From positions 84,158-148,157 of the forward strand of contig CALMGM010000010.1 of NCBI GenBank assembly GCA_937863685.1: a DNA stretch of 64,000 nt. The letters are read 5' to 3'. This document shows, piece after piece, positions 1 through 64,000 of the stretch (positions within the stretch are counted from its first letter, which is position 1; each line of letters begins with the position of its first letter). This DNA is from an uncultured bacterium. Its GTDB lineage: Bacteria > Edwardsbacteria > AC1 > EtOH8. Below the pieces are notes generated by a model. The model ran no database searches and had not been told where the DNA came from. It saw nothing but the letters and a program-made list of their open reading frames with translations. A program made the position numbers and the translations under genes.

Positions 1-2
1 AG

Positions 3-197
3 GCCCAGAAGATACACCTTAAACAATTCTCCCTTATCAAGGCCCTGTTTGTGGAGACCAGCCCGGGGCCGGTCAAAGCCGCTCTAAATCTGATGGGTCT
101 GTGTCACGCTGAAATGCGTATGCCGCTGGTGGAGGTATCGGACACCACCAGGAAACTGCTTAAGGCCGAGATGAAAAAATATGGATTGATAATCTGA
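3..197 (+). CDS. dapA: 4-hydroxy-tetrahydrodipicolinate synthase, C-terminal fragment (5' end outside window)
   Basis: Frame-3 translation ...PGPVKAALNLMGLCHAEMRMPLVEVSDTTRKLLKAEMKKYGLII* resembles the conserved DapA C-terminus (PIPVK..LNLMG motif); TGA at 195-197. Confidence 0.55.
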   Translation, partial: AQKIHLKQFSLIKALFVETSPGPVKAALNLMGLCHAEMRMPLVEVSDTTRKLLKAEMKKYGLII

Positions 198-200
198 CCG

Positions 201-737
201 ATGTCCCGGCTGTTGTTGCATATCTGCTGTGCGCCCTGCCTCTGTTATCCGCATCAGGTGCTGTCGGATGAAAAGGCGGATATCGCAGGCTTCTGGTTCA
301 ACCCCAATATCCATCCTTACCGGGAATACCAGGCGCGACTGGGATCGGTCAGGGATTTTGCCCAAAATCACGGGCTGGAAATGATATATGACGATTCCTA
401 CCCGTTGGAGGAAAATATTTCCCTGTTGCTGAAGGAGCGCTGCCGGGCTTGTTATTCCACCCGGCTGGAGATCACCGCACGGGAAGCCGTCCGCCGGGGA
501 TATGATGGATATTCCACCACCCTGCTGTACAGCATCTATCAGAAACACGACCTGATCAGAGATCTGGGGACGGCCATCGGCAAAAGAAACGGGGTGGAGT
601 TCATCTACCGGGATTTCAGAAAAGGCTGGGAGGAGGGCCGGGCCAAGGCCAAAGAACTTGACCTATATCGCCAAAAATATTGCGGTTGTGTCTTCAGCGA
701 AAGGGACAGATACCTGAAGAATAAAAACCAAATATAA
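201..737 (+). CDS. queH: epoxyqueuosine reductase QueH (DUF208 family)
   Basis: N-terminal LLLHICCAPC cysteine motif and overall DUF208/QueH-like sequence; lies close to queA and tgt. Confidence 0.7.
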   Translation: MSRLLLHICCAPCLCYPHQVLSDEKADIAGFWFNPNIHPYREYQARLGSVRDFAQNHGLEMIYDDSYPLEENISLLLKERCRACYSTRLEITAREAVRRGYDGYSTTLLYSIYQKHDLIRDLGTAIGKRNGVEFIYRDFRKGWEEGRAKAKELDLYRQKYCGCVFSERDRYLKNKNQI

Positions 738-755
738 AATATCAAAAATAAAGCG

Positions 756-1181
756 ATGAGCCGTAATAAAGAAAAAGTGCTGCGTTTTGGAGTTTCGGTG
801 GAAGAGGGTTTGATCGAAAAGTTCGAAAAACTCATCCGGCGCAAAGGATACACCAACCGCTCCGAGGCCATCCGGGACATGATCCGAAGCCTGCTGGCGG
901 CCGAGGCGGCAGACAAGGGCCAGGAGATGGTGGGGGCCATTCTGATAATCTATGACCACCACCGTCCTCGCCTGGTGGAGAAACTGCTGGCCCTGCAGCA
1001 CGATGCCGACGCCGAGATCATCGCTTCCCAGCATGTTCACCTGGACCATCAGCACTGCATGGAGACCATTATCGTCAGGGGACCGGTGGAAAAACTGGAG
1101 GCCCTGCAGGGAAAGATCGGCGCCTTAAAAGGAGTGGGGCAGTGCCTGCTTTCCAAGGCCAGCTGTCAAGTGCTGCATTGA
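756..1181 (+). CDS. nikR: nickel-responsive transcriptional regulator NikR
   Basis: Ribbon-helix-helix N-terminus (RFGVSVEEGLIEKFEKLIRRKGYTNRSEAIRDMIR) plus a C-terminal metal-binding domain with HVHLDHQHC His/Cys cluster; sits directly upstream of a Ni/Co ECF transporter operon. Confidence 0.8.
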   Translation: MSRNKEKVLRFGVSVEEGLIEKFEKLIRRKGYTNRSEAIRDMIRSLLAAEAADKGQEMVGAILIIYDHHRPRLVEKLLALQHDADAEIIASQHVHLDHQHCMETIIVRGPVEKLEALQGKIGALKGVGQCLLSKASCQVLH

Positions 1182-1198
1182 GGAAAGAATAATATTTC

Positions 1199-1227
1199 TT
1201 GACAGGATTTGTCAACCGTGCTACAAT
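1199..1227 (+). promoter_or_regulatory. sigma70-type promoter: TTGACA, 17-bp spacer, TACAAT
   Basis: Perfect -35 TTGACA (1199-1204) and near-consensus -10 TACAAT (1222-1227) read directly; located between nikR and the downstream OMP/transporter genes. Confidence 0.5.
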
Positions 1228-1244
1228 TATAATAATCGTAGCAC
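1218..1244. promoter_or_regulatory. 27-bp dyad GTGCTAC-N13-GTAGCAC overlapping the -10 element; candidate NikR operator
   Basis: Perfect 7-bp inverted repeat arms, read directly. Overall geometry resembles the E. coli NikR operator (6-bp arms, 16-bp spacer). A second dyad TTGACAggattTGTCAA (1199-1215) overlaps the -35 element. Confidence 0.35.
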
Positions 1245-1277
1245 GATTTTATTTTATCGGAGCCCACTGTCCTATAA

Positions 1278-2000
1278 TTGATAAAGGATAAACCCGTGAA
1301 AAAAATGTTCCTTCCCCTGCCCATTATTATAAATATAACTGTTGCCGCAACGCTCTGGGCGGCCCGTCCTTTGTCCACGGACGATGCCGGCACGGTGGAG
1401 AAGGAGAAATTTGAAACCGAGATATCCTTCGATCATTGCCAATCCCGCCCGGAAGGCACTTGCCAGTCACCGGCTTTTTTCATCAAACACGGCCTGACCG
1501 ACCGTTTGGACTTCGGGCTGGGTTTTTCTCACAGCACCGACAAGGATGCCGACGGAAACACGGTGGGTTGGGGGATGTCTCCTTTGGAGATCGGCTTTAA
1601 AATGGCACTGCTGAAAGAAAATCAGACGATGCCGGATATTTCCCTCAGCGCCGGATATGAGACCGGCGGAACGGAGTACGGCCTGAATATGATATTTAGC
1701 CGGGGGTATGGCAATCTTGGGCTGCACGTTAATTTGGGCTATGATTCCCCGGGTGAAGCCATGGCCAAAGGCAGCGTTGGTTCGGCGCTGGCAGCGGAAT
1801 ATACTTTAGCTGGAAAATACCGGCTGTGCGCCGAGTTTAATGCTGAAGCGCTGGACGACGGGTCTGAAGTGGTCGGGAATAGCGGGTTGGTGGGCGGCTC
1901 GCTGGATTTTGGTCTTCTGATCTGGGATGCCGGCCTTCGGTTGCACGATCACCACGGCCCCAAGGCCACCATTACTTCTGGCATCACCGCTGGATTTTAA
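1278..2000 (+). CDS. putative outer-membrane beta-barrel protein (signal peptide; true start possibly GTG 1296 or ATG 1305)
   Basis: Hydrophobic N-terminal signal sequence, alternating beta-strand-like segments, C-terminal aromatic residue (…ITAGF); first gene after the NikR-associated promoter. Confidence 0.4.
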   Translation: MIKDKPVKKMFLPLPIIINITVAATLWAARPLSTDDAGTVEKEKFETEISFDHCQSRPEGTCQSPAFFIKHGLTDRLDFGLGFSHSTDKDADGNTVGWGMSPLEIGFKMALLKENQTMPDISLSAGYETGGTEYGLNMIFSRGYGNLGLHVNLGYDSPGEAMAKGSVGSALAAEYTLAGKYRLCAEFNAEALDDGSEVVGNSGLVGGSLDFGLLIWDAGLRLHDHHGPKATITSGITAGF

Positions 2001-2016
2001 ATAACGGGGAGATCAT

Positions 2017-2883
2017 ATGAGAATCTGGGTTATATCGCTGCTGTCGGCGGGAATTATTCTGACAGGCTGTTCAAAAAATGAAGAGCAGGCCCGGCTGACC
2101 GTGGTTACTTCCTTCTATCCCATGTACATCATGACCGCCAATCTCGCAAAGGATGTTCCCGGTGTTAAATTGGTCAATATGGCCCCGCCGTTCTCGGGTT
2201 GCCTGCATGACTATCAGATGACTCCCCAGGACATGAAGACCCTGAGCCGGGCGGATATTCTGGTGATCAACGGAGCCGGGATGGAATCATTCCTGGACAA
2301 TGCTATCCGGCAAAATACAAAGGTGTCGGTGATAGATGCCAGCAAGAATATTGAATTGATCGAAGAAAACGGCAATGCCAATCCCCATATATTTGCCAGC
2401 ATTTCCGGGGCCATCCAACAGGTGCGGAATATCGAAGCCGGGCTGGAAAAGGCTGATCCTGAACATGTCAAATTATATCGCCGCAATGCAGAGTCATATT
2501 TATCCAAGCTGGAAGTACTGAAAAACAAAATGCATCTGGCTCTCAAAAACGTTAAAAACAGAAATATCATCACCTTCCACGAAGCCTTTCCCTATTTTGC
2601 CCGGGAGTTCGATCTGAACATTCTGGCGGTGATAGAAAGGGAGCCAGGCTCCGAGCCCAGCGCCGGGGAGCTGGCCAGGACCATCGAGTTGGTAAGGAAA
2701 AACAAGATCAAAGCCCTTTTCGCCGAACCCCAGTATCCGGTTAAATCGGCTGAGACCATAGCCCAGGAGACGGGGGCCAAGGTGTATAGCTTGGATCCCG
2801 GCGTCACCGGCTCCATGGAGCCGGATGCTTATATTAAGGCCATGGGGAAAAATCTGGAAGCGCTGAAGGAGGCCTTAAAGTAG
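2017..2883 (+). CDS. periplasmic metal-binding protein, ZnuA/TroA (cluster A-I) family lipoprotein
   Basis: Lipoprotein signal (LTGCS), HDYQMTP motif, NPHIF motif and general ZnuA/TroA-like layout; RBS GGGGAG upstream. Confidence 0.7.
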   Translation: MRIWVISLLSAGIILTGCSKNEEQARLTVVTSFYPMYIMTANLAKDVPGVKLVNMAPPFSGCLHDYQMTPQDMKTLSRADILVINGAGMESFLDNAIRQNTKVSVIDASKNIELIEENGNANPHIFASISGAIQQVRNIEAGLEKADPEHVKLYRRNAESYLSKLEVLKNKMHLALKNVKNRNIITFHEAFPYFAREFDLNILAVIEREPGSEPSAGELARTIELVRKNKIKALFAEPQYPVKSAETIAQETGAKVYSLDPGVTGSMEPDAYIKAMGKNLEALKEALK

Positions 2884-2915
2884 CCTTCATTGAAATATCT
2901 AAGGAGTCATGAACT

Positions 2916-3959
2916 ATGCATATGGCAGATGCCCTGATCTCGCCGGCGGTGGGCGCAACAATGTGGGCCGCTACCGCCGGAGCGGCCGCCTATTCCATCA
3001 AAAAGGTCCAAAGCAAGCTGGATGATAAAAAGATCCCCTTAATGGGAGTGATGGGGGCTTTTATATTTGCCGCCCAGATGATCAATTTTTCCATCCCAGG
3101 GACCGGCTCCAGCGGCCATCTGGGAGGAGGCCTTATTTTAGCCATTTTGCTTGGGCCGTATGCCGGGTTTTTGGCCATGGCTTCCATCCTCATCATCCAG
3201 GCGTTATTCTTTGCCGATGGCGGTCTGCTGGCTCTGGGTTGCAACATCTTCAACCTGGGTTTCTTCACCTGCTTCGTGGCCTATCCTTTGGTTTATAAAA
3301 ATATGATCGGGAAGGAGTTTTTCGCAAAACGGATTATAATTGCATCAATGGTTACCGCCATAATAGGACTTCAGCTGGGGGCTTTCGGAGTGGTCCTGGA
3401 AACGCTGTTCTCCGGGAAAACAGAATTGCCTTTCAGCAGCTTCGTCCTCTTGATGCAGCCCATTCACCTGGCTATCGGGATCGTCGAAGGACTGGTGACG
3501 GCGGCCGCAGTATCCTTTGTATGGAAGGCCCGACCGGAGATAATGGAGAAGGCCGCTTTGAATCAGGCGTTAGGTGCATTGCCCATAAAAAAGGTTATGA
3601 TAGGACTGGCCGCCATTGCGGTTTTCACCGGCGCGGTGCTGTCCTGGTTTGCCTCGTCCCACCCGGACGGGCTGGAGTGGTCAATGTTCAAGACCTCGGG
3701 AAAAGAGGAATTGGAAGCTTCAGGCAACATCCACCAAAAGCTGGCAGCGATTCAGGGGGAAACGGCCTTTTTGCCGGATTACGGATTCAAGGCAGCCGGT
3801 AAAATAGAGCCAACAGAAGAGCAAACAGAAAAATGGCCGGCGGTCAACGGCGGCACCAGCCTATCCGGACTGGTGGGCGGAATGATGACCCTGCTGTTGG
3901 CGGCTTTTATGGGCTTTATAATCAACGTGAAAAACAAAGTCAAAAAAAGATCTGAATAG
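2916..3959 (+). CDS. cbiM: ECF transporter substrate-specific component CbiM/NikM with C-terminal PDGLE domain
   Basis: Typical CbiM N-terminus MHMADALISP (MH… start), multiple TM helices, C-terminal HPDGLEWS motif (PDGLE domain); AAGGAG RBS 9 nt upstream. Confidence 0.7.
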   Translation: MHMADALISPAVGATMWAATAGAAAYSIKKVQSKLDDKKIPLMGVMGAFIFAAQMINFSIPGTGSSGHLGGGLILAILLGPYAGFLAMASILIIQALFFADGGLLALGCNIFNLGFFTCFVAYPLVYKNMIGKEFFAKRIIIASMVTAIIGLQLGAFGVVLETLFSGKTELPFSSFVLLMQPIHLAIGIVEGLVTAAAVSFVWKARPEIMEKAALNQALGALPIKKVMIGLAAIAVFTGAVLSWFASSHPDGLEWSMFKTSGKEELEASGNIHQKLAAIQGETAFLPDYGFKAAGKIEPTEEQTEKWPAVNGGTSLSGLVGGMMTLLLAAFMGFIINVKNKVKKRSE

Positions 3960-4071
3960 AATCCTGATGCAGGGATAAAATCAGGCATAAATAAAGATGA
4001 AAAACCTGTAGCCTTGGTGTCACTGCGGCTTTGTTCAGCAACTGCTTTATGGTAAAAGTTTAAGGAAGCAT

Positions 4072-4881
4072 ATGTCCAATATCGTGAATGCCATGTATAA
4101 CATCCGGCAGTTCGATGAACTGGCCCGCCGGGATTCGCTCATCCATCGGATGCACCCCCTGGCGAAACTGTTGGCCACCCTGGTTTACACTGTGCTGCTG
4201 GTCTCCTACGATAAGTATGCCACCATTGCCCTGCTGCCATTTGTATTCTTTCCGGTATACGTTGCCGCCGCGGCCAAAATTCCCTTAGAACCTCTGCTGA
4301 AGCGTCTTTTGTATATCGAACCGATGATAGTGGGCATCGGCCTTTTGAATCCGTTGTTCGACCACGGCACCGTTGTCGTTTTGGGATATGCCATATCTTC
4401 GGGCTGGCTGATCTTCTTATCCATATTTTTGAAAGGAACTTTGGCCGTGACCTCGGCGCTGCTGTTGATAGCCACCACCGGGATGGACGGGGTGGCGCTT
4501 TCCTTAAGAAAACTGATGGTTCCCAAGATATTCGTCCTGCAGATGATGTTGACCTACCGTTATATTTCCGTTCTGCTGGAGGAGGCCGCCCGAACCGTCC
4601 AGGCCTATGACTTGCGGGCGTTCAGTTCCCAGAGGCTTAAAAGGGAAGTGTGGGGTCCGCTGCTGGGGCAGATCCTTATAAGAACCATGGACCGGGCCCA
4701 GAGGATCTATGATGCCATGTGCCTGCGGGGTTTTTCCGGCGAATACTGCATTGGGAAAGCGGCCCGTCCTGGCTGGAAAGATATTATTTATGTCATGACC
4801 TGGGGAGTATTATCGGCCGCGTTCCGGGGGATAAACCTTCCCCTATGGTTGGGCAACTTGCTTACAGGAGCCGGTAAATGA
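4072..4881 (+). CDS. cbiQ: ECF transporter transmembrane (T) component CbiQ
   Basis: Polytopic membrane protein of CbiQ/EcfT type, between cbiM and the ATPase; stop overlaps the cbiO start (ATGA). Confidence 0.65.
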   Translation: MSNIVNAMYNIRQFDELARRDSLIHRMHPLAKLLATLVYTVLLVSYDKYATIALLPFVFFPVYVAAAAKIPLEPLLKRLLYIEPMIVGIGLLNPLFDHGTVVVLGYAISSGWLIFLSIFLKGTLAVTSALLLIATTGMDGVALSLRKLMVPKIFVLQMMLTYRYISVLLEEAARTVQAYDLRAFSSQRLKREVWGPLLGQILIRTMDRAQRIYDAMCLRGFSGEYCIGKAARPGWKDIIYVMTWGVLSAAFRGINLPLWLGNLLTGAGK

Positions 4882-5636
4882 GCCACCATATAACCGAAGG
4901 CAAAGACCTTTTTTATGCTTATCCCGACGGTCACCAGGCTGTCAATGGCATATCCTTTCGCATCCACCACGGGGAATCGGTGGGCATCATCGGCGCCAAC
5001 GGAGCTGGAAAATCCACCCTGCTGATGCTTTTGACTGGCATTCTGATGCCGGCAAACGGCGAAGTGATCATCGGCGAGGTCAGACTCAATAAAGATAATA
5101 TGGCCATGATAAGACAAAGGCTGGGGATGGTGTTCCAGAATCCCGATGACCAGCTTTTCATGACCACGGTCCATGATGACGTGGCCTTTGGCCCGCGCAA
5201 CCTCAAGATCGACGAGCCCCAGGTAGAGCAGAGGGTGGTCTCGGCCCTGGAGCAGGTCGGCATATTGCACCTTAAGGATCGGGCTCCGTTCCATCTTTCG
5301 GCCGGGGAAAAACGGGCAGCGGCCATCGCCTCAGTGCTGTCCCTGATGCCGGATATTCTGATACTGGACGAGCCGACCTCATCGCTGGACCCCAAGTCCC
5401 GCCGGCGGCTGATGAAAATCCTGGGCGGATTTGAGCATACCAAGATAATCACCTCGCACGATCTGGATATGGTGTTGGATATCTGTCAGCGGGTTATTGT
5501 CATGAAAGACGGACAGGCCATAGCCGACGGCCCGGCCAAAGGTGTTCTGACGAACAAGGTACTGATGGAGGAGGCCGGGCTGGAGATGCCGTTAAGCCTG
5601 CAAGGGTGCCCGGTGTGCGGCGGGGAAAAAACATAG
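4878..5636 (+). CDS. cbiO: ECF transporter ATPase (A) component CbiO
   Basis: Walker A GANGAGKST, ABC signature LSAGEKRAA, Walker B ILILDEPTS. Confidence 0.8.
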   Translation: MSHHITEGKDLFYAYPDGHQAVNGISFRIHHGESVGIIGANGAGKSTLLMLLTGILMPANGEVIIGEVRLNKDNMAMIRQRLGMVFQNPDDQLFMTTVHDDVAFGPRNLKIDEPQVEQRVVSALEQVGILHLKDRAPFHLSAGEKRAAAIASVLSLMPDILILDEPTSSLDPKSRRRLMKILGGFEHTKIITSHDLDMVLDICQRVIVMKDGQAIADGPAKGVLTNKVLMEEAGLEMPLSLQGCPVCGGEKT

Positions 5637-5681
5637 GACACGGATAAACACGGATTTTTGTTAAGTATTGATTTTGACGCA

Positions 5682-5706
5682 GACGCCCTTTTGGGGCGTC
5701 TTTTTT
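5682..5706 (+). terminator. rho-independent terminator after cbiO
   Basis: GACGCCCttttgGGGCGTC hairpin followed by TTTTTT. Confidence 0.6.
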
Positions 5707-5711
5707 ATAAA

Positions 5712-5740
5712 TTGAACAAACCATTATCCTATGCTATAAT
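5712..5740 (+). promoter_or_regulatory. candidate sigma70 promoter for queA (TTGAAC-17-TATAAT)
   Basis: Hexamers read directly; a structured ~150-nt leader follows before the queA ATG. Confidence 0.35.
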
Positions 5741-5908
5741 AAATAAAATAAGAAATCAAACCCCGTCACTCTTTTATTCCTAAGGGAGGGGAGAAAGGGG
5801 ATGAGTTTGTATGTTTTCCGCGGCCTGGATTCCCTTATTCAAGGGAATGACAATAAGACCTTTTGCGTTCTCCGCGGCTCTGCGGTAAAATTAATAGTGT
5901 GATAAATT

Positions 5909-6928
5909 ATGAAACTTTCCGATCTCGACTATAAACTACCCGAAGAATTGATAGCCAAGCAACCCGTTGAGAAAAGGGATGCCTCACGGCTGATGGTGCT
6001 TCATCGCGGTGACGGCCTGATAGAACACCGTCGTTTCAGCGACATTGCTGAATATCTTAACCCCTCCGATATCCTGGTGGTAAACAATACCAAGGTGATC
6101 CCCGCCCGGCTGATCGGGCATAAAAAAGGGACCGGCGGGGAAGTGGAGATTCTTTTATTAAGGCCTGAATCGGATAATCTATGGAACTGCCTGGTTCGTC
6201 CGGGCCGCCGCCTGATGCCGGGGGCACAGGTCGAGTTCAAGGATGGAATGATGGATGCCGAGATCGTCGAACACCGCCCAGGCGGACAGCGGCTGGTCAG
6301 ATTCACTCAGCAGGACGACTTTTATCAAGCCCTGGAAAAGGTGGGACAAGTGCCACTACCGCCATATATCGACCGGGATCCTCATGAGGCGGACAAGACC
6401 CGCTATCAGACCGTTTATGCCAAGGAAAAAGGTGCCGTGGCCGCCCCCACTGCCGGATTGCATTTTACTCCGGAGCTTTTGGCTTCCGTAAAAAACAAAG
6501 GAGTTGAAGTCCTGGAAATTCTTTTACATGTCGGATGGGGAACGTTCAAAGGGGTGGAGGCCGAGGATATTCGGGAGCACAAGATGGATGCCGAGTACTA
6601 CAGCATAAGTCAACCAATAGGCAAAAAATTAGAAAAAGCGAAAACAGAAAATCGGAGAATAATCGCTGTGGGGACCACCACCAGCCGGGCTTTGGAGAGC
6701 TACGGGCAGAGCGGCAAATTATCGGATTGGACCGAGATATTCATCTATCCGCCCTATGAGTTCAAGATCGTCGATGCTTTGATCACCAACTTCCACCTGC
6801 CGAAGTCCACTTTGATCATGCTGGTATCGGCCCTGGCCGGGCGGTCGAAGGTGATGGAGGCCTACCAAGAGGCGATCAAGGAGAGATACCGGTTCTACAG
6901 CTACGGCGACGCCATGCTGATAGTCTGA
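5909..6928 (+). CDS. queA: S-adenosylmethionine:tRNA ribosyltransferase-isomerase
   Basis: Full-length similarity to QueA (MKLSDLDYKLPEELIAKQPV…, TTSRALES, FYSYGDAMLI). Confidence 0.9.
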   Translation: MKLSDLDYKLPEELIAKQPVEKRDASRLMVLHRGDGLIEHRRFSDIAEYLNPSDILVVNNTKVIPARLIGHKKGTGGEVEILLLRPESDNLWNCLVRPGRRLMPGAQVEFKDGMMDAEIVEHRPGGQRLVRFTQQDDFYQALEKVGQVPLPPYIDRDPHEADKTRYQTVYAKEKGAVAAPTAGLHFTPELLASVKNKGVEVLEILLHVGWGTFKGVEAEDIREHKMDAEYYSISQPIGKKLEKAKTENRRIIAVGTTTSRALESYGQSGKLSDWTEIFIYPPYEFKIVDALITNFHLPKSTLIMLVSALAGRSKVMEAYQEAIKERYRFYSYGDAMLIV

Positions 6929-7017
6929 ACCACCCCCAACCCCCTCCTTGATCAAGGAGGGGATGAAGGGGATGTCTATTCATAAAAACTATAACCCATG
7001 AAGTCCAGCGTGAAAAG

Positions 7018-8139
7018 ATGCAATTCAAATTAGAACATACTTCCGGCAAAGCCAGGCAGGGGGCGATCACTACCGCCCATGGGGATATCCCGACGCCCAT
7101 CTTCATGCCGGTGGGCACCCAGGGCACGGTCAAGGCCATGACCCCGCAGGATCTTGAAAACGTCGGCGCCCGGATCATTCTGGGCAATGCCTACCATCTA
7201 TACTTAAGGCCCGGACAGGAGATGGTCAAAAAGGCCGGGGGGCTCCATCAGTTCATGGGTTGGGACCGGCCGATCCTCACCGATTCCGGGGGGTTCCAGG
7301 TCTTCAGCCTGGCCGACCTCAGGAAGATCAAAGAAGAAGGGGTGGAGTTTCAGTCGCACCTGGACGGCTCCCATCATAAATTCACCCCCGAGAATGTGAT
7401 GCAACTGGAAGTGAACCTGGGGGCCGATATCATAATGAATTTCGACGAGTGCATTCCCTATCCCTCCAGCTATGAATATACCGAGGATTCCACCGCCCGG
7501 ACCACCCGCTGGGCCAAAAGATGCCGCCAAAAATTCCTGGAGATGAAAGACGGCGATATCGACAGCCAGGCGCTTTTTGGGATCGTCCAGGGCGGGACCT
7601 ATCCGGAACTTCGCCAGCGCAGCGCCCGGGAAATGGTGGAGATCGGCTTCGAGGGCTACGCCATCGGCGGGCTGGCCATCGGGGAGCCCAAGGAGGCCAC
7701 CTGGGAGGCCATCGAAGCCGCCAACCAGATCCTTCCCGCCGACAAACCAAGATACATGATGGGAGTGGGCTTCCCCGAGGACATCATCAAAGGCGTCTCC
7801 CTGGGGGTGGACATGTTCGACTGCGTGATCCCCACCAGGAATGCCCGCAACGGCAGCCTGTTCACCTCCAATGGCAAACTGGCCATGAAGAACGCAGTAC
7901 ATCAGGATGACCTGGGTCCGGTGGACGAAAGTTGCGACTGCTACCTGTGCCGCAACTTCAGCCGGGCCTATTTAAGGCACCTGTTCATGTCCGGGGAGAT
8001 CCTGGCCGCCCACTTGGCCACGGTGCACAACCTACGGTTCTATCTGGCGATGATGGAAAATATAAGGCAAGCCATATCAGACAATAAGTTTGATGAATGG
8101 AGCCAGGAATTTCTTGGCAGATATCAAAGCCAGCAATGA
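7018..8139 (+). CDS. tgt: queuine tRNA-ribosyltransferase
   Basis: Tgt hallmark segments (HGDIPTPIFMPVGTQGTVK, zinc site CxCxxC…H: CDCYLCRNFSRAYLRHL). Confidence 0.9.
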   Translation: MQFKLEHTSGKARQGAITTAHGDIPTPIFMPVGTQGTVKAMTPQDLENVGARIILGNAYHLYLRPGQEMVKKAGGLHQFMGWDRPILTDSGGFQVFSLADLRKIKEEGVEFQSHLDGSHHKFTPENVMQLEVNLGADIIMNFDECIPYPSSYEYTEDSTARTTRWAKRCRQKFLEMKDGDIDSQALFGIVQGGTYPELRQRSAREMVEIGFEGYAIGGLAIGEPKEATWEAIEAANQILPADKPRYMMGVGFPEDIIKGVSLGVDMFDCVIPTRNARNGSLFTSNGKLAMKNAVHQDDLGPVDESCDCYLCRNFSRAYLRHLFMSGEILAAHLATVHNLRFYLAMMENIRQAISDNKFDEWSQEFLGRYQSQQ

Positions 8140-8154
8140 ACCTGCTGGCTTTTA
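8128..8154 (+). terminator. terminator hairpin overlapping the tgt stop
   Basis: AGCCAGCAatgaaccTGCTGGCT followed by TTT. Confidence 0.4.
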
Positions 8155-8233
8155 AAACATCCCATTATAAGTATTGCTTTTATGGATATAATCCGTATAA
8201 TGGATGGTACATCATATTTCAAAGGAGATATAG

Positions 8234-8866
8234 GTGGAACTGATATTGGTCAGGCACGGCCAGACCCAATGGAACCGGGAACAGATATTCCGGGGGGCAA
8301 AGGACATCGAGCTGGACAAAACAGGGCGCAAGCAGGCCGAGGCCCTGGGGGCCAGGCTCAAATCCCGCAAGATAGAAGCCATCTACTCCAGCTCGCTCAA
8401 GCGGGCCATGTCCACCGCCGAGGCCATTGCCCGCCTGCAGGGCCTGCCGGTGATGGTGGGTCCCGGTCTGGTGGATATGTGTTTCGGGGATTGGGAGGGA
8501 ATGTCTCATCAGGAAGTGAGGCAAAAGTATCCCAAACAATACAAAATTTGGCGGGAGAATCCCTGGAAGGCAAAGATACCAGGGGCCAGCAAGATCAAGG
8601 ATATTCAGGCCCAGTCATTCAAGGCAGTGATGGGCTTGGTGTCCGACAATCCACTGGAATCCACCGTGGTGGTGGTCACCCACCGGGTGATCCTCAAGCT
8701 GATCCTGATGAAGATGCTGAATATGGAGCCGGAGGGTTTCTGGAGTATCAAGCTTTCGTCCTGCGGACTGACCACCGTGGAATGGGACGGTAAAAGGTTC
8801 GTGCTGACCTGCCTGAATGACACCGGACACCTGGAAGACCGGAATATAACACAGATAGATTTTTGA
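8234..8866 (+). CDS. histidine phosphatase family protein (phosphoglycerate mutase-like)
   Basis: N-terminal LVRHGQTQWN catalytic motif; GTG start with AAAGGAG RBS; stop overlaps the next ORF. Confidence 0.65.
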   Translation: MELILVRHGQTQWNREQIFRGAKDIELDKTGRKQAEALGARLKSRKIEAIYSSSLKRAMSTAEAIARLQGLPVMVGPGLVDMCFGDWEGMSHQEVRQKYPKQYKIWRENPWKAKIPGASKIKDIQAQSFKAVMGLVSDNPLESTVVVVTHRVILKLILMKMLNMEPEGFWSIKLSSCGLTTVEWDGKRFVLTCLNDTGHLEDRNITQIDF

Positions 8867-8889
8867 TCAAAGGGAGCATCTTTCTTTTG

Positions 8890-10317
8890 ATGAGCAAGCA
8901 ATTTTATAATATAAATCAATACTGGATATCGTCCGCCGATAGTAGCAAAGACTGCTATCCCAGCAGTATTGTCCTGAGGAAAGCCGAGGTCCTGGTGACG
9001 ACTGGAATGTGGGACAAGGCGACCAATATGTATCAGCAAGTCCTGGCTGCCGGAGAACGCTTGGGGGCAGATCCAGAAAGGGCCGAGAGCCTTTACCGGC
9101 TGGGCGAGGTGTTTAGGCTGAAGAGCGAATATCCGGAGGCATTGGAGCATTTGTCAAAAGCGATGCATTTATATCAGGAACTAAGGGACGGCGGGGGAAC
9201 AGCCAAAACCGTAGGCGCCATGGGCGGAGTTTACGGTGAGCAGGGAGATTATCAGAAGGCCATAGAATGTTTTAGCGAACGGAAAAACTGGGCGGAAAAA
9301 ACCGGGGATAAGATGGAGCTGGGTATAGCCTGGGGAAACCTGGGGGTGATCTATGCCGAGCAGAAGATGCTGGACCAGGCCCTGGAGTGCTATCAAAAAC
9401 AAAAAGCTCTGGCTGAGTATATAGGCGATTTGGTGGGGTTATCATTTGCCTATGGGAATTCGGGCAATATATATATCCATAAAAGCCAATATGAGACGGC
9501 TATTGACTGTTTTCAAAAGCAGATGGATCTGTCAAAAAGGATCGGTGATAAAAGGGCATTATGTGCTGTTTCCTGTAATCTGGGACTGCTTTTTAAGAAG
9601 CAAGCGAAAATGGAACAATCACTGGAATATTTTAACCAAGCCATCAGATCCGCTTCCGAAATAGGCTATTCCCGGGTGGTGTCTCAGGCTTATGGAAACA
9701 TCGCCACAGTATATCAAAATCTTGGGGATTTGGAACAAACCGAAAAATGCCTGAATGAATATCTAAAACTAAATCGAGAAGTGAATGATAAGCCCGGGGT
9801 TGTCATTGCTCTGGGGAAAATGAGTAAACTGAAAGAAAGATTGGGAGATATTGAAAAAGCAAAAGCGCTTTTGTCCGAATCATTGGATATTTCCAGGGAT
9901 AATAAGTTTGAAGGACTTTTGCCAATTTTGCTTATTATGATGGGGGAATTGCTGTTGGAGCAAAACGCTTATTCCGATGTCGCAAAGATAGCCGGCGAGG
10001 CATATCAAGTAGCCCAGAAGCAAAATAACCAGGAACAATTAGAGACAGTCCGGATATTGCAATTGCTGTCGGAAATCGGTCAAGGCAATATTTCAGCTGT
10101 TGCCGGACTTATTGAAATTGCCAAGGAGAGCATTTATGATGAGGTCCGGCTGGGGGCCTGCATGGGTCTGTATAAACATACCGGTGAAAATATTTATTTG
10201 AAAGCAGCCGGGGAGCTTTCGGATAAGTTATATGCCGAGACCAGGGAAGTAGAATACAAGATCAGGATGGACCAGCTGCGAGCCACGCAGCCGAAAGAAA
10301 TGGATACAACCATATGA
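8890..10317 (+). CDS. tetratricopeptide (TPR) repeat protein (ORF opens at TTG 8863; ATG 8890 preferred)
   Basis: Successive ~34-aa units with an A..Y..A/G..Y pattern (e.g. [22 protein letters not shown]); lower GC than neighbours; stop overlaps the copA ATG. Confidence 0.6.
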
Positions 10318-12746
10318 AGAAAATCGAGATCCCCGTCAGCGGGATGCACTGCGCCTCCTGTGTCAATAACGTCGAGCAGTACCTGAAAAAGCTGGGAGGG
10401 ATAGTTTCTGCCAGCGTAAATCTGGCCGCCGAGAAGGCCTTCATCGAATACGATGAAAGCCGGATCGATATCGCCGGGATAGTCACAGCCATCAACGATT
10501 CGGGTTATCAGGTTCCGGTCCAGAAGCTCTCCCTGCCGGTGGGCGGGATGCACTGCGCCTCCTGCGTGCTTAACGTGGAGAGGGCCTTGACGAAAAGTCC
10601 GGGCGTGATCTCGGCCAGCGTCAACCTGGCCACCGAGAGGGCCGATGTCGCCTATCTTCCGGATGCGACGGATAGGGAGCAGATAAAAACCACCATCACC
10701 GATGCCGGATACCAGGTGCCGGAAGGATCCGCTCAAACCGGAAATATATCGGTTGCTCCGGCGGTCTCATTGGATGCCCGGCGGGAGGAATATTACCTGT
10801 CGCTCAAGCGAAGGTTCTGGTTTGCCCTGATATTCGCCGTTCCGGTCTTTTTGGGCGGGATGCATATGTTCCTTTCCTTCATCCCCCGCTGGTTTTATGA
10901 TCCTTATGTGATGCTGGCCCTGGCGGCCCCGGTCCAAATATTCTCCGGCTGGCCGTTCTACCAGGGCTTGTGGGCCTCCATAAAACGGCGCAATGCCGAT
11001 ATGAACACTTTGGTGGCGGTGGGAACCACCGCCGCCTTCGGCTACAGCCTGGCGGCCACCTTCTTTCCGGAGTTCTTCGCCGGTGCGGGACGGGAACCGG
11101 CCTACTACTACGATTCGGCGGCGGTGATCATCACCTTGATCCTGCTGGGTCGGATGCTGGAAGCCAACGCCCGGGGACGGACCTCGGAGGCCATCAAGCG
11201 GCTGATCGGTCTGCAGGCCCGGACCGCCCGGATATTCAAAGACGGCGGCGAGTTAGAGGTGCCGATGGAACAACTGGCAATTGGGGATATCATTATCGTC
11301 CGGCCGGGCGAAAAGATAGCCACCGACGGCGTCATCACCGAGGGATATTCCTCCATCGACGAATCGATGATCACCGGGGAGAGCATTCCGGCCGACAAAA
11401 ACATCGGCGATAAAGTGGTCGGCGGCACCATCAACAGGACAGGGGCTTTTCGCTTCAGGGCTTCCAAGGTCGGGCGGGACACCGTGCTGGCCCAGATCAT
11501 CAGAATGGTGGAGGAGGCCCAGGGCAGCAAGGCGCCCATCCAGCGGCTGGCCGACCGGATCGCCTCGGTGTTCGTGCCGATAGTGATGGCGGCCGCCGGC
11601 CTCACCTTCACGGTCTGGCTGATCTGGGGGCCCTCCTTCAACCTGGCCCTGATCAACGCGGTGGCGGTGCTGGTGATCGCCTGCCCCTGCGCCCTGGGGC
11701 TGGCCACCCCCACCGCCATCATGGCCGGCACCGGACGGGGGGCCGAGCTGGGGATACTGATCCGGCGGGGCGAGGTGCTGGAACAAACGGGCAGCATCAC
11801 CAGCATCCTGTTCGACAAGACCGGAACGCTTACCTCCGGAAAGATCGCCGTAACCAATGTAGCGGTGATGCCGGAGTTCGCCGAGGACGATCTATTGTCC
11901 TTGGCTGCCTCGGCCGAGATTTCCTCCGAACATCCCATAGGCCGGGCCATAGTGGATTACGCCAAGTTGAAAAAAATATCATTGGTGGACGTATCGGATT
12001 TCAAGGCCCTGCCCGGCTCCGGCCTCAGCTGCCGGGCGGGCGGCCGATTGGTGGAGATCGGCAACCGGCAGATGATGGAGCAGAAGGAGTATACCAAACT
12101 GGAGAAGCTGTCCGGCCGCCTGCAGCAGGAGGGCAAGACCGTGATCTATGCGGCCATAGATTCCAAGCCGGCCGGGATCATTGCGGTGGCCGACACCCTG
12201 CGGGATAATGCCGTTCGGGTCATTGCCGACCTTAAGGGTCTGGGACTGAAGACCGCCATGATCACCGGGGATCACCAGGAAGCGGCCATGAATATTGCCG
12301 GACAGCTGGGGATAGACCAAGTGATGGCTCAGGTGTTGCCGGGCGACAAAGCGGAGCAGGTAAAAAAAGCCCAGACCGGCAACATCAAAGTGGCCATGGT
12401 GGGCGACGGCATCAACGATGCTCCGGCCTTGGCTCAGGCCGATATCGGCATAGCCATGGGGCGGGGCACCGATGTGGCCATCGAATCAGCCGATATCATA
12501 CTGATGGGGGACAACCTGGAGCTGATAGCCAAGTCGCTGAAGCTCTCCCGGGCCACCCTGAGGATAATCAAGCAGAATCTTTTCTGGGCCTTCTTCTACA
12601 ATATCATCGGGATCCCGGTGGCCGCCGGGGTGCTGTATCCATTTTTTGGGATACTGCTGAACCCCATGTTCGCGGCGCTGGCCATGGCCTTCTCGTCGGT
12701 CAGCGTGGTGAGCAACAGCCTTAGGCTTAGAAAATGGAGAGGATAA
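10314..12746 (+). CDS. copA: copper-translocating P1B-type ATPase with two N-terminal HMA domains
   Basis: Two GMHCASC metal-binding motifs, CPC transmembrane motif ([11 protein letters not shown]), DKTGTLT phosphorylation site, GDGINDAP. Confidence 0.9.
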
Positions 12747-12750
12747 ATTC

Positions 12751-12792
12751 TTGACCTCACCCCTGCCCCTCTCCAAATAAATTTGGCGAGGG
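12751..12792. repeat. 42-bp hairpin repeat, copy 1 (TTGACCTCACCCCTGCCCCTCTCCAAATaAATTTGGcGAGGG)
   Basis: 40/42 identical to the copy at 13835-13876; contains CCCTCTCCAAAT / ATTTGGNGAGGG stem; followed by TTTT here. Confidence 0.7.
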
Positions 12793-12848
12793 TTTTACCA
12801 CAAAGGCGCAAAGAGATATCTATAAATTAAAAGCACAAAGGAAAGAAG

Positions 12849-13838
12849 ATGAGGGGAGTAATTATTTCAATAGTGGCTTTGATGGCATTTGTCTCCCTGG
12901 CCACGGCCCAGACCGATTCGGGAGCCGTCTACATCCAGATGGCCAACACCAGTTACGGGCAGAAACTCTACCGGCAGTCCATAGAAGAGTACCAAGCGGC
13001 GTTAAGATTCCGGCCCGGGCACACCACGGTGATCTACAACATCGCCTGCAATTACAGCCTGCTGGGCAACGAAAAGCAGGCGCTGGTCTGGCTGAACAAG
13101 GCTATCGACGCCGGGATGTACAGCTTTGACCGGGATTCGGATTTCGATAATATCCGAAAATCCAAGGGCTATAAAAAGGCCCTGGCCCGGTCTTCAAAAT
13201 TACTGAAAGAGATAGAAGGCCGCAGCAACCAGCCGGTGGTGCTGCTGCCGGAGGGGTTCGATCCCCAGAAAAAATATCCCCTGCTGATAGCCATGCACGG
13301 CTACGGCGGCGAGCCGGTGAACTTCTCCAAGGCCTTCAGGGCGGCCGGCAGCAAGAAGGGCTATATCGTCTGCTGTCCCTACGCCCCGGAGGTGATGGGC
13401 AAGAACAGCTTCAACTGGGGGGAGTGGGAGCCGGCGGACAAAAGGATCATGGAGTCCATCGCCTTCCTGAAGGCCAAATATCAGATAGACGAAAAGCGGA
13501 TGATCATCGCCGGCTTCTCCCAGGGGGGATATTACAGCTATTATATGGGGCTGAAGCATCCTGATTTATTCATCGGGGCCATTCCCATCGGTCCGGGATA
13601 CGATTCCGACCTGGAACCGATGTTGGCAGGAGCCGCCGCAGCCAAAATGAAATTCTACGTGCTGATGGGCGAGCTGGAGCCGGAGGAACGGATCGACGAT
13701 AATATCAGGGCCATCAAGCAATTCACCAGGGCCGGGATCACCGCCAGTTTCAATTTCTTCTCCGGGGTGGGGCATGCCTTACCGGGCGATTCCGATTTCG
13801 AGTTGCAAAGGGCCATAGAGTGGATAGAGAAGTATTGA
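12849..13838 (+). CDS. secreted alpha/beta-hydrolase (esterase / PHB-depolymerase-like) with N-terminal TPR-like segment
   Basis: Signal peptide; GFSQGG nucleophile-elbow motif; HGYGG oxyanion-like region. Confidence 0.55.
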   Translation: MRGVIISIVALMAFVSLATAQTDSGAVYIQMANTSYGQKLYRQSIEEYQAALRFRPGHTTVIYNIACNYSLLGNEKQALVWLNKAIDAGMYSFDRDSDFDNIRKSKGYKKALARSSKLLKEIEGRSNQPVVLLPEGFDPQKKYPLLIAMHGYGGEPVNFSKAFRAAGSKKGYIVCCPYAPEVMGKNSFNWGEWEPADKRIMESIAFLKAKYQIDEKRMIIAGFSQGGYYSYYMGLKHPDLFIGAIPIGPGYDSDLEPMLAGAAAAKMKFYVLMGELEPEERIDDNIRAIKQFTRAGITASFNFFSGVGHALPGDSDFELQRAIEWIEKY

Positions 13839-13876
13839 CCTCACCCCTGCCCCTCTCCAAATGAATTTGGAGAGGG
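13835..13876. repeat. 42-bp hairpin repeat, copy 2
   Basis: Direct repeat of 12751-12792 and overlaps the esterase stop codon, so the esterase gene is bracketed by the two copies. Confidence 0.7.
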
Positions 13877-13947
13877 GGCACAACATAGATACAAAGGACT
13901 TTTTAGTCACAAAATGCACAAAGACACAAAGTGACTTGTGGTTCTAG

Positions 13948-14210
13948 TCATTGCGAGAAGACATCTGTGCCTGACGGATGAGGCAATCCAGGTTTTTCCC
14001 GGATCGCTTCGTTTGTGTGATACCGGGCCCTACTCGCGATGACGAGAACGCCCGGTCATTGCGATCATTCTGCAGTGTCAGGCGAATGAAGCAATCCACC
14101 GGGTTTCCTGGATCGCTTCGTTCGTGCAATATTAAGGTCATGCTCGCGATGACGAGAACGCCCGGTCATTGCGAGTTGACATCATTGCCGAACAGATGAA
14201 GCAATCCAAC
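13948..14210. repeat. tandem repeat, ~108-110-bp unit x ~2.5 (unit starts 13948, 14056, 14166), each carrying GTCATTGCGAG…GA(A)TGAAGCAATCC
   Basis: Exact 31-mer TCGCGATGACGAGAACGCCCGGTCATTGCGA occurs twice (14033-14063, 14150-14180); units align throughout. Same core element occurs again at 61326-61367. Confidence 0.7.
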
Positions 14211-14378
14211 TCATCCCCCCGCCCCCTTCTCTTGGCAAGAGAAGGGGAGAAAGGGGTTGAGTCAGTCTAAGCCCGAATGGGAAACGTTCGGGCTAATATT
14301 TTAGTAAAATATGCTTGATTTTACATGGTATTGAGGTGTATAGTTGGTACTGTAAACACTAAATATATCGGTGATAAA

Positions 14379-15047
14379 ATGAATCTGAAATATTTTGCCT
14401 TATTCATTTTGCTTGTCGCCCATGCCGCCCTGGCCGGACCCAGGCCCACCGTGGCCATAATGGACCTGCAATGCCAGGGTCTTTCTGCTGCCGATGCTGT
14501 CATAGTAACCGACCGCCTCCTTTCGGAGCTGGGCAAGGCCGGGACTTACGACATTGTGGAGCGCACCAGGCGCGATGAGATACTAAAGGAACAGGGCTTT
14601 ACCATGACCGGGGCCTGCGACCAGACCAGCTGTCTGATCGAGGCCGGCAAGATGCTTTCGGCCTCCAAAATGGTGGGCGGTAGCATTGGCAAGTTTGGAC
14701 AGGCCTGGGTGGTGAATTTACGGCTGGTGGACGTTACCACCGGAAAGATAGACAAGACGGTGGATCGGGATTTCACCGGCCCGCAGGAGAGCCTGCTGCT
14801 TTTAATGCGGGAGGCGGCCGGGGAACTGGTGGACAAGGATATTTTATTGCCCGAAGAAAAGGCCCTGCTGGAAACGGGGCGCAAGGATATTGAAAAGATA
14901 GAAACGGAATATGCCCAGTCTCAGCAACAAACCAAACTTTTGAACAGGAAAAGATCTCCGAGGCCGAGGCCAGACGATTGCAAGAAGAGTCATACAAGGC
15001 CAAACTCTACGCCCAAAAGCAGGAGGAGGAACGCAGGATCAGGCTGA
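14379..15047 (+). CDS. secreted CsgG/LpoB-like domain protein, N-terminal part (frame 0; likely disrupted by a frameshift near 14938-14941)
   Basis: Signal peptide MNLKYFALFILLVAHAALA, then a domain aligning with paralogs at 47719 and 48619 (AIMDLQ…VERTRRDEILKEQGF…TGACDQTSCLIEAGKML…GGSIGKFG…LRLVDVTTGKI); the C-terminal tail of this ORF (KRSPRPRPDD…) looks non-coding. Confidence 0.5.
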   Translation: MNLKYFALFILLVAHAALAGPRPTVAIMDLQCQGLSAADAVIVTDRLLSELGKAGTYDIVERTRRDEILKEQGFTMTGACDQTSCLIEAGKMLSASKMVGGSIGKFGQAWVVNLRLVDVTTGKIDKTVDRDFTGPQESLLLLMREAAGELVDKDILLPEEKALLETGRKDIEKIETEYAQSQQQTKLLNRKRSPRPRPDDCKKSHTRPNSTPKSRRRNAGSG

Positions 15048-15553
15048 AAGCTTTGGAAAAAGAGAATGAACAGCAGAAGAAGGAATATCGGAAACGACTT
15101 AAGGCTCAGGCCAGGCAGGACGAGAAGGAACGCCATGATAGGCTGATGGCTTTAGGGTATATAAAGCCATACCGGGGCACTGCTAAATTGTTTATGTGGT
15201 CGGGCGTTGGTCTGACCGTTGGAGCGGGGGTATTGAAAGTTCTGGCCGAGAATGAATACGACAAATACCAAAGCGCGGAACTTACAGCCGATGCGGTGGA
15301 GGCACGGGACAATACCGAGAAATTGGACAAATATACCTATATTACGGCAGGCACGGCCGGGGCCTGTTTGCTGACCTCTGGGATCTTATATTTGGTGGGG
15401 AATAAAAAGCCGATGAAGCTATCAAAAAATGGTCCGGAATTGGAGCTATATTTTACTGACCGCCCCCTAACCCCCTCCCATGAGGAGGGGGAACAAAAAG
15501 CCCCTTCCCTTGCGGGGAAGGGGTTGGGGTTAGGTCTAGCCTGGAGGTTTTAG
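14978..15553 (+). CDS. C-terminal part of the same protein in frame 2: coiled-coil plus two TM helices (open from 14894)
   Basis: Frame 2 reads …FEQEKISEAEARRLQEESYKAKLYAQKQEEERRIRLKALEKENEQQKK… (E/K/R-rich coiled coil) continuing the frame-0 coiled coil; last ~25 codons run through a GC-rich hairpin repeat. Confidence 0.45.
   Translation: MQEESYKAKLYAQKQEEERRIRLKALEKENEQQKKEYRKRLKAQARQDEKERHDRLMALGYIKPYRGTAKLFMWSGVGLTVGAGVLKVLAENEYDKYQSAELTADAVEARDNTEKLDKYTYITAGTAGACLLTSGILYLVGNKKPMKLSKNGPELELYFTDRPLTPSHEEGEQKAPSLAGKGLGLGLAWRF
15465..15533. repeat. nested GC-rich hairpin repeat (CCTAACCCC[CCCCCTCC-loop-GGAGGGGG][CCCCTTCCC-loop-GGGAAGGGG]GGGGTTAGG)
   Basis: Three mutually nested inverted repeats read directly; a related element lies at 21872-21945 and simpler relatives at 5781-5810, 6941-6962, 14230-14275 and 34037-34064. 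Confidence 0.6.
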
Positions 15554-15555
15554 AC

Positions 15556-16857
15556 ATGAAAAGATATTTACTTTTAGTTTTATGTACCCTGCTTGCTATT
15601 TTGGGTTGCAGCAGGAAGTGGGATAACCCGGTGGAATCTGCGGTGCCTTTACCGGGGGTGCCTGGTTTAATTAGCCCTGCCAATAATGCATGGATATGGA
15701 ATGCACAAAATACGATTACGTTTACCTGGTCTAAAGTAAGCGGCGCAACAAAATATAAATTACTGCTAAGTAATTATTCAGCCGTATCTGATTCATTTGT
15801 TGCAATGGAAATAGCGGATACTTTTTATAATTGGACAGATACAAACAAACTTGGGAAAATGTATTGGCAGGTAAAGGCGTGGAACCCAATAAATGAATGG
15901 AAAATTAGCAGCATCTACACTTTCGAAAAAGGGCCATATATTTTAGCCAGAAACGGTGATTTATCGGTTGGTATGGGTTATGTGCAATTTATATATGAAA
16001 ATTACTTCTATATAGGCTCAAGTTTTAGTTTTAGGATTTATGATATCTCTGATTATAATAAACCAATTTATATTAAGACTGTAGATTATCCACGAGTAAT
16101 AGGTGACTGTACGGTTCTATCTGATAATTTATTATATATGACATCACGTTTTGATGATGGTGATGGTTTAAGTATCGCTACCTTATCAGATCCTTTAAAT
16201 CCAACTGAAATAGGTCATATAACCACAACTTCGTATGTCGATATTTCTGGTAGAAATTATGGACTTGCAATTAAAGATACAATAGCTTACGTTGTTAACT
16301 ATTGGAAAGGTTTGTTTCTTGTTAATATAAAAAACCCAACGAACCCAATTAATATAACCTCTTGTTATTTTGACCGTCCTTCCTTTAAGGTTACCGTGTT
16401 TGGTAACTACGCTTATGTGGCTAGAGAAGATTCAGGCCTTATTGTTGTTGATGTTACTAATCCCTCAATACCTTATATCGTTAATAGAATTATTTATCCA
16501 GAATCATATATAAATAATGTCTATGCGTACAATGATATTTTATATGCAACCGGCCATAAATTTTCATTAGCAAATCCAACAAACCCAATACTTTTAAATG
16601 AAGGGCCTTATTTTGGTTTTCATAAAATAACGGTTCTCAATACTATTATATATGGTGGGAAATATATCTTTAGTAATAGTGACCTTTCTGTTTTAGGCAA
16701 ATGCGATAAAATAAATAATGACACATTATTATATATTCAGGGATATGGCATTAAAAACAATAATATGTTTTGTGGGATTAATTGCTATAAACCAGTAAAC
16801 GGTGGGATTCAAGACTTGGGTGCACGCGGTATTGTTGTTTTTAAATTGGCGCCATAG
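15556..16857 (+). CDS. lipoprotein with LVIVD beta-propeller repeats (AT-rich gene)
   Basis: Lipobox LAILGCS; repeated …GLIVVDVTNPS…, …GLFLVNIKNPTNPI…, …TLSDPLNPTEIGHI… segments characteristic of LVIVD repeats; markedly lower GC and AT-rich codons. Confidence 0.55.
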   Translation: MKRYLLLVLCTLLAILGCSRKWDNPVESAVPLPGVPGLISPANNAWIWNAQNTITFTWSKVSGATKYKLLLSNYSAVSDSFVAMEIADTFYNWTDTNKLGKMYWQVKAWNPINEWKISSIYTFEKGPYILARNGDLSVGMGYVQFIYENYFYIGSSFSFRIYDISDYNKPIYIKTVDYPRVIGDCTVLSDNLLYMTSRFDDGDGLSIATLSDPLNPTEIGHITTTSYVDISGRNYGLAIKDTIAYVVNYWKGLFLVNIKNPTNPINITSCYFDRPSFKVTVFGNYAYVAREDSGLIVVDVTNPSIPYIVNRIIYPESYINNVYAYNDILYATGHKFSLANPTNPILLNEGPYFGFHKITVLNTIIYGGKYIFSNSDLSVLGKCDKINNDTLLYIQGYGIKNNNMFCGINCYKPVNGGIQDLGARGIVVFKLAP

Positions 16858-16882
16858 TATAAAGTTGTTTAAAGGTAATGAT

Positions 16883-17326
16883 ATGAGATATACTATAATT
16901 ATTGCTGCTTACGGTGCTGTTGTCTCTTCAATAGCATTGCTTTGGAATATTCTGCGTGATGCAAAAGACAAACCAAAAATTATATTAGACGTAGAAATTG
17001 GTATTATTGTGCCCGTACAAAATAAAAAGAAATATATATTTGTTACAATAACTAATGTTGGTCGTCGCCCGGTTATAGTCAAAGAATTAAAGGGTGTAAA
17101 AACAAAACTAATAAATTTGCCTTATGTTTTAATAGCCACTAAACAACTTCCAAAAATATTAAACGAAGGTGAATATATACAAGAAACCATACATGATCTA
17201 AATTGGTTAGATAATATTGAAAAAATATATATAAAAGACTCAACGGGTAGAGAGTGGTATCTTCCACGCAATAAGATGAAATTATTAAAGAAACAATATA
17301 CAGAGTATAAAAAGCAAATTTGGTAA
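16883..17326 (+). CDS. hypothetical small membrane-anchored protein (AT-rich)
   Basis: ATG with AAAGGTAATGAT upstream; N-terminal TM helix (IIIAAYGAVVSSIALLW); no recognisable domain. Confidence 0.35.
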   Translation: MRYTIIIAAYGAVVSSIALLWNILRDAKDKPKIILDVEIGIIVPVQNKKKYIFVTITNVGRRPVIVKELKGVKTKLINLPYVLIATKQLPKILNEGEYIQETIHDLNWLDNIEKIYIKDSTGREWYLPRNKMKLLKKQYTEYKKQIW

Positions 17327-17393
17327 AACCAGCTACCATCATAATAATCGCAACTTGAATAACCCCATTCTTTCGGTTATAATTCATCTCACG

Positions 17394-17425
17394 GTGCGGG
17401 TTCACTGCCCGCACTGCTTTTTTTT
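17394..17425 (+). terminator. rho-independent terminator closing the AT-rich island
   Basis: GTGCGGGttcactgCCCGCAC followed by TTTTTTTT. Confidence 0.6.
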
Positions 17426-17431
17426 ACAATC

Positions 17432-17470
17432 GTGTGACAATTGTGCAACAATAGTAAACGATTGTCACAC
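17432..17470. promoter_or_regulatory. 10-bp perfect inverted repeat GTGTGACAAT-N19-ATTGTCACAC upstream of the MATE gene
   Basis: Read directly; centre contains the ACAATTGT palindrome; candidate operator of unknown regulator. Confidence 0.3.
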
Positions 17471-17508
17471 CTTGTGCAGGCAATCAATATTACCTCAGGA
17501 GAACTCAT

Positions 17509-18858
17509 TTGGACCGTTCCCAGGAACTGGGGCAGACCCCGGTAGGCAAACTACTGTTAAAATATTTCCTGCCGGCCATCATCGGCGTGCTGGCCAACAC
17601 CCTCTACAACATCGTGGACCGGATCTACATCGGGCGGGGGGTGGGGGCGCTGGCGCTGTCCGGCCTGTCGGTCACCTTCCCCATCATGATCATCGCCATG
17701 GCCTTCGGCATGCTGGTGGGCATGGGGGCGGCCTCGCTGGTATCAATCCGGCTGGGCCAGCAGAACAAACCGGAGGCCGAGAAGATCCTGGGCAACGCCT
17801 TCACTTTGCTGATCATCATCTCCCTGGGCATCACGGTGCTGGGGCTGATCTTCCGGGACACTATCCTCTCGATGTTCGGGGCCGGGCCGGACACTTTGGG
17901 CTACGCCAAGCAGTACATCACCATCATCCTGTGGGGAAATATATTCCAGGGGCTGGGCTTCGGCATGAACAACATGATCCGGGCCGAGGGCAACGCCAAG
18001 GTCGCCATGTACACCATGCTGATCGGGGCGGTGGCCAATTCCCTGCTGGACCCGCTGTTCATCTTCGTCTTCCACATGGGGGTGGCCGGGGCGGCGGTGG
18101 CCACGGTGATCTCCATGGCCATCACCAGCAGCTGGGTGCTGCTGCACTTCACCGGGAACAAAAGCGGACTGCGGCTTAAGACCGCCAACCTGCGGCTGGA
18201 AAAGAAAATAGTGCTGGGCATCTTCGCCATCGGGATGGCGCCCTTCGCCATGCAGCTGGCCGGCAGCGTCATCAACGCGTTGTTCAACATCCAGCTGATA
18301 AAATACGGCGGGGACCTGGCGGTGGGCGCCATGGGAATCATCAACAGCGTGGCCATGATGGTGGTGTTCTGCGTGATCGCCATCAACATGGCCTCCCAGC
18401 CCATCATCGGCTTCAACTACGGGGCCAAAAATTTCGGACGGGTCAAGCGCACCCTCAAGCTGGCCCTGATGGCCGGCACGGCCATCACCGTCAGCGGCTG
18501 GCTGGCGGTGGAGATATTCCCCCAGGCCATCATCTCGCTGTTCAACACCAGCGATCCCCGGCTGGCCGAGATAGGGGTCCGTGGCATACGGATACTGCTG
18601 TTCATGTTCCCGGTGGTGGGCTTCCAGGTGGTGGGGTCCAATTTCTTCCAGGCCATCGGCAAGGCCAAGATCTCCATGTTCCTCAATATGCTGCGCCAGG
18701 TGATCGTGCTGATCCCCATGGTGCTGATCCTGCCGCCGCTGCTGGGGATCGACGGGGTGTGGCTGTCCGGGCCGCTGGCGGACCTGACCGCCGCCTCCAT
18801 CACCGCGGTGATGATCCTGCGGGAGGTGAAAAAGCTGAACCAGAAAAGTGTTGCTTGA
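17509..18858 (+). CDS. MATE family multidrug/sodium efflux transporter
   Basis: 12-TM protein with MATE-typical N-terminus (…LLKYFLPAIIGVLANTLYNIVDRIYIGRGVG…) and internal duplication. Confidence 0.85.
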   Translation: MDRSQELGQTPVGKLLLKYFLPAIIGVLANTLYNIVDRIYIGRGVGALALSGLSVTFPIMIIAMAFGMLVGMGAASLVSIRLGQQNKPEAEKILGNAFTLLIIISLGITVLGLIFRDTILSMFGAGPDTLGYAKQYITIILWGNIFQGLGFGMNNMIRAEGNAKVAMYTMLIGAVANSLLDPLFIFVFHMGVAGAAVATVISMAITSSWVLLHFTGNKSGLRLKTANLRLEKKIVLGIFAIGMAPFAMQLAGSVINALFNIQLIKYGGDLAVGAMGIINSVAMMVVFCVIAINMASQPIIGFNYGAKNFGRVKRTLKLALMAGTAITVSGWLAVEIFPQAIISLFNTSDPRLAEIGVRGIRILLFMFPVVGFQVVGSNFFQAIGKAKISMFLNMLRQVIVLIPMVLILPPLLGIDGVWLSGPLADLTAASITAVMILREVKKLNQKSVA

Positions 18859-19091
18859 AATTGGACGCAGATACACGCAGATTGAACGGATTCCTTTTAA
18901 AATGAATAGATTATATCAGCGTTGATCGGTATCCGATTCGGTTGCGTACAATGAAAAGGCTGAGCAGGAAAATTCGTTAAAATATAGTTTGATTTTAGAA
19001 ATTACATCAACTATAATTAGCATAGCTAATAGGGTCATTATTTAATTAGATAGTGACCTTTATTGTTTCATGATTATAAGGGAGAAAGGGA

Positions 19092-20459
19092 ATGAAAAAT
19101 ATCAAAGTAGTAGTGTTTTTTATCATAATTGCATCAGCAATTACATCATATTCGGCTGCACCTAGCATCGAATGGTCCCGGCAGTACAATATTTCAGAAA
19201 CATCACAGCATGATGCTTATGCCTGCGCAATAGATACTTTGGGTAATATCTATGTGGTAGGCAAGGTACAAGAACAGGTTGGCACTAATGATAATATTTT
19301 AGTGTTGAAATATAACTCAAGCGGAGATACCCTTTGGCATTGGTACTATGATAGCGGCAATTATGATGCAGCAAATGATTGCGTTATCAATAATATGCAA
19401 CAACTATATGTTGCTGGATCAATAAATAATAAGGCTGCTTTATTAAAATTCGATCAAAATGGAGATACGCTTTGGACCAGAGTTATCAATGATCCTAAAT
19501 ATAATGGTAAAAGTTGCGCTTTGGACGAAGCGAACAATATTTATCTTGCAGGTGATTACGATAACGGAACAACACTAATTCCGTTTATTAAAAAATTCTC
19601 GCCCCAGGGTGATTCTTTATGGCTTAAAACAATTTTATTAGAAACATATACTTTTGATTATTATATGACCGCAGATTGCGTTCTGGATAGCAATATGAAC
19701 ATTTATTTTACGGGATCTACAAGCACTCACGGTAGTTTTTTGGCAAAGTGCAACAATTTAGGGGATACCTTATGGACCCGGTTTCGCAATATTGCCGATA
19801 CTGTTAATGAGGCTGGCCAAGAATGTCATATTGATTCAGAAGGTAATATTTATGTATCGGGTGAATATTTTTATCCAGGTTCACCATCTCCTCCATATTT
19901 GGCAATGAAATACGATTCAGAAGGTAATATAATTTGGAATAATATGCAGTCTAATATGAATATAAGCATGGTGTTAGGACATAAAAGTGCATTAGATGAC
20001 CAGGGAAATTTATACGTTACCGGTCAGTCTGCGATGATCAAATACAACAGCCAGGGTGATACTGTTTGGTCGTTTTGGATCGGTTCTGGTGCATCAGGAT
20101 ATGATTGCGAATTGGCCCCTTCTGGGGAGCTTGTGCTCTGTGGGAAAATAAACGATAATGGAATTGACTATTTTCTTATCAATAAATATCAGGCAGAAAC
20201 CGGGGTTGCGGGTGATAAGCCAAAAGAATTATCAGTGGTTGACCAAAGCTCATACCTTGCATACCCAAATCCCTTCAAATCATATGCCAAGGTAAAGGGC
20301 TTGGAAGAACAGGAATTATTTGTTTACAATATATTGGGGCAGAAAGTCCAGGCATGCAAGGGATCCAAAATTGGGGAAAAATTGGCGCCGGGGATATATT
20401 TTGCCATAAAGGCAAAACTGCCGCAAATAAAGCCAGTCAAGCTGATCAAGATAAAATAA
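19092..20459 (+). CDS. secreted beta-propeller-repeat protein with type-IX-secretion-like C-terminal sorting domain (AT-rich gene)
   Basis: Signal peptide; repeated GNIYV.G…KY…GD.LW units (SBBP/PQQ-like); C-terminus …LAYPNPFKSYAKVKG…VYNILGQKV…LAPGIYF…KLIKIK matches the Por/T9SS CTD pattern. Confidence 0.55.
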   Translation: MKNIKVVVFFIIIASAITSYSAAPSIEWSRQYNISETSQHDAYACAIDTLGNIYVVGKVQEQVGTNDNILVLKYNSSGDTLWHWYYDSGNYDAANDCVINNMQQLYVAGSINNKAALLKFDQNGDTLWTRVINDPKYNGKSCALDEANNIYLAGDYDNGTTLIPFIKKFSPQGDSLWLKTILLETYTFDYYMTADCVLDSNMNIYFTGSTSTHGSFLAKCNNLGDTLWTRFRNIADTVNEAGQECHIDSEGNIYVSGEYFYPGSPSPPYLAMKYDSEGNIIWNNMQSNMNISMVLGHKSALDDQGNLYVTGQSAMIKYNSQGDTVWSFWIGSGASGYDCELAPSGELVLCGKINDNGIDYFLINKYQAETGVAGDKPKELSVVDQSSYLAYPNPFKSYAKVKGLEEQELFVYNILGQKVQACKGSKIGEKLAPGIYFAIKAKLPQIKPVKLIKIK

Positions 20460-20475
20460 TTCAAAGGATATAATA

Positions 20476-21465
20476 GTGAAGAGTGCGATCGGATTTATAA
20501 TAACAATCCTTTTCTTTAATATTGCTTTAGCCAGTGACGTGCGCATAAAAGGATTGGGGGGCAGCACCAACATCGAAGATTTAGAAAACGATATCTATGA
20601 TAATCCGGCATTAATGTCAGGCATGCAATATGATTTTGCGGCTTTGGGTTTCAGCAACAGTTTAACCATCAACGAGACTTTCTATGTTCTTGACAGCACA
20701 TACCAGTATTATAAAACTTCCAGAAATTCACCAACGATAGATATCAAGGCTGGTTTGAATGACAGAAAGACAACGAATATTGCAATAAGTTATACCGAAA
20801 ATATCAACATTAATGATTCCTCAAGAATCAACTATGGAATCATCAATCTTGGATTGGCACAAAAGGCAGGCAGGTTCGGCTACGGTTTCGGTTATGACCG
20901 ATCATTCAATGTTAATAATAGTTGGTATGGTGTCAAAGCCGGGATATCAAACATGGACAGCCTGAATAACCTGGCGTTTCTCGTAAATTATTATAAAAGA
21001 AATTATGGGGAGACCTATCTTATAGAATTGAAATGGCGTTCCATTCGCAGCAAAAACAGGACCCTTTGTTTAAAAGGCGGGTTGAGCCAGCCTTTAGGAC
21101 ATCGCGGGAATTATTTCCGTCTGGGGGTTGGTATGGTCTATTATCTAAGGCTATTAAGAACCAGAATAATATTTGATATTTACGAAGGTATTGATCTGGA
21201 TATGAGCGAATATATTTCGCTTATTGGTGACGGGCATTTGGCATTAGAGACATATATATTATCCCCATGGACGGTACGTTGTGGAACGGATGGACCAGTG
21301 CTGGATCTTGGCACAACAATTAAAATCAACGAAAAAATAAAAATCGAATATTCATTTGAAACGGAAAACCACACAACTTATAAACGGGTAGATACTCTTT
21401 ACCTTAATAATAGAACCGAATCAAAAACCCAATGCCATTACCTAAAAGCAATATACGCATTCTAA
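20476..21465 (+). CDS. putative outer-membrane beta-barrel protein (AT-rich gene)
   Basis: Signal peptide (…NIALA), amphipathic strand-like segments, C-terminal …KAIYAF aromatic terminus typical of OMPs; adjacent to the CTD cargo gene. Confidence 0.4.
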   Translation: MKSAIGFIITILFFNIALASDVRIKGLGGSTNIEDLENDIYDNPALMSGMQYDFAALGFSNSLTINETFYVLDSTYQYYKTSRNSPTIDIKAGLNDRKTTNIAISYTENININDSSRINYGIINLGLAQKAGRFGYGFGYDRSFNVNNSWYGVKAGISNMDSLNNLAFLVNYYKRNYGETYLIELKWRSIRSKNRTLCLKGGLSQPLGHRGNYFRLGVGMVYYLRLLRTRIIFDIYEGIDLDMSEYISLIGDGHLALETYILSPWTVRCGTDGPVLDLGTTIKINEKIKIEYSFETENHTTYKRVDTLYLNNRTESKTQCHYLKAIYAF

Positions 21466-21701
21466 AAAGATATTCTAATACTGGATCGATAATATCAACG
21501 TTCATCAGCGTCCTATGGAAAGTTTTGACCGGCAAGAGCAGTACTTTACAACGGATCTGATTTATCGTATAATCTTATAATGATTGTTGCCAAGACCCCC
21601 CATCAAAAAGGGGCCTTGGCCTTTCGGCGTTTCGGGTTTGAAGGTTTTTCAAGTCTTCTGAGTATAGACTGGGTAATAATTGTTATCACTAAGCCCCCGT
21701 G

Positions 21702-21738
21702 TTACTTTCTTGTGACCAAGAAAGTAACCAAAGAAGTC
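21702..21738. repeat. conserved hairpin element TTACTTTCTTGTGACCAAGAAAGTAACCAAAGAAGTC (copy 1)
   Basis: 11-bp stem TTACTTTCTTG/CAAGAAAGTAA around GTGACC; near-identical copy at 61422-61463. Confidence 0.6.
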
Positions 21739-21871
21739 TTTACCGCCCAGTTCCGCGGATGGTCAGGCCTACGCCCCGGCACTCATTGAACCAGAACAAG
21801 CAGGATGTTCATGACACAATGATTGCTTTTTCGGGGCTGATGCATAGCCGCTACACTGAAGGCGGGGTCCG

Positions 21872-21945
21872 ACCTAACCCCTGCCCCTTCCCCGCAGGGG
21901 AAGGGAAGATTGCTTCCCCCTCCTTGCGGGAGGGGGAACGAGGGG
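21872..21945. repeat. nested GC-rich hairpin repeat (relative of 15465-15533)
   Basis: CCTAACCCC…CCCCTTCCCCgcaGGGGAAGGG…CCCCCTCCttgcgGGAGGGGG read directly; produces a spurious ORF (21699-22061). Confidence 0.55.
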
Positions 21946-22077
21946 GCGGTCGGGTCGCGTCAGCGACAGTTCTTCCTTCGCCGGTCTTATATATCACAAC
22001 TCAGGACATGCTTTGTAGCTTTCTCTTCAAAGAGAAAGCGGAGAAAATAAGACAAAAATAATTTAACAAAACAGAAT

Positions 22078-25000
22078 ATGATCTGGGATAAATTTTCAAA
22101 AGCGGTCTACCAAAGCCCGTCATTCGACAAGCTTTTTAAGCTGTATGACTCTGATCAAAAGTTGTTCGGCCTGACCGGGCCCTGCGAGGCCGGCAAGTCG
22201 GTGGTGGTCTCCGGGCTGCACGCCAAAAAGCCCCGGACCCTGCTGTGGATCACCCCCGGCGACGAGGAGGCCGAGCGGCAGCGGGACAACCTCTCCGTCC
22301 TGCTGGGGCCGGATAGCATCAAATGGTGGGCGGCCTGGGACATCCTGCCGGGCGATGATAAGGAGCCGGACGTGGAGCTGGTGGGCAGCCGGATGGAATG
22401 CCTGCAGGCCCTATCGTCCAAACAGCCGGCGGTGATCCTGGCCTCGGCCAGAAGCGTCATCCAGCGCACCATCAACCCGGCCGAATTCGGCCAGCGGAGG
22501 ATCGATCTGGCCATAGGCATGAAACTGGACCGGGAGGAACTGCTGGCCAGACTGATAGATTCCGGCTATGAGCGCCAGCCGGTGGTATCGGGCATCGGGG
22601 ACATCAGCCTGCGGGGCTCCATCATCGACATTGCCAGCTTCAGCGACGACGGTCCGGTGCGCTTGGAGCTTGATGACGACATCCTGGTCTCGCTGCGCCG
22701 CTTCAGTCTGGTGGATCAGCGCTCCACCGCCCGGCTGGAAATGGTCACCATCCTGCCCCGGATGGAGACATCCGAAAGAACGGCATTGTTGCTGGAGCAC
22801 CTGCCGGAGAATTGTCTGGTGATCATGGACGAGCCGGGCGAGATCTCCTCCGAATGGGCCGAGCTGTCCGAGGAATATCAGGATATGGTCAATGATAACA
22901 GATTCGCCTCCGGTGAGCAGTTTCGGCGGGGGCTGGCAAATTTCAGCCGCCTGCTGGTGACCTCCGGGGCCGGCTTCGGGATGTCCGAGGAGAGATCGCC
23001 CGAGGAGATCGTCCGTGTCGGCATCCAGCCGGTGGAGCCGTTCATGTCCAACCTGGATCTGCTGGCTGCCAGGATCGAAAAACTGCACCAGGACAACTTT
23101 CAGATATTTCTGCTGTGCGACAACCCGGGACAGCAGGAGCGCCTGAATGAGATCATCGACGGCCAAAGCAGGGCGCGGGTCAGCCAGATCACCGTAGCCG
23201 GGCTGCACAGCGGCTTCATTTTCCCCGAGGCCTATTTATGCGCCGTCACCGAGCGGGAGATCTTTGCCAGGGAGAAACGGAGAAGGGCCAGGCGGTTCTT
23301 CAAGGGGGGCGGGGCCATCCGCAGTCTGGAGGCCCTCAAGAAGGGCGATTTCATGGTGCACGTGGACCACGGCATCTGCCAGTACCAGGGCCTGAGCAAT
23401 CTTAACATCGAAGGACGGCAGACCGAATGCCTGCTGCTGATCTTCCGGGACGGCGACAAGCTGTACCTGCCGGTGGACCAGCTGAAGCGGGTCCAGAAAT
23501 ACTCGGCCGAGGAGGGTCAGCATCCCGGCCTATCCAAGCTGGGCTCGGCGGCCTGGGAGGAGACCAAGGCCCGGGCCAAGCGCTCGGCCCGGGACATGGC
23601 CAAGGAGCTGCTGGCCCTGTATGCGGTGCGCAAATCCCAGCCGGGGATAAGATTCTCGCCCGACACCCTGTGGCAGAAGGAACTGGAGGCTTCCTTCGTC
23701 TACCAGGAGACAGCCGACCAGTTAAAGGCCATCGAGGAGATCAAGGCCGACATGGAAAGCGACAAGCCCATGGACCGCCTGCTGTGCGGCGACGTGGGCT
23801 ACGGCAAGACCGAGGTGGCCATCCGGGCGGCCTTCAAGGCGGTGATGGACGGCCGCCAGGCGGCGGTGCTGGTGCCCACCACGGTGCTGGCCGAACAGCA
23901 CTACCAGACCTTCAGGGAGCGGCTGGCCGATTATCCCGTCAAGGTGGAGATGCTGTCCCGTTTCCGCAAGCACGGCGACCAGAAGATCGTCATCAAGGCC
24001 ATAGCCGCCGGCGAGGTGGATATCGTCATCGGCACCCACCGCCTGATCCAGAAGGACGTCGAATTCAAGAAGCTGGGCCTGCTGGTGGTGGACGAGGAGC
24101 AGCGCTTCGGGGTGGCCCACAAGGAGAAGCTCAAACAATTGTTCAAAGCGGTGGACGTGCTGACCATGACCGCCACCCCCATTCCCCGCACCCTGCACAT
24201 GTCACTACTGGGGGCCCGGGACATCTCCAACATCGAGACCCCGCCCAAGGACCGCCTGGCGGTGATCACCGAAGTATCATTATGGAACGCCGCCCGGATC
24301 AAAGAGGCCATCCTGCGGGAGGTGGACCGCGGCGGGCAGGTGTTCTTTCTGCACAACCGGGTGCAGTCCATCGCCGCCATGACCGCCTACATCGCCAGCC
24401 TGGTGCCGGGAACCGAGGTGACCTTCGCCCACGGGCAGATGGAGGAGCGGGAGCTGGAGCGGGTGATGCTGGCCTTCACCGCCAAGCGCTACGACGTGCT
24501 GGTGGCCACCACCATCATCGAATCGGGCCTGGACATGCCCAACGTCAACACCATCATCATCAACCGGGCCGACAAGTTCGGGCTGGCCCAGCTGTACCAG
24601 TTGCGGGGGCGGGTGGGGCGCTCCAACAAGCGGGCCTTCGCCCACCTGATCATCCCCAAGGGGGGGCGGATCAACGAGACGGCCCGCAAGCGGCTGAGGG
24701 TGATCGAGGAGCTCTCCGAGCTGGGCTCCGGGTTCCAGCTGGCCCTGCGGGACCTGGAGATCAGGGGGGCTGGCAATCTTCTGGGGCGGGAGCAGCACGG
24801 CAACATGATCGCGGTGGGATTCGAACTCTACTGCCAGCTGCTGGATGAGGCGGTCCGGGAGCTGAAAGGGCTGCCGGCCGTGCCCCAGATCGACGTCAAG
24901 CTGGAGATCCCCGGGAGGGCCCTGATCCCGCAGGATTATGTGGAGGATCCCAACGAGAGGATCAACCTCTACCGCCAGCTGAACAAGGCCGGCGACATGG

Positions 25001-25323
25001 AGAAACTGGACAGGATCCGCGAGGAGATGTCCGACCGTTTCGGCCCGCCGCCGGAGGAGGTGGGGCATCTGCTGGATGCAGCCCGGCTCAGGCTGGGAGC
25101 GGCCAGCCTGGGGGCGGTCCGGATCAAATGGGAGGGGGCCCGGCTGGAATTGTGGTGGCCGGAGGACCGGAATCCGTCCCGGGAGAAGCTGAAGAAGCTG
25201 GTTCGGACCATCCGCCAGCCCCTGGAATTTATCGCCGCCAAGAGCTTCTGCGCCAGGATAGCGCTGGGCAGCCGGCCGGATATTGCGGCCGTTTCCGGGG
25301 AACTGTTTGCCGCCGGGAATTGA
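22078..25323 (+). CDS. mfd: transcription-repair coupling factor
   Basis: 1081-aa protein with UvrB-homology N-terminus, CarD/RNAP-interacting domain, and superfamily-2 helicase motifs (GDVGYGKTEVA, DEEQRFGV, TATPIPRT). Confidence 0.9.
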   Translation: MIWDKFSKAVYQSPSFDKLFKLYDSDQKLFGLTGPCEAGKSVVVSGLHAKKPRTLLWITPGDEEAERQRDNLSVLLGPDSIKWWAAWDILPGDDKEPDVELVGSRMECLQALSSKQPAVILASARSVIQRTINPAEFGQRRIDLAIGMKLDREELLARLIDSGYERQPVVSGIGDISLRGSIIDIASFSDDGPVRLELDDDILVSLRRFSLVDQRSTARLEMVTILPRMETSERTALLLEHLPENCLVIMDEPGEISSEWAELSEEYQDMVNDNRFASGEQFRRGLANFSRLLVTSGAGFGMSEERSPEEIVRVGIQPVEPFMSNLDLLAARIEKLHQDNFQIFLLCDNPGQQERLNEIIDGQSRARVSQITVAGLHSGFIFPEAYLCAVTEREIFAREKRRRARRFFKGGGAIRSLEALKKGDFMVHVDHGICQYQGLSNLNIEGRQTECLLLIFRDGDKLYLPVDQLKRVQKYSAEEGQHPGLSKLGSAAWEETKARAKRSARDMAKELLALYAVRKSQPGIRFSPDTLWQKELEASFVYQETADQLKAIEEIKADMESDKPMDRLLCGDVGYGKTEVAIRAAFKAVMDGRQAAVLVPTTVLAEQHYQTFRERLADYPVKVEMLSRFRKHGDQKIVIKAIAAGEVDIVIGTHRLIQKDVEFKKLGLLVVDEEQRFGVAHKEKLKQLFKAVDVLTMTATPIPRTLHMSLLGARDISNIETPPKDRLAVITEVSLWNAARIKEAILREVDRGGQVFFLHNRVQSIAAMTAYIASLVPGTEVTFAHGQMEERELERVMLAFTAKRYDVLVATTIIESGLDMPNVNTIIINRADKFGLAQLYQLRGRVGRSNKRAFAHLIIPKGGRINETARKRLRVIEELSELGSGFQLALRDLEIRGAGNLLGREQHGNMIAVGFELYCQLLDEAVRELKGLPAVPQIDVKLEIPGRALIPQDYVEDPNERINLYRQLNKAGDMEKLDRIREEMSDRFGPPPEEVGHLLDAARLRLGAASLGAVRIKWEGARLELWWPEDRNPSREKLKKLVRTIRQPLEFIAAKSFCARIALGSRPDIAAVSGELFAAGN

Positions 25324-25358
25324 ATGATTTCATCATCCCCGCTTCCGGCCATCGGGGG

Positions 25359-25387
25359 TTGACAAAGCGGGATTTAATGGCTATATT
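25359..25387 (+). promoter_or_regulatory. candidate promoter TTGACA-17-TATATT upstream of mcsA
   Basis: Hexamers read directly; no CtsR box (GGTCAAA-N3-GGTCAAA) or CIRCE element seen in this region. Confidence 0.4.
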
Positions 25388-25441
25388 TATCATATAAAAA
25401 GCAAAATAATCCGTTGTTTAATAATTGTTTAAGGCTGATAA

Positions 25442-25951
25442 ATGATCTGCGATCTGTGCAAGAAGAACCAGGCGGTGATGCGCTACACCGAGGTGCGGGA
25501 CAGCCGTAACACCGAATACAACCTGTGCCGGGAGTGCGCCGAGCTCAAGGGCCTGGCCAAGAGCCTGAACCTGGCCCTGTCGTCCCTGGGCGATATGCTG
25601 GCCGGGATGATCCGCGACATCGTCACCGAGCAGGAAGATGAAAAGACGGTCAGCTGTCCCAAATGCGGGCTGGCCCTGACCGATTTTAAAAAACTGGGCC
25701 GGCTGGGATGCCCCCAGTGCTACCAGGTGTTCAATGCCAGTCTCAAACCGCTGGTCAGGCAGATACACGGGACCAACGACCACCTGGGCAAGACCGCTCC
25801 GGCCTCACATGATATCTCGGCATTCCCGTCCGAAAACATGGTCGACCGGCTTAAACAGGAACTGCAGGCCGCGGTGCTCAAAGAGGAATACGAGAGGGCC
25901 GCCTCCCTGCGGGACCAGATCCGGCAATTGGAGACCAGTGAAACCAAATGA
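25442..25951 (+). CDS. mcsA: McsA, activator of protein-arginine kinase McsB (zinc-finger + UVR domain)
   Basis: MICDLCKKNQA… with CxxC pairs (CDLC…CREC; CPKC…CPQC) and a C-terminal UVR-like coiled coil (AASLRDQIRQLE); overlaps the mcsB start. Confidence 0.8.
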   Translation: MICDLCKKNQAVMRYTEVRDSRNTEYNLCRECAELKGLAKSLNLALSSLGDMLAGMIRDIVTEQEDEKTVSCPKCGLALTDFKKLGRLGCPQCYQVFNASLKPLVRQIHGTNDHLGKTAPASHDISAFPSENMVDRLKQELQAAVLKEEYERAASLRDQIRQLETSETK

Positions 25952-27018
25952 ACCTTCCCGACAACGGCATACAGGGCCTGATCGGCCAGGAGGCCGGATG
26001 GCTTAAGGCGCCGGGCAGCGATCCCGGTATGGTGATATCCAGCCGGGTCAGGCTGGCCCGCAACCTGGCGGAGCATCTTTTCCCGGACCGGTCAGAAAAA
26101 GATGAGCGCAGCCTGGTCCGGGCCCAGGTCAGGCAGGCGGCCGGCTCGGTGAACTATTTCGGCGATGCGGCCTTCTTCGATCTGGATGTGCTGACCAGGC
26201 TCGACAAGACCGCCCTGCTGGAGCGCCGGCTGATCAGCTCCGACCTGATGGAAAAAAACAACGGGGCCGGTCTGATGGTGGGAAGAAACCAGTCGCTGGA
26301 CCTGATGATCAACGAGGAGGACCACATCCGGATGCAGAGCCTGCTGCCCGGCCTGGACCTGATCGAGGCCTTCAGGATCGTGGACCAGGTGGACGACCAG
26401 CTGCAGCAGAAACTGGAGATGGCCTATTCACCGGAGTGGGGTTTTTTGACCTGCTGTCCCAGCAATCTGGGTACCGGCTTAAGGGCCTCGCTGCTGATCC
26501 ACCTGCCGGGCCTGGTGCGGGCCAAGAGGATCGAAAAACTGCTGTCCGAGCTGGAGGGCCAGGGGATACTGGTGCGGGGTTTCCAAGGCGAGGGCAGCGA
26601 TGCGGCCGGTGACATCTTCCAGATCTCCAACCGGGCCACCCTGGGCCGGAGCGAGCTGGAGATAATTGAGAATGTGGAGCGGGTGGGGCGCAGCCTGATG
26701 GAGCAGGAGCTGGAGACCCGCCGTCATATCATGGACCACGCCCGGCGCCAGACCGAGGATAACATCTGGAGGGCCTACGGCATCCTGTCCAACGCCCGGA
26801 TGCTATCCGCCCAGGAGTTCCTGGAACTGTCGTCCTCCCTGAGGTTGGGGATATTCCTGGAGGTATTCCCCCGGCCGGGGCTGAACATCCTCAATCAGCT
26901 GCTGGTCAACACCCAGCCGGCCCACCTGCAGATCATGCTGGATTCCGAGATGGATGCCCCGGGCCGGGACTGGGAAAGGGCCCGTCTGGTCAGGGATATC
27001 ATGGCGGATTTCTTTTAA
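25948..27018 (+). CDS. mcsB: protein-arginine kinase McsB (phosphagen/ATP:guanido phosphotransferase family)
   Basis: Phosphagen-kinase active-site motif CPSNLGTGLRAS; EEDHIRMQSL segment; length 356 aa. Confidence 0.85.
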   Translation: MNLPDNGIQGLIGQEAGWLKAPGSDPGMVISSRVRLARNLAEHLFPDRSEKDERSLVRAQVRQAAGSVNYFGDAAFFDLDVLTRLDKTALLERRLISSDLMEKNNGAGLMVGRNQSLDLMINEEDHIRMQSLLPGLDLIEAFRIVDQVDDQLQQKLEMAYSPEWGFLTCCPSNLGTGLRASLLIHLPGLVRAKRIEKLLSELEGQGILVRGFQGEGSDAAGDIFQISNRATLGRSELEIIENVERVGRSLMEQELETRRHIMDHARRQTEDNIWRAYGILSNARMLSAQEFLELSSSLRLGIFLEVFPRPGLNILNQLLVNTQPAHLQIMLDSEMDAPGRDWERARLVRDIMADFF

Positions 27019-27062
27019 ACTTTCAGGACCCCAAAACAGTCAAATAGCAATGAGCGATTTTT

Positions 27063-29543
27063 ATGAAAGACAATAGGTTCACCGAAAGGACCAAAAGGGT
27101 CCTGTTCATCGCCCGCGAGGAGGCTCGGCGCCTGCAGCACGACTACATAGGCACCGAGCATATCCTGCTGGCCACCCTCCGGGAGGGCGAAGGGGTGGCG
27201 GTGGCGGTGCTTTTGAGCCTGGGCCTCAGCACCGAGCAGATCCGCCGCAAGGTTGAGGAACTGATGCCCAAGGGCGGCGAGACCATTCTGATGGGCGAAC
27301 TGCCCTTCAACCTGTCGGCCCGGCGGGCCATGGAACTGGCGGTGGAGGAGGCCAAGAACCTCCAGCACAACTACGTGGGGACCGAGCACCTGCTGCTGGG
27401 CCTGATGGACGACCAGGAGGGGATAGCCTCCCGGGCCATGGTTTCGCTGGGTCTCAGCATCGAGATGGTGCGCTCCGAGATCCTGCGCCTGCTGTCCACC
27501 GAGCCGGGATCGGCCCCGATGTCCCAGCCGGACGGCCAGGGCAAGACCCCGGCCCTGGATTATTTCTGCCGGGATCTGACCCGGCTGGCCAGGGATGGCA
27601 AACTGGACCCGGTGATCGGACGCGGCCGGGAGATAGAGAGGGTCATCCAGATCCTGTCCCGGCGCAAGAAGAACAATCCCCTGCTGATCGGCGAGGCCGG
27701 GGTGGGCAAGACCGCCATCGTGGAGGGGCTGGCCCAGAAGATAATCAGCGGTGAGGTGCCGGAACCCCTGTTGTCCAAGCGGGTGATGGCCCTGGACCTG
27801 GCCGCGGTGGTGGCCGGGACCAAGTACCGGGGACAGTTCGAGGAGCGGATGAAGGCCCTGATGAACGAACTGCGCCAGACCCAGGAGAACATCATCTTCC
27901 TGGACGAGCTGCATACCATCGTGGGGGCCGGGGGGGCCGAGGGGGCGCTGGACGCCTCCAACATGCTCAAACCGGCCCTGGCCCGGGGGGAGATGCAGTG
28001 CGTGGGGGCCACCACTCTGGACGAATACCGCAAGCACATCGAGAAGGACGGAGCCCTGGAGCGCCGCTTCCAGAGCATCATGGTGGAGGCCCCGTCGGTG
28101 GAGGAGTCGCTCAAGATCCTCAAAGGCCTGCAGGGGAAATACCAGGAGCACCACAAGGTCAAATACAGCGACGACGCCATCGAATCGACGGTCCGGCTAT
28201 CCGACCGCTATATCACCGACCGCTTCCTGCCGGACAAGGCCATCGATGTGCTGGACGAGGCCGGCTCGCGGGCCCGGCTGTCCACTTCCGAACCGCCGGC
28301 CGAGATAAAATTCCTGGAGAGCGAACTAAAGGAACTCAAGTCCCGGAAGGTGGAGGCGGTCAAGGGCCAGGATTACGAAAAGGCCGCCACTTTAAGGGAT
28401 TCGGAGAAGAACAAGCGCAAGGAAATAGAGAGGCTGCGGGAGGCCTGGAAGAAGAGCCGCGACCTGGTGGCGGTGAACATCACCGAGGAGGATATCGCCT
28501 ATGTGATCTCCCGCTGGACCGGGATCCCCATCGTCAAGCTGGAGGAAAAGGAATCCGCCCGGCTGCTGCGGATGGAACAGGACCTGAAAAAGAGGGTGGT
28601 GGGCCAGGACCAGGCCCTGGAGGCCGTCTCCCGGGCGGTGCGCCGCAGCCGGGCCGGCATCCGGGATACCCGCCGCCCCATGGGCTCGTTCATCTTCCTG
28701 GGACCCACCGGAGTGGGCAAGACCGAACTGGCCCGGGCCCTGGCCAGCTTCCTGTTCGGCGATGAGAACGCCCTGCTTAGGGTGGACATGTCGGAATATA
28801 TGGAGAAGTTCGCGGTCTCCCGGATGGTGGGGGCGCCGCCGGGCTATGTGGGTTACGACGAGGGCGGACAGCTGACCGAGAAGATCCGGCGCAAACCCTA
28901 TTCGGTGGTGCTGCTGGACGAGATAGAGAAGGCCCATCCCGACGTGTTCAACATGCTGCTGCAGGTGCTGGAGGACGGCCAGCTGACCGACTCCTACGGC
29001 CGGAAGGTCAGTTTCAAGAACGCGGTGCTGATCATGACCTCCAACCTGGGGGCCCGGGAGATCAAGAAAGGTGTCAGCCTGGGGTTTCAGAGAAACGACC
29101 AGCTGCTGGCCTTCGACCAGATGAAGGACAAGGTGATGTCGGAGCTTAAAAGGACCTTCAACCCGGAATTCCTGAACCGGGTGGACGAGGTGGTGGTGTT
29201 CAATTCACTGGGCCGGCCGGAGATGGACATGATCGTGGACATCCTGATCGGACAACTGTCTCAGCGGCTGAGGGAGAAGGATATCACCATCGGCATCTCG
29301 CCCCGGGCCAAGGAGCTTCTGGTGAACACCGGGTTCGATCCCACCTACGGGGCCCGTCCGCTGCGCCGCACCATTCAGCGGATGGTTGAGGACCCCCTTT
29401 CCCAGGAGATCCTGAAGGGCGACGTCAAGCCGGGGGACCGGGTGTTGATCGAAGCACAGGGAGAGGTGCTGAAATTCACTCCGCAATCCCGGGAAAAGTC
29501 CGAAAAAGCCGTCCGGAAAAAACGCCCTAAGGGGGAAAAGTGA
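27063..29543 (+). CDS. clpC: ATP-dependent Clp protease ATP-binding subunit ClpC (two AAA+ modules, Clp_N repeats, UVR motif)
   Basis: Double Clp_N repeats, two Walker A sites ([16 protein letters not shown]), middle UVR coiled coil ([14 protein letters not shown]), sensor motifs. Confidence 0.9.
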
Positions 29544-29551
29544 TCACTTGG

Positions 29552-29580
29552 CCAGGCTGGTCTCAACCAGCCTGGTTCCG
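29552..29580 (+). terminator. terminator after clpC
   Basis: Perfect 9-bp stem CCAGGCTGGtctcaaCCAGCCTGG then T-rich run. Confidence 0.55.
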
Positions 29581-29602
29581 TTTATCCGGCAAGTTTTTCA
29601 AT

Positions 29603-29630
29603 TGACGGATATATAGCTGGGTGTTATAAT
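29603..29630 (+). promoter_or_regulatory. candidate promoter TTGACG-17-TATAAT upstream of bamA
   Basis: Hexamers read directly. Confidence 0.4.
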
Positions 29631-29701
29631 TACCATTCGGACCCGAGTGCCAATCCATCGCAAAAGTTCATTCCAAATAAACCCAAAAAAGAAAGACATA
29701 T

Positions 29702-31963
29702 ATGAACCGCGTTTTTTTTCCGGCCCTGATCCTGGCAGTCTCTTTGTTGATCCCGGCCCGCTCGGCCGATGCCGCCATAATATCGGACCTTAAAGTGGAG
29801 GGCAGCCAGCGCATCGACCAGGAAGTGGTGCTCAACGCTTCCGGGCTGCTGCCAGGCGACCAGCTGGATGAAAATGCCCTATCCGAAGCAGTGAAGAAAA
29901 TATACCAGCTGGGTTATTTTTCGGATGTGGCGGTGGCCAGAGATTCATCGGATAACGGATATATCCTGGTGTTTTCGGTGACGGAAAAACCCATAGTGGA
30001 AAGGATAGAATTCCTGGGCAACAAGAAGATCAAATCCGACGGACTGGAGGAAAAGATCGCCCTTAAACCGGGCAGCTTTCTGGATCCCCAATATCTGGCG
30101 CAATCCAAGGATACCATTAAAGCCATGTATATGGAAAAGGGATATTTCAATGCCCAGGTCAACGACACCCTGATAGAATCGGGCAATCGTTACGCGGTCC
30201 GTTTCAAGATAGAGGAAGGCAAAAAGATCCGGGTCAAGAAGATCATCATCAGCGGCAACCAGACCCTCAAGGACAAGGCCGTCATCAAGGCCATGAAGAC
30301 CAAACCCCGGGGGTGGACCCTGGTGTGGAAGGTGATCCCCTGGTTCCGCGGCGGCTCATTCAACCAGGATACCCTGACCCAGGACCTGGACCTGATAACC
30401 CGGCTGTACAAGAATCACGGCCACCTGGAGATAGCCGCCAGACAGGACTCCCTGTCCTACAATCAGAAGATGGACCGGGTGACCGTCCACTTAGAGGTGG
30501 CCGAGGGGCCGCAGTTCCGGATAGGCAAAGTTGAGTTCTCCGGCAACGACAAGATCAATTCCAAAAGGCTGTACCGGATGACCGAGCTCAAGCCGGAAAA
30601 GGTCTTCCGGATAGACGACGCCGACAAGACCCTGGAGAACCTGTTCTCCATTTACACCGAGGAAGGCTACATCTACTGCCACATCGAACCCTTCCAGGAC
30701 CTGCGCGATTCCACGGTGGACGTCACCTACAATATCATCGAGAACAACCCGGCCTACATCAACAAAGTGATCATCGCCGGCAACACCAAGACCCGGGAAA
30801 AGGTGATCCGCCGGGTGCTTACCGTCAAGCCGGGCGAGCTTTTCCGGCGCTCCAAGGTGATGCGAAGCCAGCGGGAGATATTCACCCTGGGCTATTTTGA
30901 GGATGTCCAGCTCAACTACCAGCCGGCCGACACCCTGGGCAACATCGACCTGATCTTCGACGTCAAGGAGAAGACGGTGGGGCAGTTCCAGATCGGGACC
31001 ACCTACGGGGCCACCGACGGCCTGGCCGGATTCGTGCAGATAGGGATCCCCAATTTCCTGGGCCGGGGCCAGCAGGTCAACCTGAAGACCGAGTTCAGCA
31101 ACAAGAAGTTCAACGTCGACCTGGGCTTCACCGAGCCCTGGCTGTTCGACACCCCGACCTCGGTGGGGGTCAACGTCTATCACACCCAATACACCTATTC
31201 CGAGTACATCCAGAAAAAGACCGGCGGCAGCCTGAGCCTGGGGCGCCCCATTCCCTGGCTGGATTACACCCGGGGCTACTGGTCCTACAGCCTGGAGCGG
31301 ATCAATATCACGGATATGTCCGAATCTTTTGCCAAAGCTATGAGCGCCCAGGAATTCCCGTCCATATCATCGAGCACTTCTTTCACGCTTATAAGGGACA
31401 GCCGGGACCGCCCCTTCAACGCCAGCCACGGCACCCGGACGGTGGGATCGGCCAAGTACGCCGGCGGCATCCTGGGGGGCAGGATCAATTTTCAGAAATA
31501 CCTCATGGAATACCGGCACTACCGGCCGCTGTTCTGGAAATTCGTGGGAATGGCCCGGGCCAAGACCGGATTGGTGGACGGCTATACCGATCCCTCCACG
31601 GTGCCGGCTTACGAAAGATTCCGCATCGGCGGCTCGGGCGACGACGGGGTGCGGGGCTATCCCGACCAGAGCATCAACCGGGCCACCTACGGCGGCCGGA
31701 TAATGCTGATCAGCAACCTGGAGGTCAAATACAGTTTCAACCAGAACGTCTACCTGCTGGCCTTTGCCGACGCCGGGAACACCTGGACCCGATACGATAA
31801 GATCCACCCCTCGGTGCTGTACAAAGGGGCCGGGCTGGGGGTGCGGGCCGAGGTTCCGATGCTGGGGGTCCTGGGCCTGGACTGGGGCTGGGGCTTCGAT
31901 TGGGACAAGAACGCGCAGTCCGACAAGTGGCAGCTGCATTTCCAGCTGGGTACTTCATTCTAA
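29702..31963 (+). CDS. bamA: outer membrane protein assembly factor BamA (POTRA domains + Omp85 barrel)
   Basis: Signal peptide, five POTRA-like modules, C-terminal barrel ending …HFQLGTSF. Confidence 0.9.
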   Translation: MNRVFFPALILAVSLLIPARSADAAIISDLKVEGSQRIDQEVVLNASGLLPGDQLDENALSEAVKKIYQLGYFSDVAVARDSSDNGYILVFSVTEKPIVERIEFLGNKKIKSDGLEEKIALKPGSFLDPQYLAQSKDTIKAMYMEKGYFNAQVNDTLIESGNRYAVRFKIEEGKKIRVKKIIISGNQTLKDKAVIKAMKTKPRGWTLVWKVIPWFRGGSFNQDTLTQDLDLITRLYKNHGHLEIAARQDSLSYNQKMDRVTVHLEVAEGPQFRIGKVEFSGNDKINSKRLYRMTELKPEKVFRIDDADKTLENLFSIYTEEGYIYCHIEPFQDLRDSTVDVTYNIIENNPAYINKVIIAGNTKTREKVIRRVLTVKPGELFRRSKVMRSQREIFTLGYFEDVQLNYQPADTLGNIDLIFDVKEKTVGQFQIGTTYGATDGLAGFVQIGIPNFLGRGQQVNLKTEFSNKKFNVDLGFTEPWLFDTPTSVGVNVYHTQYTYSEYIQKKTGGSLSLGRPIPWLDYTRGYWSYSLERINITDMSESFAKAMSAQEFPSISSSTSFTLIRDSRDRPFNASHGTRTVGSAKYAGGILGGRINFQKYLMEYRHYRPLFWKFVGMARAKTGLVDGYTDPSTVPAYERFRIGGSGDDGVRGYPDQSINRATYGGRIMLISNLEVKYSFNQNVYLLAFADAGNTWTRYDKIHPSVLYKGAGLGVRAEVPMLGVLGLDWGWGFDWDKNAQSDKWQLHFQLGTSF

Positions 31964-31991
31964 TCTGTAATTCTTGGGAAGGGGTTTTGAT

Positions 31992-32951
31992 ATGATCAGC
32001 AGATATCACCGGGCGGCAGTTATCCTTTTCCTGGCGGCCATGCTCATGCCAGCCATGGCTTCCGGCCAGAAGGTGGGATATCTGGACTCCAAGGCGGTGT
32101 TCGCCCAGTACCGGGGGGGCGATGACATCCGGCAGGAGATGAACCGGATGATAGAGGGATGGAACAAGGATATCGCCTCCCGGCGCCGGACCATAGACTC
32201 CCTGGAGAAGAGCCTGGAGGAGACCGACCTGGTGATCAGCAGTGAACGGCGCAAGGCCAAAAAAGAGGAGATCTCCCTTAAGAAGCAGGAACTGGAGACA
32301 TTTGTCAAGCAGGCGTTCGATCCGGGCGGGAAAGCCGACCAGAAGAACCGGGAGCTGTCCAAGCCCATGGCCGAAAAGATAGGCAATGTGGTCAAGCGGG
32401 TGGCTCTGGACAACAACCTGCTGATGGTGCTGGATTCGTCGTCGGGGCTGGTGGTCTATGCCTCGAAAGAGCTGGACATCACCGAACAGGTGCTGGAGGA
32501 ATTGGCCAAGGAGGAGGGGATGGCCGCCAAGGTGCTGCCCAGCATCGCCATTTTCCCGGTCTGGGAGCTGGATGCCGAGGCCATAAAGAAAAAGTACGGC
32601 AAACAGGCCCTGGATTACATCTTCGCCGCGCTGGACAAGGGCCAGCAGCTCAAGCCGGTGCCCAAGAAGCAGGTGGAGGACATGGTCAAGGACAAGGGGC
32701 TGTCCAAGTCCGAGGTCAAGGAGGCCCGGGGCCTGGAGATGGCCAAGATACTCAATGCCCGTTACATGACCCTGGGGCAGATCACCCAGAACATGGTCAA
32801 CAACCAGATAACCATCACCGTCAAGATATACAACGTGGAGCGCGACCAGATGATCGCCGAGGAGAGCGAGAGGGTCAACGGTGACGGCGAGCTGGTGGCG
32901 GGCTGTGAAGGGCTGGCGGAAAAAATAAATCAGAGGATATCCCAGCAATGA
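31992..32951 (+). CDS. skp: OmpH/Skp-family periplasmic chaperone with ~150-aa C-terminal extension (ORF opens at 31974)
   Basis: Signal peptide then the Skp-like helical coiled segment (KVGYLDSKAVFAQY…); conserved position between bamA and lpxD; extra C-terminal domain of unknown type. Confidence 0.6.
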   Translation: MISRYHRAAVILFLAAMLMPAMASGQKVGYLDSKAVFAQYRGGDDIRQEMNRMIEGWNKDIASRRRTIDSLEKSLEETDLVISSERRKAKKEEISLKKQELETFVKQAFDPGGKADQKNRELSKPMAEKIGNVVKRVALDNNLLMVLDSSSGLVVYASKELDITEQVLEELAKEEGMAAKVLPSIAIFPVWELDAEAIKKKYGKQALDYIFAALDKGQQLKPVPKKQVEDMVKDKGLSKSEVKEARGLEMAKILNARYMTLGQITQNMVNNQITITVKIYNVERDQMIAEESERVNGDGELVAGCEGLAEKINQRISQQ

Positions 32952-33988
32952 GCGGATATAAAGCCAGCCTGCTGGCCCGGGAATGCGGCGGGCAGCTGCA
33001 GGGGCCGGATGTGGAGCTGACCGGCATGGCCGGCCTTAAAGAGGCCCGGCCCGGGCAGCTCAGCTTTTTAGCCAATCCCAGTTATGCCGAGTTCCTCGGC
33101 ACCACCCAGGCCTCCTGCGTGATCGTGCCCAGGAGCGCTGCGGCAGAGGGCCGGACCCTGATAATATCCGACAATCCCTACCTGAGCTTTGCCAAGGCGC
33201 TGACCTTCTTCTATAATGCCGTCAAGACCAGGCCCCTGCCGGGCATTCATCCCACGGCCGTCATCGACCCCTCGGCCAAGATAGATGCGACGGCTACTGT
33301 CGGGGCCTACGTGGTCATCGAAGCCGGGGCGGCCATCGGGGCCAACACGGTGGTAATGCCCCTGTGCTACATCGGACAGGGCACCAGCATCGGAGAAGAC
33401 TGCCTGATCTATCCCCAGGTTTCCATCAGGGAAGGCTGCCGGATAGGCAGCCGGATCATCATCCACGGCGGGGTGGTGATGGGATCGGACGGATTCGGCT
33501 ACGCCAAGGACGGAGAAAAATATTTCAAGATCCCCCAGGTGGGGAATGTCATCCTAGAGGACGACGTGGAGGTGGGGGCCAATACCGCCATCGACCGGGG
33601 AGCCCTGGGCCCCACCATCGTCAGGCATGGCACCAAGATAGACAACCTGGTGCAGATAGCCCATAATGTCCATATCGGAAAAGACGGAGTTGTTGCCGGG
33701 CAGTCCGGAGTGGCCGGCTCAACCTTCATCGGCGACCGGGTGGTGATGGGCGGGCAGGTCGGCATAATCGGGCACCTGAAGATAGGAGATGACGTAACTT
33801 TTGGCGCCCAATCAGGGGTTCTCAAATCCATCCCCAGCAAGACGGTGGCTTCCGGCTATCCGGCCAAGAAGCATACCGAGGCCCGCCGCCGCGAGGCCAG
33901 CGTGGCCCTGCTCCCGAATTACATCAAGAAGATCAATGCTCTGGAAAAAAGGATAACCGAACTGGAAAAGAAGCTGAAGGACAAATAA
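32948..33988 (+). CDS. lpxD: UDP-3-O-(3-hydroxyacyl)glucosamine N-acyltransferase
   Basis: N-terminal LpxD domain plus long left-handed hexapeptide-repeat region (…IGANTVVMPLCYIGQGTSIGEDCLIYPQVSIREGCRIGSRIII…), C-terminal coiled coil. Confidence 0.9.
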   Translation: MSGYKASLLARECGGQLQGPDVELTGMAGLKEARPGQLSFLANPSYAEFLGTTQASCVIVPRSAAAEGRTLIISDNPYLSFAKALTFFYNAVKTRPLPGIHPTAVIDPSAKIDATATVGAYVVIEAGAAIGANTVVMPLCYIGQGTSIGEDCLIYPQVSIREGCRIGSRIIIHGGVVMGSDGFGYAKDGEKYFKIPQVGNVILEDDVEVGANTAIDRGALGPTIVRHGTKIDNLVQIAHNVHIGKDGVVAGQSGVAGSTFIGDRVVMGGQVGIIGHLKIGDDVTFGAQSGVLKSIPSKTVASGYPAKKHTEARRREASVALLPNYIKKINALEKRITELEKKLKDK

Positions 33989-34036
33989 TAGGACATGGTT
34001 TCGTTGTCAAGACCGTGATATGTAAATCCAAATAAC

Positions 34037-34064
34037 AAGCCCCTCTCCGAAAGGGGAGGGGCTT
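34037..34064 (+). terminator. GC-rich hairpin after lpxD (AAGCCCCTCTCCgaaaGGGGAGGGGCTT)
   Basis: Read directly; member of the GC-hairpin family; followed by a T-rich run. Confidence 0.4.
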
Positions 34065-34117
34065 GTCTTATGAACGAAAATCATTCAATAAAAATACCTT
34101 CCAAGGAGAGACGCACG

Positions 34118-35503
34118 ATGCCGTTGCCGTTTGCCGAACCGTACAAGACCAAAATGGTGGAGCCCATCCGCCGCACCACCCGCCAGGAGAGGGAGAAGCT
34201 GATCGCATCAGCCGGTTACAACCTGTTCAACCTCAAAAGCGAAGATGTGTTCATCGACCTGCTGACCGACTCCGGCACCGGGGCCATGAGCAGCGCCCAG
34301 TGGGCCGAGATAATGCTGGGCGACGAGTCCTACGCCGGAGCCAGCTCCTACTACAAGCTGAAGAATACCATCGAAGAGCTTCTGGGCATGCCCTACTTTC
34401 TGCCCACCCACCAGGGCCGGGCGGCCGAGAATGTGCTTTTTTCGGCGCTTATGGGCATGGAGGCCCCGGACTTCGTAGTCCCCGGCAACAGCCACTTCGA
34501 CACCACCAAGGGCCACATCGAATTCCGCAAGGCCAAGGCCCTGGACTGCACCATCGACGAGGCCTTTGACACCTCTTCCCAGCATCCCTTCAAGGGCAAC
34601 CTGGACCTGAACAAGCTGGAGGAGGTCTTCAAGAAACATCCCAAGGAGAACATCCCGCTGTGCCTGATCACGGTCACCTGCAATTCCTCGGGCGGCCAGC
34701 CGGTGTCGCTGGAGAACATCCGGGCGGTGTCGGCCATGTGCAAGAAGTACGGTATCAGACTGTTCTTCGACGCCGCCCGCTTTGCCGAGAACGCCTACTT
34801 CATCAAAGCGCGCGAGCCGGGGTATGCCGATAAAAGCATCAAGCAGATCGTGAGGGAGATGTTCGATCTGGTTGACGGCTGCACCATGAGCGCCAAAAAG
34901 GACGGCATCGTCAACATTGGAGGATTCATCGCCTTCAGGGACAAGGAACTGTTCGAAAGATCCTGCACCTTCAACATAGTGTTCGAGGGCTACATCACCT
35001 ACGGCGGGATGGCCGGCCGGGACCTGGGAGCTCTCTCAGTAGGCCTGCGTGAGGCCACCGAGTTTGATTACCTGGAATCGCGTATTCGTCAGGTCAGGCT
35101 GCTGGGAGAGAAGCTGATGTCCTGCCGTATACCCATCCAGGAGCCGGTGGGCGGGCACGCCGTGTTCGTGGACGCCAAAAAATTCCTGCCCAATGTTCCC
35201 AAGGAGCAGTACGTGGCCCAGACCCTGGGGGTGGAACTTTACAAGGAGGGCGGAATAAGGGGAGTGGAGATCGGAACTCTTCTAGCCGACCGGGATCCCC
35301 AGACCAGGGAGAACCGCTATCCTGCCCTGGAGCTGCTACGCCTGGCCATTCCGCGCCGGGTCTATAGCGACAACCAGATGCTGTATGTGGTCGAGTGCTT
35401 GAAGAATGTTTATGATCGGAGAGACCAGATCAAAAAAGGCTACGCCATAGTTCACGAGGCGCCGATCATGAGGCACTTCACAGTAGAACTGCGCCCAGTA
35501 TAA
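34118..35503 (+). CDS. tnaA: tryptophanase / tyrosine phenol-lyase family beta-eliminating lyase (PLP-dependent)
   Basis: Near full-length collinear similarity to TnaA (…VFIDLLTDSGTGAMS…, PTHQGRAAE, SAKKDG PLP-lysine region, FDAARFAENAYFIK, RHFTVELRPV); AAGGAGAG RBS; ORF opens earlier at 34070. Confidence 0.85.
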   Translation: MPLPFAEPYKTKMVEPIRRTTRQEREKLIASAGYNLFNLKSEDVFIDLLTDSGTGAMSSAQWAEIMLGDESYAGASSYYKLKNTIEELLGMPYFLPTHQGRAAENVLFSALMGMEAPDFVVPGNSHFDTTKGHIEFRKAKALDCTIDEAFDTSSQHPFKGNLDLNKLEEVFKKHPKENIPLCLITVTCNSSGGQPVSLENIRAVSAMCKKYGIRLFFDAARFAENAYFIKAREPGYADKSIKQIVREMFDLVDGCTMSAKKDGIVNIGGFIAFRDKELFERSCTFNIVFEGYITYGGMAGRDLGALSVGLREATEFDYLESRIRQVRLLGEKLMSCRIPIQEPVGGHAVFVDAKKFLPNVPKEQYVAQTLGVELYKEGGIRGVEIGTLLADRDPQTRENRYPALELLRLAIPRRVYSDNQMLYVVECLKNVYDRRDQIKKGYAIVHEAPIMRHFTVELRPV

Positions 35504-35516
35504 TTTTCATAATGAT

Positions 35517-35545
35517 AAAAGCCCCGCTCAAAGCGGGGCTTTTAT
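35517..35545. terminator. bidirectional terminator between convergent tnaA and ykgJ-like gene
   Basis: AAAAGCCCCGCTcaaAGCGGGGCTTTT, T/A-flanked on both sides. Confidence 0.6.
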
Positions 35546-35550
35546 CATAG

Positions 35551-36201
35551 TTACCTTAAGTCCTTGTCGAAATTCTTTACTGCCGATATTATCATTTGGG
35601 CGGTTTCCTTATTGTTTCGGAGAAGACCTGGCCTTAGAAATACATTGTAGCATTTGATGGCCAGAATTGCGAGCTGGCCGGGGTTGCCAGATACGGACCC
35701 TGCCGGGAAAATCGTGGTGTTTTCTTTTAAAAATTCAGCCGCTGCCATTACAGCCGAATGCTGCCGGCGGTCCAGCTTATCTTTATATTTGAATATCCAT
35801 CGGCGCACTTGCTGATCGACAAGCTTTTTCTCCTTGCCTCCGGCATCTATGCCGGCCGCGGCGAATATCCGGCAGTCATAATTACGGCAGGTTATCGGGC
35901 GGTCTTCATATATTGAACACTGGCCTTCCCGCAGCATAGGGCAGCAACCGTTTTTATCATAACCAAGAACCATATTACCCTTGGGAAGTCCCGGCGCCGG
36001 AAACAACAGTCTGTTGTCTATTCTGGCTATAGTTCCGGTCTCTTCCGGCTTGATATGAATGAATTGCGAAGACCTGCAACAGGCATTGCAATCACCGCAT
36101 TTTACATTGACCCCGGTCTCGTTTTTTAACGCCTTCCGGAAACGGCTCAACCAGGTTGAAAACTGACCGACAGGGAGAGGCTTTGTTTTGCGGCTTTTCA
36201 T
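35551..36201 (-). CDS. YkgJ-family Cys-cluster protein (CxxCxxCC zinc/iron-chelating domain)
   Basis: CGDCNACC motif plus additional Cys pairs (CCPM, CRNYDC). Confidence 0.55.
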   Translation of the reverse strand: MKSRKTKPLPVGQFSTWLSRFRKALKNETGVNVKCGDCNACCRSSQFIHIKPEETGTIARIDNRLLFPAPGLPKGNMVLGYDKNGCCPMLREGQCSIYEDRPITCRNYDCRIFAAAGIDAGGKEKKLVDQQVRRWIFKYKDKLDRRQHSAVMAAAEFLKENTTIFPAGSVSGNPGQLAILAIKCYNVFLRPGLLRNNKETAQMIISAVKNFDKDLR

Positions 36202-36230
36202 TGAAAGGAAATATCTATAAAATAAAACGT

Positions 36231-36980
36231 TTAGATTGAAATATTATCGCCGGCAGATAATTTACCTATGCCGAGTTCATCATAAAATCTGGCCAGAGTG
36301 GAAAGATCTATGCAGTGCATCGGATAGATATGCTTGGGCCGTTCCTTTTTAAAATAACGGATGGTTCCTTCCACCGCTTTCGGATCGTTCTCAAACAGAT
36401 GGAACCCGCCGATCACGGCGAAAAGCTTTTGGCCGGTCACCTGCTTGGCGTGCTGACATATATTGCAGATGCCAGAATGGGAACAGCCGGTGATGACCAC
36501 CGCCCCGTTCCTGGTCTTGATAGCCAGGGCTGAATCGTCAGACATCCGCTTTTCTTTGAACAGCCCTTTTTCAAATCTATTAACCCGGGGGATCTCGCCC
36601 AGATAAAAGACGCCGCGGGATAATTGCAGTGGTTCGGCCGAGGCAATGATCTGGAAATCATTATGTATCTTCCGGGCCTCTTTTGCCGGCAGTTTGGCGA
36701 TCAATTCCGGGTGGACGACCAGGTTCTTTTTCGCTTTGAAACCATGATGCTGCAAGCCGCCTACGTGATCCCAGTGGTGATGCGACAGCACTATGAAATC
36801 TGTCTCATTCAAATCAAGTTTCAATCGTTTGGCATTGTGCCGGTAAACGTCGGTATGACCGGCATCGAAAAGCAGGTTGATATCCTTGGTTTGGAGATAC
36901 AAAGACAAACCCCATTCGGCCAGGCATGATTTGGCGTTTTTATGGCCGGCCTGGTTTTCACAGAGGACTGTTATTTTCAT
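36231..36980 (-). CDS. MBL-fold metallo-hydrolase
   Basis: HHHWDH metal-binding motif (LSHHHWDHVGG) and downstream His/Asp ligands. Confidence 0.65.
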   Translation of the reverse strand: MKITVLCENQAGHKNAKSCLAEWGLSLYLQTKDINLLFDAGHTDVYRHNAKRLKLDLNETDFIVLSHHHWDHVGGLQHHGFKAKKNLVVHPELIAKLPAKEARKIHNDFQIIASAEPLQLSRGVFYLGEIPRVNRFEKGLFKEKRMSDDSALAIKTRNGAVVITGCSHSGICNICQHAKQVTGQKLFAVIGGFHLFENDPKAVEGTIRYFKKERPKHIYPMHCIDLSTLARFYDELGIGKLSAGDNISI

Positions 36981-37001
36981 GACGCAAGAAATATTCGCAG
37001 T

Positions 37002-37883
37002 TTACAATGACTGGTTGTCAGGGAGGACACGGTAATTCTTTTGAATATAGATGAATCCCGAGAAAACGATCAGGGCCAGGATGATGAAAACCATCAGGTC
37101 CCGCATCATAAAGGTGGGGTCATGGTTGAAATACATCACCAAACCCATGGCATTGACCGCAATGATCATGGTAAGGAAGAAGCCATAGAACAGGAATTGT
37201 ATGGGATAGGTGGTATCGGGCCTGGTCCACAACAAGTAAACGCTGAGCAACCCCAGCGGGATGGAGAACCCCAGGTCGAAGATGCGCACCACCCAGAAGG
37301 CGGTGGGCGCGATATCATAGGCCCGGGTGGTGCCGGTGGCCATCACCTCCAACACCTCCTTGACCCACATGGAGGCAAAGACCAGCAGGAAGAACGAGAA
37401 CAGGACCGAATAGATTATCAGCGGCTTCTTCCTGAAACGGCTCTCCACCTTCCGGGGGAATATGGAAAGCGAATAAAGCAGGATCATAAGGGAGGCGATC
37501 AGGATGAAAAGAAAATAGAAGGTGTACCCTTCGCTGTTGCCGGAGTATTTCGGGGAGCTCCATTCCCATCCGATGGTGTAGCACAGTACGTAGTATATCA
37601 GATAGAGCGGGGTAACGATCAGAAGATACTTTGAGATCTGTTTTTTCAGGAAAAGGGCCGCCCCGCCGGCGATCAGGACGACGCTCAACAGGAAAAGGTT
37701 CACCAGGTCCTGGCCGATCAGCTGGTTGTTCAATATCTCCGCCGTTTTGTATCTGATCTGATGCAGAAACAACGGGCCTTTGACCGCCAAAAAGATAAGA
37801 ATGATGCCGGTCACGATGGACAGAAACCCCATAAAGATGCGTTCAAAGGGTGTGCCAAAGGTTGTTTCATTTTTGTTATTCAT
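37002..37883 (-). CDS. hypothetical polytopic membrane protein (~9 TM)
   Basis: Long hydrophobic helices throughout; no recognisable motif; tightly packed with the flanking genes (21-nt and 39-nt spacers). Confidence 0.45.
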   Translation of the reverse strand: MNNKNETTFGTPFERIFMGFLSIVTGIILIFLAVKGPLFLHQIRYKTAEILNNQLIGQDLVNLFLLSVVLIAGGAALFLKKQISKYLLIVTPLYLIYYVLCYTIGWEWSSPKYSGNSEGYTFYFLFILIASLMILLYSLSIFPRKVESRFRKKPLIIYSVLFSFFLLVFASMWVKEVLEVMATGTTRAYDIAPTAFWVVRIFDLGFSIPLGLLSVYLLWTRPDTTYPIQFLFYGFFLTMIIAVNAMGLVMYFNHDPTFMMRDLMVFIILALIVFSGFIYIQKNYRVLPDNQSL

Positions 37884-37922
37884 GTTGTGGAAGCTTCTTT
37901 CATCAAACAGTAAGTAACACTA

Positions 37923-38396
37923 TTATATATACCTGCGGGTCTTTTGCCGGTAATCCTCATAAACTTTGCCAAACCTCTGCGACAAGAACTTTTCCTCGCC
38001 CAGAATGATGAAATGATAGATCGCAATGCTGTAAATACCCAGCGATATCACTCCAGGATTAAATGTATATAACATTGCTGACAGGGTGAGCAGATCGAAG
38101 CCCAGGTACATCGGGTTGCGGCTGAAGCGGTACAGGCCGCCTGTCTTGAAGACAGTGTCATCCTGCGGCAGGCCCAGCCTGGTGGACCGGCCAAGATTGA
38201 ACAGGCTTACGCTGATCAATAAAAGTCCGACCAAGGATAAAGCATATGCGGTGTATTTGAATAGCGAAGACGAATATGTTTCTATGGCCGGGAAACCCAG
38301 CACCGACAACAGTAATATGATCCAGGTTAAGTAGCCGGATATTTTCCCGGTATAGAACAGTGCCGGATTTATTGTAGACTTGCCTATGAGATCCAT
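37923..38396 (-). CDS. isoprenylcysteine carboxyl methyltransferase (ICMT)/phospholipid methyltransferase-family membrane protein
   Basis: C-terminal RNPMY…EE..L…FG..Y signature of the ICMT/PEMT family; 4-5 TM helices. Confidence 0.6.
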   Translation of the reverse strand: MDLIGKSTINPALFYTGKISGYLTWIILLLSVLGFPAIETYSSSLFKYTAYALSLVGLLLISVSLFNLGRSTRLGLPQDDTVFKTGGLYRFSRNPMYLGFDLLTLSAMLYTFNPGVISLGIYSIAIYHFIILGEEKFLSQRFGKVYEDYRQKTRRYI

Positions 38397-38397
38397 A

Positions 38398-38494
38398 TTA
38401 CGCCTTCAGATGCTTTTTGATAAATCTGCAGATCTGCTCCATCGCCTCTTTGGTCTCGGGGAACATCGGGGCGCAGGCCGGGTAGCAGTGTGAA
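38398..38494 (-). pseudogene. 3'-terminal remnant (last 31 codons + stop) of an alpha/beta-hydrolase paralog
   Basis: Minus-strand translation SHCYPACAPMFPETKEAMEQICRFIKKHLKA* matches the C-terminus of the esterase at 38983-39930 (…HCYPACAPMFPEAKEAMEEISRFVKKHLKA*); DNA near-identical over ~40 nt; starts 1 nt after the GNAT stop. Confidence 0.55.
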
Positions 38495-38920
38495 CTATAT
38501 ATTCTTTTTCATATAATATCGCTTATGTTCCAAGGGGCAATCGTCTAGTACCCCAAAAACCTCATATCCATGTTTAAGATAAAATTCTTTTGCTTGAAAA
38601 TCAAAAGTATCCAAATGAATTAATCTGCACCCTTTTTCTTTTGCGGCTTTTTCTACTTCATTTAAAAGCGCCGAACCATATCCATCCTTCCGAAACTCCT
38701 CTTTAACCCACAAAACATCTATACACAGGCAATTCCAACAATATAAAGTACTATTTATCCCCGCTATCATTTCCCCATTTGACCCTTTTATAACCTTATT
38801 GATTGACTCAAAAGCTATTTCTTGCGTAAAAGGAACTTTCGATAAATTATATTCAATTATACTCTTATTAACCAAATCATATTCTTCGCTTGTGCTTTTC
38901 TCAATTACATAATTTATCAT
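38495..38920 (-). CDS. GNAT-family N-acetyltransferase (AT-rich gene)
   Basis: Acetyl-CoA-binding motif region (…EEFRKDGYGSALLNEVEKAAKEKGCRLIHLDT…); AAGGGGA RBS; much lower GC than flanks. Confidence 0.7.
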   Translation of the reverse strand: MINYVIEKSTSEEYDLVNKSIIEYNLSKVPFTQEIAFESINKVIKGSNGEMIAGINSTLYCWNCLCIDVLWVKEEFRKDGYGSALLNEVEKAAKEKGCRLIHLDTFDFQAKEFYLKHGYEVFGVLDDCPLEHKRYYMKKNI

Positions 38921-38982
38921 CTTTAGTTCCCCTTGTTTGCTTTATTTTAAAATACCCCGACTGTTTGCGGCGAGGTCAGGCA

Positions 38983-39930
38983 TCAGGCCTTCAAATGCTT
39001 TTTTACAAAACGACTGATCTCTTCCATGGCTTCTTTTGCCTCGGGGAACATCGGAGCGCAGGCCGGGTAGCAGTGGAACAGTCCTTGGCCAACGATCAAG
39101 GTAACATCAACCCCGGCGGCCCTGGCCTTTTCCGCCAGCCGGGTGGAATCGCTGAGCAGGGTCTCGTCCCCGCCGGCGAAGATCAGCATGGGCGGCAGGC
39201 CGACCAGGTCCCCGAACAGCGGCGAGATCAAAGGATCCGTCGGGTCGTTCTTTCCGGCATAGTACCGGCTGAAGGTGGTCTGTGATTCCTTCCAGCAAAG
39301 GGTGTCCTTCTGGGCGTTGAATATCCAGGATTCTCCGGAATTGGTCAGATCGGTCCAGGGCGAGAGGGCTATGGATGCGCCGGGCAGGGGAAGCCCCTGT
39401 TCCTTAAGGGCCAGCTGGGTGGCAAAGACCAGGTTGCCGCCCCCGGAATCTCCCATGAAAACCACGTCTCCGGGCTTGATGCCGTGTTCCAGCAGATATT
39501 TGTAGGCGGCTACCGAATCATTCAGCCCCTGGGGATATGGATGCTCCGGGGCCAGGCCGTAATCGAACAACAGGGATTGAATCCCGCACTTTTTCACGAA
39601 CTTGGCCACGATGCCCCGGTGGGCCCTGATGGAACCTACCACCAGCCCGCCCCCGTGGAAGTAAAGAATGGCCTTGTCCCTGGGCGCATCCTTGGGTCTC
39701 ATCCATTCGGTATTCAGGTTCCCGATCATGACAGGCTCCAAGGTGAAGCCCTCCGGCAGTTTGCCGAAGAAATCCGCTCCCCGTTCGACCTCTGCCCGCA
39801 AGGCCTGCAGGGAGGTGTCGCCGTCGACCGTGGTGGTCCTTTTCTTCTGGAATTTCAGCAGGTGCCGGTATTTCAGTAGGAAGATAAAAAGGCGGCTTCG
39901 GAAGCTGGGCATTTTAGGATATTCCTTCAT
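38983..39930 (-). CDS. alpha/beta-hydrolase, HSL-like esterase/lipase family (start uncertain: ATG 39930 or 39912; ORF opens at 40032)
   Basis: HGGG oxyanion motif (YFHGGGLVVGS) and GDSGGG nucleophile motif; catalytic Asp/His region near the C-terminus. Confidence 0.7.
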   Translation of the reverse strand: MKEYPKMPSFRSRLFIFLLKYRHLLKFQKKRTTTVDGDTSLQALRAEVERGADFFGKLPEGFTLEPVMIGNLNTEWMRPKDAPRDKAILYFHGGGLVVGSIRAHRGIVAKFVKKCGIQSLLFDYGLAPEHPYPQGLNDSVAAYKYLLEHGIKPGDVVFMGDSGGGNLVFATQLALKEQGLPLPGASIALSPWTDLTNSGESWIFNAQKDTLCWKESQTTFSRYYAGKNDPTDPLISPLFGDLVGLPPMLIFAGGDETLLSDSTRLAEKARAAGVDVTLIVGQGLFHCYPACAPMFPEAKEAMEEISRFVKKHLKA

Positions 39931-40372
39931 TTTTAGTAGCCGTTGATTTCGATTGTCTTTCCAGGTATTCTTTCTTTCGCAAGGCAATCCTGTCCCGCTC
40001 TCCTTGGAGCACGGAAGCCACGTCAAGTTCATCTATGCCATCGTCAAAGGAGCAGATATGGGGGTCCGCCGGCACCTGATAACAGGAGCCGTCTTTATTC
40101 CTGGTGAGGTAACCGACGTCTATCAAATAGCGGCGCACGGTGACATGATCAACTCCCTTTATTCCGACGATCTCTGATATCCAAAACTGCAGTTTGGCAT
40201 CGATTTCTTGTTCGCAAAAGGGGCCGCTATGATCCAGGGTCAAAACCGCGCTTTTCAATAAAATGTGCTGCTCCTCGTTGCCGGTGGGAAAACCAGATAA
40301 CCCACTTCGGAGACATAGGTCACAAAGCCGTTTGGTAAAATATTCCTTGGTTATGACTTTTGAAATGGTCAT
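39914..40372 (-). CDS. hypothetical protein, DUF2087-like C-terminal region
   Basis: …HVTVRRYLIDVGYLTRNKDGSCYQV resembles the DUF2087 C-terminal motif; weak assignment. Confidence 0.3.
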   Translation of the reverse strand: MTISKVITKEYFTKRLCDLCLRSGLSGFPTGNEEQHILLKSAVLTLDHSGPFCEQEIDAKLQFWISEIVGIKGVDHVTVRRYLIDVGYLTRNKDGSCYQVPADPHICSFDDGIDELDVASVLQGERDRIALRKKEYLERQSKSTATKNEGIS

Positions 40373-40415
40373 AATAATATTTTTTATCTGTTTTCGATTT
40401 TCCGGATTACTTTAT

Positions 40416-40442
40416 AAAGGCCCCGCTAGTGCGGGGCCTTTT
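40416..40442. terminator. hairpin terminator between GIY-YIG gene and DUF2087-like gene
   Basis: AAAGGCCCCGCtagtGCGGGGCCTTTT read directly. Confidence 0.5.
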
Positions 40443-40460
40443 GTTCGATTGAATACACTG

Positions 40461-40817
40461 CTACCGCTTGGTATGATATCCCCTATCCCCGTAAGGCTGG
40501 AGCTTTTCGATCCAGATCTGCTCCAGGGCTTTAAGATCCCCGGTGTAATCGTAGCTGATGCCCTCCTTGGGCTCCAGATGATCCAGCACCTCAAAGAAAA
40601 AATTGTTTTCCCCCAGCCGGGTATAATCCTTCTGCAACTCCGAATTGGGATGGGAGCCGTGGCTGAGGCTGAACTTTTGACTGTTGATGATGCCGGGAAG
40701 GTTCTTGGCCTTCATTAATAATATCTTGCCGTTGGCAAGATTCTTGATCTGAAGAATGCCCATCGGAGTCAACGTTTGCTTGTACTCTTTTATCAGTTTC
40801 TTTCTGTCGGTCATCAA
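40461..40817 (-). CDS. small GIY-YIG nuclease-domain protein
   Basis: GILQIKNLANGKILLMKAKNL…FEVLDHLE follows the GIY…YIG…N…E spacing of GIY-YIG domains; 118 aa, stand-alone. Confidence 0.45.
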   Translation of the reverse strand: MMTDRKKLIKEYKQTLTPMGILQIKNLANGKILLMKAKNLPGIINSQKFSLSHGSHPNSELQKDYTRLGENNFFFEVLDHLEPKEGISYDYTGDLKALEQIWIEKLQPYGDRGYHTKR

Positions 40818-40862
40818 TATCCTTATCTCTGGACTCCCGCCTTCGCGGGAATGATAATTAAG

Positions 40863-43031
40863 TCACGGTTTGAAATCAGGATCGTTCAGGCTGCCGCGGT
40901 CCAGCTGTTCGAAATTGTAATCCTTGCTCTGCATGTTCAGGTTCTGCAGACGGTGGATATCGCAGGTCCTGGACGGCAGGTTGGCCTTGAGGAATATTTC
41001 ACTCCTGGGATTGGGGCAGGCCGGGGTGGCCAGCAATCCTGACTCGGTGCAGATAGTGGCCGAGACGATGTCCCCCGGCACCGGAAAATCCTTCACCGGC
41101 AGGCTGTCGGTGGCCTGTTTCATGAAGGCCGCCCAGATGGGCAGGGCCAGCCCGGCCCCGGTGGCGCCCTCGGCCACGGTCTTCTTCTGGTCGAAGCCCA
41201 CCCATACCCCGCATACCAGGTCCGGGGTGTAGCCCACGAACCAGGTGTCGGTATAATCATTGGTGGTTCCGGTCTTGCCGCCGGCCGGACGGGTGAATCC
41301 CAGGCTGCGGGCATAGATCCCGGTGCCGTGGTCCACCACAGTCTTCATCATGTTGGCCATGATATAAGCGGTCTGGGGCGACAGCACCTCTTCGGCGTAG
41401 GGATGGGTCTCCTCCAGCACGATGCCGTTCTTGTCCAGAACCTTCAGGATCATGATGGGCTCCACCCGGATCCCGCGATTGGCGAATACGCCGTAGGCGC
41501 TGACCATATCGATCATGCTGATGTCGGCCGAGCCCAGGGCCAGCGACAGCACCGCCGGCAGGGGCGTCCGGATGCCCATCTTGCGGGCGTAACTGATGAC
41601 GGTGGACGGCCCGATGCTCTGGATCAGCTTGACCGCTATCAGGTTCTTGGACAAGGCCAGGCCCCGACGCAGCGAGGTGGGGCCGTCAAATTTGCCGTCA
41701 TAGTTGCGGGGATACCAGGGTTCTCCCGAGCCGTCGTCCTCGATCACAATGGGGGCGTCCAGTATCACGTCACCGGGGGAGAAACCGTTATCGATGGCGG
41801 CGGTGTAGATGAACGGTTTGAAGGACGAGCCGGCCTGGCGCCGGGACTGGATGGCCCGGTTGAACTTGCTGACCAGGTAATCACGCCCCCCGATCAGGGC
41901 CAGGATATGTCCGGTGTGTGGATCCAGGGCCAGCAGGGCATCCTGGATATAGGGGGTGTTGATTATGTCGGTCTCGACCTTGGGAACCTTAAAATCCTTG
42001 CGTCTGGGAACCAGCTTGTACCGGTCCTCCAGCTGTTCCATCCAGTTTTCGGAGACCTGGTTGGCCACCCTCTGCAGTTTGAGGTCCAGCGTGGTGTATA
42101 CCTGCATGGCTCCCTGGTAGATGGCATTGGCTCCGTATTTGGACTCCAGGTATTTGCGGACATCCTCCACGAAATAGGGGGCGTCGTTCAGCTGCAGTTC
42201 CCGGGGTTTGGTTACGATCTCCTCCTTTTTGGCAGAATCAGCCAGGGACCGGCTGATGGCTCCGGTGGACACCATGGCCTCCAGCACTGTATTCCTTCTT
42301 TTCAATGCGGCCTGGGGGTGGGTGTAGGGCGAGTACAATGACGGTCCGCGGGGCATTCCAGCCAGCAGGGCCGCCTGAGCCAGGGTCAAACTATCCACTT
42401 CGCGTCCAAAATACATCTGGGAGGCGGTCTCGACCCCGTAGGCCCCATGACCGTAGTTTATCTGGTTAAAATAAAGCTCCAGGATCTCGTCCTTGGAGAA
42501 CAGTTGTTCTATCTTCAGCGCCAGCACCGCCTCGGCGATCTTGCGGGACAGGGTACGGTCCTGGGTCAGGAAAAGGTTGCGGGCCAGCTGCTGAGTGATG
42601 GTGGAGGCTCCCCGCAGACGTTTGCTGCGGCGCAGCACGAAATCCTTGACCGCCGCGGCGTAACCGAATACATCCACCCCCCAATGGGAGCGGAAGCTGC
42701 GGTCCTCGATGGCGATGGTGGCGTCTATCAAACTCCGGGGAATCCGGGCCAGGGGCACCACGATCCGGTGCTCCTCGGCGAACTCGTAGATCAGCTGGCC
42801 GTGTCGGTCGAAGACCTTGGTGCCCTGCTTGGGCTGCATCTCCTGCAGAGCCCTGGTGGAGGGCAGGCCCCGGCTGTAGAAGGCGAAGGTCCCGGCCAGG
42901 AAACCCAGCAGAAAGACCAAGGCCAGCGTTGTGAAGAATCCCGCCCGGAGGAAATTTCTTCTTGTTTTTCTGTTTACCTTGAACGTGAATTTGCCCCGAT
43001 AGAATTTTGCCATGGTCGGCTTATCCGTCAA
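40863..43031 (-). CDS. mrcA: class A penicillin-binding protein 1A (glycosyltransferase + transpeptidase)
   Basis: N-terminal TM anchor, GT51 motifs (…ASTITQQLARNLFL…), transpeptidase SxxK (SSFKPF), SxN, KTGT(T). Confidence 0.9.
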   Translation of the reverse strand: MTDKPTMAKFYRGKFTFKVNRKTRRNFLRAGFFTTLALVFLLGFLAGTFAFYSRGLPSTRALQEMQPKQGTKVFDRHGQLIYEFAEEHRIVVPLARIPRSLIDATIAIEDRSFRSHWGVDVFGYAAAVKDFVLRRSKRLRGASTITQQLARNLFLTQDRTLSRKIAEAVLALKIEQLFSKDEILELYFNQINYGHGAYGVETASQMYFGREVDSLTLAQAALLAGMPRGPSLYSPYTHPQAALKRRNTVLEAMVSTGAISRSLADSAKKEEIVTKPRELQLNDAPYFVEDVRKYLESKYGANAIYQGAMQVYTTLDLKLQRVANQVSENWMEQLEDRYKLVPRRKDFKVPKVETDIINTPYIQDALLALDPHTGHILALIGGRDYLVSKFNRAIQSRRQAGSSFKPFIYTAAIDNGFSPGDVILDAPIVIEDDGSGEPWYPRNYDGKFDGPTSLRRGLALSKNLIAVKLIQSIGPSTVISYARKMGIRTPLPAVLSLALGSADISMIDMVSAYGVFANRGIRVEPIMILKVLDKNGIVLEETHPYAEEVLSPQTAYIMANMMKTVVDHGTGIYARSLGFTRPAGGKTGTTNDYTDTWFVGYTPDLVCGVWVGFDQKKTVAEGATGAGLALPIWAAFMKQATDSLPVKDFPVPGDIVSATICTESGLLATPACPNPRSEIFLKANLPSRTCDIHRLQNLNMQSKDYNFEQLDRGSLNDPDFKP

Positions 43032-43265
43032 ATGTTAATAAAATATCTTTACGGTGCTACGTTCTGCCGGTCGATCGCAGAAAGTTTCTTCATGTGACAA
43101 AGGGACATCACGATTTTTAGTGCAGTGGGTCCAAGATACCGCAATCCACCTTAATTCTAATCCCAAAAGAAAGGATAGTCAAGCACAAAACGAAGAGATG
43201 GCAGTGAAGAAGGAAGGCATTTTTGTATTGCAAATAGAACTTTAAATGAGATATAATAACATGTT

Positions 43266-43952
43266 ATGCAACAAATAGGACATAGTCTGGAGCGGCTCCG
43301 CCAAAGCATCAATGAGGCCTGCCGGGATGCCAGGCGGCGACCGGAGGATATCACCCTGGTGGCGGTCACCAAGACCTTTCCGGCCGAGACCATCGAACGG
43401 GCCATAGCTGCTGGGGTGGACATCGTCGGGGAGAACCGGGTGCAGGAGGCTCTGGAAAAATATTCACTGATAGGCACCAGGGTGAAGTGGCATCTGATAG
43501 GTCACCTACAATCCAACAAGGCCAAAAAAGCGGTGGAGATCTTTTCCCTGATCCACTCCATAGATTCGGCAGAACTGGCCGGGGAGGTGGGGCGTCGGGC
43601 CGGCCAGATCGGGAAAAAACAGGAGATCCTGCTGGAGGTCAACACCTCCGGGGAGCCGCAGAAGTACGGATTCGATCCGAAAGAGGTTTTAAAGAACCTG
43701 AAGGAAATAAAGGATATCAAGGGCATAAAGGTTTTAGGTTTGATGACGATTGGACCGTTGACCGACGATGTCGACAAGATCAGGGGTTCGTTCAAATTGT
43801 TGAAAAAAATATTCGATGAAATTAAGCTTCAAGCCATACCCAACATCGAAATGAAGCATCTCTCCATGGGGATGTCCGGGGATTACCGCATTGCTATCGA
43901 GGAAGGCTCGAACATGATCAGGGTTGGAAGCGCCATTTTCGGCGACCGATAG
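43266..43952 (+). CDS. yggS: YggS-family pyridoxal-phosphate homeostasis protein
   Basis: TIM-barrel PLP-binding fold signature (VAVTKTFP PLP-lysine region, HLIGHLQSNKAK, MGMSGDY). Confidence 0.85.
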   Translation: MQQIGHSLERLRQSINEACRDARRRPEDITLVAVTKTFPAETIERAIAAGVDIVGENRVQEALEKYSLIGTRVKWHLIGHLQSNKAKKAVEIFSLIHSIDSAELAGEVGRRAGQIGKKQEILLEVNTSGEPQKYGFDPKEVLKNLKEIKDIKGIKVLGLMTIGPLTDDVDKIRGSFKLLKKIFDEIKLQAIPNIEMKHLSMGMSGDYRIAIEEGSNMIRVGSAIFGDR

Positions 43953-44001
43953 GATTTTACCGGCAGAAAACACAAAAGCAGATTCAAATTTTATAATACG
44001 A

Positions 44002-44307
44002 ATGTTCATTCTGGCTAATTTCATAATTGCTTTGGGCCGGGTGCTGGGCTTGGTCCTGGATGTATATATGTGGGTCATAGTCATTCGGGCGCTGATATCA
44101 TGGGTCAACCCCGATCCCTTCAATCCCATCGTCAGGCTTCTGGCCAAGCTGACCGATCCGGTACTGGGGCCCATCAGAAGAATAATTCCGCTGGGGAATA
44201 TCGGCATAGATCCTTCGCCCATGATCGTCATATTGGCCATAATCTTCGCAAAGAATTTTTTGATCACCAGCCTGGTCGAGTTCGGGTATCGTCTTAAAAC
44301 CTACTGA
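44002..44307 (+). CDS. yggT: YggT-family membrane protein (ORF opens at 43924)
   Basis: Two TM helices with conserved …RALISWVNPDPFNPIVRLLAKLTDPVLGPIRRIIP… core. Confidence 0.7.
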   Translation: MFILANFIIALGRVLGLVLDVYMWVIVIRALISWVNPDPFNPIVRLLAKLTDPVLGPIRRIIPLGNIGIDPSPMIVILAIIFAKNFLITSLVEFGYRLKTY

Positions 44308-44325
44308 AATTAAGGAGGAGCCGCC

Positions 44326-45054
44326 ATGAAACTGACCCCCCTGGATATAAGAAAGCAGACCTTCAAGAAAAAGCCGATGGGCGGGCTGGACCCGGCCGAG
44401 GTGCAGGCCTTCCTGGAGATGGTGGCCGGAGAGTTCGAGGAGCTGATCCGGGAGAACACCAGCCTGGCCGAGAGGATGCAGGGGCTGGACGGCAAGATAG
44501 ACGATTACCGCCGGATGGAGAAGACCCTGCAGGACACCCTGATGTCGGCCCAGAAGACCTCGGACGAACTGCGGGACAACGCCGAACGGCGGGGCGAACT
44601 GTTCATCAAGGAGGCCCAGTTCAAGGCCGACCAGATCATCGGCGAGGCCCGGGCCCGGCTGATGGACCTGCAGCGCCAGATAGCCGACCTGAAGAATGTC
44701 CGCAGCAGCTACCTGGCCAAACTGCGCAGCCTGGTGGACTCGCATCTGGAGATGCTGCAGACCCAGGAGATGGATTCTGGCATCAGGATCCAGACCAATA
44801 TCTTCTCAGCCATGAAAAAAGAAGAGCGGACCGGGAGCCATCCGGAACAGGTCAAGCCGGAGATCTCCCAGGAGGAGCCCAGCTTGGCCGATATGAAAAA
44901 GATGCTTAACACCCTGATGGGCACCGCCAAGATCCGCGAGTCTGATGAAACTCCGGCGGCCGAGTCCGACAAGGACGATCTGCCGCCGCTGATCAACGAC
45001 GGGCCGGAACCCGAAGGAGAGATTGACCACAGTGATAGCGAGGAAACGAAATGA
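44326..45054 (+). CDS. divIVA: DivIVA-domain cell-division protein
   Basis: N-terminal LTPLDIRKQTFKK…GGLDPAEVQAFLE DivIVA motif followed by extended coiled coil and acidic tail. Confidence 0.8.
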   Translation: MKLTPLDIRKQTFKKKPMGGLDPAEVQAFLEMVAGEFEELIRENTSLAERMQGLDGKIDDYRRMEKTLQDTLMSAQKTSDELRDNAERRGELFIKEAQFKADQIIGEARARLMDLQRQIADLKNVRSSYLAKLRSLVDSHLEMLQTQEMDSGIRIQTNIFSAMKKEERTGSHPEQVKPEISQEEPSLADMKKMLNTLMGTAKIRESDETPAAESDKDDLPPLINDGPEPEGEIDHSDSEETK

Positions 45055-45878
45055 GCGATATGATCAAGATGATAGACCAGGCGGCCGATCATATAAAGGG
45101 CAAGACCAGGATCAGTCCCAAGATCGGCATCATCCTGGGGACCGGGCTGGGCGGGCTGGTCAAGGAGATAGACATCAAGGACACCATTCCCTACCAGGAG
45201 ATACCGCATTTCCCGGTGTCCACCGTGGAGAGCCACGCCGGCAAGCTGATATTCGGACATCTTTCGGGCAAGCCGCTGATGGCCATGCAGGGCCGCTTCC
45301 ACTACTACGAGGGCTACAACATGCAGCAGGTGACATTCCCGGTGCGGGTAATGAAGGCCCTGGGAGTGGAGATCATGATGGTCTCCAACGCCTGCGGCGG
45401 GGTGAACCCGGCCCACCAGGCCGGCGACATCATGCTGATCTCAGACCACATCAACCTGATGGGGGACCATCCCCTGATCGGGAAAAATTTCAACGAGCTG
45501 GGGCCGCGGTTTCCCGACATGTTTAATCTATATGATGCAGACCTGCAGAAGCTGGCCGAGGAGACCGCCCTGGAGGAGAAGATCAAACTGCAGAAAGGCG
45601 TCTACCTGGCCCTGACCGGCCCCACCCTGGAGACCGGGGCCGAATACCGGATGGTCCGCCTGCTGGGGGCCGATGTGGTGGGGATGTCCACCGTACCCGA
45701 GGTGATAGTGGCCCGGCATTCGGGGCTGAAGGTGATGGGTTTTTCCATCATCACCGACATGGGCTTCCCCGAAGCCATGAGATCGGTCAGTCTGGAGGAG
45801 GTCATTGCAGTGGCGGGCAAAGCGGAGAAAAAGTTCGTCCAGCTGGTCAAGAGCGTGGTGGCCAAGATAAAAGTATAA
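45051..45878 (+). CDS. punA: purine nucleoside phosphorylase (trimeric PNP-I / PunA type)
   Basis: Phosphate-binding GTGLGG region, …VSNACGGVN…, …MSTVPEVIVARHSG… typical of PNP family 1. Confidence 0.8.
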   Translation: MSDMIKMIDQAADHIKGKTRISPKIGIILGTGLGGLVKEIDIKDTIPYQEIPHFPVSTVESHAGKLIFGHLSGKPLMAMQGRFHYYEGYNMQQVTFPVRVMKALGVEIMMVSNACGGVNPAHQAGDIMLISDHINLMGDHPLIGKNFNELGPRFPDMFNLYDADLQKLAEETALEEKIKLQKGVYLALTGPTLETGAEYRMVRLLGADVVGMSTVPEVIVARHSGLKVMGFSIITDMGFPEAMRSVSLEEVIAVAGKAEKKFVQLVKSVVAKIKV

Positions 45879-45902
45879 AATCAAAAACAAAGGTGAATAG
45901 TT

Positions 45903-46817
45903 ATGCCTATGCTAGTCGTCGGCTCCATCGCACTGGATTCGGTCAAGACCCCGTTCGGGGAGACCAAGGAAGCCCTGGGAGGCAGCGCTTTGTATTTTTC
46001 CTCGGCCGCCAGTTTCTTCACCCAGGTCAGCCTGGTGGGGGTAGTGGGGGAGGATTTCCCCAAAGATAATATCGAATTCCTGGCCAAGCGGGGAGTGGAT
46101 CTTTCCGGGCTGGAAGTGGTGCCGGGCAAGACCTTCCGCTGGGCGGGTTCCTATCAATACGATATGAACGAGGCCAAGACCCATGCCACCGATCTCAACG
46201 TCTTCGAGGGATTCCGGCCCAAGCTGAAGCCCGAACACGAAAAGACGGAATTTCTCTTTCTGGCCAATATCGACCCGGTGCTGCAGCAGGACGTCATCTC
46301 CAAGGTCAAGGGACCGAAAGCCATCGGCTGCGACACCATGAATTTCTGGATAAGCGGCAAAAAGGACGAACTGCTGAAGACCCTCAAAAAAGTGGACATC
46401 ATGTTCATCAACGACGCCGAAGCCCGACAGCTGGCCGGAGTGCCCAACCTGATCAAAGCGGCCAAGGCCATCAGGGCCATGGGCCCGAAGATCCTGGTGA
46501 TAAAAAAGGGCGAGCACGGGGCCATGCTGCTGACCGATGATACGGTCTTCTCGGTTCCGGCCTATCCCTTGGAGGACGTGTTCGATCCCACCGGAGCGGG
46601 CGATTCCTTTGCCGGAGGCTTTATGGGCTATATGTCGTCCAAGGGGGAGATAAACGACCGGAACCTGCGCCGGGCTATGATCTACGGCAGCGTGATGGCC
46701 TCCTTCAACGTGGAGAGTTTCTCCATGGAGCGGCTGAAAACATTGACCAAGGATGAGATCGAACAGCGGTTCAAGGAATTCAAGAAACTGTCGTACTTCG
46801 AGGAATTCGAGGTTTAG
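45903..46817 (+). CDS. PfkB-family sugar/nucleoside kinase
   Basis: Ribokinase-like fold motifs: N-terminal GG pair, C-terminal DPTGAGDSFAGGF. Confidence 0.7.
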   Translation: MPMLVVGSIALDSVKTPFGETKEALGGSALYFSSAASFFTQVSLVGVVGEDFPKDNIEFLAKRGVDLSGLEVVPGKTFRWAGSYQYDMNEAKTHATDLNVFEGFRPKLKPEHEKTEFLFLANIDPVLQQDVISKVKGPKAIGCDTMNFWISGKKDELLKTLKKVDIMFINDAEARQLAGVPNLIKAAKAIRAMGPKILVIKKGEHGAMLLTDDTVFSVPAYPLEDVFDPTGAGDSFAGGFMGYMSSKGEINDRNLRRAMIYGSVMASFNVESFSMERLKTLTKDEIEQRFKEFKKLSYFEEFEV

Positions 46818-46951
46818 TGATTTAATTGAACATGGATTGGGTCTTTGCCGGGGCTGGCGCGGAATTTTTAGTCACAATAAATTTATACCATTCTGAAGCT
46901 GACACCTTGCCGTACCAGCCAAAGCATCATACTTTAAACCAGGAAGCGGCG

Positions 46952-47530
46952 ATGATAAAAAAGTTCCCCGGGGGCTTCTTTGCAGAGGCAGGCGAGTGGG
47001 CGCGGAAAAGATGGTGGCCGTTGCGCTTGCTGCTCTGGCTGTATTTTAGCTATGTTTTTTTCAATCATTTGAGAGACCCGTTTTATCAAAGCTGGTTCAA
47101 ACCGATCAACCTTGGCATCCATGAACTGGGGCATGTCCTGTTCTCAATGTTCGGGCAATTTTTAGCGATAGCCGGCGGATCCATCGTTCAGCTGCTGGTG
47201 CCGGTCATTTCCTTTTTTATCTTTTATCGGCAGCGGGATTTTTTCGCTATTTCTGTTTCCGCCATGTGGCTTTCCACCAACTTGTTTGATGTTTCAACCT
47301 ATATGGCAGATGCCAGAGCAATGGAGCTGCCCCTGGTTTCACCTTTTGGGGGAGATGATGTCATCCATGATTGGAATTTTCTGCTGGAAAGAATGAATCT
47401 CCTGAAGATGGATTATCTTTTGGCCGGAATGGTCAAAGCCTTCGCGGTCGTTTCCATGGTTGCCGGCCTGAGTTTCGCCGGCTGGCTGTTGCTTAAAATG
47501 ATCAGGGACCTCGGTGATGCAAAAATATAG
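46952..47530 (+). CDS. hypothetical membrane protein with HExxH motif (ORF opens at 46826)
   Basis: 4-5 TM helices; HELGH within a membrane segment; family not recognised. Confidence 0.35.
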   Translation: MIKKFPGGFFAEAGEWARKRWWPLRLLLWLYFSYVFFNHLRDPFYQSWFKPINLGIHELGHVLFSMFGQFLAIAGGSIVQLLVPVISFFIFYRQRDFFAISVSAMWLSTNLFDVSTYMADARAMELPLVSPFGGDDVIHDWNFLLERMNLLKMDYLLAGMVKAFAVVSMVAGLSFAGWLLLKMIRDLGDAKI

Positions 47531-47718
47531 TCACTTGGTTTTATAATTTGTAATTCCCTGTGATCAACTATTGATTAGGATATCGATAGTCACGGATGGC
47601 ATAGATTTCCCTGCCATAATAGTGCAACGGCCGGTGAAGAAGTTCATGAAAGCAGCAGCGGGCGATGCGATCTAAAAGCCGGATAATAAGCATGTTAAAC
47701 GAAAATGGGGGAGGGGTG

Positions 47719-48597
47719 ATGAAGAAAACTCTGACGTCGGCATTGATTTTGATCATGCTTTCATCAATCGTTCTGGCACAGACCGCCAAGAAGACCGCGG
47801 TGGCTGTAATGCCGCTGCGCGGGTCGGACATCTCCGAGACCGAGGCCAAATTTCTTACCGAACGCCTGAACATTGAACTTCAGAGGACCGACAGCTTTGA
47901 CGTGCTGGAGCGGGACAAGATGGACGAGATCCTCAAAGAGCAGGGTTTCCAGCAGACCGGGGCCTGTGATGAGACCGCCTGCCTGGTGGAGGCCGGAAGG
48001 CTGCTGCCGGTGCAGAAGATGATCGGCGGCTCGGCCGGCAAGGTGGGCAACATCTACTCGGCCCAGATCCGTCTGATAGACCTCAAGACCGGCAAGGTCG
48101 AAAAGACCGCCACCCGGGATTACCAGGGCCAGCTGGATTTCCTGCTGACCGCCGGCATGCGGGAGGCGGCCGAGGAATTGTCCGGGATGCTCAAGCCCCA
48201 GGAGAAGGTCCCGGTCCAGCAGCAGATGAACCAGCAGACCGAGACCATGATGCGGGGCTTCATGGAGGCCCAATACGAGGATAAATCCAAATCCAAAGGC
48301 TGGGCGACATTCTGGTCAATAATCCCCGGTTGCGGCAATATATATGCTAAAAACTACAAAGGGGGAATTCTTTTCTTAACAGCTGGCTTGGTGACCCAAA
48401 GCATCTGGATAGAAAAGAACGATGATTCCAAGGGGATGTGGGGAATGATCTACCTTGGCATCAGGACCAGCGACTGGGTAATAGCAATGAGAAGCGTTAA
48501 CAAGTACAACGCCAATCTCAGAAAAAAATACGGACTGAGCTTCGATGTCGTCCCCCGGCGGGACGGCATTTCCACGGCACTGAGCATGGAATTCTAA
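47719..48597 (+). CDS. secreted CsgG/LpoB-like domain protein, paralog 2 (ORF opens at 47665)
   Basis: Signal peptide; domain VAVMPLRG…VLERDKMDEILKEQGFQQTGACDETACLVEAGRLLPVQKMIGGSAGKVG…IRLIDLKTGKV; C-terminal hydrophobic region with IPGCGNIY motif and terminal GISTALSMEF. Confidence 0.5.
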   Translation: MKKTLTSALILIMLSSIVLAQTAKKTAVAVMPLRGSDISETEAKFLTERLNIELQRTDSFDVLERDKMDEILKEQGFQQTGACDETACLVEAGRLLPVQKMIGGSAGKVGNIYSAQIRLIDLKTGKVEKTATRDYQGQLDFLLTAGMREAAEELSGMLKPQEKVPVQQQMNQQTETMMRGFMEAQYEDKSKSKGWATFWSIIPGCGNIYAKNYKGGILFLTAGLVTQSIWIEKNDDSKGMWGMIYLGIRTSDWVIAMRSVNKYNANLRKKYGLSFDVVPRRDGISTALSMEF

Positions 48598-48618
48598 TTT
48601 TATTCAAGGAACCTGAAT

Positions 48619-49476
48619 ATGGAAAAAGCATTTTTGATATTGTTTTTTTCAATTATCGCTTTGTCTAGTTATGCACAGTCCGAAAGGAAAACGGCTGTGG
48701 CCGTAATGGATTTGCGCGGCTCGGGAATTTCAGCGATAGATGCTAAGTTTTTAACCGACAGGCTTATGATAGAGCTACAACGCACAGATGTTTTTGACGT
48801 ATTGGAACGCGACAAGATTGGAGAGATACTCAAAGAACAAGGTTTTCAGCAAACTGGTGCTTGTGACCAGACCTCTTGTTTGGTTGAGGCAGGGAGATTG
48901 TTACCGGTTGAAAAAATGATAGGTGGTAGCGTAGGCAAATTCGGTGAAACTTTTTCTGTTCAAGTTCGTCTAATAGATTTAAAAACTGCTAAAGTTGAAA
49001 AAACAGCTACTAAAGATTTCAGCCAAAAAATGGATTATTTGTTGACAAATGGTATGCAATTAATTGCTTACGACTTGGCAGAAAAAAACAACAATAAAAA
49101 GTATGTTTTGGTACATGAAAAAATAATACCAGATTCAATCGCTGCAAAATATAAATCAAGTTCATTAGCTGCTATTTCATCTTTTATAGTCCCAGGATCC
49201 GGACAATATTATATTGGTAAATATAAGATGGGTTCTTTATTTTTAATTTCTGAGGTGGGTTTGGGATTGACTGCAATGGCGTTGCGCGCTGAAGAAAACT
49301 GGACTTTTGAGTATATGGCGGTTATAAGTTGTTGTGTAATGCATATTGTGAACACCTCAACCGCTGTGTATTATGTAAAAAAACATAACGAAAATATTAA
49401 AAACAAATATAATCTGGGGATCAAATTTCGACCTAAGGCTAATGGCATCTCCACAGCGCTAAGCATGGAATTTTAA
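48619..49476 (+). CDS. secreted CsgG/LpoB-like domain protein, paralog 3 (AT-rich copy)
   Basis: Same domain as 47719 (…VLERDKIGEILKEQGFQQTGACDQTSCLVEAGRLLPVEKMIGGSVGKFG…) and identical C-terminal GISTALSMEF, but clearly lower GC and AT-rich codons. Confidence 0.5.
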   Translation: MEKAFLILFFSIIALSSYAQSERKTAVAVMDLRGSGISAIDAKFLTDRLMIELQRTDVFDVLERDKIGEILKEQGFQQTGACDQTSCLVEAGRLLPVEKMIGGSVGKFGETFSVQVRLIDLKTAKVEKTATKDFSQKMDYLLTNGMQLIAYDLAEKNNNKKYVLVHEKIIPDSIAAKYKSSSLAAISSFIVPGSGQYYIGKYKMGSLFLISEVGLGLTAMALRAEENWTFEYMAVISCCVMHIVNTSTAVYYVKKHNENIKNKYNLGIKFRPKANGISTALSMEF

Positions 49477-49519
49477 TTTATAAATATTGCCAATTTCACA
49501 TCTATCAACAAGGCTGACA

Positions 49520-52500
49520 ATGTACCAAAGCGTTCCCCAAAATCTGGATTTTCCCGAACTGGAAAAACGGATACAGAAATTCTGGGAAGACAACAAGACC
49601 TTCGAAAAGCTGACGGCCAGGAACCGCGGCTCGGCCAAGCGTTTTCGTTTTCTGGACGGGCCGATCACCGCCAACAACCCCATGGGGGTGCACCATGCCT
49701 GGGGCCGCACCTACAAGGACCTCTATCATCGCTACAAGGCCATGCAGGGCCATGACGCCCGCTACCAGAACGGCTTCGACTGCCAGGGCCTGTGGGTGGA
49801 GGTGGAGGTGGAGAAGGAGCTGGGCTTCAAATCCAAGAAGGACATCGAATCCTACGGCATAGACAATTTCGTCAACCAGTGCAAGGAACGGGTGGATAAA
49901 TACTCCAAGGTGCAGACCGCCCAATCGAAACGTTTGGGTTTCTGGATGGACTGGGACAATTCCTACTACACCATGGCTCCGGAGAACAACTATGCCATCT
50001 GGCATTTTTTGAACAAATGCTACCAGAACGGCTGGATCTACAAGGGCAACGATGTTATGCCTTGGTGTACCCGCTGCGGCATCGCCCTGTCCGACATGGA
50101 GATCGCCACCGAGGGCTACGAGGAGAAGACCCATAAGAGCGTTTACATCAAACTGCCCATCAACGGCCGGACCAGCGAATTCCTTTTGGTGTGGACCACC
50201 ACCCCCTGGACCCTGACCTCCAACGTGGCGGTGGCGGTTCATCCGGATTTCACCTATCTCAAGGTCAAACAGGGAGAGGAGATCTTTTACCTGGCCAAGG
50301 GCCGCAAAGAGATTTTAAAAGGCGAATACCAGATCCTGGAAGAGCTGCCCGGTCAATCATTGGTAGGACTCAAGTATCAGGGACCGTTCAGCTATCTGCC
50401 TGCTCAGAAAACAGTACAACCCCGCACCGTGGCCTGGAAGGATGTTACAGAGGAGGATGGCACCGGGATGGTCCATATCGCTCCGGGCTGCGGCAAGGAG
50501 GACTTCGCCCTGGGCAAGCTGGAGAAACTGCCGGTGGTGGCCCCGCTGGACGAGGCCGGATATTATCTGGAGGGATTCGACTGGCTGACCGGCAAGGATG
50601 TCAGCCAGGCGGCCGACGACATCATCGCCGATCTTAAAAAGAGGGGCCTGCTGTACCATGCCCACAAATTCACCCACCGCTATCCGGTATGCTGGCGCTG
50701 CCATTCCGAGCTGGTGTTCCGGCTGGTGAACGAGTGGTTCATCAGCATGGGCCCGGTATACGACAAGCCCTACGACCAGGTCACCGCCCAGGAAAAAGAG
50801 AACAGCCTGCGATACCGGATAATGGATTCGGTCAAGACCGCCAGATGGATTCCATCATTCGGCGAGGACCGCGAGATGGACTGGCTGAAGAACATGAGCG
50901 ACTGGTGCATCTCCAAGAAACGTTACTGGGGGCTGGCCCTGCCGATATTCGAATGTAACTGTGGGCATTTCGAAGTTCTGGGGGGATACAAAGATTTAAA
51001 AGACCGGGCCGTTTCCGGTTGGGAGAAATTCGGCGGGCATACGCCGCACCGGCCTTGGGTCGATGGTATTAAAATAAAATGTACTAAATGTGGGAAAGAA
51101 GCCTCCCGCATCCCCGATGTAGGAAACCCCTGGCTGGATGCCGGGATCGTGCCTTATTCCACCACCATTCCTCTCGACGAATGTTATACTCCGGACAAGG
51201 AGAAATCCGGCCAATATAAGTTTGATCCCGACCGGGGATATCCCGCAAATAAAAAATATTGGGAGCAATGGTTCCCGGCCGAATTCATTACCGAGTGTTT
51301 CCCGGGCCAGTTCCGCAACTGGTTTTATGCCATTCTGACCATGAGCACCGTGCTGGAAAACAAGGCTCCATTCCAAACATTGCTGGGGCATGCTTCGGTC
51401 AAGGATGAAAAGGGCGAGGAGATGCACAAATCGAAAGGCAACTCCATTCCCTTCGACGAAGCGGCCGACAAGATCGGGGCCGACCTGATGCGCTGGATAT
51501 TCTGCTGCCAGAACGCCACCCAGAACCTGCATTTTGGCTATCACACGGCGGCGGAGTTCAAGCGCAAGCTGCTGACACTGCACAACGTCTATTCGTTCTA
51601 TATCACCTATGCCAAGCTGGATAATTTCAACCCGGCCGGAAAGAAACTGGATCGTGATAAACTGACCCTGCTCGACCGGTGGATACTGTCGGAGCTGAAC
51701 CTGCTGGTTAAAACAGCCCATGAGAGCCTGGACAATTACGAGGCCATGGCTCTGGCCAAAAAGATCGAAGCATTTGTGGAGGACCTCTCCACCTGGTATG
51801 TGCGAAGGTCCCGGCGGCGCTTCTGGAAATCGGAGAGCGACTCCGACAAGGAGCTGGCCTACCTGACGCTCTATACCTGCCTGGAGACGCTGATCCGCCT
51901 GATGGCCCCGATGATGCCGTTCTGGACCGAGGAGATCTACCAGAACCTGGTGCGGTCAATCTACCCCCAGGCCCCGGAGAGCGTGCACCTGACGGAATAT
52001 CCAAACATCGATGAGAACATGATCGACCAGAAACTGTCCGACGAAATGGCCCTGGTGCGCAAGGTGGTGTCCATGGGGCATGCGGCCAGAAAGGATTCCA
52101 GGATGAAGGTGCGTCAGCCCCTGGCAGGCATTCGCTACAAAGGCAAAGATGAAAGTTTCTGGAACTCTGTGGTCCGGTACAAAGATATAATCCTGGAAGA
52201 AGTGAACATAAAAAGCCTAGAGGCCACAGGTGATATTGAAAGCTTGGTCGAATACCGCGGCAAAGGCTTGGTCTCGAAATTGGGACCGAAGTTCGGACCG
52301 AAAGCCAAAGCTTTGGCAGAAAAGATATCTCAACTGGACAGCGCAAATGTAAAGGCCCTTAAGATCGCAGGACGTTTGGGCCTCTCCCTGGCCGACAGCC
52401 CGGTGGAGATCGTGGCAGAGGACGTAGAGATCAGCAGCATCTCCAAAGACGGATTGGCGGTCAAACAGGAGGGCGACGATTATGTGGCCCTGGATATTCG

Positions 52501-52774
52501 GTTGACGTCCGAGCTTATCACCGAAGGCTACGCCCGGGAACTGGTGCACAAGGTCCAGAACCTGCGCAAGGATTCGGGCTTCGAAGTGGCCGACCGGATC
52601 GAGATCGCTTACTCCGGAGACGGGGAACTGGAGGCGGCTCTGGCCGAACACGACAAATATATAAGATCGGAGACGCTGGCGGTGGCCCTGAGAAAAAAAC
52701 CTGCGGTTGCGGGACAGAAAATGGAGATCAACGGCAAAGAGATAACAATAGCAATCAACCAAGCACAATCCTAA
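49520..52774 (+). CDS. ileS: isoleucine--tRNA ligase, long (type-2-like) form (ORF opens at 49487)
   Basis: Class I HIGH-type motif (PMGVHHAWGR), KMSKS variant (MHKSKGN), editing domain, Cys-rich insertion (CNCGHF…CTKCGKE). Confidence 0.9.
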   Translation: MYQSVPQNLDFPELEKRIQKFWEDNKTFEKLTARNRGSAKRFRFLDGPITANNPMGVHHAWGRTYKDLYHRYKAMQGHDARYQNGFDCQGLWVEVEVEKELGFKSKKDIESYGIDNFVNQCKERVDKYSKVQTAQSKRLGFWMDWDNSYYTMAPENNYAIWHFLNKCYQNGWIYKGNDVMPWCTRCGIALSDMEIATEGYEEKTHKSVYIKLPINGRTSEFLLVWTTTPWTLTSNVAVAVHPDFTYLKVKQGEEIFYLAKGRKEILKGEYQILEELPGQSLVGLKYQGPFSYLPAQKTVQPRTVAWKDVTEEDGTGMVHIAPGCGKEDFALGKLEKLPVVAPLDEAGYYLEGFDWLTGKDVSQAADDIIADLKKRGLLYHAHKFTHRYPVCWRCHSELVFRLVNEWFISMGPVYDKPYDQVTAQEKENSLRYRIMDSVKTARWIPSFGEDREMDWLKNMSDWCISKKRYWGLALPIFECNCGHFEVLGGYKDLKDRAVSGWEKFGGHTPHRPWVDGIKIKCTKCGKEASRIPDVGNPWLDAGIVPYSTTIPLDECYTPDKEKSGQYKFDPDRGYPANKKYWEQWFPAEFITECFPGQFRNWFYAILTMSTVLENKAPFQTLLGHASVKDEKGEEMHKSKGNSIPFDEAADKIGADLMRWIFCCQNATQNLHFGYHTAAEFKRKLLTLHNVYSFYITYAKLDNFNPAGKKLDRDKLTLLDRWILSELNLLVKTAHESLDNYEAMALAKKIEAFVEDLSTWYVRRSRRRFWKSESDSDKELAYLTLYTCLETLIRLMAPMMPFWTEEIYQNLVRSIYPQAPESVHLTEYPNIDENMIDQKLSDEMALVRKVVSMGHAARKDSRMKVRQPLAGIRYKGKDESFWNSVVRYKDIILEEVNIKSLEATGDIESLVEYRGKGLVSKLGPKFGPKAKALAEKISQLDSANVKALKIAGRLGLSLADSPVEIVAEDVEISSISKDGLAVKQEGDDYVALDIRLTSELITEGYARELVHKVQNLRKDSGFEVADRIEIAYSGDGELEAALAEHDKYIRSETLAVALRKKPAVAGQKMEINGKEITIAINQAQS

Positions 52775-52789
52775 GGGGGAAAAATAGGT

Positions 52790-53188
52790 ATGAACAAAAA
52801 AGACCTGCAGCATTACGAGCAGCGGCTGATCCAGGAAAGAAAACTTTGCCTGTCGGAGCTGAGCAGCATCGAGAACGGCGAACTGATGGTAAACCAGAAG
52901 GAAGCTTCCGGCGACCTCTCTTCGTACTCCTTCCACATGGCCGACCAGGGTTCCGATACGATGGAGAAGGAGAAGAGCGTTTTCCTGGTTTCCTCCAAAG
53001 GCAAGGAGCTCTACGAGATCGACCAGGCCCTGTACCGGTTGAAGGACGGCAAGTTCGGGCCCTGCGAAAAGTGCGGCAAAGAGGTGGAGAAGGATCGGCT
53101 GGATGCCGTGCCTTACGCCAAGCTGTGCATCAAATGCCGGATCGCCGAGGAGAACGAGACCAAAAGCAAAAACAACAATTCTCGTTAG
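52790..53188 (+). CDS. DksA/TraR-family C4 zinc-finger protein
   Basis: C-terminal CEKCGKEV…CIKC four-Cys finger preceded by coiled-coil; conserved position between ileS and lspA. Confidence 0.7.
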   Translation: MNKKDLQHYEQRLIQERKLCLSELSSIENGELMVNQKEASGDLSSYSFHMADQGSDTMEKEKSVFLVSSKGKELYEIDQALYRLKDGKFGPCEKCGKEVEKDRLDAVPYAKLCIKCRIAEENETKSKNNNSR

Positions 53189-53195
53189 GCCGGAC

Positions 53196-53750
53196 TTGAG
53201 CGATAACAGCCTAAACAACCGGGTGATCCTGATGGCGGTGGCCATAGCGGTGTTCTTTTCGGACCAGGCCAGCAAGATGATGGTGCAGGGCACCATGGCC
53301 CTGGGCGAGAGCCGCCAGGTGCTGGGCGATCTGCTGCGGTTCACCTATATCCTTAATCCCAACGGGCTGATGGGCCTTTCCTTCGGTCCCTGGACCCGCT
53401 ATCTGCTGCTGCCGCTTTCCCTGGTGGCTCTGGCGGCCATAATATATTTCTATTACCGCTGGCAGGGCAGAAAGGTTATGGCGGCTGTGTCCCTGGGGAT
53501 GATCCTGGCCGGGGCGGCCGGCAACCTGCTGGACCGTTTCCGCCAGGGGGCGGTTGTGGACTTCATCGATTGCGAGTTTCCCGACATCAGCCTGTCCCCC
53601 TTCAAACTGGGACCGATAAAATTCGGCGGCTACTACCTGGACCGCTGGTATACTTTCAACATCGCCGACAGCGCGGTGCTGGTAGGGGTGGTGATCCTGC
53701 TGCTGATCACCCTCAGGGAAGAAACTCATGGCCAGCCAGGGGTGCTGTGA
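53196..53750 (+). CDS. lspA: lipoprotein signal peptidase II (start ambiguous: TTG 53196 or ATG 53232)
   Basis: Four TM helices with conserved LspA segments (…NPNGLMGLSFGPW…, …GAAGNLLDRFRQGAVVDFID…, FNIADSAV). Confidence 0.8.
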   Translation: MSDNSLNNRVILMAVAIAVFFSDQASKMMVQGTMALGESRQVLGDLLRFTYILNPNGLMGLSFGPWTRYLLLPLSLVALAAIIYFYYRWQGRKVMAAVSLGMILAGAAGNLLDRFRQGAVVDFIDCEFPDISLSPFKLGPIKFGGYYLDRWYTFNIADSAVLVGVVILLLITLREETHGQPGVL

Positions 53751-53759
53751 AAATGGAGC

Positions 53760-56225
53760 ATGACCATTGTTGACCGTCTATCGTTGATCCTGTTCGTCAA
53801 TGAAATATCCAAAGTTATGCGGATGATGAGCCGTTTTTCATATATATGCTGGCGGCAGCCCTTAAAAAGCTGGCCGCTGTTGTTGTTTATCGGGGCCCTG
53901 CTTCTGGGGCGCCATTCATCCGGACGGGCCCAGGTGCCGGAGACGGCAGCAGACCAGGGGCTGCAGGCCGGAGGCCTGGCATTGGAGCCCCAGTCCGTCA
54001 TGCCGAACGACAGCAGCCAAGCCGGTGCCGGCAAATCCTGGTACCTGCCGGGCGACGACAGCAGCCGGACCGCCATCAGGTACCGGGCCAACAGCATCCA
54101 ATACGACGTCGGGAACAGCCGGATCCAGCTTTCGGGAGATGCCCAGGTGCGCTACAAGGACATCAAGGTGACGGGCGATACCATCGAGTTCGACACCAAG
54201 AGGCAGACCCTGACGGTCCGGAAGGACCCGGTGCTGTACGACCGCAGCGATTCCATCTACGGCGACCGGATGGTGTATGACTTCCAGGCCCGGCGGGGCT
54301 GGATATACAACGGTCGGACCAAGTTCGACCGGGGGCGCTACTGGGGAAGGAAGATACGCCAGGTGGAGGAGCGCACCCTTAACGTGGATTACGGAAAATA
54401 CACCACCTGCGATGCCGATACGCCGCACTATTATTTCTGGTCCCGGCGGATGAAGATCTACCTGGACGACAAGATAGTGACCCAGCCGGTGGTGCTGTGC
54501 TTCAGCGATGTCCCGGTGCTGGCCATACCCTTCTGGTTCTTCCCCTTGAGGAGGGACCGGCACTCGGGCTTCATGGTGCCGCGCTTCGGGTCCAGCGCCT
54601 ATGAAGGGGTGTTTGCCAAGAACATCGCCTACTACCAGGTGATCAGCGATCAGGCTGATGCCACCGTGGCCGTGGACATGCTGGAGAAGGTGGGCTGGCG
54701 GGGCAATTTTGAGGCCCGCTACATTCGGCCGGGGAAAATTTCTTCCAATGTCAATTTCTCCTACCTGGAGGACAAGGCCCCGCTCCGCAAAAGATGGACC
54801 CTGAACGGCCTCTATCAGCACAACCTGGGAAAAAGGACCTCCATCTCCGGCAACGGAAATTTCGTCAGCGACAAGTCCTATAGCCGGGACTTCTCCGAAA
54901 CCCTGGAGGAAAGGCTGAATCGGAACCTTCATTCCTATTTTTCCTTCAACCACTCCTGGAGCCGGGCATCAATGCGAGCGGCACTGGACCATTACGACAA
55001 TCTGGACCTGCAGACAACATCCAGCCGGCTGCCGGAGATCTCTTTTAACCTGTACCAGAAGGAACTGATACCGGGAAGGCTCAACATATCCGGCAACAGC
55101 CTGGCCCTGGTGCAGAGGAACAGCGATTCCCTGAGAGTCAGCCTGCGGGAGGGCTGGGACAACCGGACCGAACTGGGCTCCAATATCAAACTTCTCCGGT
55201 GGATCAGCCTGAACCCGCGGGTGACCCTCAGGGGCACCTGGTTCGACCGGGACGTCAACGGCCAGCCCAATATATGGCGATGGCTCTACTACGGCGGCAT
55301 CTCGGCCGCCACCACCATGTACGGCATCCTGCCGCTGAAGGTAGGCCCCCTGCGGGGGTTCAGGCACGTGCTTCAGCCCAGCCTGTCCTATTCCTACGCC
55401 CCGGAAATCGAACAATCAAGGTTCGAGAACTTCGGCTCCATCGGAGGAATGTCCCGCCAGAGCTCGATGAGCCTGTCACTGAACAATACCTTTCAGACCA
55501 GATACAACAGGGGCAAGGAGATGGCCAAGGTGGACCTGGCCTCGGCCTCCATGAGTGCCAACTACAACTATCTGAATACCGACAAGAAATGGTCCGGCGT
55601 CAGCATCAATGCCAGCCTGCTTCCCGGCAACCGATATTTCGACTGCCGCCTGAACTCCTACTATGATCCCTACCTGCGGAGGGCGGACAACACCAGCCTG
55701 TACCTGGGCCTCAGATTATCCGGGACCTGGCTGGGCAAAAAAGAGATTCTACCCGATTCCATCGGGCGGGATACGTCCTCCGCCTTGTCTGCCGAAGATT
55801 CAGATCTTAGCTTGCCGGACTCCCTGCGGACAGCATCCGGAGATTCGTTAAAATCAGATTCTCTGATGACCGACAGCATCAACAGCCGGGAAGCCAAACC
55901 CCGGGCCAAAAACGGCCTGCCCTGGTCATTCAATCTGGGCTACGACCAGAGCTGGGGCCGGTATTACGACAACGCCAACCTGCAGGGATCGCTGGATTTC
56001 AACCTTACCAGGAACTGGAAGGTATCATACGGCAAGTATTACAACCTCAAGGCCGGCGAGATGGTCTCCGAGAGCTATTCGATCTACCGGGATCTGCACT
56101 GCTGGGAAGCCAGATTCAGCAGCTCTCGCAGCGGTATCTACTGGTCGTACGAATTCCGGGTGAACCTCAAGGCCATCCCGGAGCTTAAGGTTCACATCCC
56201 CCGGTCCGGCAGTTCGGGGTACTAG
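53760..56225 (+). CDS. lptD: LPS-assembly protein LptD (OstA N-terminal domain + large beta-barrel; real start may be ~53820)
   Basis: OstA-like jellyroll segment (…IQLSGDAQVRYKDIKVTGDTIEFDTKRQTLTV…), very long beta-rich C-terminal region rich in aromatic-ending strands. Confidence 0.7.
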   Translation: MTIVDRLSLILFVNEISKVMRMMSRFSYICWRQPLKSWPLLLFIGALLLGRHSSGRAQVPETAADQGLQAGGLALEPQSVMPNDSSQAGAGKSWYLPGDDSSRTAIRYRANSIQYDVGNSRIQLSGDAQVRYKDIKVTGDTIEFDTKRQTLTVRKDPVLYDRSDSIYGDRMVYDFQARRGWIYNGRTKFDRGRYWGRKIRQVEERTLNVDYGKYTTCDADTPHYYFWSRRMKIYLDDKIVTQPVVLCFSDVPVLAIPFWFFPLRRDRHSGFMVPRFGSSAYEGVFAKNIAYYQVISDQADATVAVDMLEKVGWRGNFEARYIRPGKISSNVNFSYLEDKAPLRKRWTLNGLYQHNLGKRTSISGNGNFVSDKSYSRDFSETLEERLNRNLHSYFSFNHSWSRASMRAALDHYDNLDLQTTSSRLPEISFNLYQKELIPGRLNISGNSLALVQRNSDSLRVSLREGWDNRTELGSNIKLLRWISLNPRVTLRGTWFDRDVNGQPNIWRWLYYGGISAATTMYGILPLKVGPLRGFRHVLQPSLSYSYAPEIEQSRFENFGSIGGMSRQSSMSLSLNNTFQTRYNRGKEMAKVDLASASMSANYNYLNTDKKWSGVSINASLLPGNRYFDCRLNSYYDPYLRRADNTSLYLGLRLSGTWLGKKEILPDSIGRDTSSALSAEDSDLSLPDSLRTASGDSLKSDSLMTDSINSREAKPRAKNGLPWSFNLGYDQSWGRYYDNANLQGSLDFNLTRNWKVSYGKYYNLKAGEMVSESYSIYRDLHCWEARFSSSRSGIYWSYEFRVNLKAIPELKVHIPRSGSSGY

Positions 56226-56281
56226 GGGAGTTGTGAGCCGCAGACAGGATTTTATGGCCCCTTGACCGCCGGCTGTTTATC

Positions 56282-56310
56282 TTGACGGTATAATTTTTAT
56301 CTGCTATAAT
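56282..56310 (+). promoter_or_regulatory. candidate promoter TTGACG-17-TATAAT for tRNA-Leu
   Basis: Hexamers read directly ~25 nt upstream of the tRNA 5' end. Confidence 0.4.
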
Positions 56311-56334
56311 TACTTTTTGGGGCAAAAACAACCA

Positions 56335-56419
56335 GCGAGGGTGGCGGAACTGGCAGACGCGCCAGACTTAGGATCTGGTGCCGCAAGGCGTGGGGGTTCG
56401 ACTCCCCCCCTTCGCACCA
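56335..56419 (+). tRNA. tRNA-Leu (anticodon TAG), CCA encoded
   Basis: GCGAGGG…CCTTCGCACCA acceptor pairing, anticodon stem CCAGA/TCTGG with loop CTTAGGA, long variable arm, GGTTCGACTCC T-arm. Confidence 0.85.
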
Positions 56420-56544
56420 AGTATTGATGCAGTTCTCCCGGGCCATCGTTTTTAAAGGTTCAAGAGGTCTAAAACGGAGTTCCAGCATCAACAATACGGC
56501 AGATGGATAAACAATAATCAAATATACAACCGCAAGGAGCCAAG

Positions 56545-57858
56545 TTGAAAGTCGAGATCAAAGAACCAAAATCCTGGCAGAGGATATTCGAGATAGAAGT
56601 GCCCAGCCAGCAGCTGCACGAAGCCATCGAGGACCTGTACCAGGAATACGGCAGAAAGGCCAAGATACCGGGCTTCCGCCCCGGCAAGGTGCCCCGGACG
56701 GTGCTGGAGGCCAGGTTCGGCAAGGGCATCGAGGCCGAGGCCATCGAGCGGCTGGTGCCGGAATCATACGAAAAGGCGCTGCTGGAGCACAACCTGGTGC
56801 CGGTCAACCGGGCGGTGATATCGGACATGGACATCACCGGCGAGAAAATCCTGAAATTCAAGGCCAGCTTCGAGATCCTGCCGGCCGTGTCCCTGAAGCG
56901 CTACAAGGGACTGCCGGCGGTCAAACGATACCGGGAGGTCACCGATCAGGACGTCGCCCGGGAGATCGAGTTCCTGCAGAACATCTACGCCGAATACAAC
57001 ACCGTGGACAGGGCTTCGGCCCTGGGCGACCGGGTGATAATCGATTTCAAGCCTGTCTCCGGAGTGGATGATCCCGATAAATCCAAGGGTGAAAATTACA
57101 CCATCGATCTGGGAGCGGCCCAGGTGCTGCCGGAGTTCAATGACAATCTGACCGGCGTCAGGGCCGGCGACGTCAAAGAGATATCCGTCCAATATAAAGC
57201 CGACTATCAGGCCCAGGAACTGGCCGGCAAAACCGTGGTCTTCCAGGTGACGATCAAGGAGATCAAAGAGAAGAAACAGCCGGAGCTCAACGACGATTTT
57301 GCCAAGAAGGTCAGCGAGTACCAGACCCTGGCCGAGCTCCGGGAAAAGATAAAATCCGGCATGACGGCCCGGGCCGAGGCCGAGGCCATGGAAGGGGTGC
57401 GGATCCAGGCGGTCAACGCCCTGATAGAGGAGAACCCGGTGGAGCTTCCGGAATCGCTGGTAAAGGAGCAGACCGAAAGCCTGGTGGCCGAAGCCAAGGA
57501 AAGGCATCTGCGCCAGCACAACCATCCCGATAAAAAGGACTGCCCGGACTGCGGCTGGGACCAGGAGAAGATGATGGTTCAGTACCGGCCGGCGGCCGAA
57601 TGGAAGATAAAAGAGGACCTGTTCCTGGCCCAGGTGGTCAAGGCCGAGAATATCCAGGCCGAGCCGAACGAGATCGACGAGGCCATCGAGGACTGGGCCC
57701 GGCATAACCGCACCGACCCGGCCGAGATCCGAAAGGTTCTGCAGAAGAACCCGGAGCGGATGGACGACCTCAAGGACCGCCTGGCCGCCAACAAGGCCGG
57801 CCAGATGCTGGCCCAGTGGGCCGAGGTCAAGCTGGAGAAGGCCGCGGATAAGAAATAA
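56545..57858 (+). CDS. tig: trigger factor (ribosome-associated chaperone/PPIase)
   Basis: N-terminal ribosome-binding region incl. GFRPGKVP motif, central FKBP-like domain, C-terminal arm; TTG start with AAGGAG RBS. Confidence 0.9.
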   Translation: MKVEIKEPKSWQRIFEIEVPSQQLHEAIEDLYQEYGRKAKIPGFRPGKVPRTVLEARFGKGIEAEAIERLVPESYEKALLEHNLVPVNRAVISDMDITGEKILKFKASFEILPAVSLKRYKGLPAVKRYREVTDQDVAREIEFLQNIYAEYNTVDRASALGDRVIIDFKPVSGVDDPDKSKGENYTIDLGAAQVLPEFNDNLTGVRAGDVKEISVQYKADYQAQELAGKTVVFQVTIKEIKEKKQPELNDDFAKKVSEYQTLAELREKIKSGMTARAEAEAMEGVRIQAVNALIEENPVELPESLVKEQTESLVAEAKERHLRQHNHPDKKDCPDCGWDQEKMMVQYRPAAEWKIKEDLFLAQVVKAENIQAEPNEIDEAIEDWARHNRTDPAEIRKVLQKNPERMDDLKDRLAANKAGQMLAQWAEVKLEKAADKK

Positions 57859-57886
57859 TCAAACAGCCAATTTAAACGGGAGTTGA

Positions 57887-59299
57887 ATGATGCCCAGTGA
57901 CATAAGCAAACTGATGCTGGAGAATAAAAGCGCCTGGGAACTGGCCGACGCCAAACTGCGGGAGAGATATTTCGGCTTTGCCGGGGACTACTCCGGTTTT
58001 CTGGATGACAGCCGCACCGAGAGGCTGGCGGTGGATCGCCTGAAAGAGCTGGCCGAGAAGCAGGGCTTCCTGCCGCTGGAGAAGGTCAAGGCCTGGAAGG
58101 CCGGGCAGAAGGTCTATGCCGTCAACCGGGGCAAGAACATCTTTCTGGCGGTGCTGGGACAGGACCCGCTGGAGAACGGCGCCAGCCTGGTGGCCTCCCA
58201 CCTGGACGTGCCCCGGCTGGACCTCAAGCAGAGGCCGCTGTACCAGGATGATGAGCTGAACCAGGCCCTGCTGCGCACCCATTATTACGGCGGGGTAAAG
58301 AAGTACCAGTGGGTGAACATCCCCCTGGGACTGTACGGCAAGGTGGTGCTGAGAAGCGGCAAAGAAGTGGACCTGGCCATCGGCCAGAGCGACGACGATC
58401 CCTGCTTTGTGATCACCGACGTCCTGCCCCATCTCAACAAGAAGGACCAGGCCGACCGCAAGTCCGGCGAGACCATCAAAGGCGAGGAGATGGTGGTGCT
58501 GTGCGGCGGCATCCCGGTGGACGACGCCGAGGCCAAGAGCCGGGTCAAACTGGCGGTGCTGGAGCACCTGAACAAGAAGTACGGCATGGACGAGGAGGAC
58601 CTGATCAGCTCCGAGATCGAGGTGGTGCCGCTGATCAAATCCCGTTTCATCGGGTTTGACAGAAGCTTTCTGGGCGGCTACGGCCACGACGACCGGATAT
58701 GCAGCTATACCTCGGCCCGGGCCATCTTCGACGTCAAGCAGCCCAAGAGGACCGCGGTGGCGGCCTGCGTGGACAAGGAGGAGATCGGCTCCGAGGGGAA
58801 CACCGGGATGCAGGCCATGTTTCTGTGGAATTTTCTGGGCGACCTGATGGCCCTGAGCAGACCGGATTATTCCGAGGCGGCGCTGCGGAGGTGTCTTTCC
58901 CACACCAGGGTGCTCTCGGCCGACACCAATGCCGCGGTGGAGCCCAATTTCAAAGGGGTGCACGAGATGTCCAACGCCGGGCGGGCGGGCTACGGGATCA
59001 TGATGGTCAAATACACCGGGCATGCAGGAAAGAGCGGGGCCAGCGACGCCAACGCCGAGTTTGTGGGGCGGGTGAGAAAGATATTCAACGACAACAACAT
59101 CCCCTGGCAATGCGGGGCCATGGGCAAAGTGGACGAGGGCGGCGGCGGCACGGTGGCCAAGTACCTGGCCAAACTGGGGATGGAGGTGCTGGACTGCGGC
59201 CCGGCGGTGATGTCCCTGCATTCGCCTTTCGAGGTGGTCTCGGTGGCCGATGTCTACGTCAGTTACCAGGGCTATCTGGCCTTCTTCCAGGCGGAATGA
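57887..59299 (+). CDS. M18-family aminopeptidase
   Basis: Full-length collinear similarity to M18 aminopeptidases (…ASHLDVPRLDLK…, …VDKEEIGSEGNTG…, …MSLHSPFEVVS…). Confidence 0.8.
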   Translation: MMPSDISKLMLENKSAWELADAKLRERYFGFAGDYSGFLDDSRTERLAVDRLKELAEKQGFLPLEKVKAWKAGQKVYAVNRGKNIFLAVLGQDPLENGASLVASHLDVPRLDLKQRPLYQDDELNQALLRTHYYGGVKKYQWVNIPLGLYGKVVLRSGKEVDLAIGQSDDDPCFVITDVLPHLNKKDQADRKSGETIKGEEMVVLCGGIPVDDAEAKSRVKLAVLEHLNKKYGMDEEDLISSEIEVVPLIKSRFIGFDRSFLGGYGHDDRICSYTSARAIFDVKQPKRTAVAACVDKEEIGSEGNTGMQAMFLWNFLGDLMALSRPDYSEAALRRCLSHTRVLSADTNAAVEPNFKGVHEMSNAGRAGYGIMMVKYTGHAGKSGASDANAEFVGRVRKIFNDNNIPWQCGAMGKVDEGGGGTVAKYLAKLGMEVLDCGPAVMSLHSPFEVVSVADVYVSYQGYLAFFQAE

Positions 59300-59371
59300 C
59301 GGCTGGCAATTTTTAAACAAATACAGGCTCAACCTTAAAACATCAGGAATAAAGCAGGGAGATCTACGGAT

Positions 59372-61186
59372 ATGATAATGAAGGCTATGCGCAGCCAGAT
59401 GAAGCTGATCATGTGGATTGTGGCCGTTGCCATGGTGGTGGGCTTCGGGTTCATCATCACCGGAACCGGGGGCAACCTAGGCAAGAGCCAGAGCAAACTG
59501 GCCCAGGGCATCGCGGGCGAGGTCAACGGGCAGTCCATCAGCCTGCGGCAATACCAGGAAGTGTATCGCCAAAACATGCGGAACTACCGCCAGCAATCAG
59601 GCGGCGAGCCCGACGAGGCCACCGGCAAGCAGATAGAGAACGAGACCTGGCAGTCCATGGTGGAGGAGATGCTGCTGCAGCAGGCCTACCGCAAGCTGGG
59701 GATAAAAATCCACGACGAAGAGGTCATCAGCATCATCAGGAACAGCCCGCCCCAGGAGCTCCGTACCAATGAGAATCTTATGACCAACGGGGTTTTCGAC
59801 ATCCAGAAATATCATGCATTCATCAGCCATCCCCAGAGCATGCCCTGGCTGCTGGATTACGAGAACCAGATCAAAAAACAACTGCCCCTGCAGAAACTGA
59901 GGCTGCAGCTGGTGTCCGGCATCAGGATCACCGACCAGGAACTTAAAGAGGCCTTCATCGACAAATTCGACAAGGTCAGGGTCAGCTATATCGCCATTCC
60001 GCTGGGGGCGTTTTACAACCCCAACCAGGAGATATCCCAGGATCAGGTGGCCGAATATTATAAAGCCCATCAGGCAGAATATGATGCTCCCGAGAGAGTG
60101 AACCTGGAATTTGTAGCCTTTTCCCAAAGCCCCACCGAAAAGGACCTTCAGGCCATCAAGGACCGGATAGAGGAGATCTATCTGGAGGTCAAAGCACCGG
60201 GGGCCGATTTTGCCGAGCTGGCCATGACCTATTCCGAAGACCCCGGTTCGGCCGAGAAAGGCGGGGACCTGGGTTTCTTCGGCCGGGGGCAGATGATACC
60301 CGAGTTCGAGAAGCTGGCTTTTGAAATGGCGCCGGGCAAGGTCTCCCAGCCCTTCCAGACCCAGTTCGGCTGGCATATAATGAAGGTGGAAGAAAAGAAG
60401 ACCGAAAAGGGCCAGCCGATGGTCCGGGCCAGGCATATCCTGCTGCGCACCAAGGCCGGCGAGGAAACCCTGTCCGACCTGCGCATCAAATCAGACATCT
60501 TCAGCGATGCGGTAAAAGAAAAGGGTTTTGAGAAAGCGGCCGCCGAGCAGGGGCTGGAGATCGTCAAGACCGGCTTCTTCCCACGGGGCTCATATGTGCC
60601 CCGGCTGGGCTCCATGCCGGAACTGGTGAACTTTGCCTTTGACGAGGGCCAGGGCAAGGTCAGCCCGGTGCTGGACAACGGCCAGAGCTACGTGGTGGCC
60701 AGGATCCTGGAGCACCGAAAGAAGGGCGTTCAGCCGCTGGCCGACGTGGAGCAGCTGATAAGGTCCAAGATCTACATGGAACGGGCCAGGGCCGAGGCTC
60801 AGGCCATGGCCCAGACCCTGCGGTCCCAGATCGCCGATCCCAGGGATATGGAAAAGATGGCCAAGGCCGCCAATGCCAAACTGGAGACCACCGGGGAGTT
60901 CAGCCGGGCCGACTTTGTGCCCAACGTGGGGAATCAGAACGAGTTCTTCGCCGCGGCCTTCGGGATGGCTCCGGGGACGGTATCGGGTCCGGTGGCCACC
61001 GACCAGGCGGTCTATATCATCCGGGTGGACAGCCACAATCCCATCAACCAGGAGCTGTTCAACCAGGAGGCCGGGAAACTGGAGCAGGAGTTGGTTCAGA
61101 AGAAACAGAATGAGGCCATTCAGAACTGGTACCAGAGCCTGCAGAAGAACGCCCAGATCAGGGATTACCGGGTGGCCGGGATGTGA
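59372..61186 (+). CDS. ppiD: periplasmic chaperone/peptidyl-prolyl isomerase PpiD-like (N-terminal TM anchor, SurA-like and parvulin domains)
   Basis: N-terminal TM (LIMWIVAVAMVVGFGFI), parvulin signature (GGDLGFFGRGQMIPEFE…QTQFGWHI). Confidence 0.7.
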   Translation: MIMKAMRSQMKLIMWIVAVAMVVGFGFIITGTGGNLGKSQSKLAQGIAGEVNGQSISLRQYQEVYRQNMRNYRQQSGGEPDEATGKQIENETWQSMVEEMLLQQAYRKLGIKIHDEEVISIIRNSPPQELRTNENLMTNGVFDIQKYHAFISHPQSMPWLLDYENQIKKQLPLQKLRLQLVSGIRITDQELKEAFIDKFDKVRVSYIAIPLGAFYNPNQEISQDQVAEYYKAHQAEYDAPERVNLEFVAFSQSPTEKDLQAIKDRIEEIYLEVKAPGADFAELAMTYSEDPGSAEKGGDLGFFGRGQMIPEFEKLAFEMAPGKVSQPFQTQFGWHIMKVEEKKTEKGQPMVRARHILLRTKAGEETLSDLRIKSDIFSDAVKEKGFEKAAAEQGLEIVKTGFFPRGSYVPRLGSMPELVNFAFDEGQGKVSPVLDNGQSYVVARILEHRKKGVQPLADVEQLIRSKIYMERARAEAQAMAQTLRSQIADPRDMEKMAKAANAKLETTGEFSRADFVPNVGNQNEFFAAAFGMAPGTVSGPVATDQAVYIIRVDSHNPINQELFNQEAGKLEQELVQKKQNEAIQNWYQSLQKNAQIRDYRVAGM

Positions 61187-61220
61187 AATAGTTATCAGTT
61201 GACAGTTATTAGATAATAGT

Positions 61221-61257
61221 GAAGCCGGAGTCTTAAGACTCCGGCTCTTTGCATTTT
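61221..61257 (+). terminator. terminator after ppiD
   Basis: AGCCGGAGTCttaaGACTCCGGCT then CTTTGCATTTT. Confidence 0.55.
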
Positions 61258-61325
61258 AGTTCATAAAAAAGCTTGATGATGGTTGTCGTTTTGTAATACT
61301 CTTATAAGGGCATAAGTTTAATAAC

Positions 61326-61367
61326 GTCATTGCGAGGGGGCACCGAAGATCGACGAATGAAGCAATC
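61326..61367. repeat. single copy of the GTCATTGCGAG-N20-GAATGAAGCAATC element
   Basis: Matches the core of the tandem repeat units at 13948-14210. Confidence 0.55.
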
Positions 61368-61421
61368 TATTGTTGTCAAACACCGATAGGAATGAAAACA
61401 GGTAATAGTCGTAGCTTTTCC

Positions 61422-61463
61422 TTACTTTCTCTTGTGACCAAGAGAAAGTAACAAAGAGAAGTC
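61422..61463. repeat. conserved hairpin element TTACTTTCTCTTGTGACCAAGAGAAAGTAACAAAGAGAAGTC (copy 2)
   Basis: Same element as 21702-21738 with a 2-nt longer stem. Confidence 0.6.
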
Positions 61464-61725
61464 CTGGGGGCGGTTGAGCTAACGGTTATTAATGGTAGAA
61501 TGCAAACAAGTTTTAAGCCCGACCGTTTTTTTAATATTTTATTCATTGCCCAATGCCGCCAACCGCCCCCATACCAGATCTATTATTTCGTATCGAACGA
61601 AATAATAGACAAGGGTTTATTTACCCAGTGTTTTGGCCATAGCGTAGGAGTGGGTTCTAAACCTGTTGCCCCTCCTTGGTAAGATTGGGTATTATTTCAA
61701 TAGAATTATAAAACAAAGGAGCAAA

Positions 61726-61938
61726 ATGAGTAAAGTATTAAGAATATTATTTATTGGAATAATGTCAATATGTATAATATCAGCAGTCTATATGTTAATA
61801 GCGGTGTTCGCAACTGGGAAATGGTCTATATACATGATGTACATTTATTTTATCAGTGATGTTTTATCAATAATATCAATCTTAATTTATATAATATCAA
61901 ACGAATATAAAAGCAAGCAAAATAAGATTATGGATTAA
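61726..61938 (+). CDS. hypothetical small two-TM membrane protein (very AT-rich; ORF opens at 61666)
   Basis: ACAAAGGAG RBS before ATG; 70 aa with two hydrophobic helices (ILFIGIMSICIISAVYMLIAVFA; YFISDVLSIISILIYII); lies next to two tRNA genes. Confidence 0.35.
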   Translation: MSKVLRILFIGIMSICIISAVYMLIAVFATGKWSIYMMYIYFISDVLSIISILIYIISNEYKSKQNKIMD

Positions 61939-62065
61939 ATTTAAGATTTGCCAGTAAATCAACTATAATTTAATCGATGTTTTGTCCCGGCGTTTCGCCA
62001 TACGCATGTTGCGACTACGGCCCGAAATAAAAAAAGCCAGACATATGTCTGGCTTTGGTATTTTC

Positions 62066-62142
62066 TGGTAGCGGCTCAGGGACTTGAACCCCGGACACGC
62101 GGATTATGATTCCGCTGCTCTAACCAGCTGAGCTAAGCCGCC
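62066..62142 (-). tRNA. tRNA with CAT anticodon (elongator Met, or Ile2/lysidine type)
   Basis: RC reads GGCGGCTTAGCTCAGCTGGTTAGAGCAGCGGAATCATAATCCGCG…GGTTCAAGTCC…GCCGCTACCA; 77 nt, cloverleaf-consistent. Confidence 0.8.
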
Positions 62143-62213
62143 ATAATTGGGACATTTAAAAACCCCAGTAAAGTTTCGTGGGCCTGCAAACTCATTACTA
62201 GGGCCTGTATTTA

Positions 62214-62290
62214 TGGTAGCGGGGGGAGGATTTGAACCTCCGACCTTTGGGTTATGGGCCCAACGAGCTACCAGGCTGCTCCACCCCGCG
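62214..62290 (-). tRNA. initiator tRNA-fMet (CAT)
   Basis: RC reads CGCGGGGTGGAGCAGCCTGGTAGCTCGTTGGGCCCATAACCCAAAGGTCGGAGGTTCAAATCCTCCCCCCGCTACCA: three G-C pairs in the anticodon stem and C1xA72-type end typical of initiators. Confidence 0.85.
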
Positions 62291-62339
62291 TCGTTTATTA
62301 AAATCAACTATGCAATGATACCAAAGAACCGGCCTAAAG

Positions 62340-62666
62340 TCAAGGTCTTTTCTTGAGCGAATCGGCCGGATAAAAGCGATACGAGGTCTCCCCGGGCCTG
62401 GTCATTCCCAGTTTCTCCCGGGCCTGGGATTCCAGATAAAAGCTGTCGGATCTCAAGCGCTTGATCTCCCGGCACAGGATCTCGCTGTGGGCCAGATTGG
62501 ACAGCATCTCCTTTTTTATCCGCTTCTGCTGGCGGCCGACCCGGAGCATGGTTATCCAGCCGTAGCGTCCCATTCCGAACAGCAGGATCACGATCACGAA
62601 TGAGGATATCACCAGCGCCAGGACGGCCTTGGTGGAGCTGCTGCTATGTGCGCCGGAACGGGGCAT
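62340..62666 (-). CDS. ftsB: cell-division protein FtsB/DivIC (septum formation initiator)
   Basis: N-terminal TM anchor, coiled coil, C-terminal …LESQAREKLGMTRPGE motif; immediately downstream of eno. Confidence 0.7.
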   Translation of the reverse strand: MPRSGAHSSSSTKAVLALVISSFVIVILLFGMGRYGWITMLRVGRQQKRIKKEMLSNLAHSEILCREIKRLRSDSFYLESQAREKLGMTRPGETSYRFYPADSLKKRP

Positions 62667-62669
62667 ATC

Positions 62670-63971
<1,302 letters not shown>

Positions 63972-64000
63972 TTAGAGGCTTCTGCAAAAGTGTTTCCATT

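Follow-up and report, generated by a model that had tools for sequence, protein, structure and literature searches.

The mcsA-mcsB-clpC locus analyzed here lies in a 64 kb stretch of DNA (hereafter the window) from a metagenome-assembled genome of Candidatus Edwardsbacteria. Family models and open reading frame coordinates agree with the initial annotation that mcsA, mcsB and clpC form a genuine module (Table 1), with the mcsA stop and the mcsB start overlapping by 4 nt (25948-25951). The module follows mfd and is itself followed by bamA-skp-lpxD. Family matches also confirmed the neighbor genes named in the annotation, with mfd upstream and BamA, LptD and LpxD encoded, and because BamA, Skp, LpxD and LptD are all present the host is a diderm. 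Beyond the window, mfd was found next to mcsA only in L081, L082 and L084, which are Edwardsbacteria relatives.

Table 1. Features of the mcsA-mcsB-clpC locus and its surroundings (positions are those of the window)
Feature	Position	Strand	Description or basis
mfd	22078-25323	+	transcription-repair coupling factor, upstream neighbor; TIGR00580, 7.6e-302
promoter block	25356-25390	+	consensus scan, 11/12 positions; conserved in relatives
5' leader	25391-25441	+	short, AT-rich; sequence
mcsA	25442-25951	+	169 aa ORF; predicted McsB activator
mcsB	25948-27018	+	356 aa ORF; predicted protein arginine kinase
clpC	27063-29543	+	826 aa ORF; class I AAA+ unfoldase
terminator-like hairpin 3' of clpC	29550-29585	+	folding energy
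bamA-skp-lpxD promoter	29602-29630	+	TTGACG-17-TATAAT; separate, conserved
bamA	29702-31963	+	downstream; outer-membrane biogenesis
skp (Skp/OmpH)	31974-32951	+	outer-membrane biogenesis
lpxD	32948-33988	+	outer-membrane biogenesis
LptD	53760-56225		within the same 64 kb window

The operon is preceded by a sigma-70-type promoter, the -35 hexamer TTGACA (25359-25364) and the -10 hexamer TATATT (25382-25387) being separated by a 17-nt spacer. The block to which they belong, GGnTTGACAAAG-nnnG-nTTTAATGGCTATATTTAT, was invariant across five genomes, namely the window and the relatives L081, L082, L083 and L084, which span 60-100% McsB identity. This invariance in four relatives and the near-consensus hexamers substantiate the promoter that had been proposed from the sequence. 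In the five-genome alignment the invariant columns (25356-25357, 25359-25367, 25371 and 25373-25390) are bounded by diverging flanks, and an identical block was found 5' of mcsA in two further metagenome contigs. The leader contains a likely ribosome-binding site (AAGG, 25431-25434) and a direct repeat, TTGTTTAA-TAA-TTGTTTAA (25414-25432), which occurs nowhere else in the window; a match was also obtained in 18 of 100 shuffles, the first copy of the repeat is not kept in relatives, and folding of the leader was no better than that of shuffled sequence (z = +1.13).

No terminator was found between mfd and the mcsA promoter. Past clpC, a 12-bp GC-rich stem (29550-29561 pairing with 29566-29577) is followed by the U-rich tail UUCCGUUUAU. 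With -23.3 kcal/mol (z = -4.9) this hairpin was more stable than any of 200 shuffled sequences, and equivalent hairpins are present after clpC in L081, L082 and L084. It was missed by the consensus terminator scan because its T-run is interrupted.

According to the initial annotation the upstream region carries neither CtsR heptads nor a CIRCE element, and a ctsR gene with its operator upstream of the part that had been read would have refuted it. A CtsR HMM was built from Bacillota loci, the reference ORF being verified by PF05848 and PF17727. With this model six copies were recovered from Bacillota (1e-66 to 1e-76), the 74 other loci gave no match, and translation of the 64 kb window in all six frames revealed no ctsR gene. 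Among the best 80 of at least 600 loci, ctsR was thus present in six of the seven from Bacillota and nowhere else. The CtsR operator RGTCAAA-NAN-RGTCAAA was not found near the operon with up to two mismatches; the best matches in the window carried two to three, and the sole operon-proximal one (three mismatches, 27028-27044) falls into the mcsB-clpC spacer. As a positive control, CtsR boxes were detected 5' of ctsR in five of the six ctsR-bearing Bacillota loci, while none of the diderm loci among the best 80 of at least 600 had such boxes upstream of mcsA. CIRCE (TTAGCACTC-N9-GAGTGCTAA) gave no match in the 64 kb window at up to three mismatches and, even with 4-5 mismatches allowed, none ahead of mcsA in any locus. 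The window scans therefore agree with the earlier reading.

An alternative to control by the plain promoter is that a repressor or activator binds the invariant promoter block, at a candidate site comprising AAAG downstream of the -35 and TTTAATGGC upstream of the -10 hexamer, and serves as a functional substitute for CtsR and as a stress switch. As many as 13 of the 17 spacer positions of the mcsA promoter are invariant in the five genomes despite McsB identities of 60-100%, whereas spacer conservation in the bamA promoter is patchy and concentrated beside the hexamers, with TGT extending the -10 on its upstream side. The conservation of the mcsA spacer hints at a DNA-binding factor and runs counter to purely constitutive expression. 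However, neither inverted nor direct repeats are present in the block, and the leader repeat is not conserved. Apart from one chance match in a coding region, a search of the window allowing up to three mismatches yielded no second block. In a metagenome-wide scan the block matched only two more mcsA promoters, both orthologous, and five unrelated AT-rich sequences, and hence there was no sign of a regulon. Moreover, no conserved small regulator gene adjoins the operon in any lineage, the upstream neighbors being mfd, a LolD-like ATPase or IlvE. We therefore regard such a factor as conceivable but unlikely.

At least 600 species-representative genomes were found to carry a relative. Named diderm phyla, including Verrucomicrobiota, Planctomycetota, Gemmatimonadota, Omnitrophota, Eisenbacteria and Elusimicrobia, account for 62 of the best 80 of these loci; mcsA lies directly 5' of mcsB in 77 of the 80, and clpC directly 3' in most. 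This overturns the view in the initial annotation that a phospho-arginine (pArg) pathway is uncommon outside monoderms, and Gram-negative McsB homologues are indeed already on record (PMC11046695). As the ctsR-free operon extends across many diderm phyla, the locus is ordinary rather than exceptional. The question of its regulation, raised in the initial annotation, is common to all such lineages and no peculiarity of this locus. The order clpC-bamA-skp-lpxD is also found in loci of Eisenbacteria, Gemmatimonadota and Binatia and in unclassified ones. Elsewhere the upstream neighbor encodes a LolD-like ABC ATPase (FCB-type loci) or IlvE (PVC loci), often with nearly no spacer to mcsA. The module holds a fixed position across Edwardsbacteria, Eisenbacteria, Gemmatimonadota, Binatia and allied lineages, with a LolD-like gene or mfd upstream and bamA-skp-lpxD downstream.

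In a neighbor-joining tree of McsB (midpoint-rooted, without support values) the sequences follow phylum boundaries, and Bacillota form one clade among several. With ctsR and its operator restricted to Bacillota among the best 80 loci and the tree tracking phyla, the module can no longer be called Firmicute-style; the operon commonly comes without ctsR, and CtsR looks like a Firmicute addition. A recent horizontal import from a Firmicute, with ctsR lost en route, could draw on the identical mcsA-mcsB-clpC order in Bacillus and on the proposal that the mcsAB genes of Chlamydia were horizontally acquired (PMC10128030). Yet the McsB homologues closest to that of the window come from other diderm candidate phyla (TA06, Zixibacteria, Latescibacterota and Gemmatimonadota), and Bacillota McsB (39-41% identity) is no closer than that of Verrucomicrobiota and Planctomycetota (38-44%). 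The sorting of the tree by phylum, the bamA-skp-lpxD flank common to several diderm phyla, and the GC content of the operon (0.62-0.63), which matches that of the core-gene neighbors mfd, bamA and lpxD, also argue against import. This reading is largely refuted and highly improbable; the McsB phylogeny, which had been suggested as a check, revealed no recent transfer from Firmicutes.

The McsA protein matched the McsA model NF053706 at 3.5e-37, with a score of 127.9 that lies under the NCBI equivalog cut-off of 210. The translation shows two zinc domains of four cysteines each (C3/C6/C29/C32 and C72/C75/C90/C93), and a C-terminal UVR coiled coil was identified (motif at residues 131-165; PF02151, 3.3e-09), in line with the described McsA scheme of two zinc-coordination domains (Z1 and Z2) followed by a coiled coil (PMC11046695). 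McsB matched PF00217 over residues 60-255 of 356 (2.5e-56) and also NF002194, which models protein arginine kinases (1e-108). The McsB scores again fell below the cut-offs (363.5 vs. 385 for NF002194; 326 vs. an equivalog cut-off of 500 for NF053707). The NCBIfam cut-offs for McsB were probably set on Bacillota sequences, and neighboring homologues from diderm phyla carry the name protein arginine kinase in their source databases. Residues 16-350 of McsB align end to end with the solved McsB structures 8wtb, 6tv6 and 6fh1 from B. subtilis and Geobacillus (4e-79 to 7e-72), and PF27454 (McsB_C) is precomputed for P0001, a protein identical to the window McsB.

The guanidino-kinase motif CPSNLGTGLRAS is located at residues 170-181. 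NEEDH (122-126, with E124 aligned to B. subtilis E121) and the catalytic Cys170 in CPSNLGT (equivalent to B. subtilis C167) correspond to the definition of McsB by NEEDH and a catalytic cysteine in CP(S/T)N(V/L)GT (PMC11046695), and N122-E-E-D-H126 and C170 were invariant across 26 homologues. The kinase motif, whose loss on alignment would have spoken against the initial annotation, is therefore conserved. In the C-terminal dimerization domain, R340/D341 align with R337/D338, the pArg receptor of B. subtilis McsB for which a mutant has been described (PMC8370763). In the structure alignment, Lys193 and Lys197 stand in place of R190 and R194, at which B. subtilis McsB autophosphorylates and thereby stabilizes its closed octamer; this layer of control may therefore differ here. 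[quoted passage not shown]

Residues 4-802 of ClpC align collinearly with B. subtilis ClpC (1016 bits), and the Pfam architecture consists of two Clp_N repeats, two AAA modules and a short M-domain that bears a UVR motif. An LGF loop, which we take to be the ClpP-docking loop, aligns with VGF of B. subtilis ClpC. In the M-domain a Tyr occupies the position of S. aureus ClpC F436. The N-domain matches those of ClpC and ClpC1 proteins, including 5hbn, and its E32 and E108, each in a GTEH motif, are equivalent to B. subtilis E32 and E106, which determine the pArg pockets (PMC12583610). The pArg-binding residues that the initial annotation proposed to look for are thus present; since ClpC1 proteins from organisms that lack McsB carry such residues too, the residues are necessary and not discriminating.

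That the kinase is a small-molecule phosphagen kinase for free arginine and the ATPase a ClpB-like disaggregase, with no pArg degron pathway, would fit the place of McsB in the ATP:guanido phosphotransferase superfamily (PF00217) and the high scores of ClpC against ClpB models, but is disfavored and scarcely credible: phosphagen kinases align only over residues ~24-259, from their own residue ~110-140 onward, and more weakly (typically 1e-22, up to 1e-46 for two-domain taurocyamine/arginine kinases) than the McsB structures, whose match at 4e-79 spans residues 16-350 and takes in the McsB-specific C-terminal domain; the protein lacks the N-terminal domain that phosphagen kinases have, and a translationally coupled McsA is present; and the ClpB matches are split in two by the short M-domain, in contrast to the collinearity with ClpC and the shared LGF/VGF loop.

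We consider it very likely that the locus is a self-contained mcsA-mcsB-clpC operon, a pArg-degradation module in its common, ctsR-free form with its own sigma-70-type promoter. Transcription would start from this near-consensus promoter and stop at the hairpin past clpC. McsA would switch on the McsB kinase, which would phosphorylate arginine side chains of damaged or selected proteins. The pArg mark would be bound by the two pockets of the ClpC N-domain, and ClpC would unfold the substrate and pass it via the LGF loop to a ClpP encoded outside the window. A YwlE-type phosphatase and any regulator acting in trans would likewise be encoded beyond these 64 kb. CtsR would be missing because the module represents the phylum-spanning form, to which repressor and operator may be a Bacillota-specific addition. 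Control would most likely consist of constitutive or sigma-70-driven transcription combined with a post-translational layer, in which McsA activation and pArg binding at the McsB receptor site may act.

The gene order is the same as in the class III heat-shock operon ctsR-mcsA-mcsB-clpC of B. subtilis (McsB ~40% and ClpC ~57% identity), and the systems share the zinc domains and coil of McsA, the NEEDH motif, catalytic cysteine and R337/D338-type receptor of McsB, and the E32/E106 pockets, short M-domain and ClpP-binding loop of ClpC. Unlike in B. subtilis, ctsR and the CtsR operator are lacking from the window, a plain sigma-70-type promoter is conserved in the lineage, clpC is the last gene of the operon and bamA-skp-lpxD come next, Arg190 and Arg194 are replaced by Lys, and the host is diderm. 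Chlamydia trachomatis, likewise a diderm without CtsR, encodes McsA/McsB (CT676/CT675) and ClpC, and its genome retains mcsAB (PMC10128030, PMC11708050). There mcsAB lie apart from clpC as a late developmental pair (PMC11708050), whereas the three genes are contiguous in Edwardsbacteria, as in most environmental diderm loci among the best 80 of at least 600. Chlamydial ClpC-ClpP degraded arginine-phosphorylated casein and not plain casein (PMC10128030), so the logic of the pathway can operate in a Gram-negative cell. Among L001-L080, loci of Gemmatimonadota, Eisenbacteria, Binatia, Verrucomicrobiota, Planctomycetota, Omnitrophota and Elusimicrobia have the same module without ctsR or CtsR boxes; the downstream bamA-skp-lpxD genes are shared with Gemmatimonadota, Eisenbacteria, Binatia and several unclassified loci, whereas in the window mfd and a dedicated promoter stand in place of the upstream LolD-like gene or IlvE of other diderm loci. 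The best PDB match of the ClpC N-domain was ClpC1 of Mycobacterium tuberculosis (1e-40), with shared GTEH motifs; mycobacteria are not known to have McsB, whereas here kinase and activator are encoded directly upstream of clpC.

It is also imaginable, if improbable, that the fixed position of the module in the outer-membrane biogenesis cluster reflects a functional link together with a stress-tied promoter factor, with tagging for degradation being what McsB did ancestrally and CtsR control a late Firmicute add-on. If so, the link might be, for example, the cytoplasmic clearing of unexported or mislocalized outer-membrane protein precursors, and a factor on the promoter block would couple expression to envelope or proteotoxic stress. 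The McsB/pArg-ClpC system is usually called Gram-positive, which the present analysis corrects, as operons of this kind without ctsR are common among PVC, FCB-related and other diderm phyla. Coupling to CtsR looks like a derived state of Firmicutes, and the mcsAB genes of Chlamydia may be an inheritance of the PVC lineage and not a horizontal import.

The mcsA, mcsB and clpC genes are tightly packed on the + strand between 25.3 and 29.6 kb, with the start of mcsB overlapping the end of mcsA by 4 nt. From its translation, McsA carries two zinc domains of four cysteines each (C3/C6/C29/C32 and C72/C75/C90/C93), which is the scheme of B. subtilis McsA (PMC11046695). Residues 16-350 of McsB aligned with the solved McsB structures 8wtb, 6tv6 and 6fh1 (4e-79 to 7e-72), whereas true phosphagen kinases gave far weaker matches, confined to the catalytic core. 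In the alignment, the catalytic site is retained as the NEEDH motif (N122-H126), whose E124 corresponds to B. subtilis E121, and the catalytic cysteine as C170 within CPSNLGTGLRAS (B. subtilis C167); the catalytic residues were invariant across 26 homologues. The phospho-arginine (pArg) receptor R340/D341 aligns with R337/D338 of B. subtilis, the pair mutated in PMC8370763. Lysines (K193, K197) occupy the positions of B. subtilis R190 and R194, the autophosphorylation sites that hold the closed octamer. The octamer layer of control may therefore not carry over and, judging from these two positions, oligomer-based gating may not follow the Bacillus pattern. In ClpC, the pArg-pocket glutamates are E32 and E108, inside two GTEH motifs; E32 and E106 define the ClpC pArg pockets in PMC12583610. 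The VGF loop of B. subtilis ClpC is matched in the alignment by an LGF tripeptide, and the M-domain is short and contains a UVR motif. Thus kinase, activator and pArg reader all pass at the level of sequence: the kinase motif, on which the initial annotation had made its reading depend, is conserved, as are the pArg-binding residues of the ClpC N-domain.

Features of the window, with positions in nucleotides
Feature	Position	Strand	Remarks
queH	201-737		queuosine gene
queA	5909-6928		queuosine gene
tgt	7018-8139		queuosine gene
Phosphatase-like gene	8234-8866		histidine-phosphatase superfamily
CsgG-like lipoprotein gene	14325-15047		
Low-GC segment	16000-22000		0.39-0.46
Gap upstream of mfd	21466-22077		613 nt
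Promoter-like site in gap	21545-21573		TTTACA-17-TATAAT
Hairpins in gap	~21870-21945		GC-rich
mcsA promoter	25359-25387		TTGACA-17-TATATT
Direct repeat, mcsA leader	25414-25432		TTGTTTAA-TAA-TTGTTTAA
mcsA	25442-25951	+	169 aa; NF053706, 3.5e-37; UVR coiled-coil motif
mcsB	25948-27018	+	356 aa; PF00217, 2.5e-56; protein arginine kinase model NF002194, 1e-108
clpC	27063-29543	+	826 aa; collinear with B. subtilis ClpC over residues 4-802, 1016 bits
Hairpin 3' of clpC	29550-29577		12-bp GC-rich stem, then UUCCGUUUAU
YggS-like PLP-binding protein	43266-43952		
DivIVA-domain protein	44326-45054		
CsgG-like lipoprotein gene	47665-48597		
CsgG-like lipoprotein gene	48619-49476		
tRNA-Leu to rotamase	56335-61186		tRNA-Leu gene, then the three genes below
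Trigger factor (tig)	56545-57858		
M18 aminopeptidase	57887-59299		
PpiD/SurA-like rotamase	59372-61186		

The promoter initially proposed upstream of mcsA was borne out, as 11 of 12 consensus positions are matched and the block GGnTTGACAAAG-nnnG-nTTTAATGGCTATATTTAT is invariant in four relatives (McsB identities 85, 78, 74 and 60%). The sequence around this block diverges and has an insertion of about 70 nt in one relative. The hairpin behind clpC is stable (-23.3 kcal/mol, z = -4.9) and has equivalents in relatives, and bamA has a conserved promoter of its own, TTGACG-17-TATAAT. Taken together, these three elements define mcsA-mcsB-clpC as a discrete transcription unit. No terminator was found between mfd and the operon promoter, so that read-through from mfd is possible.

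The gap upstream of mfd is apparently non-coding and harbors a strong promoter-like site; its sole ORF matched nothing in Pfam, and all Rfam families stayed below threshold there. The low-GC segment (0.55-0.63 in flanking core genes) encodes LVIVD and SBBP beta-propeller repeat proteins, a MatE transporter and a porin-like ORF without Pfam match. Since the region upstream of mfd differs in one of the four relatives (L081) and includes a DDE transposase there, the segment looks like a variable region.

A CtsR HMM was built from six ORFs upstream of mcsA in Bacillota loci found by genome scan, one of which was confirmed by PF05848 and PF17727, and was run against six-frame translations of the window and of the 80 loci with the best McsB relatives. 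Within this set it recovered the six Bacillota copies (1e-66 to 1e-76) and nothing beyond them. As positive control, five of the six Bacillota loci showed canonical CtsR boxes immediately 5' of ctsR. Upstream of mcsA, no CtsR box was found in the diderm loci among the best 80 of at least 600, and the window contains neither a CtsR box near the operon nor a CIRCE element. Hence the proposal that the operon lacks ctsR and a CtsR box upstream holds, by HMM and operator search, within the 64-kb window.

A replacement for CtsR was looked for in and around the operon, and none was found. The mcsA promoter spacer is mostly conserved, whereas that of bamA is patchier and conserved mainly beside the hexamers, which would fit a factor binding the mcsA spacer at AAAG after the -35 and TTTAATGGC before the -10. 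A regulon search with the invariant promoter block gave no second site in the window; in a metagenome scan it picked up two orthologous mcsA promoters, and the only other hits were five unrelated AT-rich matches. Across phyla, no regulator gene is conserved upstream of mcsA, a place taken by mfd, a LolD-like ATPase or IlvE. We regard a factor binding the promoter spacer as rather unlikely. The direct repeat in the mcsA leader is perfect and resembles a CtsR box in geometry (two 8-nt copies separated by 3 nt) but is unrelated to it in sequence; it was rejected as an operator since it occurs only once in the window, is matched in 18 of 100 shuffles and has a first copy that is unconserved in the four relatives. 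An RNA thermometer or otherwise structured leader was dismissed, as folding was no better than shuffled (z = +1.13) and no Rfam match was obtained. In a single case, the Atribacterota locus L029, a small upstream ORF resembles by eye a CsoR/RcnR-type metal-sensing repressor. We favour sigma-70-driven expression of the operon, with control that would be exerted at the protein level. A passage of PMC11046695 has B. subtilis McsB also targeting heat-shock repressors as a group, so that by analogy an action of McsB on HrcA is conceivable in these lineages.

The LMW phosphatase motif in its strict form, C-x-G-N-x-[CS]-R-[ST], was absent from six-frame translations of the window and of all 80 loci, and the sole phosphatase-like gene in the window is not YwlE-like. 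clpP occurs nowhere in the window; its suspected presence beside tig was rejected, as an M18 aminopeptidase and then a PpiD-like protein follow.

Elsewhere in the window, the queuosine genes bracket a nikR-like regulator, a ZnuA-like binding protein and a CbiM/CbiQ/ABC metal-uptake set. Three CsgG-like lipoprotein genes are present, and the products of the adjacent two share the C-terminal sequence GISTALSMEF. The YggS-like gene lies near that of the DivIVA-domain protein, a pairing found in cell-division clusters of Gram-positive bacteria, and is with it a second 'Gram-positive-looking' trait in the window of this diderm.

ClpC and BamA of the window belong to clusters at 90% identity in which the members with names are Candidatus Edwardsbacteria. 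Edwardsbacteria is a candidate phylum in NCBI taxonomy, and the presence of BamA, Skp, LpxD and LptD identifies the cell as diderm. The closest named McsB homologues belong to TA06, Gemmatimonadota, Zixibacteria and Latescibacterota. Scanning a single genome for each species yielded at least 600 genomes with a relative. By record title, the best 80 loci comprise Verrucomicrobiota (27), Planctomycetota (15), Gemmatimonadota (7), Bacillota (7), Omnitrophota (5), Eisenbacteria (2), Elusimicrobia (2), Ignavibacteria, Binatia, Atribacterota and Kiritimatiellota (1 each), unclassified records (9) and two labelled Bifidobacteri- that group with Verrucomicrobiota. These last two (L019, Bifidobacteriaceae; L079, Bifidobacterium) show an ilvE-mcsA-mcsB-clpC context and McsB nested within Verrucomicrobiota, and their labels are probably wrong. 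In 77 of the best 80 loci mcsA immediately precedes mcsB, and in most of them clpC immediately follows it. Diderm relatives are over-represented, as the sample was ranked by similarity to the query; despite this ranking, it is evident from the best 80 loci that many diderms have the operon without ctsR, contrary to the initial view that a pArg degron pathway is uncommon outside monoderms.

In a midpoint-rooted neighbour-joining tree of McsB without support values, sequences cluster according to phylum. Bacillota make up one of several clades, which also takes in Atribacterota, and Edwardsbacteria fall together with Elusimicrobia. Bacillota McsB is no closer to the McsB of the window than PVC McsB is. 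Together with the wide occurrence of the ctsR-free operon, these sequence relationships argue for long-standing inheritance of the module, to which ctsR would have been added in Bacillota specifically. Of the initial description, the module in a diderm is real; its 'Firmicute-style' rarity is not supported, given the phylum-wise tree and the restriction of ctsR to Bacillota loci among the best 80.

Eisenbacteria, Gemmatimonadota, Binatia and several unclassified loci share the order clpC-bamA-skp-lpxD with the window. In these loci a LolD-like ABC ATPase precedes mcsA, and in PVC loci IlvE does. The block (LolD-like ABC ATPase)-mcsA-mcsB-clpC-bamA-skp-lpxD was found, whole or in part, in Eisenbacteria, Gemmatimonadota, Binatia and unclassified MAGs (loci L001, L003, L004, L007, L009, L014, L018, L031, L035, L052, L060, L062 and L071; at about 9.4-17.9 kb in full-length loci), so that in several phyla the pArg module is surrounded by genes for outer-membrane biogenesis. 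In the window, the separate promoter and the terminator speak against joint transcription with bamA, and any functional tie to envelope biogenesis is speculative.

The pArg system is called Gram-positive in most papers; homologues in some Gram-negative bacteria are mentioned, with an activity never identified (PMC11046695). In C. trachomatis, ClpC-ClpP degrades arginine-phosphorylated but not plain casein, and the mcsAB operon is kept in Chlamydia (PMC10128030), so that a diderm pArg-ClpC pathway is already on record; mcsA and mcsB are also among the Chlamydia genes up-regulated on ClpC overexpression (PMC11708050). The locus belongs to an already known, widely distributed type of module, and its main use is in showing that 'Gram-positive' is a misnomer for the McsB/ClpC system.

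Follow-up and report, generated by a model that had tools for sequence, protein, structure and literature searches.

A GNAT acetyltransferase gene of clostridial type lies between an intact esterase gene and a 93-nt fragment of the 3' end of a different esterase allele in the 64,000-nucleotide stretch of Edwardsbacteria DNA analysed here (the window). We consider it probable that this arrangement goes back to one illegitimate joint at the level of microhomology and that it then spread between lineages by homologous recombination, with the esterase gene and the 93-nt fragment as arms. As a trace of gene gain through recombination the locus is clean but ordinary, and it is no new kind of mobile element; the mechanism is known and the example is new. 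Features of the locus are given in Table 1.

Table 1. Features of the esterase-GNAT-ICMT locus, in window coordinates
Feature	Coordinates	Strand	Details and basis
Intact esterase gene, 309 aa, hormone-sensitive-lipase/Abhydrolase_3 family	38983..39912	(-)	ATG 39912-39910, TGA 38985-38983
Repeat copy 1: final 30 codons and stop of the esterase, from His280 (CAC 39075-39073)	38983..39075	(-)	Codon comparison and repeat search
Spacer from esterase stop to GNAT start, 62 nt	38921..38982	(-)	About 24 nt GC-rich, then about 38 nt AT-rich with the GNAT ribosome-binding site
GNAT acetyltransferase gene, 141 aa, 32% GC, horizontally acquired	38495..38920	(-)	Pfam Acetyltransf_1/7; stop TAG 38497-38495
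Putative illegitimate junction TAG-TTCACA/CTGC	38485..38497	(-)	GNAT stop, about 6 nt of donor-type flank, esterase from the His codon
Repeat copy 2: start-less esterase 3'-end remnant, 30 codons and TAA	38398..38490	(-)	Codon comparison and repeat search
ICMT/PEMT-family membrane methyltransferase gene, 157 aa	37923..38396	(-)	Pfam PEMT 2.2e-10, ICMT 2.2e-06
Variable islet of small co-directional accessory genes	35551..40817	(-)	Between the lyase gene (34070-35503, adjoining LpxD) and PBP1A

The intact esterase matched Pfam Abhydrolase_3 (3.7e-52) and the NCBIfam GESAG-type HSL model (2.2e-79, under the model's cutoff), and shares 88-92% amino acid identity with the esterases of Ca. Edwardsbacteria, which begin MPSF or MPSW. 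Its start was placed at ATG 39912, in line with all homologues, and the longer mechanical ORF from 40032 was not adopted. An initial annotation had placed the GNAT gene between this esterase and a remnant alignable with it over about 95 nt, and a repeat search recovered just such a pair, a direct repeat of 93-94 nt (38397-38490 and 38982-39075) that is 83% identical, has a spacing of 585 and is the sole long repeat within 37800-40100. At the codon level, the two copies are identical at 78/96 nucleotides and 26/31 residues, are free of indels relative to each other, both end in a stop, and differ synonymously in 7 of the 12 differing sense codons. A near-identical stretch exists, as the initial annotation had reported, although it is the gene-proximal 36 nt (CACTGC...CCCGAG, 35/36 identical) and forms the "last 40 nt" only in plus-strand coordinates; identity falls to about 70% beyond it. 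Because all relatives have this block almost unchanged, its identity reflects conservation and is no sign of recent duplication.

Also as first described, the remnant still encodes a peptide and a stop: it translates as SHCYPACAPMFPETKEAMEQICRFIKKHLKA in the frame from 38493 and ends in TAA at 38400-38398. Its sequence showed no start codon accompanied by a ribosome-binding site. A single nucleotide separates the TAA from the ICMT start codon (ATG 38396-38394), and the remnant holds the Shine-Dalgarno-like GAAGG of ICMT at 38403-38407. We propose that the remnant may have survived because the translation-start region of ICMT lies within it.

Comparison of the last 54 nt of the two copies bears on where the remnant came from. 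In this segment the remnant differs at 13 positions from the window's own esterase and at 6 from the L007 and L009 alleles, while the end of the intact esterase differs at 2-3 sites from the L001 and L020 alleles and at 9-11 from those of L005, L007 and L009. The initial annotation was thus right that the remnant is an esterase 3' end, but it represents a different allele and not a duplicate of the resident gene's end, which points to exchange between lineages over local duplication. A tandem duplication of the esterase 3' end within this genome, followed by divergence in place so that the remnant is a decaying paralogous copy, would account for an insert flanked by a direct repeat and for the Thr in the remnant's ETK, which occurs in none of the compared homologues with an alignable C-terminus. 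We regard it as highly improbable, given that the remnant is closer to the alleles of other lineages than to its neighbour, lacks indels and internal stops, and differs from the intact copy with the share of synonymous codons expected between functional alleles. We also considered whether a crossed linkage of alleles, with the window's intact end resembling the ICMT-linked alleles of L001 and L020 and the remnant the spacer-linked alleles of L005, L007 and L009, proved a single crossover at the stop codon. This argument was weakened by P0370 and P0371, which have IC-type C-termini though apparently lying on the same contigs as the closest ICMTs, and it was retained only as a sign of two different alleles. 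Since these two cases break a strict pairing of allele type with downstream context, the direction of exchange in the window cannot be fixed.

The state of the locus before insertion is preserved in relatives. Five sequences from Candidatus Edwardsbacteria (L001-L003, L017 and L020) have the esterase stop, 1-2 nt and then the ICMT start, with GNAT absent; in L001 the esterase ends at 6930 and the PEMT gene starts at 6932. The remnant together with ICMT is collinear with L001 6834-7404 (76.8% identity) and with L020 (74.9%), aligning as a single block. The adjacency of esterase and ICMT without GNAT, which the initial annotation had proposed to look for in related genomes, is therefore present in L001, L017 and L020, and these comparisons show the arrangement of esterase stop, 1 nt and ICMT start to be the ancestral junction.

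The surrounding islet contains genes for a CxxCxxCC protein, an MBL protein, a 293-aa membrane protein, ICMT, GNAT, the esterase, a DUF2087 protein and a 118-aa ORF. Its gene content varies in every relative examined, whereas PBP1A and LpxD/BamA/lyase are conserved. The esterase is followed by GNAT in the window, L005 and L009, by a 232-aa ORF in L007, by ICMT in L001 and L020, by MBL in L004, by the 293-aa gene in L015 and by other genes in L014 and L019. L005 and L007 are 98.7% identical over the esterase body (last 100 alignment columns excluded), yet their gene content diverges past ATGAAAAAT. A variable slot between conserved genes, with alternative content and no mobility genes, resembles the minimal mobile elements of Neisseria (Saunders & Snyder 2002, as cited in PMC1797815), of which the low-GC drg gene in the leuS/dam locus is one case (PMC4269198). 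As those elements are outlined in that literature, they likewise occupy a syntenic slot with one-to-few-gene inserts that alternate by strain, the inserts are often low in GC, and exchange proceeds by homologous recombination in the flanks. The present case comes from another phylum known from metagenomes alone, and it differs in that one arm is a 93-nt gene fragment that travels with the insert and leaves a visible scar.

The GNAT protein matched Pfam Acetyltransf_1 at 2.2e-12, and both PF00583 and PF13508 scored above their curated cutoffs (47.7 and 47.4 bits against 20.7 and 27). Its best solved relative is PDB 1y9w (1.4e-34), an uncharacterised acetyltransferase, and none of the NCBIfam resistance models reached its cutoff. 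The low GC that the initial annotation had taken as foreign was borne out: the gene has 32.2% GC against 53.7% for the whole window, and every Edwardsbacteria-like copy has 31-33% within loci of 51-54% GC. Genes on three contigs of 32-33% GC (L011-L013), themselves at 29-31% GC, are 88, 85 and 85% identical to it in nucleotides, and its named relatives are from Clostridium spp. (73-79% amino acid identity). The conserved 62-nt spacer recurs in L005, L007 and L009, and its AT-rich part aligns with the GNAT leader on the low-GC contigs. Homology to those contexts extends about 30 nt upstream of the ORF and about 8 nt downstream, no more. Composition and homology together show the GNAT gene to be clostridial in type and of foreign origin, with compact borders; as judged from these alignments, the foreign stretch is only about 470 bp long and comprises the leader with its ribosome-binding site, the ORF and some 6-8 nt past the stop. 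We also asked whether the GC-rich part of the spacer is left over from the ICMT 5' end, in which case the duplication would extend to about 120 nt, but local alignments against three ICMT starts were no better than shuffles (p = 0.13-0.97), and the idea was rejected.

Two further states of the locus were found among relatives. In L005 and L006 the esterase, spacer and GNAT are followed by native intergenic DNA and the remnant is absent; the 294 nt past GNAT in L005 were considered as donor DNA or a decayed remnant, and this was rejected on finding that they consist of sequence 95% identical to L014, together with the terminator/promoter module of L001 and L004. L009 and L010, which count as one independent witness because they are overlapping contigs of one MAG (MFD01299.bin.1.238), carry esterase, GNAT and a remnant that ends in DEICGFVKKYLG and a stop and is identical to the real allele P0374. 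GNAT at host GC in relatives with this three-part arrangement would have counted against the initial reading; the L009/L010 gene has 31.5% GC. Behind the L009/L010 remnant stand an L015-type spacer and the 293-aa gene, where the window has ICMT, and on the left flank DUF2087 in the window is replaced by 316-aa and 246-aa genes in L009. The junction itself, TAGTTCACACTGCTACCCGG, is identical in L009/L010 and the window. At the same place L005 reads TAGTTCACATTGTGG..., L012 reads TAATTCAACATAT and the esterase reads GTTCCACTGC. Depending on register, GTTCACA of the GNAT flank has 2 nt (CA) or 4 nt (GTTC) in common with GTTCCAC of the esterase, the parental sequences being deduced from relatives.

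From these states we infer the following order of events. A clostridial-type piece of about 470 bp would have entered directly downstream of the esterase in an Edwardsbacteria-like lineage, the state now represented by L005. In a later, single illegitimate event, the GNAT 3' flank TTCACA would have become linked to an esterase gene at codon His280 through 2-4 nt of microhomology, giving a unit of esterase end, spacer, GNAT and 93-nt esterase fragment. In this event a fragment that had re-circularised may have integrated by a single crossover, or the join may have formed inside the anchor by the homology-facilitated illegitimate route (HFIR). The unit would then have passed from one diverged lineage to another through ordinary homologous recombination, with the esterase body as left arm and the 93-nt fragment as right arm. 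With these arms, each recipient would be left with an esterase-allele tail joined to the downstream genes it already had, which are ICMT in the window and the 293-aa membrane gene in L009. GNAT would presumably be read as a further gene of the co-directional operon.

Divergence of the three genes was compared between the window and these relatives. Measured between the window and L005 or L009, GNAT has a dS of 0.18-0.22, against 0.49-0.57 in the esterase and 0.52-0.63 in the membrane gene; the comparison of L005 with L009 gives consistent values for all three (0.23-0.38). The lower GNAT value is based on 13-15 synonymous differences and could in part stem from constraint on codons or composition in an AT-rich gene, for which dN/dS is about 0.1. 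Identity along the esterase is patchy (65-95%), so the transferred block lacks sharp borders. With small counts and unsharp borders, a GNAT dS below that of the flanks and the same junction in different backgrounds would be compatible with transfer by homologous recombination in the flanks.

The identical junction in the window and L009 would also follow from one ancient insertion with target duplication, inherited vertically from the common ancestor of the window, L009 and L005, with later losses of ICMT in L009, of the remnant in L005 and of GNAT in L007, and with a block that never moved between lineages. The esterase tree is poorly resolved outside the L005/L007/L009 clade (bootstrap 16-32) and the slot is often locally replaced, as between L005 and L007, both of which leave room for such a history; combined with later downstream replacements, it would produce much the same picture. 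We nevertheless find it unlikely, as GNAT dS is 2.5-3 times under that of both flanking genes in comparisons with the window, both flanks differ between the window and L009, the L009 remnant matches a living allele and has not decayed, and the native DNA past GNAT in L005 bears no trace of a remnant.

We searched the locus for signals of dedicated mobility. DNA folds of 38398-38494, 38921-38982 and 38440-38530 on both strands revealed no attC-like hairpin, with z-scores of -0.21 to +1.25 against shuffles, and the repeat search returned no inverted repeats flanking GNAT. A Pfam scan covering 18 of the larger ORFs within 25.9-47.5 kb of the window found no recombinase or integrase domain and no transposase domain. 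Promoter and terminator scans gave nothing specific at the GNAT borders, and Rfam models matched only three tRNAs distant from the locus. An IS element, transposon or MITE would be expected to have terminal inverted repeats, a target-site duplication of 2-15 bp and a transposase; the repeat flanking GNAT is instead a 93-nt gene sequence at 83% identity. The repeat, the empty site, the foreign GNAT gene and the lack of transposase in the scanned ORFs all agree with the initial description of the locus as the footprint of a cassette insertion or replacement by recombination at the esterase 3' end, with no transposon.

The integron-like alternative offered in the same annotation fared differently. 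GNAT genes are common integron cassettes, which we counted in favor of integron-like or other site-specific capture with the esterase 3' end as attachment site, together with the tight borders of a single promoter-less ORF and the occurrence of the same joint in two contexts. Like a cassette, the GNAT gene is a short ORF co-directional behind an upstream gene. An integron would nonetheless be expected to have IntI and an attI/Pc platform nearby; the 18 ORFs scanned include no IntI, the locus has no attC and no cassette array, and the GNAT border GTTCACA does not match the GTTRRRY core. The spacer, remnant and junction show no imperfect palindrome and fold no better than shuffles, the repeats are not identical, inverted repeats and a recombinase in the 18 neighboring ORFs are lacking, and a GNAT family member in L008 sits at an unrelated site whose flanks have nothing in common with those of the window. 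Taken together, these observations make site-specific capture exceedingly improbable.

The arrangement might also be an assembly chimera, in which an esterase-GNAT strain and an esterase-ICMT strain were joined through common esterase k-mers. The 36-nt block is near-identical among strains, and contig L010 of the MFD MAG breaks 31 nt into the remnant, showing that assemblers struggle at this site. Joining by k-mers cannot make the joint between GNAT and esterase, however, and this joint is found in an independent MAG, running through the whole remnant in L009. The variable part of the remnant matches nothing else in the window, and a chimera would require another complete esterase of that type that had escaped assembly. 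Records of the window's three proteins come from NCBI, ENA and Logan. We therefore hold a chimera to be very improbable. Look-ups by exact protein for GNAT, ICMT, the esterase and P0241 and a junction pattern scan of JGI metagenomes yielded no second assembly of the window's exact arrangement, which weighs against the history of recombination favored above.

Close parallels to such recombination have been described experimentally. Conjugation assays in E. coli yielded duplications of the homologous gene end, 109-950 bp long, where truncated molecules that had re-circularised integrated by a single crossover (PMC3240628). The locus shares with this Campbell-type integration an insert flanked by a direct duplication of the anchor gene's end (93 bp; 38983-39075 and 38398-38490, period 585), an empty site in relatives (L001-L003, L017 and L020), the lack of a dedicated recombinase and an illegitimate joint that would precede integration. 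It differs in that integration was observed in the assays and is deduced here from natural genomes, that the repeat copies are different alleles, and that the putative circle would measure no more than 585 bp; the spread is explained just as well by a linear exchange with two arms. In HFIR of naturally transformable bacteria, as summarized in PMC3240628, a homologous anchor and an illegitimate joint at a few bases of microhomology trap about 0.5-1 kb of foreign DNA, as the esterase and the putative joint would have done here. By that account HFIR usually deletes a similar-sized piece of recipient DNA, whereas the joint inside the anchor duplicates 93 nt here, and the microhomology of 2-4 nt is at or under the usual 3-10 bp. 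We also considered a more far-reaching model, in which the 585-bp unit of 93-nt esterase end, leader and GNAT is a self-contained, integrase-free "homology-anchored cassette" that excises as a circle between the 93-nt repeats and re-enters any esterase allele, the slot being a general landing pad that swaps AT-rich genes onto the same leader of spacer, ribosome-binding site and ATGAAAAAT. The 232-aa gene of L007 gives a hint of such swapping, but the model as a whole we judge very unlikely.

The locus provides a well-resolved natural example, in an uncultured phylum, of a single foreign gene entering a chromosome and spreading between diverged lineages without the machinery of a mobile element. 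Its joint is preserved in the scar, and relatives keep the states before, intermediate to and after it, so the locus can be used as a teaching or benchmark case for the detection of recombination scars and the annotation of short gene remnants. It raises no new mechanistic question; what the GNAT, acquired more than once, does for its hosts may be of greater interest to follow.

The two copies of the esterase 3' end that bracket the GNAT gene are the region's sole long repeat, which spans 94 nt at 83% identity with a period of 585. A codon-by-codon comparison shows no indels and identity at 78 of 96 nt and at 26 of 31 residues; of the 12 sense codons that differ, 7 are synonymous. The coordinates and spacings in the initial annotation were right, apart from the esterase start: in agreement with every homologue, the gene begins at the ATG of position 39912. 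Its proposed comparison with relatives, for adjacent esterase and ICMT genes without GNAT, found this arrangement in L017 and L020 and also in L001-L003, which are GCA_018829145.1 and two further assemblies of one organism; in all of them, a full-length esterase is followed after 1-2 nt by the ICMT start. The remnant and ICMT of the window (38495-37924) align unbroken to L001 (6834-7404) at 76.8% and to L020 as one continuous block at 74.9%. It follows that the remnant is the 3' end of an esterase gene which formerly ran directly into ICMT. Its 3' end contains GAAGG, 6 nt before the ICMT ATG, which looks like a ribosome-binding site; at least this end may have been kept because it serves ICMT.

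Features of the window, with positions and strands
Feature	Position	Strand	Remark
McsB-like phosphotransferase and ClpC-type chaperone	25948-29543	plus	
CxxCxxCC protein		minus	beyond the 293-aa gene
MBL-fold protein, 249 aa	36231-36980	minus	beyond the 293-aa gene
293-aa membrane protein		minus	beyond ICMT
ICMT/PEMT methyltransferase	37923-38396	minus	
Esterase-end remnant, 93 nt	38398-38490	minus	
36-nt block, remnant copy	38455-38490		
GNAT, 141 aa	38495-38920	minus	
62-nt spacer	between esterase and GNAT	minus	
Esterase, 309 aa	38983-39912	minus	
36-nt block, esterase copy	39040-39075		
DUF2087 gene	39914-40372	minus	
118-aa ORF	40461-40817	minus	adjoins PBP1A
tRNA gene	56335-56416	plus	
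tRNA gene	62069-62142	minus	
tRNA gene	62217-62290	minus	

The GNAT gene had been noted for its foreign (low) GC content, and our comparisons bear out a foreign origin. Its GC content is 32% against 53.7% for the window, its nearest named homologues are from Clostridium spp. (73-79% amino acid identity), and three contigs of 32-33% GC (L011-L013) carry the gene at local composition, 85-88% identical in nucleotides to the window copy. Four Edwardsbacteria-like loci have 51-54% GC, and within them the gene holds 31-33%. Likeness to the low-GC contexts reaches ~30 nt upstream (TAAA..AAA..GGGGAAACTAA..ATG, ribosome-binding site included) and ~8 nt downstream (TTCA.CAT), and the foreign DNA amounts to only ~470 bp, with tight borders round GNAT. 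The dN/dS of GNAT was ~0.1 in all comparisons, and the gene is therefore under selection. No resistance model matched it at cutoff, and its best solved relative, 1y9w, is uncharacterised. In the low-GC, clostridial-type contigs L011 (1-3719) and L013 (908-5110), GNAT adjoins FtsX/MacB-type ABC transporters and a two-component system; these surroundings recall peptide-antibiotic resistance modules and may hint at what GNAT is selected for. A genome of 51% GC carries a more distant copy (L008:6001-6426; 82% nucleotide identity, 33% GC). The site is unrelated, with a glycogen phosphorylase gene beginning 41 nt downstream; here the same clostridial-type gene was acquired independently.

The joint GTTCACACTGC combines the flank of GNAT (L005, GTTCACA; L012, TTCAACAT) with the esterase side (GTTCCACTGC), with a parental overlap of 2-4 nt depending on register; as read from these sequences, the joint would be illegitimate, at the level of microhomology. 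The window joint, TAGTTCACACTGCTACCCGG, is present exactly in L009 and L010, overlapping contigs of MAG MFD01299.bin.1.238 that we counted as one witness. Since an identical joint is unlikely to have arisen twice, it was probably made once. That the window arrangement is an assembly chimera is improbable, as the joint occurs in this independent MAG and a k-mer chimera could not invent it; a second witness of the window's own arrangement with ICMT was searched for and not found.

Related loci show intermediate and parallel arrangements. In L009/L010, the remnant runs on as ...DEICGFVKKYLG to its stop, the same C-terminus as in the intact esterase P0374 and the L015 type, and is followed by an L015-type leader and a 293-aa gene; the left flank holds 316-aa and 246-aa genes, versus DUF2087 in the window. 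The two contigs (L010:5416-5447 / L009:1-4148) overlap by ~4.1 kb at 97-100% identity and one stops 31 nt into the remnant; the break exactly at the repeat suggests strain heterogeneity at the slot. The loci L005 and L006 carry the esterase, the same spacer as the window and GNAT, then TAGTTCACATTGTGG..., 294 nt of native intergenic DNA and a 290-aa membrane gene; remnant and ICMT are both absent. Part of locus L014 matches this intergenic DNA at 95% identity, and the DNA also carries the terminator/promoter module of L001 and L004. The esterase bodies of L007 and L005 share 98.7% identity. In L007 the spacer, ribosome-binding site and ATGAAAAAT are kept, but instead of GNAT they lead into an ORF for a 232-aa secreted protein, AT-rich and unrelated, so that one leader is used by two different genes. 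This ORF (L007:3241-4004; compare window 38904-38982) has a signal-peptide-like N-terminus.

Between the window and L005/L009, dS was 0.18-0.22 for GNAT, 0.49-0.57 for the esterase and 0.52-0.63 for the membrane gene; between L005 and L009, the values were 0.23, 0.26 and 0.38, respectively. The window esterase body falls outside a well-supported L005/L007/L009 clade (99.5% bootstrap), and the joint occurs in differing contexts on both sides. Together, these observations suggest that the GNAT block entered the window lineage laterally, and the best reading of the sequences is that it would have done so via homologous recombination in the esterase gene and the 93-nt fragment. Local duplication of the esterase end was excluded, since the last 54 nt of the two copies differ at 13 positions and are different alleles: the remnant differs from L007/L009 at 6 positions, and the intact end from L001/L020 at 2-3. 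Crossed allele linkage was dropped as proof of a crossover at the stop codon, being weakened by P0370 and P0371, esterases with IC-type C-termini. These reveal no tight coupling of allele type to linkage with ICMT, and we therefore used the 54-nt difference only against local duplication. A 36-nt block, CACTGCTACCCGGCCTGCGCCCCGATGTTCCCCGAG (HCYPACAPMFPE), surrounds the presumed catalytic His and is nearly unchanged in DNA across all esterase alleles and both remnants, despite an overall dS of up to 0.5-0.9; it is likely a preferred crossover site.

The esterase falls in a 90%-identity cluster with several Candidatus Edwardsbacteria MAG proteins, and the adjacent PBP1A gene is 85-88% identical in nucleotides to Edwardsbacteria contigs. 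The accessory genes (35551-40817) are bounded by ClpC, BamA, Skp, LpxD and a beta-eliminating lyase on one side and by PBP1A, YggS, DivIVA and PNP on the other; these conserved borders are syntenic in relatives, and the gene content between them changes genome by genome. The MBL-fold protein matched only general Lactamase_B families at E <= 0.01; its counterparts in L001/L002/L004 have a precomputed Pfam match to PF23023 (Anti-Pycsar Apyc1). Relatives keep the 118-aa ORF, at 117 aa in L001 and L004; it has no Pfam match and only a weak, below-cutoff NCBIfam match (E = 0.0017) to group I intron (GIY-YIG type) endonucleases. The ClpC-type AAA+ chaperone is directly preceded by an McsB-like ATP:guanido phosphotransferase (2.5e-56). 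Pairs of protein-arginine kinase and ClpC are best known from Firmicutes, and here one is present in an Edwardsbacteria-like genome. The Rfam matches in the window are the three tRNA genes only, all of them distant from the GNAT locus.

The initial annotation read the locus as the footprint of a cassette insertion or replacement, possibly by recombination at the esterase 3' end; the observation was confirmed and this interpretation gained support, except for its integron-like option. DNA folds of the spacer, remnant and junction on both strands were no better than shuffles and no inverted repeats were found flanking GNAT, and integron cassette and transposon were both rejected. Its exclusion of a transposon also agrees with the lack of recombinase or transposase domains in the 18 ORFs scanned around the accessory islet. 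Inserts between directly repeated pieces of their anchor gene are what single crossovers of re-circularised, truncated molecules yielded in E. coli, where direct duplications of 109-950 bp were found in 56 of 60 clones (PMC3240628). Homology-facilitated illegitimate recombination inserts DNA with 3-10 bp of microhomology, usually with a deletion (PMC3240628), and the minimal mobile elements of Neisseria are variable slots, often of low GC, that lie between conserved genes and are swapped through homology in their flanks (PMC1797815; PMC4269198). The mechanisms are already known and the example is new: in an uncultured lineage, the locus clearly documents, through several natural states, the capture of a foreign gene and its probable spread by recombination.

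Follow-up and report, generated by a model that had tools for sequence, protein, structure and literature searches.

Gene A and gene B are tandem paralogs, the first GC-rich and the second AT-rich, in a 64,000-nucleotide stretch of DNA from an uncultured bacterium (the whole of this stretch is referred to here as the window). Their products are probably envelope proteins of a Candidatus Edwardsbacteria-type bacterium, an old pair that has been inherited together, and we propose for them a model of scaffold function and of maintained base composition. For genome annotation the pair shows that, even where tandem paralogs differ extremely in composition, recent horizontal transfer need not be the cause. 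The pair is also a clean natural case for gene-specific base composition, because the contrast has been kept in different species despite the turnover of their synonymous sites. Candidate forces on such composition include biased gene conversion, silencing, expression tuning and allele exchange.

Organization of the gene pair

Gene A (47719–48597, + strand) encodes 292 aa. Its open reading frame can be read from 47665 or 47719, and the start at 47719 is backed by orthologs beginning MKKTL and by a GGAGG 6 nt upstream. The protein has a predicted signal peptide, with cleavage predicted between VLA and QT (...IVLAQTAKK), a TolB-N/LpoB-like N-domain (aa 27–147; 47797–48159, + strand), a Q-rich linker, a TM2-like helical module containing IPGCGNIY, and a tail made up of a basic segment and a beta-hairpin that terminates in GISTALSMEF. 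Orthologs of gene A in the relatives L003, L004 and L012 have 81–98% DNA identity to it.

A spacer of 21 nt (48598–48618, + strand; TTTTATTCAAGGAACCTGAAT) separates the two genes and contains AAGGAA, a ribosome-binding-like motif. Junction comparison with L003 shows that the position of the spacer is kept there and its sequence is kept in part. Gene B (48619–49476, + strand) encodes 285 aa, comprising a signal peptide with predicted cleavage between SYA and QS (...SSYAQSERK), a B-type N-domain (aa 26–146; 48694–49056, + strand), a short N/K-rich linker, a divergent TM2-like helical module with the motif IVPGSGQYY and helices at approximately aa 181–263, and the same GISTALSMEF tail. The two proteins are 49% identical (BLASTP, E=1e-88). 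Between the N-domains identity is 76% at the protein level and 65% at the DNA level, and the C-terminal part of B outside the tail is 30% identical to A. Gene B carries all of the invariant family residues in both halves. The open reading frames and their spacing are exactly as in a preliminary description of this DNA, and the shared N-domain and identical ends that it reported are both present, with similarity far above chance.

An operon structure is suggested by spacing only, because a promoter and terminator scan of 45800–49700 performed no better than shuffled sequence. A search for the exact B protein among contig-encoded proteins returned no record, and a PDB sequence search with B returned only a chance match (E=2.2).

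Base composition and codon usage

Gene A has a GC content of 0.54 and a GC3 of 0.74–0.75, whereas gene B has a GC content of 0.36, is low in GC at all three codon positions, and has a GC3 of 0.33. The host high-GC codon style earlier ascribed to A and the strong AT-richness ascribed to B are therefore both apparent. A codon adaptation comparison, suggested at the same time, gives a CAI-like index of 0.57 for A and 0.25 for B when the GC-rich genes of the window are the reference set; B is the third lowest among 44 window genes. Against a host GC3 mode of 0.75–0.85 the composition of B is atypical. It is not the sole compositional outlier, as a low-GC3 class of six genes in the window lies at 0.25–0.40. 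The low GC of B may be common to the other flexible genes of this genome, which are mostly secreted or surface genes.

The products of other low-GC3 genes of the window include an LVIVD lipoprotein and a protein that matches beta-propeller (SBBP) repeats. The latter has a weak, sub-threshold Por_Secre_tail match, which is suggestive of T9SS cargo. The other low-GC3 genes are partly missing from the relative L008.

O-antigen and capsule loci are examples of AT-rich surface-structure loci in GC-richer genomes. AT-rich accessory and surface loci in GC-richer genomes are a general pattern (Bohlin et al. 2017, PMC5303225). The slot occupied by gene B resembles such loci in having GC below that of the core genome, envelope-related products, and a fixed chromosomal site with contents that differ between close relatives. 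It is unlike them in that AT-rich B is a paralog of its GC-rich neighbor A, that strong purifying selection keeps the B N-domain highly conserved, and that the A/B contrast is kept across species with saturated synonymous sites.

Conservation of the A–ileS slot

The gene order YggS-YggT-DivIVA-PNP-PfkB-A-B-IleS-DksA-LspA is present in L001 and in L003–L006, and the arrangement of PfkB, A, a slot and IleS is kept in relatives (Candidatus Edwardsbacteria and allies). An AT-rich B-type gene lies in this slot in L003/L004, L006 and L009–L011, which represent at least four lineages. The AT-rich B genes of relatives have a GC content of 0.33–0.38 and adjoin A genes at 0.53–0.66; across relatives, N-domain GC3 is 0.34–0.45 for B versus 0.80–0.90 for A. 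B is missing from L012 and several more distant species, and many species are without any B.

The 5' junction and N-domain of gene B are orthologous to the B genes of L003/L004 (75–93% DNA identity) and L006. When compared with the B of L004, the N-domain has 88% amino acid and 80% nucleotide identity, with a pN of 0.061, a pS of 0.71 and a dN/dS of 0.03; against the B of L006 the pS is 0.81. The flanking genes have a pN of 0.025–0.064 and a pS of 0.24–0.45, so that the pN of B is similar and its pS is higher. The B N-domain is under strong purifying selection. Its synonymous sites are near saturation between species, yet GC3 stays at 0.34–0.45 beside neighbors at 0.8–0.9. The AT-richness of B would then be a maintained property of the slot and not the residue of a recent import.

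In a neighbor-joining tree of N-domains (121–145 columns, moderate support), the B-type sequences form a clade with 77/100 bootstrap and 11 diagnostic columns, sister to the A-types in one family. The branching order of the B-types roughly follows that of the A-types. All of the closest homologs of the B N-domain belong to the A/B family and are in Edwardsbacteria/TA06-type contigs. Only Candidatus Edwardsbacteria/UBP2/TA06-type genomes carry the full-length A/B architecture, which bears out the earlier view of a little-characterized, lineage-specific envelope family.

Matched tails and a direct repeat

A repeat search identified a direct repeat of 36 nt, D2, on the + strand. Copy 1 (48565–48600) consists of the last 11 codons of A, its stop codon and TTT; copy 2 (49444–49479) consists of the same parts of B. 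The copies are 86% identical and are spaced 879 nt apart. The last 10 residues of A and B, GISTALSMEF, are identical, with codons differing at 5 synonymous sites, and matched tails are also present in the L001 pair. Because the 36-nt repeat brackets an 879-nt unit, the identity of the tails points to duplication or to recombination at the tail, and not to convergence. Identical codons make up 4/9 of the informative codons in the tail, against 0.28 for the background of conserved residues, a comparison of 9 codons only.

Starting at D2 copy 2 and continuing across the region between B and ileS, the window sequence is collinear with the junction between the A tail and ileS in L012, which has no B. 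Of 30 nt, the B tail shares 28 with the A tail of L012 and 25 with the A tail of the window. This collinearity would appear to explain the identical tails better than recent gene conversion does. The bracketing of the B unit by D2 could be due to mobility, but tandem duplication or recombination through the tails would account for it just as well.

Replacement of the C-terminal module

Sliding-window identity places a module boundary in gene B at 49020–49080 (+ strand), where the N-domain ends at 49056. On the 5' side the DNA retains its 75–93% identity to the B genes of L003/L004, and on the 3' side it is non-homologous (~50%). The C-terminal module has been replaced in the B slot between lineages. 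In the window it is the TM2-like helical module and tail. Relatives have instead a small beta-barrel or a beta-rich module that matches OMP_b-brl weakly (P0004), the L019 slot has two stand-alone TM2-like modules, and other slots contain nothing or toxin-antitoxin genes, with an AbiEii insert in L012 and HicAB in L009/L010. The L003 B is truncated to 233 aa. The B of the window is the sole B-type gene seen with its C-module, leaving no ortholog for a selection test of this part, which is about equally distant from the L019 stand-alone modules (26–32% identity) and from A-type C-terminal parts (24–36%). The part may have arisen by fusion of B to a stand-alone TM2-like module of the L019 kind, an origin that these similar distances neither favor nor disfavor.

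The C-module belongs to a family of 169 representative proteins (E up to 0.001), many of them stand-alone proteins of 130–170 aa, so that a free-standing version of the module is also defined. It is like TM2, DUF6677 and DUF5683 (COG 'YozV'-type) in having (I/L)PGxG(Q/H)xY followed by hydrophobic helices. It is unlike them in its sub-threshold Pfam scores, in the addition of a third helix, a basic YNxxL(R/K)xKY segment and a Phe-terminal beta-hairpin, and in its fusion to a periplasmic domain in A and B. Gene B scores 17.4 bits for DUF6677 (cut-off 24.3) and 16.1 for DUF5683 (cut-off 26.7). Stand-alone relatives reach 24.1 for TM2 (cut-off 27.9) and 23.6–24.1 for DUF6677 (cut-off 24.3), P0127 scores 27.7 against the DUF5683 cut-off of 26.7, and one stand-alone relative bears the JGI name 'TM2 domain-containing membrane protein YozV'.

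Is the slot then a cassette site? We suggest, tentatively, that the position between A and ileS may be a long-lived cassette site in Edwardsbacteria-type genomes, kept AT-rich (GC3 ~0.2–0.45) beside neighbors at GC3 0.8–0.9 across speciation by selection or special recombination. It would combine a conserved, periplasmic ring-building domain with anchors that can be exchanged: the TM2-like module, a barrel of OMP type, a FlgT/TsaP-like barrel, or just the modules by themselves. B would be a low-expressed, diversifying partner of a constant A in one hetero-oligomer, with the matched tails as a shared docking element.

Alternatively, the AT-richness of B could persist because an AT-rich pool that has not been seen keeps supplying new B alleles. 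The B-type lineage would have entered the ancestor from a low-GC source, or would circulate among strains as a cassette, and recurrent exchange through the N-domain and ileS flanks would have prevented it from ever ameliorating. The higher pS of B than of its flanks makes repeated replacement compatible with the data. The C-terminal modules are mosaic and unlike even between close relatives, the tails are mosaic among close A-types, the contents of the slot vary (absent, toxin-antitoxin modules, stand-alone modules), and composition in L005 shifts abruptly at the locus. However, no AT-rich donor context was found, as all B-type genes recovered with flanks adjoin a GC-rich A or ileS, and both the rough congruence of the two trees and the sister position of the B-type clade to A-types of the same lineage argue against this origin. 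We consider it unlikely.

Fold, topology and proposed function

Structure prediction gives the N-domains of A and B an alpha/beta fold like that of TolB-N, LpoB, PelC and CsgG. The match is to the LpoB and CsgG families and the TolB-N-like superfamily, in agreement with the folds named for this domain in the preliminary description. The AlphaFold model of B comprises a compact alpha/beta domain, a linker, and helices at aa 181–263 with pLDDT of 89–96; the sole candidate hairpin is the C-terminal tail, which is of low confidence. The C-module helices are moderately hydrophobic, with a mean Kyte-Doolittle value of ~1.0 and best 19-residue windows of 1.09 (A) and 1.63 (B), and for this reason a classical inner-membrane anchor is not certain. 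The inter-helix loop is acidic and variable (7–27 aa), and the net charge after the last helix is +3.5.

PelC, FlgT, TsaP, TraT and the TolB N-domain are periplasmic ring or scaffold proteins of one fold. Oligomers within this fold include the PelC 12-mer, the CsgG 9-mer and the TraT 10-mer. A and B, known here from monomer prediction, share the alpha/beta fold of these proteins; they differ in having no sequence-level membership and no adjoining pel, flagellar, pilus or tol genes. By analogy we infer that A and B are a membrane-anchored periplasmic scaffold, probably oligomeric, with the fold relatives as the pattern for a ring, for the assembly of A with B and for the membrane that would anchor them.

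In the proposed model, each protein would have a Sec signal peptide, a periplasmic N-domain, a linker, the TM2-like module, a basic stretch and a short beta-hairpin ending in Phe. The N-domains may build a periplasmic scaffold or ring, probably as A/B hetero-oligomers, by analogy with PelC, CsgG, FlgT and TraT, and the helical module would anchor it in a membrane. The charge distribution favors three helices, which would leave the C-terminus on the cytoplasmic side of the inner membrane and the N-terminus on the outer side. A common partner may bind both of the matched tails, or the tails may bind each other. The C-terminal ...x-F beta-hairpin resembles the beta-signal of outer-membrane proteins, which is a poor fit with a cytoplasmic tail. 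A TolB-N/LpoB/PelC-fold domain joined to a TM2-like module and a Phe-terminal hairpin is an undescribed envelope architecture in an uncultured phylum; a literature search on DUF5683, DUF6677, DUF2380, DUF3280 and Edwardsbacteria/TA06 found nothing on A/B-type proteins.

It is improbable that A and B truly belong to a characterized family, whether as an oligomeric outer-membrane secretion channel of the CsgG type or as an LpoB-like class A PBP activator. CsgG is the curli secretion channel and has two transmembrane beta-hairpins per subunit. LpoB is an outer-membrane lipoprotein that activates PBP1B and has a long disordered N-terminal linker from its lipid anchor. Membership is suggested by NCBI names of relatives ('CsgG/HfaB family', 'LpoB'), by Pfam CsgG (PF03783) scores of 25.8 bits for A and 25.8–34.8 for family hits versus a cut-off of 20.8, by the fold matches to both families, and by the amphipathic Phe-ending hairpin, which could in principle form an oligomeric barrel. 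However, the CsgG match spans only profile positions 31–104 of 210, and the model puts helices where CsgG has its transmembrane hairpins. Neither signal-peptide cleavage site has a lipobox Cys, and no curli genes (csgE/F/A/B) are nearby, the neighbors being PfkB, an uncharacterized membrane protein and IleS. The likeness to LpoB lies in the globular fold of the N-domain. LpoB scores are below the cut-offs (15.2–21.1 versus 22.3 bits for Pfam PF13036; 14.6–16 versus 110.55 for TIGR02722), and A and B have a C-terminal helical module in place of the long N-terminal linker. A class A PBP gene (40863–43031) 5 kb upstream raised the possibility of an LpoB-PBP link, which was rejected: this PBP has Transgly and Transpeptidase matches only, a profile search found no UB2H domain in it, and no UB2H-bearing PBP was detected. 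Database labels such as 'CsgG/HfaB family', 'LpoB' and 'TolB-like' overstate what is known of A/B-type proteins.

Recent acquisition or decay of gene B

Gene B had been described as a xenolog inserted beside its resident homolog. Recent acquisition from a low-GC donor, next to a resident A in the present genome, would account for a GC3 and CAI-like index far from those of A and most genes, and for the extra 879-nt unit, bracketed by a direct repeat, relative to L012; the slot also takes foreign DNA in relatives, as AbiEii and HicAB show. Nevertheless, at least four lineages have an AT-rich ortholog of B at this position, the 5' junction and N-domain are orthologous to those of L003/L004 and L006 with a pN like that of the flanks, and the nearest relatives of the N-domain are all within the A/B family, where the B-types branch as the sister group of the A-types and not with any low-GC taxon. 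No phage or plasmid homolog of B was found, and no integrase or tRNA was seen near A and B. Recent acquisition is thus very doubtful. The other origin considered earlier, a recent in-genome duplication, is contradicted by the saturation of synonymous sites between A and B (pS 0.98), which argues for an old paralog lineage. It is highly improbable that B is a redundant copy in decay, with selection relaxed and AT-biased mutation running it down, for although GC is low at all codon positions, the C-terminal part is very divergent, the L003 B is shortened and paralog 1 is frame-broken, the B reading frame is intact, its N-domain dN/dS is 0.03, all invariant residues are held and B-type genes are kept in several species.

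A third paralog

Paralog 1 (14379–15553, + strand) had been reported as a third, frameshifted member of the family, and this is upheld by an N-domain 45% identical to that of A (E=2e-43), an open reading frame in two frames (14325/14379–15047 and 14978–15553) and two hydrophobic segments in the tail. It is of the same architecture class as A and B, with a signal peptide, the N-domain, an E/K-rich linker, two hydrophobic helices and a tail ending in GLGLAWRF; its coiled-coil label derives from the E/K-rich composition of the tail. The change of frame lies between ~14894 and 14945, with one base missing near 14927 in comparison with L008, and the repaired protein would be ~391 aa long.

A tandem pair of contrasting composition

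Gene A (47719-48597, 292 aa) and gene B (48619-49476, 285 aa) lie on the plus strand, separated by exactly 21 nt. A longer reading frame for A, from 47665, is unlikely because its orthologs begin with MKKTL and 47719 has a GGAGG 6 nt upstream. The proteins are 49% identical (BLASTP, E=1e-88). Between their periplasmic TolB-N/LpoB-like N-domains (aa 27-147 of A, 26-146 of B), identity is 76% at the protein level and 65% at the DNA level. Both proteins end in GISTALSMEF, with 5 synonymous differences over the ten tail codons. A is GC-rich (GC 0.54, GC3 0.74-0.75) and B is AT-rich (GC 0.36, GC3 0.33); a CAI-like index, with the GC-rich genes of the window as reference set, is 0.57 for A and 0.25 for B. 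The tandem arrangement, the difference in codon style and the identical C-terminus given in the preliminary description are therefore all borne out. Within A, the variable C-terminal part is less GC-rich (GC3 0.70) than the conserved N-domain (0.83).

B as a probable old paralog lineage

Is B a foreign gene that was inserted beside its resident homolog, as first proposed? Homologs of the family come almost all from MAGs of Candidatus Edwardsbacteria, TA06 or UBP2, and no phage or plasmid homologs of B were found. The gene order YggS-YggT-DivIVA-PNP-PfkB-A-B-IleS-DksA-LspA is kept in relatives, and in several lineages (loci L003-L006 and L009-L011) the slot between A and ileS is occupied by an AT-rich gene. 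The GC content of this B is 0.33-0.36 in L003, L004 and L005 (A, 0.53; neighbour GC3 about 0.75), 0.38 in L006 (A, 0.66; neighbour GC3 about 0.9) and 0.34-0.37 in L009-L011 (ileS GC3 0.80 in L011).

Between the window and L003/L004, DNA identity is 85-95% in the flanks, 81-98% in A and 75-93% in the B N-domain, and the homology of B ends at about 49020-49080, the end of that domain. The B N-domain has a pN of 0.061, a pS of 0.71 and a dN/dS of 0.03 against L004, where flanking genes have a pN of 0.025-0.064 and a pS of 0.24-0.45; against L006 its pS is 0.81. The synonymous sites of B have thus largely turned over between species, yet N-domain GC3 across species is still 0.34-0.45 in B, against 0.80-0.90 in A. 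In a tree of 103 N-domains, the window's B groups with P0002, P0003, P0004, P0007, P0010, P0012, P0024 and P0032. This B-type clade (77/100 bootstrap, 11 diagnostic columns) is sister to all A-types of the same family, which runs counter to the xenolog proposal, as do the AT-rich B genes with orthologous N-domains in the same slot of relatives and the lack of mobile-element homologs. On these comparisons B is best described as an old lineage of paralogs, inherited together with A, whose AT-richness persists. A less likely alternative is that B came from a foreign source in the distant past or that its alleles are exchanged recurrently. The AT-rich copy is not a recent in-genome duplicate either, since synonymous sites have reached saturation between A and B (pS 0.98).

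AT-rich genes and gene-content flux

B is one of six genes in the window with a GC3 of 0.25-0.40; the remaining genes have at least 0.51. The others include an LVIVD-repeat lipoprotein, a GNAT acetyltransferase and uncharacterised, apparently secreted proteins. One low-GC3 gene product has a beta-propeller (SBBP) repeat match and a sub-threshold Por_Secre_tail match (17.5 bits against a cut-off of 27), which is suggestive of T9SS cargo. According to PMC5303225, accessory genes are as a general rule more AT-rich than core genes, and B and the other low-GC3 genes fit this rule. B could be AT-rich because it is excluded from GC-biased conversion, because it is silenced or its expression is tuned, or because alleles are exchanged.

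Three stretches (8863-10317, 12849-13838 and about 18900-21500) have no counterpart in the related locus L008, with which most shared genes are otherwise 85-92% identical; this indicates heavy gene-content flux. Missing from L008 are the TPR gene (8863-10317), a gene for an esterase-like protein of 329 aa (12849-13838) and an AT-rich block at about 18900-21500 that encodes the SBBP protein and a 329-aa secreted protein. Another AT-rich block is AT-rich in window and L008 alike. Two tRNA-Met (CAT) genes (62066-62290, minus strand) lie beside an AT-rich stretch (61200-62000, GC 0.39) with small ORFs only, which may be an integration-site remnant.

The identical tail

Two copies of a 36-nt direct repeat, 86% identical, lie at 48565-48600 and 49444-49479 and bracket a unit of 879 nt. 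From 49444 on, the window is collinear with L012, a locus without B: the B tail and the stretch between B and ileS correspond to the A-tail/ileS junction there, and the homology begins exactly at the first tail codon. The B tail matches the L012 A tail at 28/30 nt and the window's A tail at 25/30. The repeat and the collinearity make convergence unnecessary, and the shared tail reflects duplication or recombination at the tail. Both tandem duplication with later deletion in L012 and integration through the tail fit. Tails are mosaic among close A-types, and those of the L001 tandem pair are matched (KTALSVNF and KTALSVQF). It is compatible with these data that both tails serve one partner.

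The slot across lineages

The slot is modular and unstable, with content that varies by lineage. In many species A stands alone beside ileS. In L012 (Candidatus Edwardsbacteria DeMMO3_1, about 4880-6090) the slot has no B; it contains a 94-aa gene and an AbiEii-type toxin gene, and the 5' end of ileS (first ~55 codons) is present as a second copy flanking them; the 94-aa gene is also found upstream of B in L009-L011, and HicAB downstream of B in L009/L010. In L019 (UBP2_UBA5202) the slot is AT-rich (about 4900-6200, GC 0.35-0.48) and encodes two stand-alone TM2-like proteins, identical to P0111 and P0117, without an N-domain. The module of P0004 is beta-rich and weakly matches OMP_b-brl, and the L003 copy is truncated. 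In L001 (5001-6791), a more distant relative, both tandem copies have normal GC (0.55), and their N-domains are 94% identical in DNA (pS 0.15) while their C-terminal parts differ, a pattern that makes this a clear case of gene conversion between the two copies.

Between PfkB and A, a gene at 46826-47530 (plus strand, GC 0.48, GC3 0.57) is predicted to encode a membrane protein of 234 aa that contains an HELGH motif and has no Pfam match. In L003-L005 and L012 a short intergenic region is all that lies here, so the gene is another indel at the locus. In L005 the genes over 1-4900 differ from those of L003 and have a GC3 of 0.85-0.96, and from the PfkB end onward (4900-10172) the locus is identical to L003; either this metagenome contig is chimeric or recombination has joined two sequences at this locus.

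The N-domain

Pfam CsgG matches are above cut-off in all three paralogs, but are partial (profile positions 31-104 of 210); LpoB and DUF3280 matches are below theirs. Fold matches of the predicted N-domain structure include GNA1162, HpaA, decameric TraT and LptE, and those of a modelled B-type relative are the same. These models confirm the TolB-N/LpoB/CsgG-type fold that the preliminary description had proposed. The evidence does not place A and B in CsgG or LpoB proper: they lack a lipobox and the CsgG transmembrane hairpins, no curli genes are nearby, LpoB profile scores are under the family thresholds, and a UB2H match is absent from the class A PBP nearby. The EQGFQQTGACD(E/Q)T(A/S)CLVEAGR region is extremely conserved.

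In the A1 alignment of the family, the first residue past the predicted signal-peptidase I site (A|Q; B position 20, 48676-48678) is almost always Gln, which other secreted proteins of the window have there only sometimes. This Gln recalls the Bacteroidetes 'Q-rule', which according to PMC5837995 is not valid throughout the FCB group.

The C-terminal module

Past the linker, the model has high-confidence helices at 181-190, 194-198, 202-223 and 228-263, then a low-confidence tail. A profile of the window's two C-terminal parts, searched against 1.84 billion representative proteins, found 169 at E up to 0.001. Many are stand-alone proteins of 130-170 aa with the same layout (signal peptide, KKS motif, (I/L)PGxG(H/Q)xY(A)G, helices, YNxxL(R/K)xK and a beta-hairpin ending ...SYxF), so the C-terminal part is evidently an independent module. 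TM2, DUF6677 and DUF5683 matches of these proteins are sub-threshold; among them are a protein annotated as a TM2/YozV-type membrane protein and one from candidate division KSB1. Outside the tail, the module of B is 30% identical to that of A and about equally close to stand-alone modules of other phyla. B keeps all invariant family residues; no other B-type gene was seen to carry a TM2-like module.

Throughout the family a strongly basic segment (net +3.5) follows the last helix, and the last two helices are joined by an acidic loop that varies from 7 to 27 residues. By the positive-inside rule the favoured topology has three passes through the membrane, the N-domain lying outside and the tail inside; the modest helix hydropathy (mean ~1.0) and the resemblance of the amphipathic Phe-terminal hairpin to an outer-membrane beta-signal bear against certainty. 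Sequence and model agree in making A and B secreted proteins with the N-domain joined to a predicted helical membrane module. Solved relatives of the N-domain form periplasmic rings or scaffolds beneath the outer membrane. By analogy, A and B might co-assemble through their N-domains, the module serving as anchor, the tails docking a shared partner and B being a low-abundance exchangeable subunit. This is the likeliest function, though confidence in it is low.

Paralog 1 and its surroundings

The third member (14379-15553) has an N-domain 45% identical to that of A (E=2e-43) and an ORF spread over two frames, in agreement with its earlier description as frameshifted. Repaired, it would encode ~391 aa with a signal peptide, the N-domain, an E/K-rich linker, two hydrophobic helices and an F-terminal tail. 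One base is missing near 14927 relative to L008, which has its own indels further downstream. In L008 the HMA ATPase, MatE and paralog 1 are each in pieces, which points to a likely error-prone assembly and limits what this comparison alone can say about the frame break in the window.

G/C-rich nested palindromes (CCCCTAACCCC...CCCCTTCCC-GGGAAGGGG...GGGGTTAGG) are repeated in the window (15458-15536, 21871-21951 inverted, 6930-6975) and in L008. They look like REP or MITE-type elements, and two copies flank AT-rich gene blocks. One copy forms the last ~25 codons of the paralog 1 ORF, so its '...GLGLAWRF' ending may be fortuitous.
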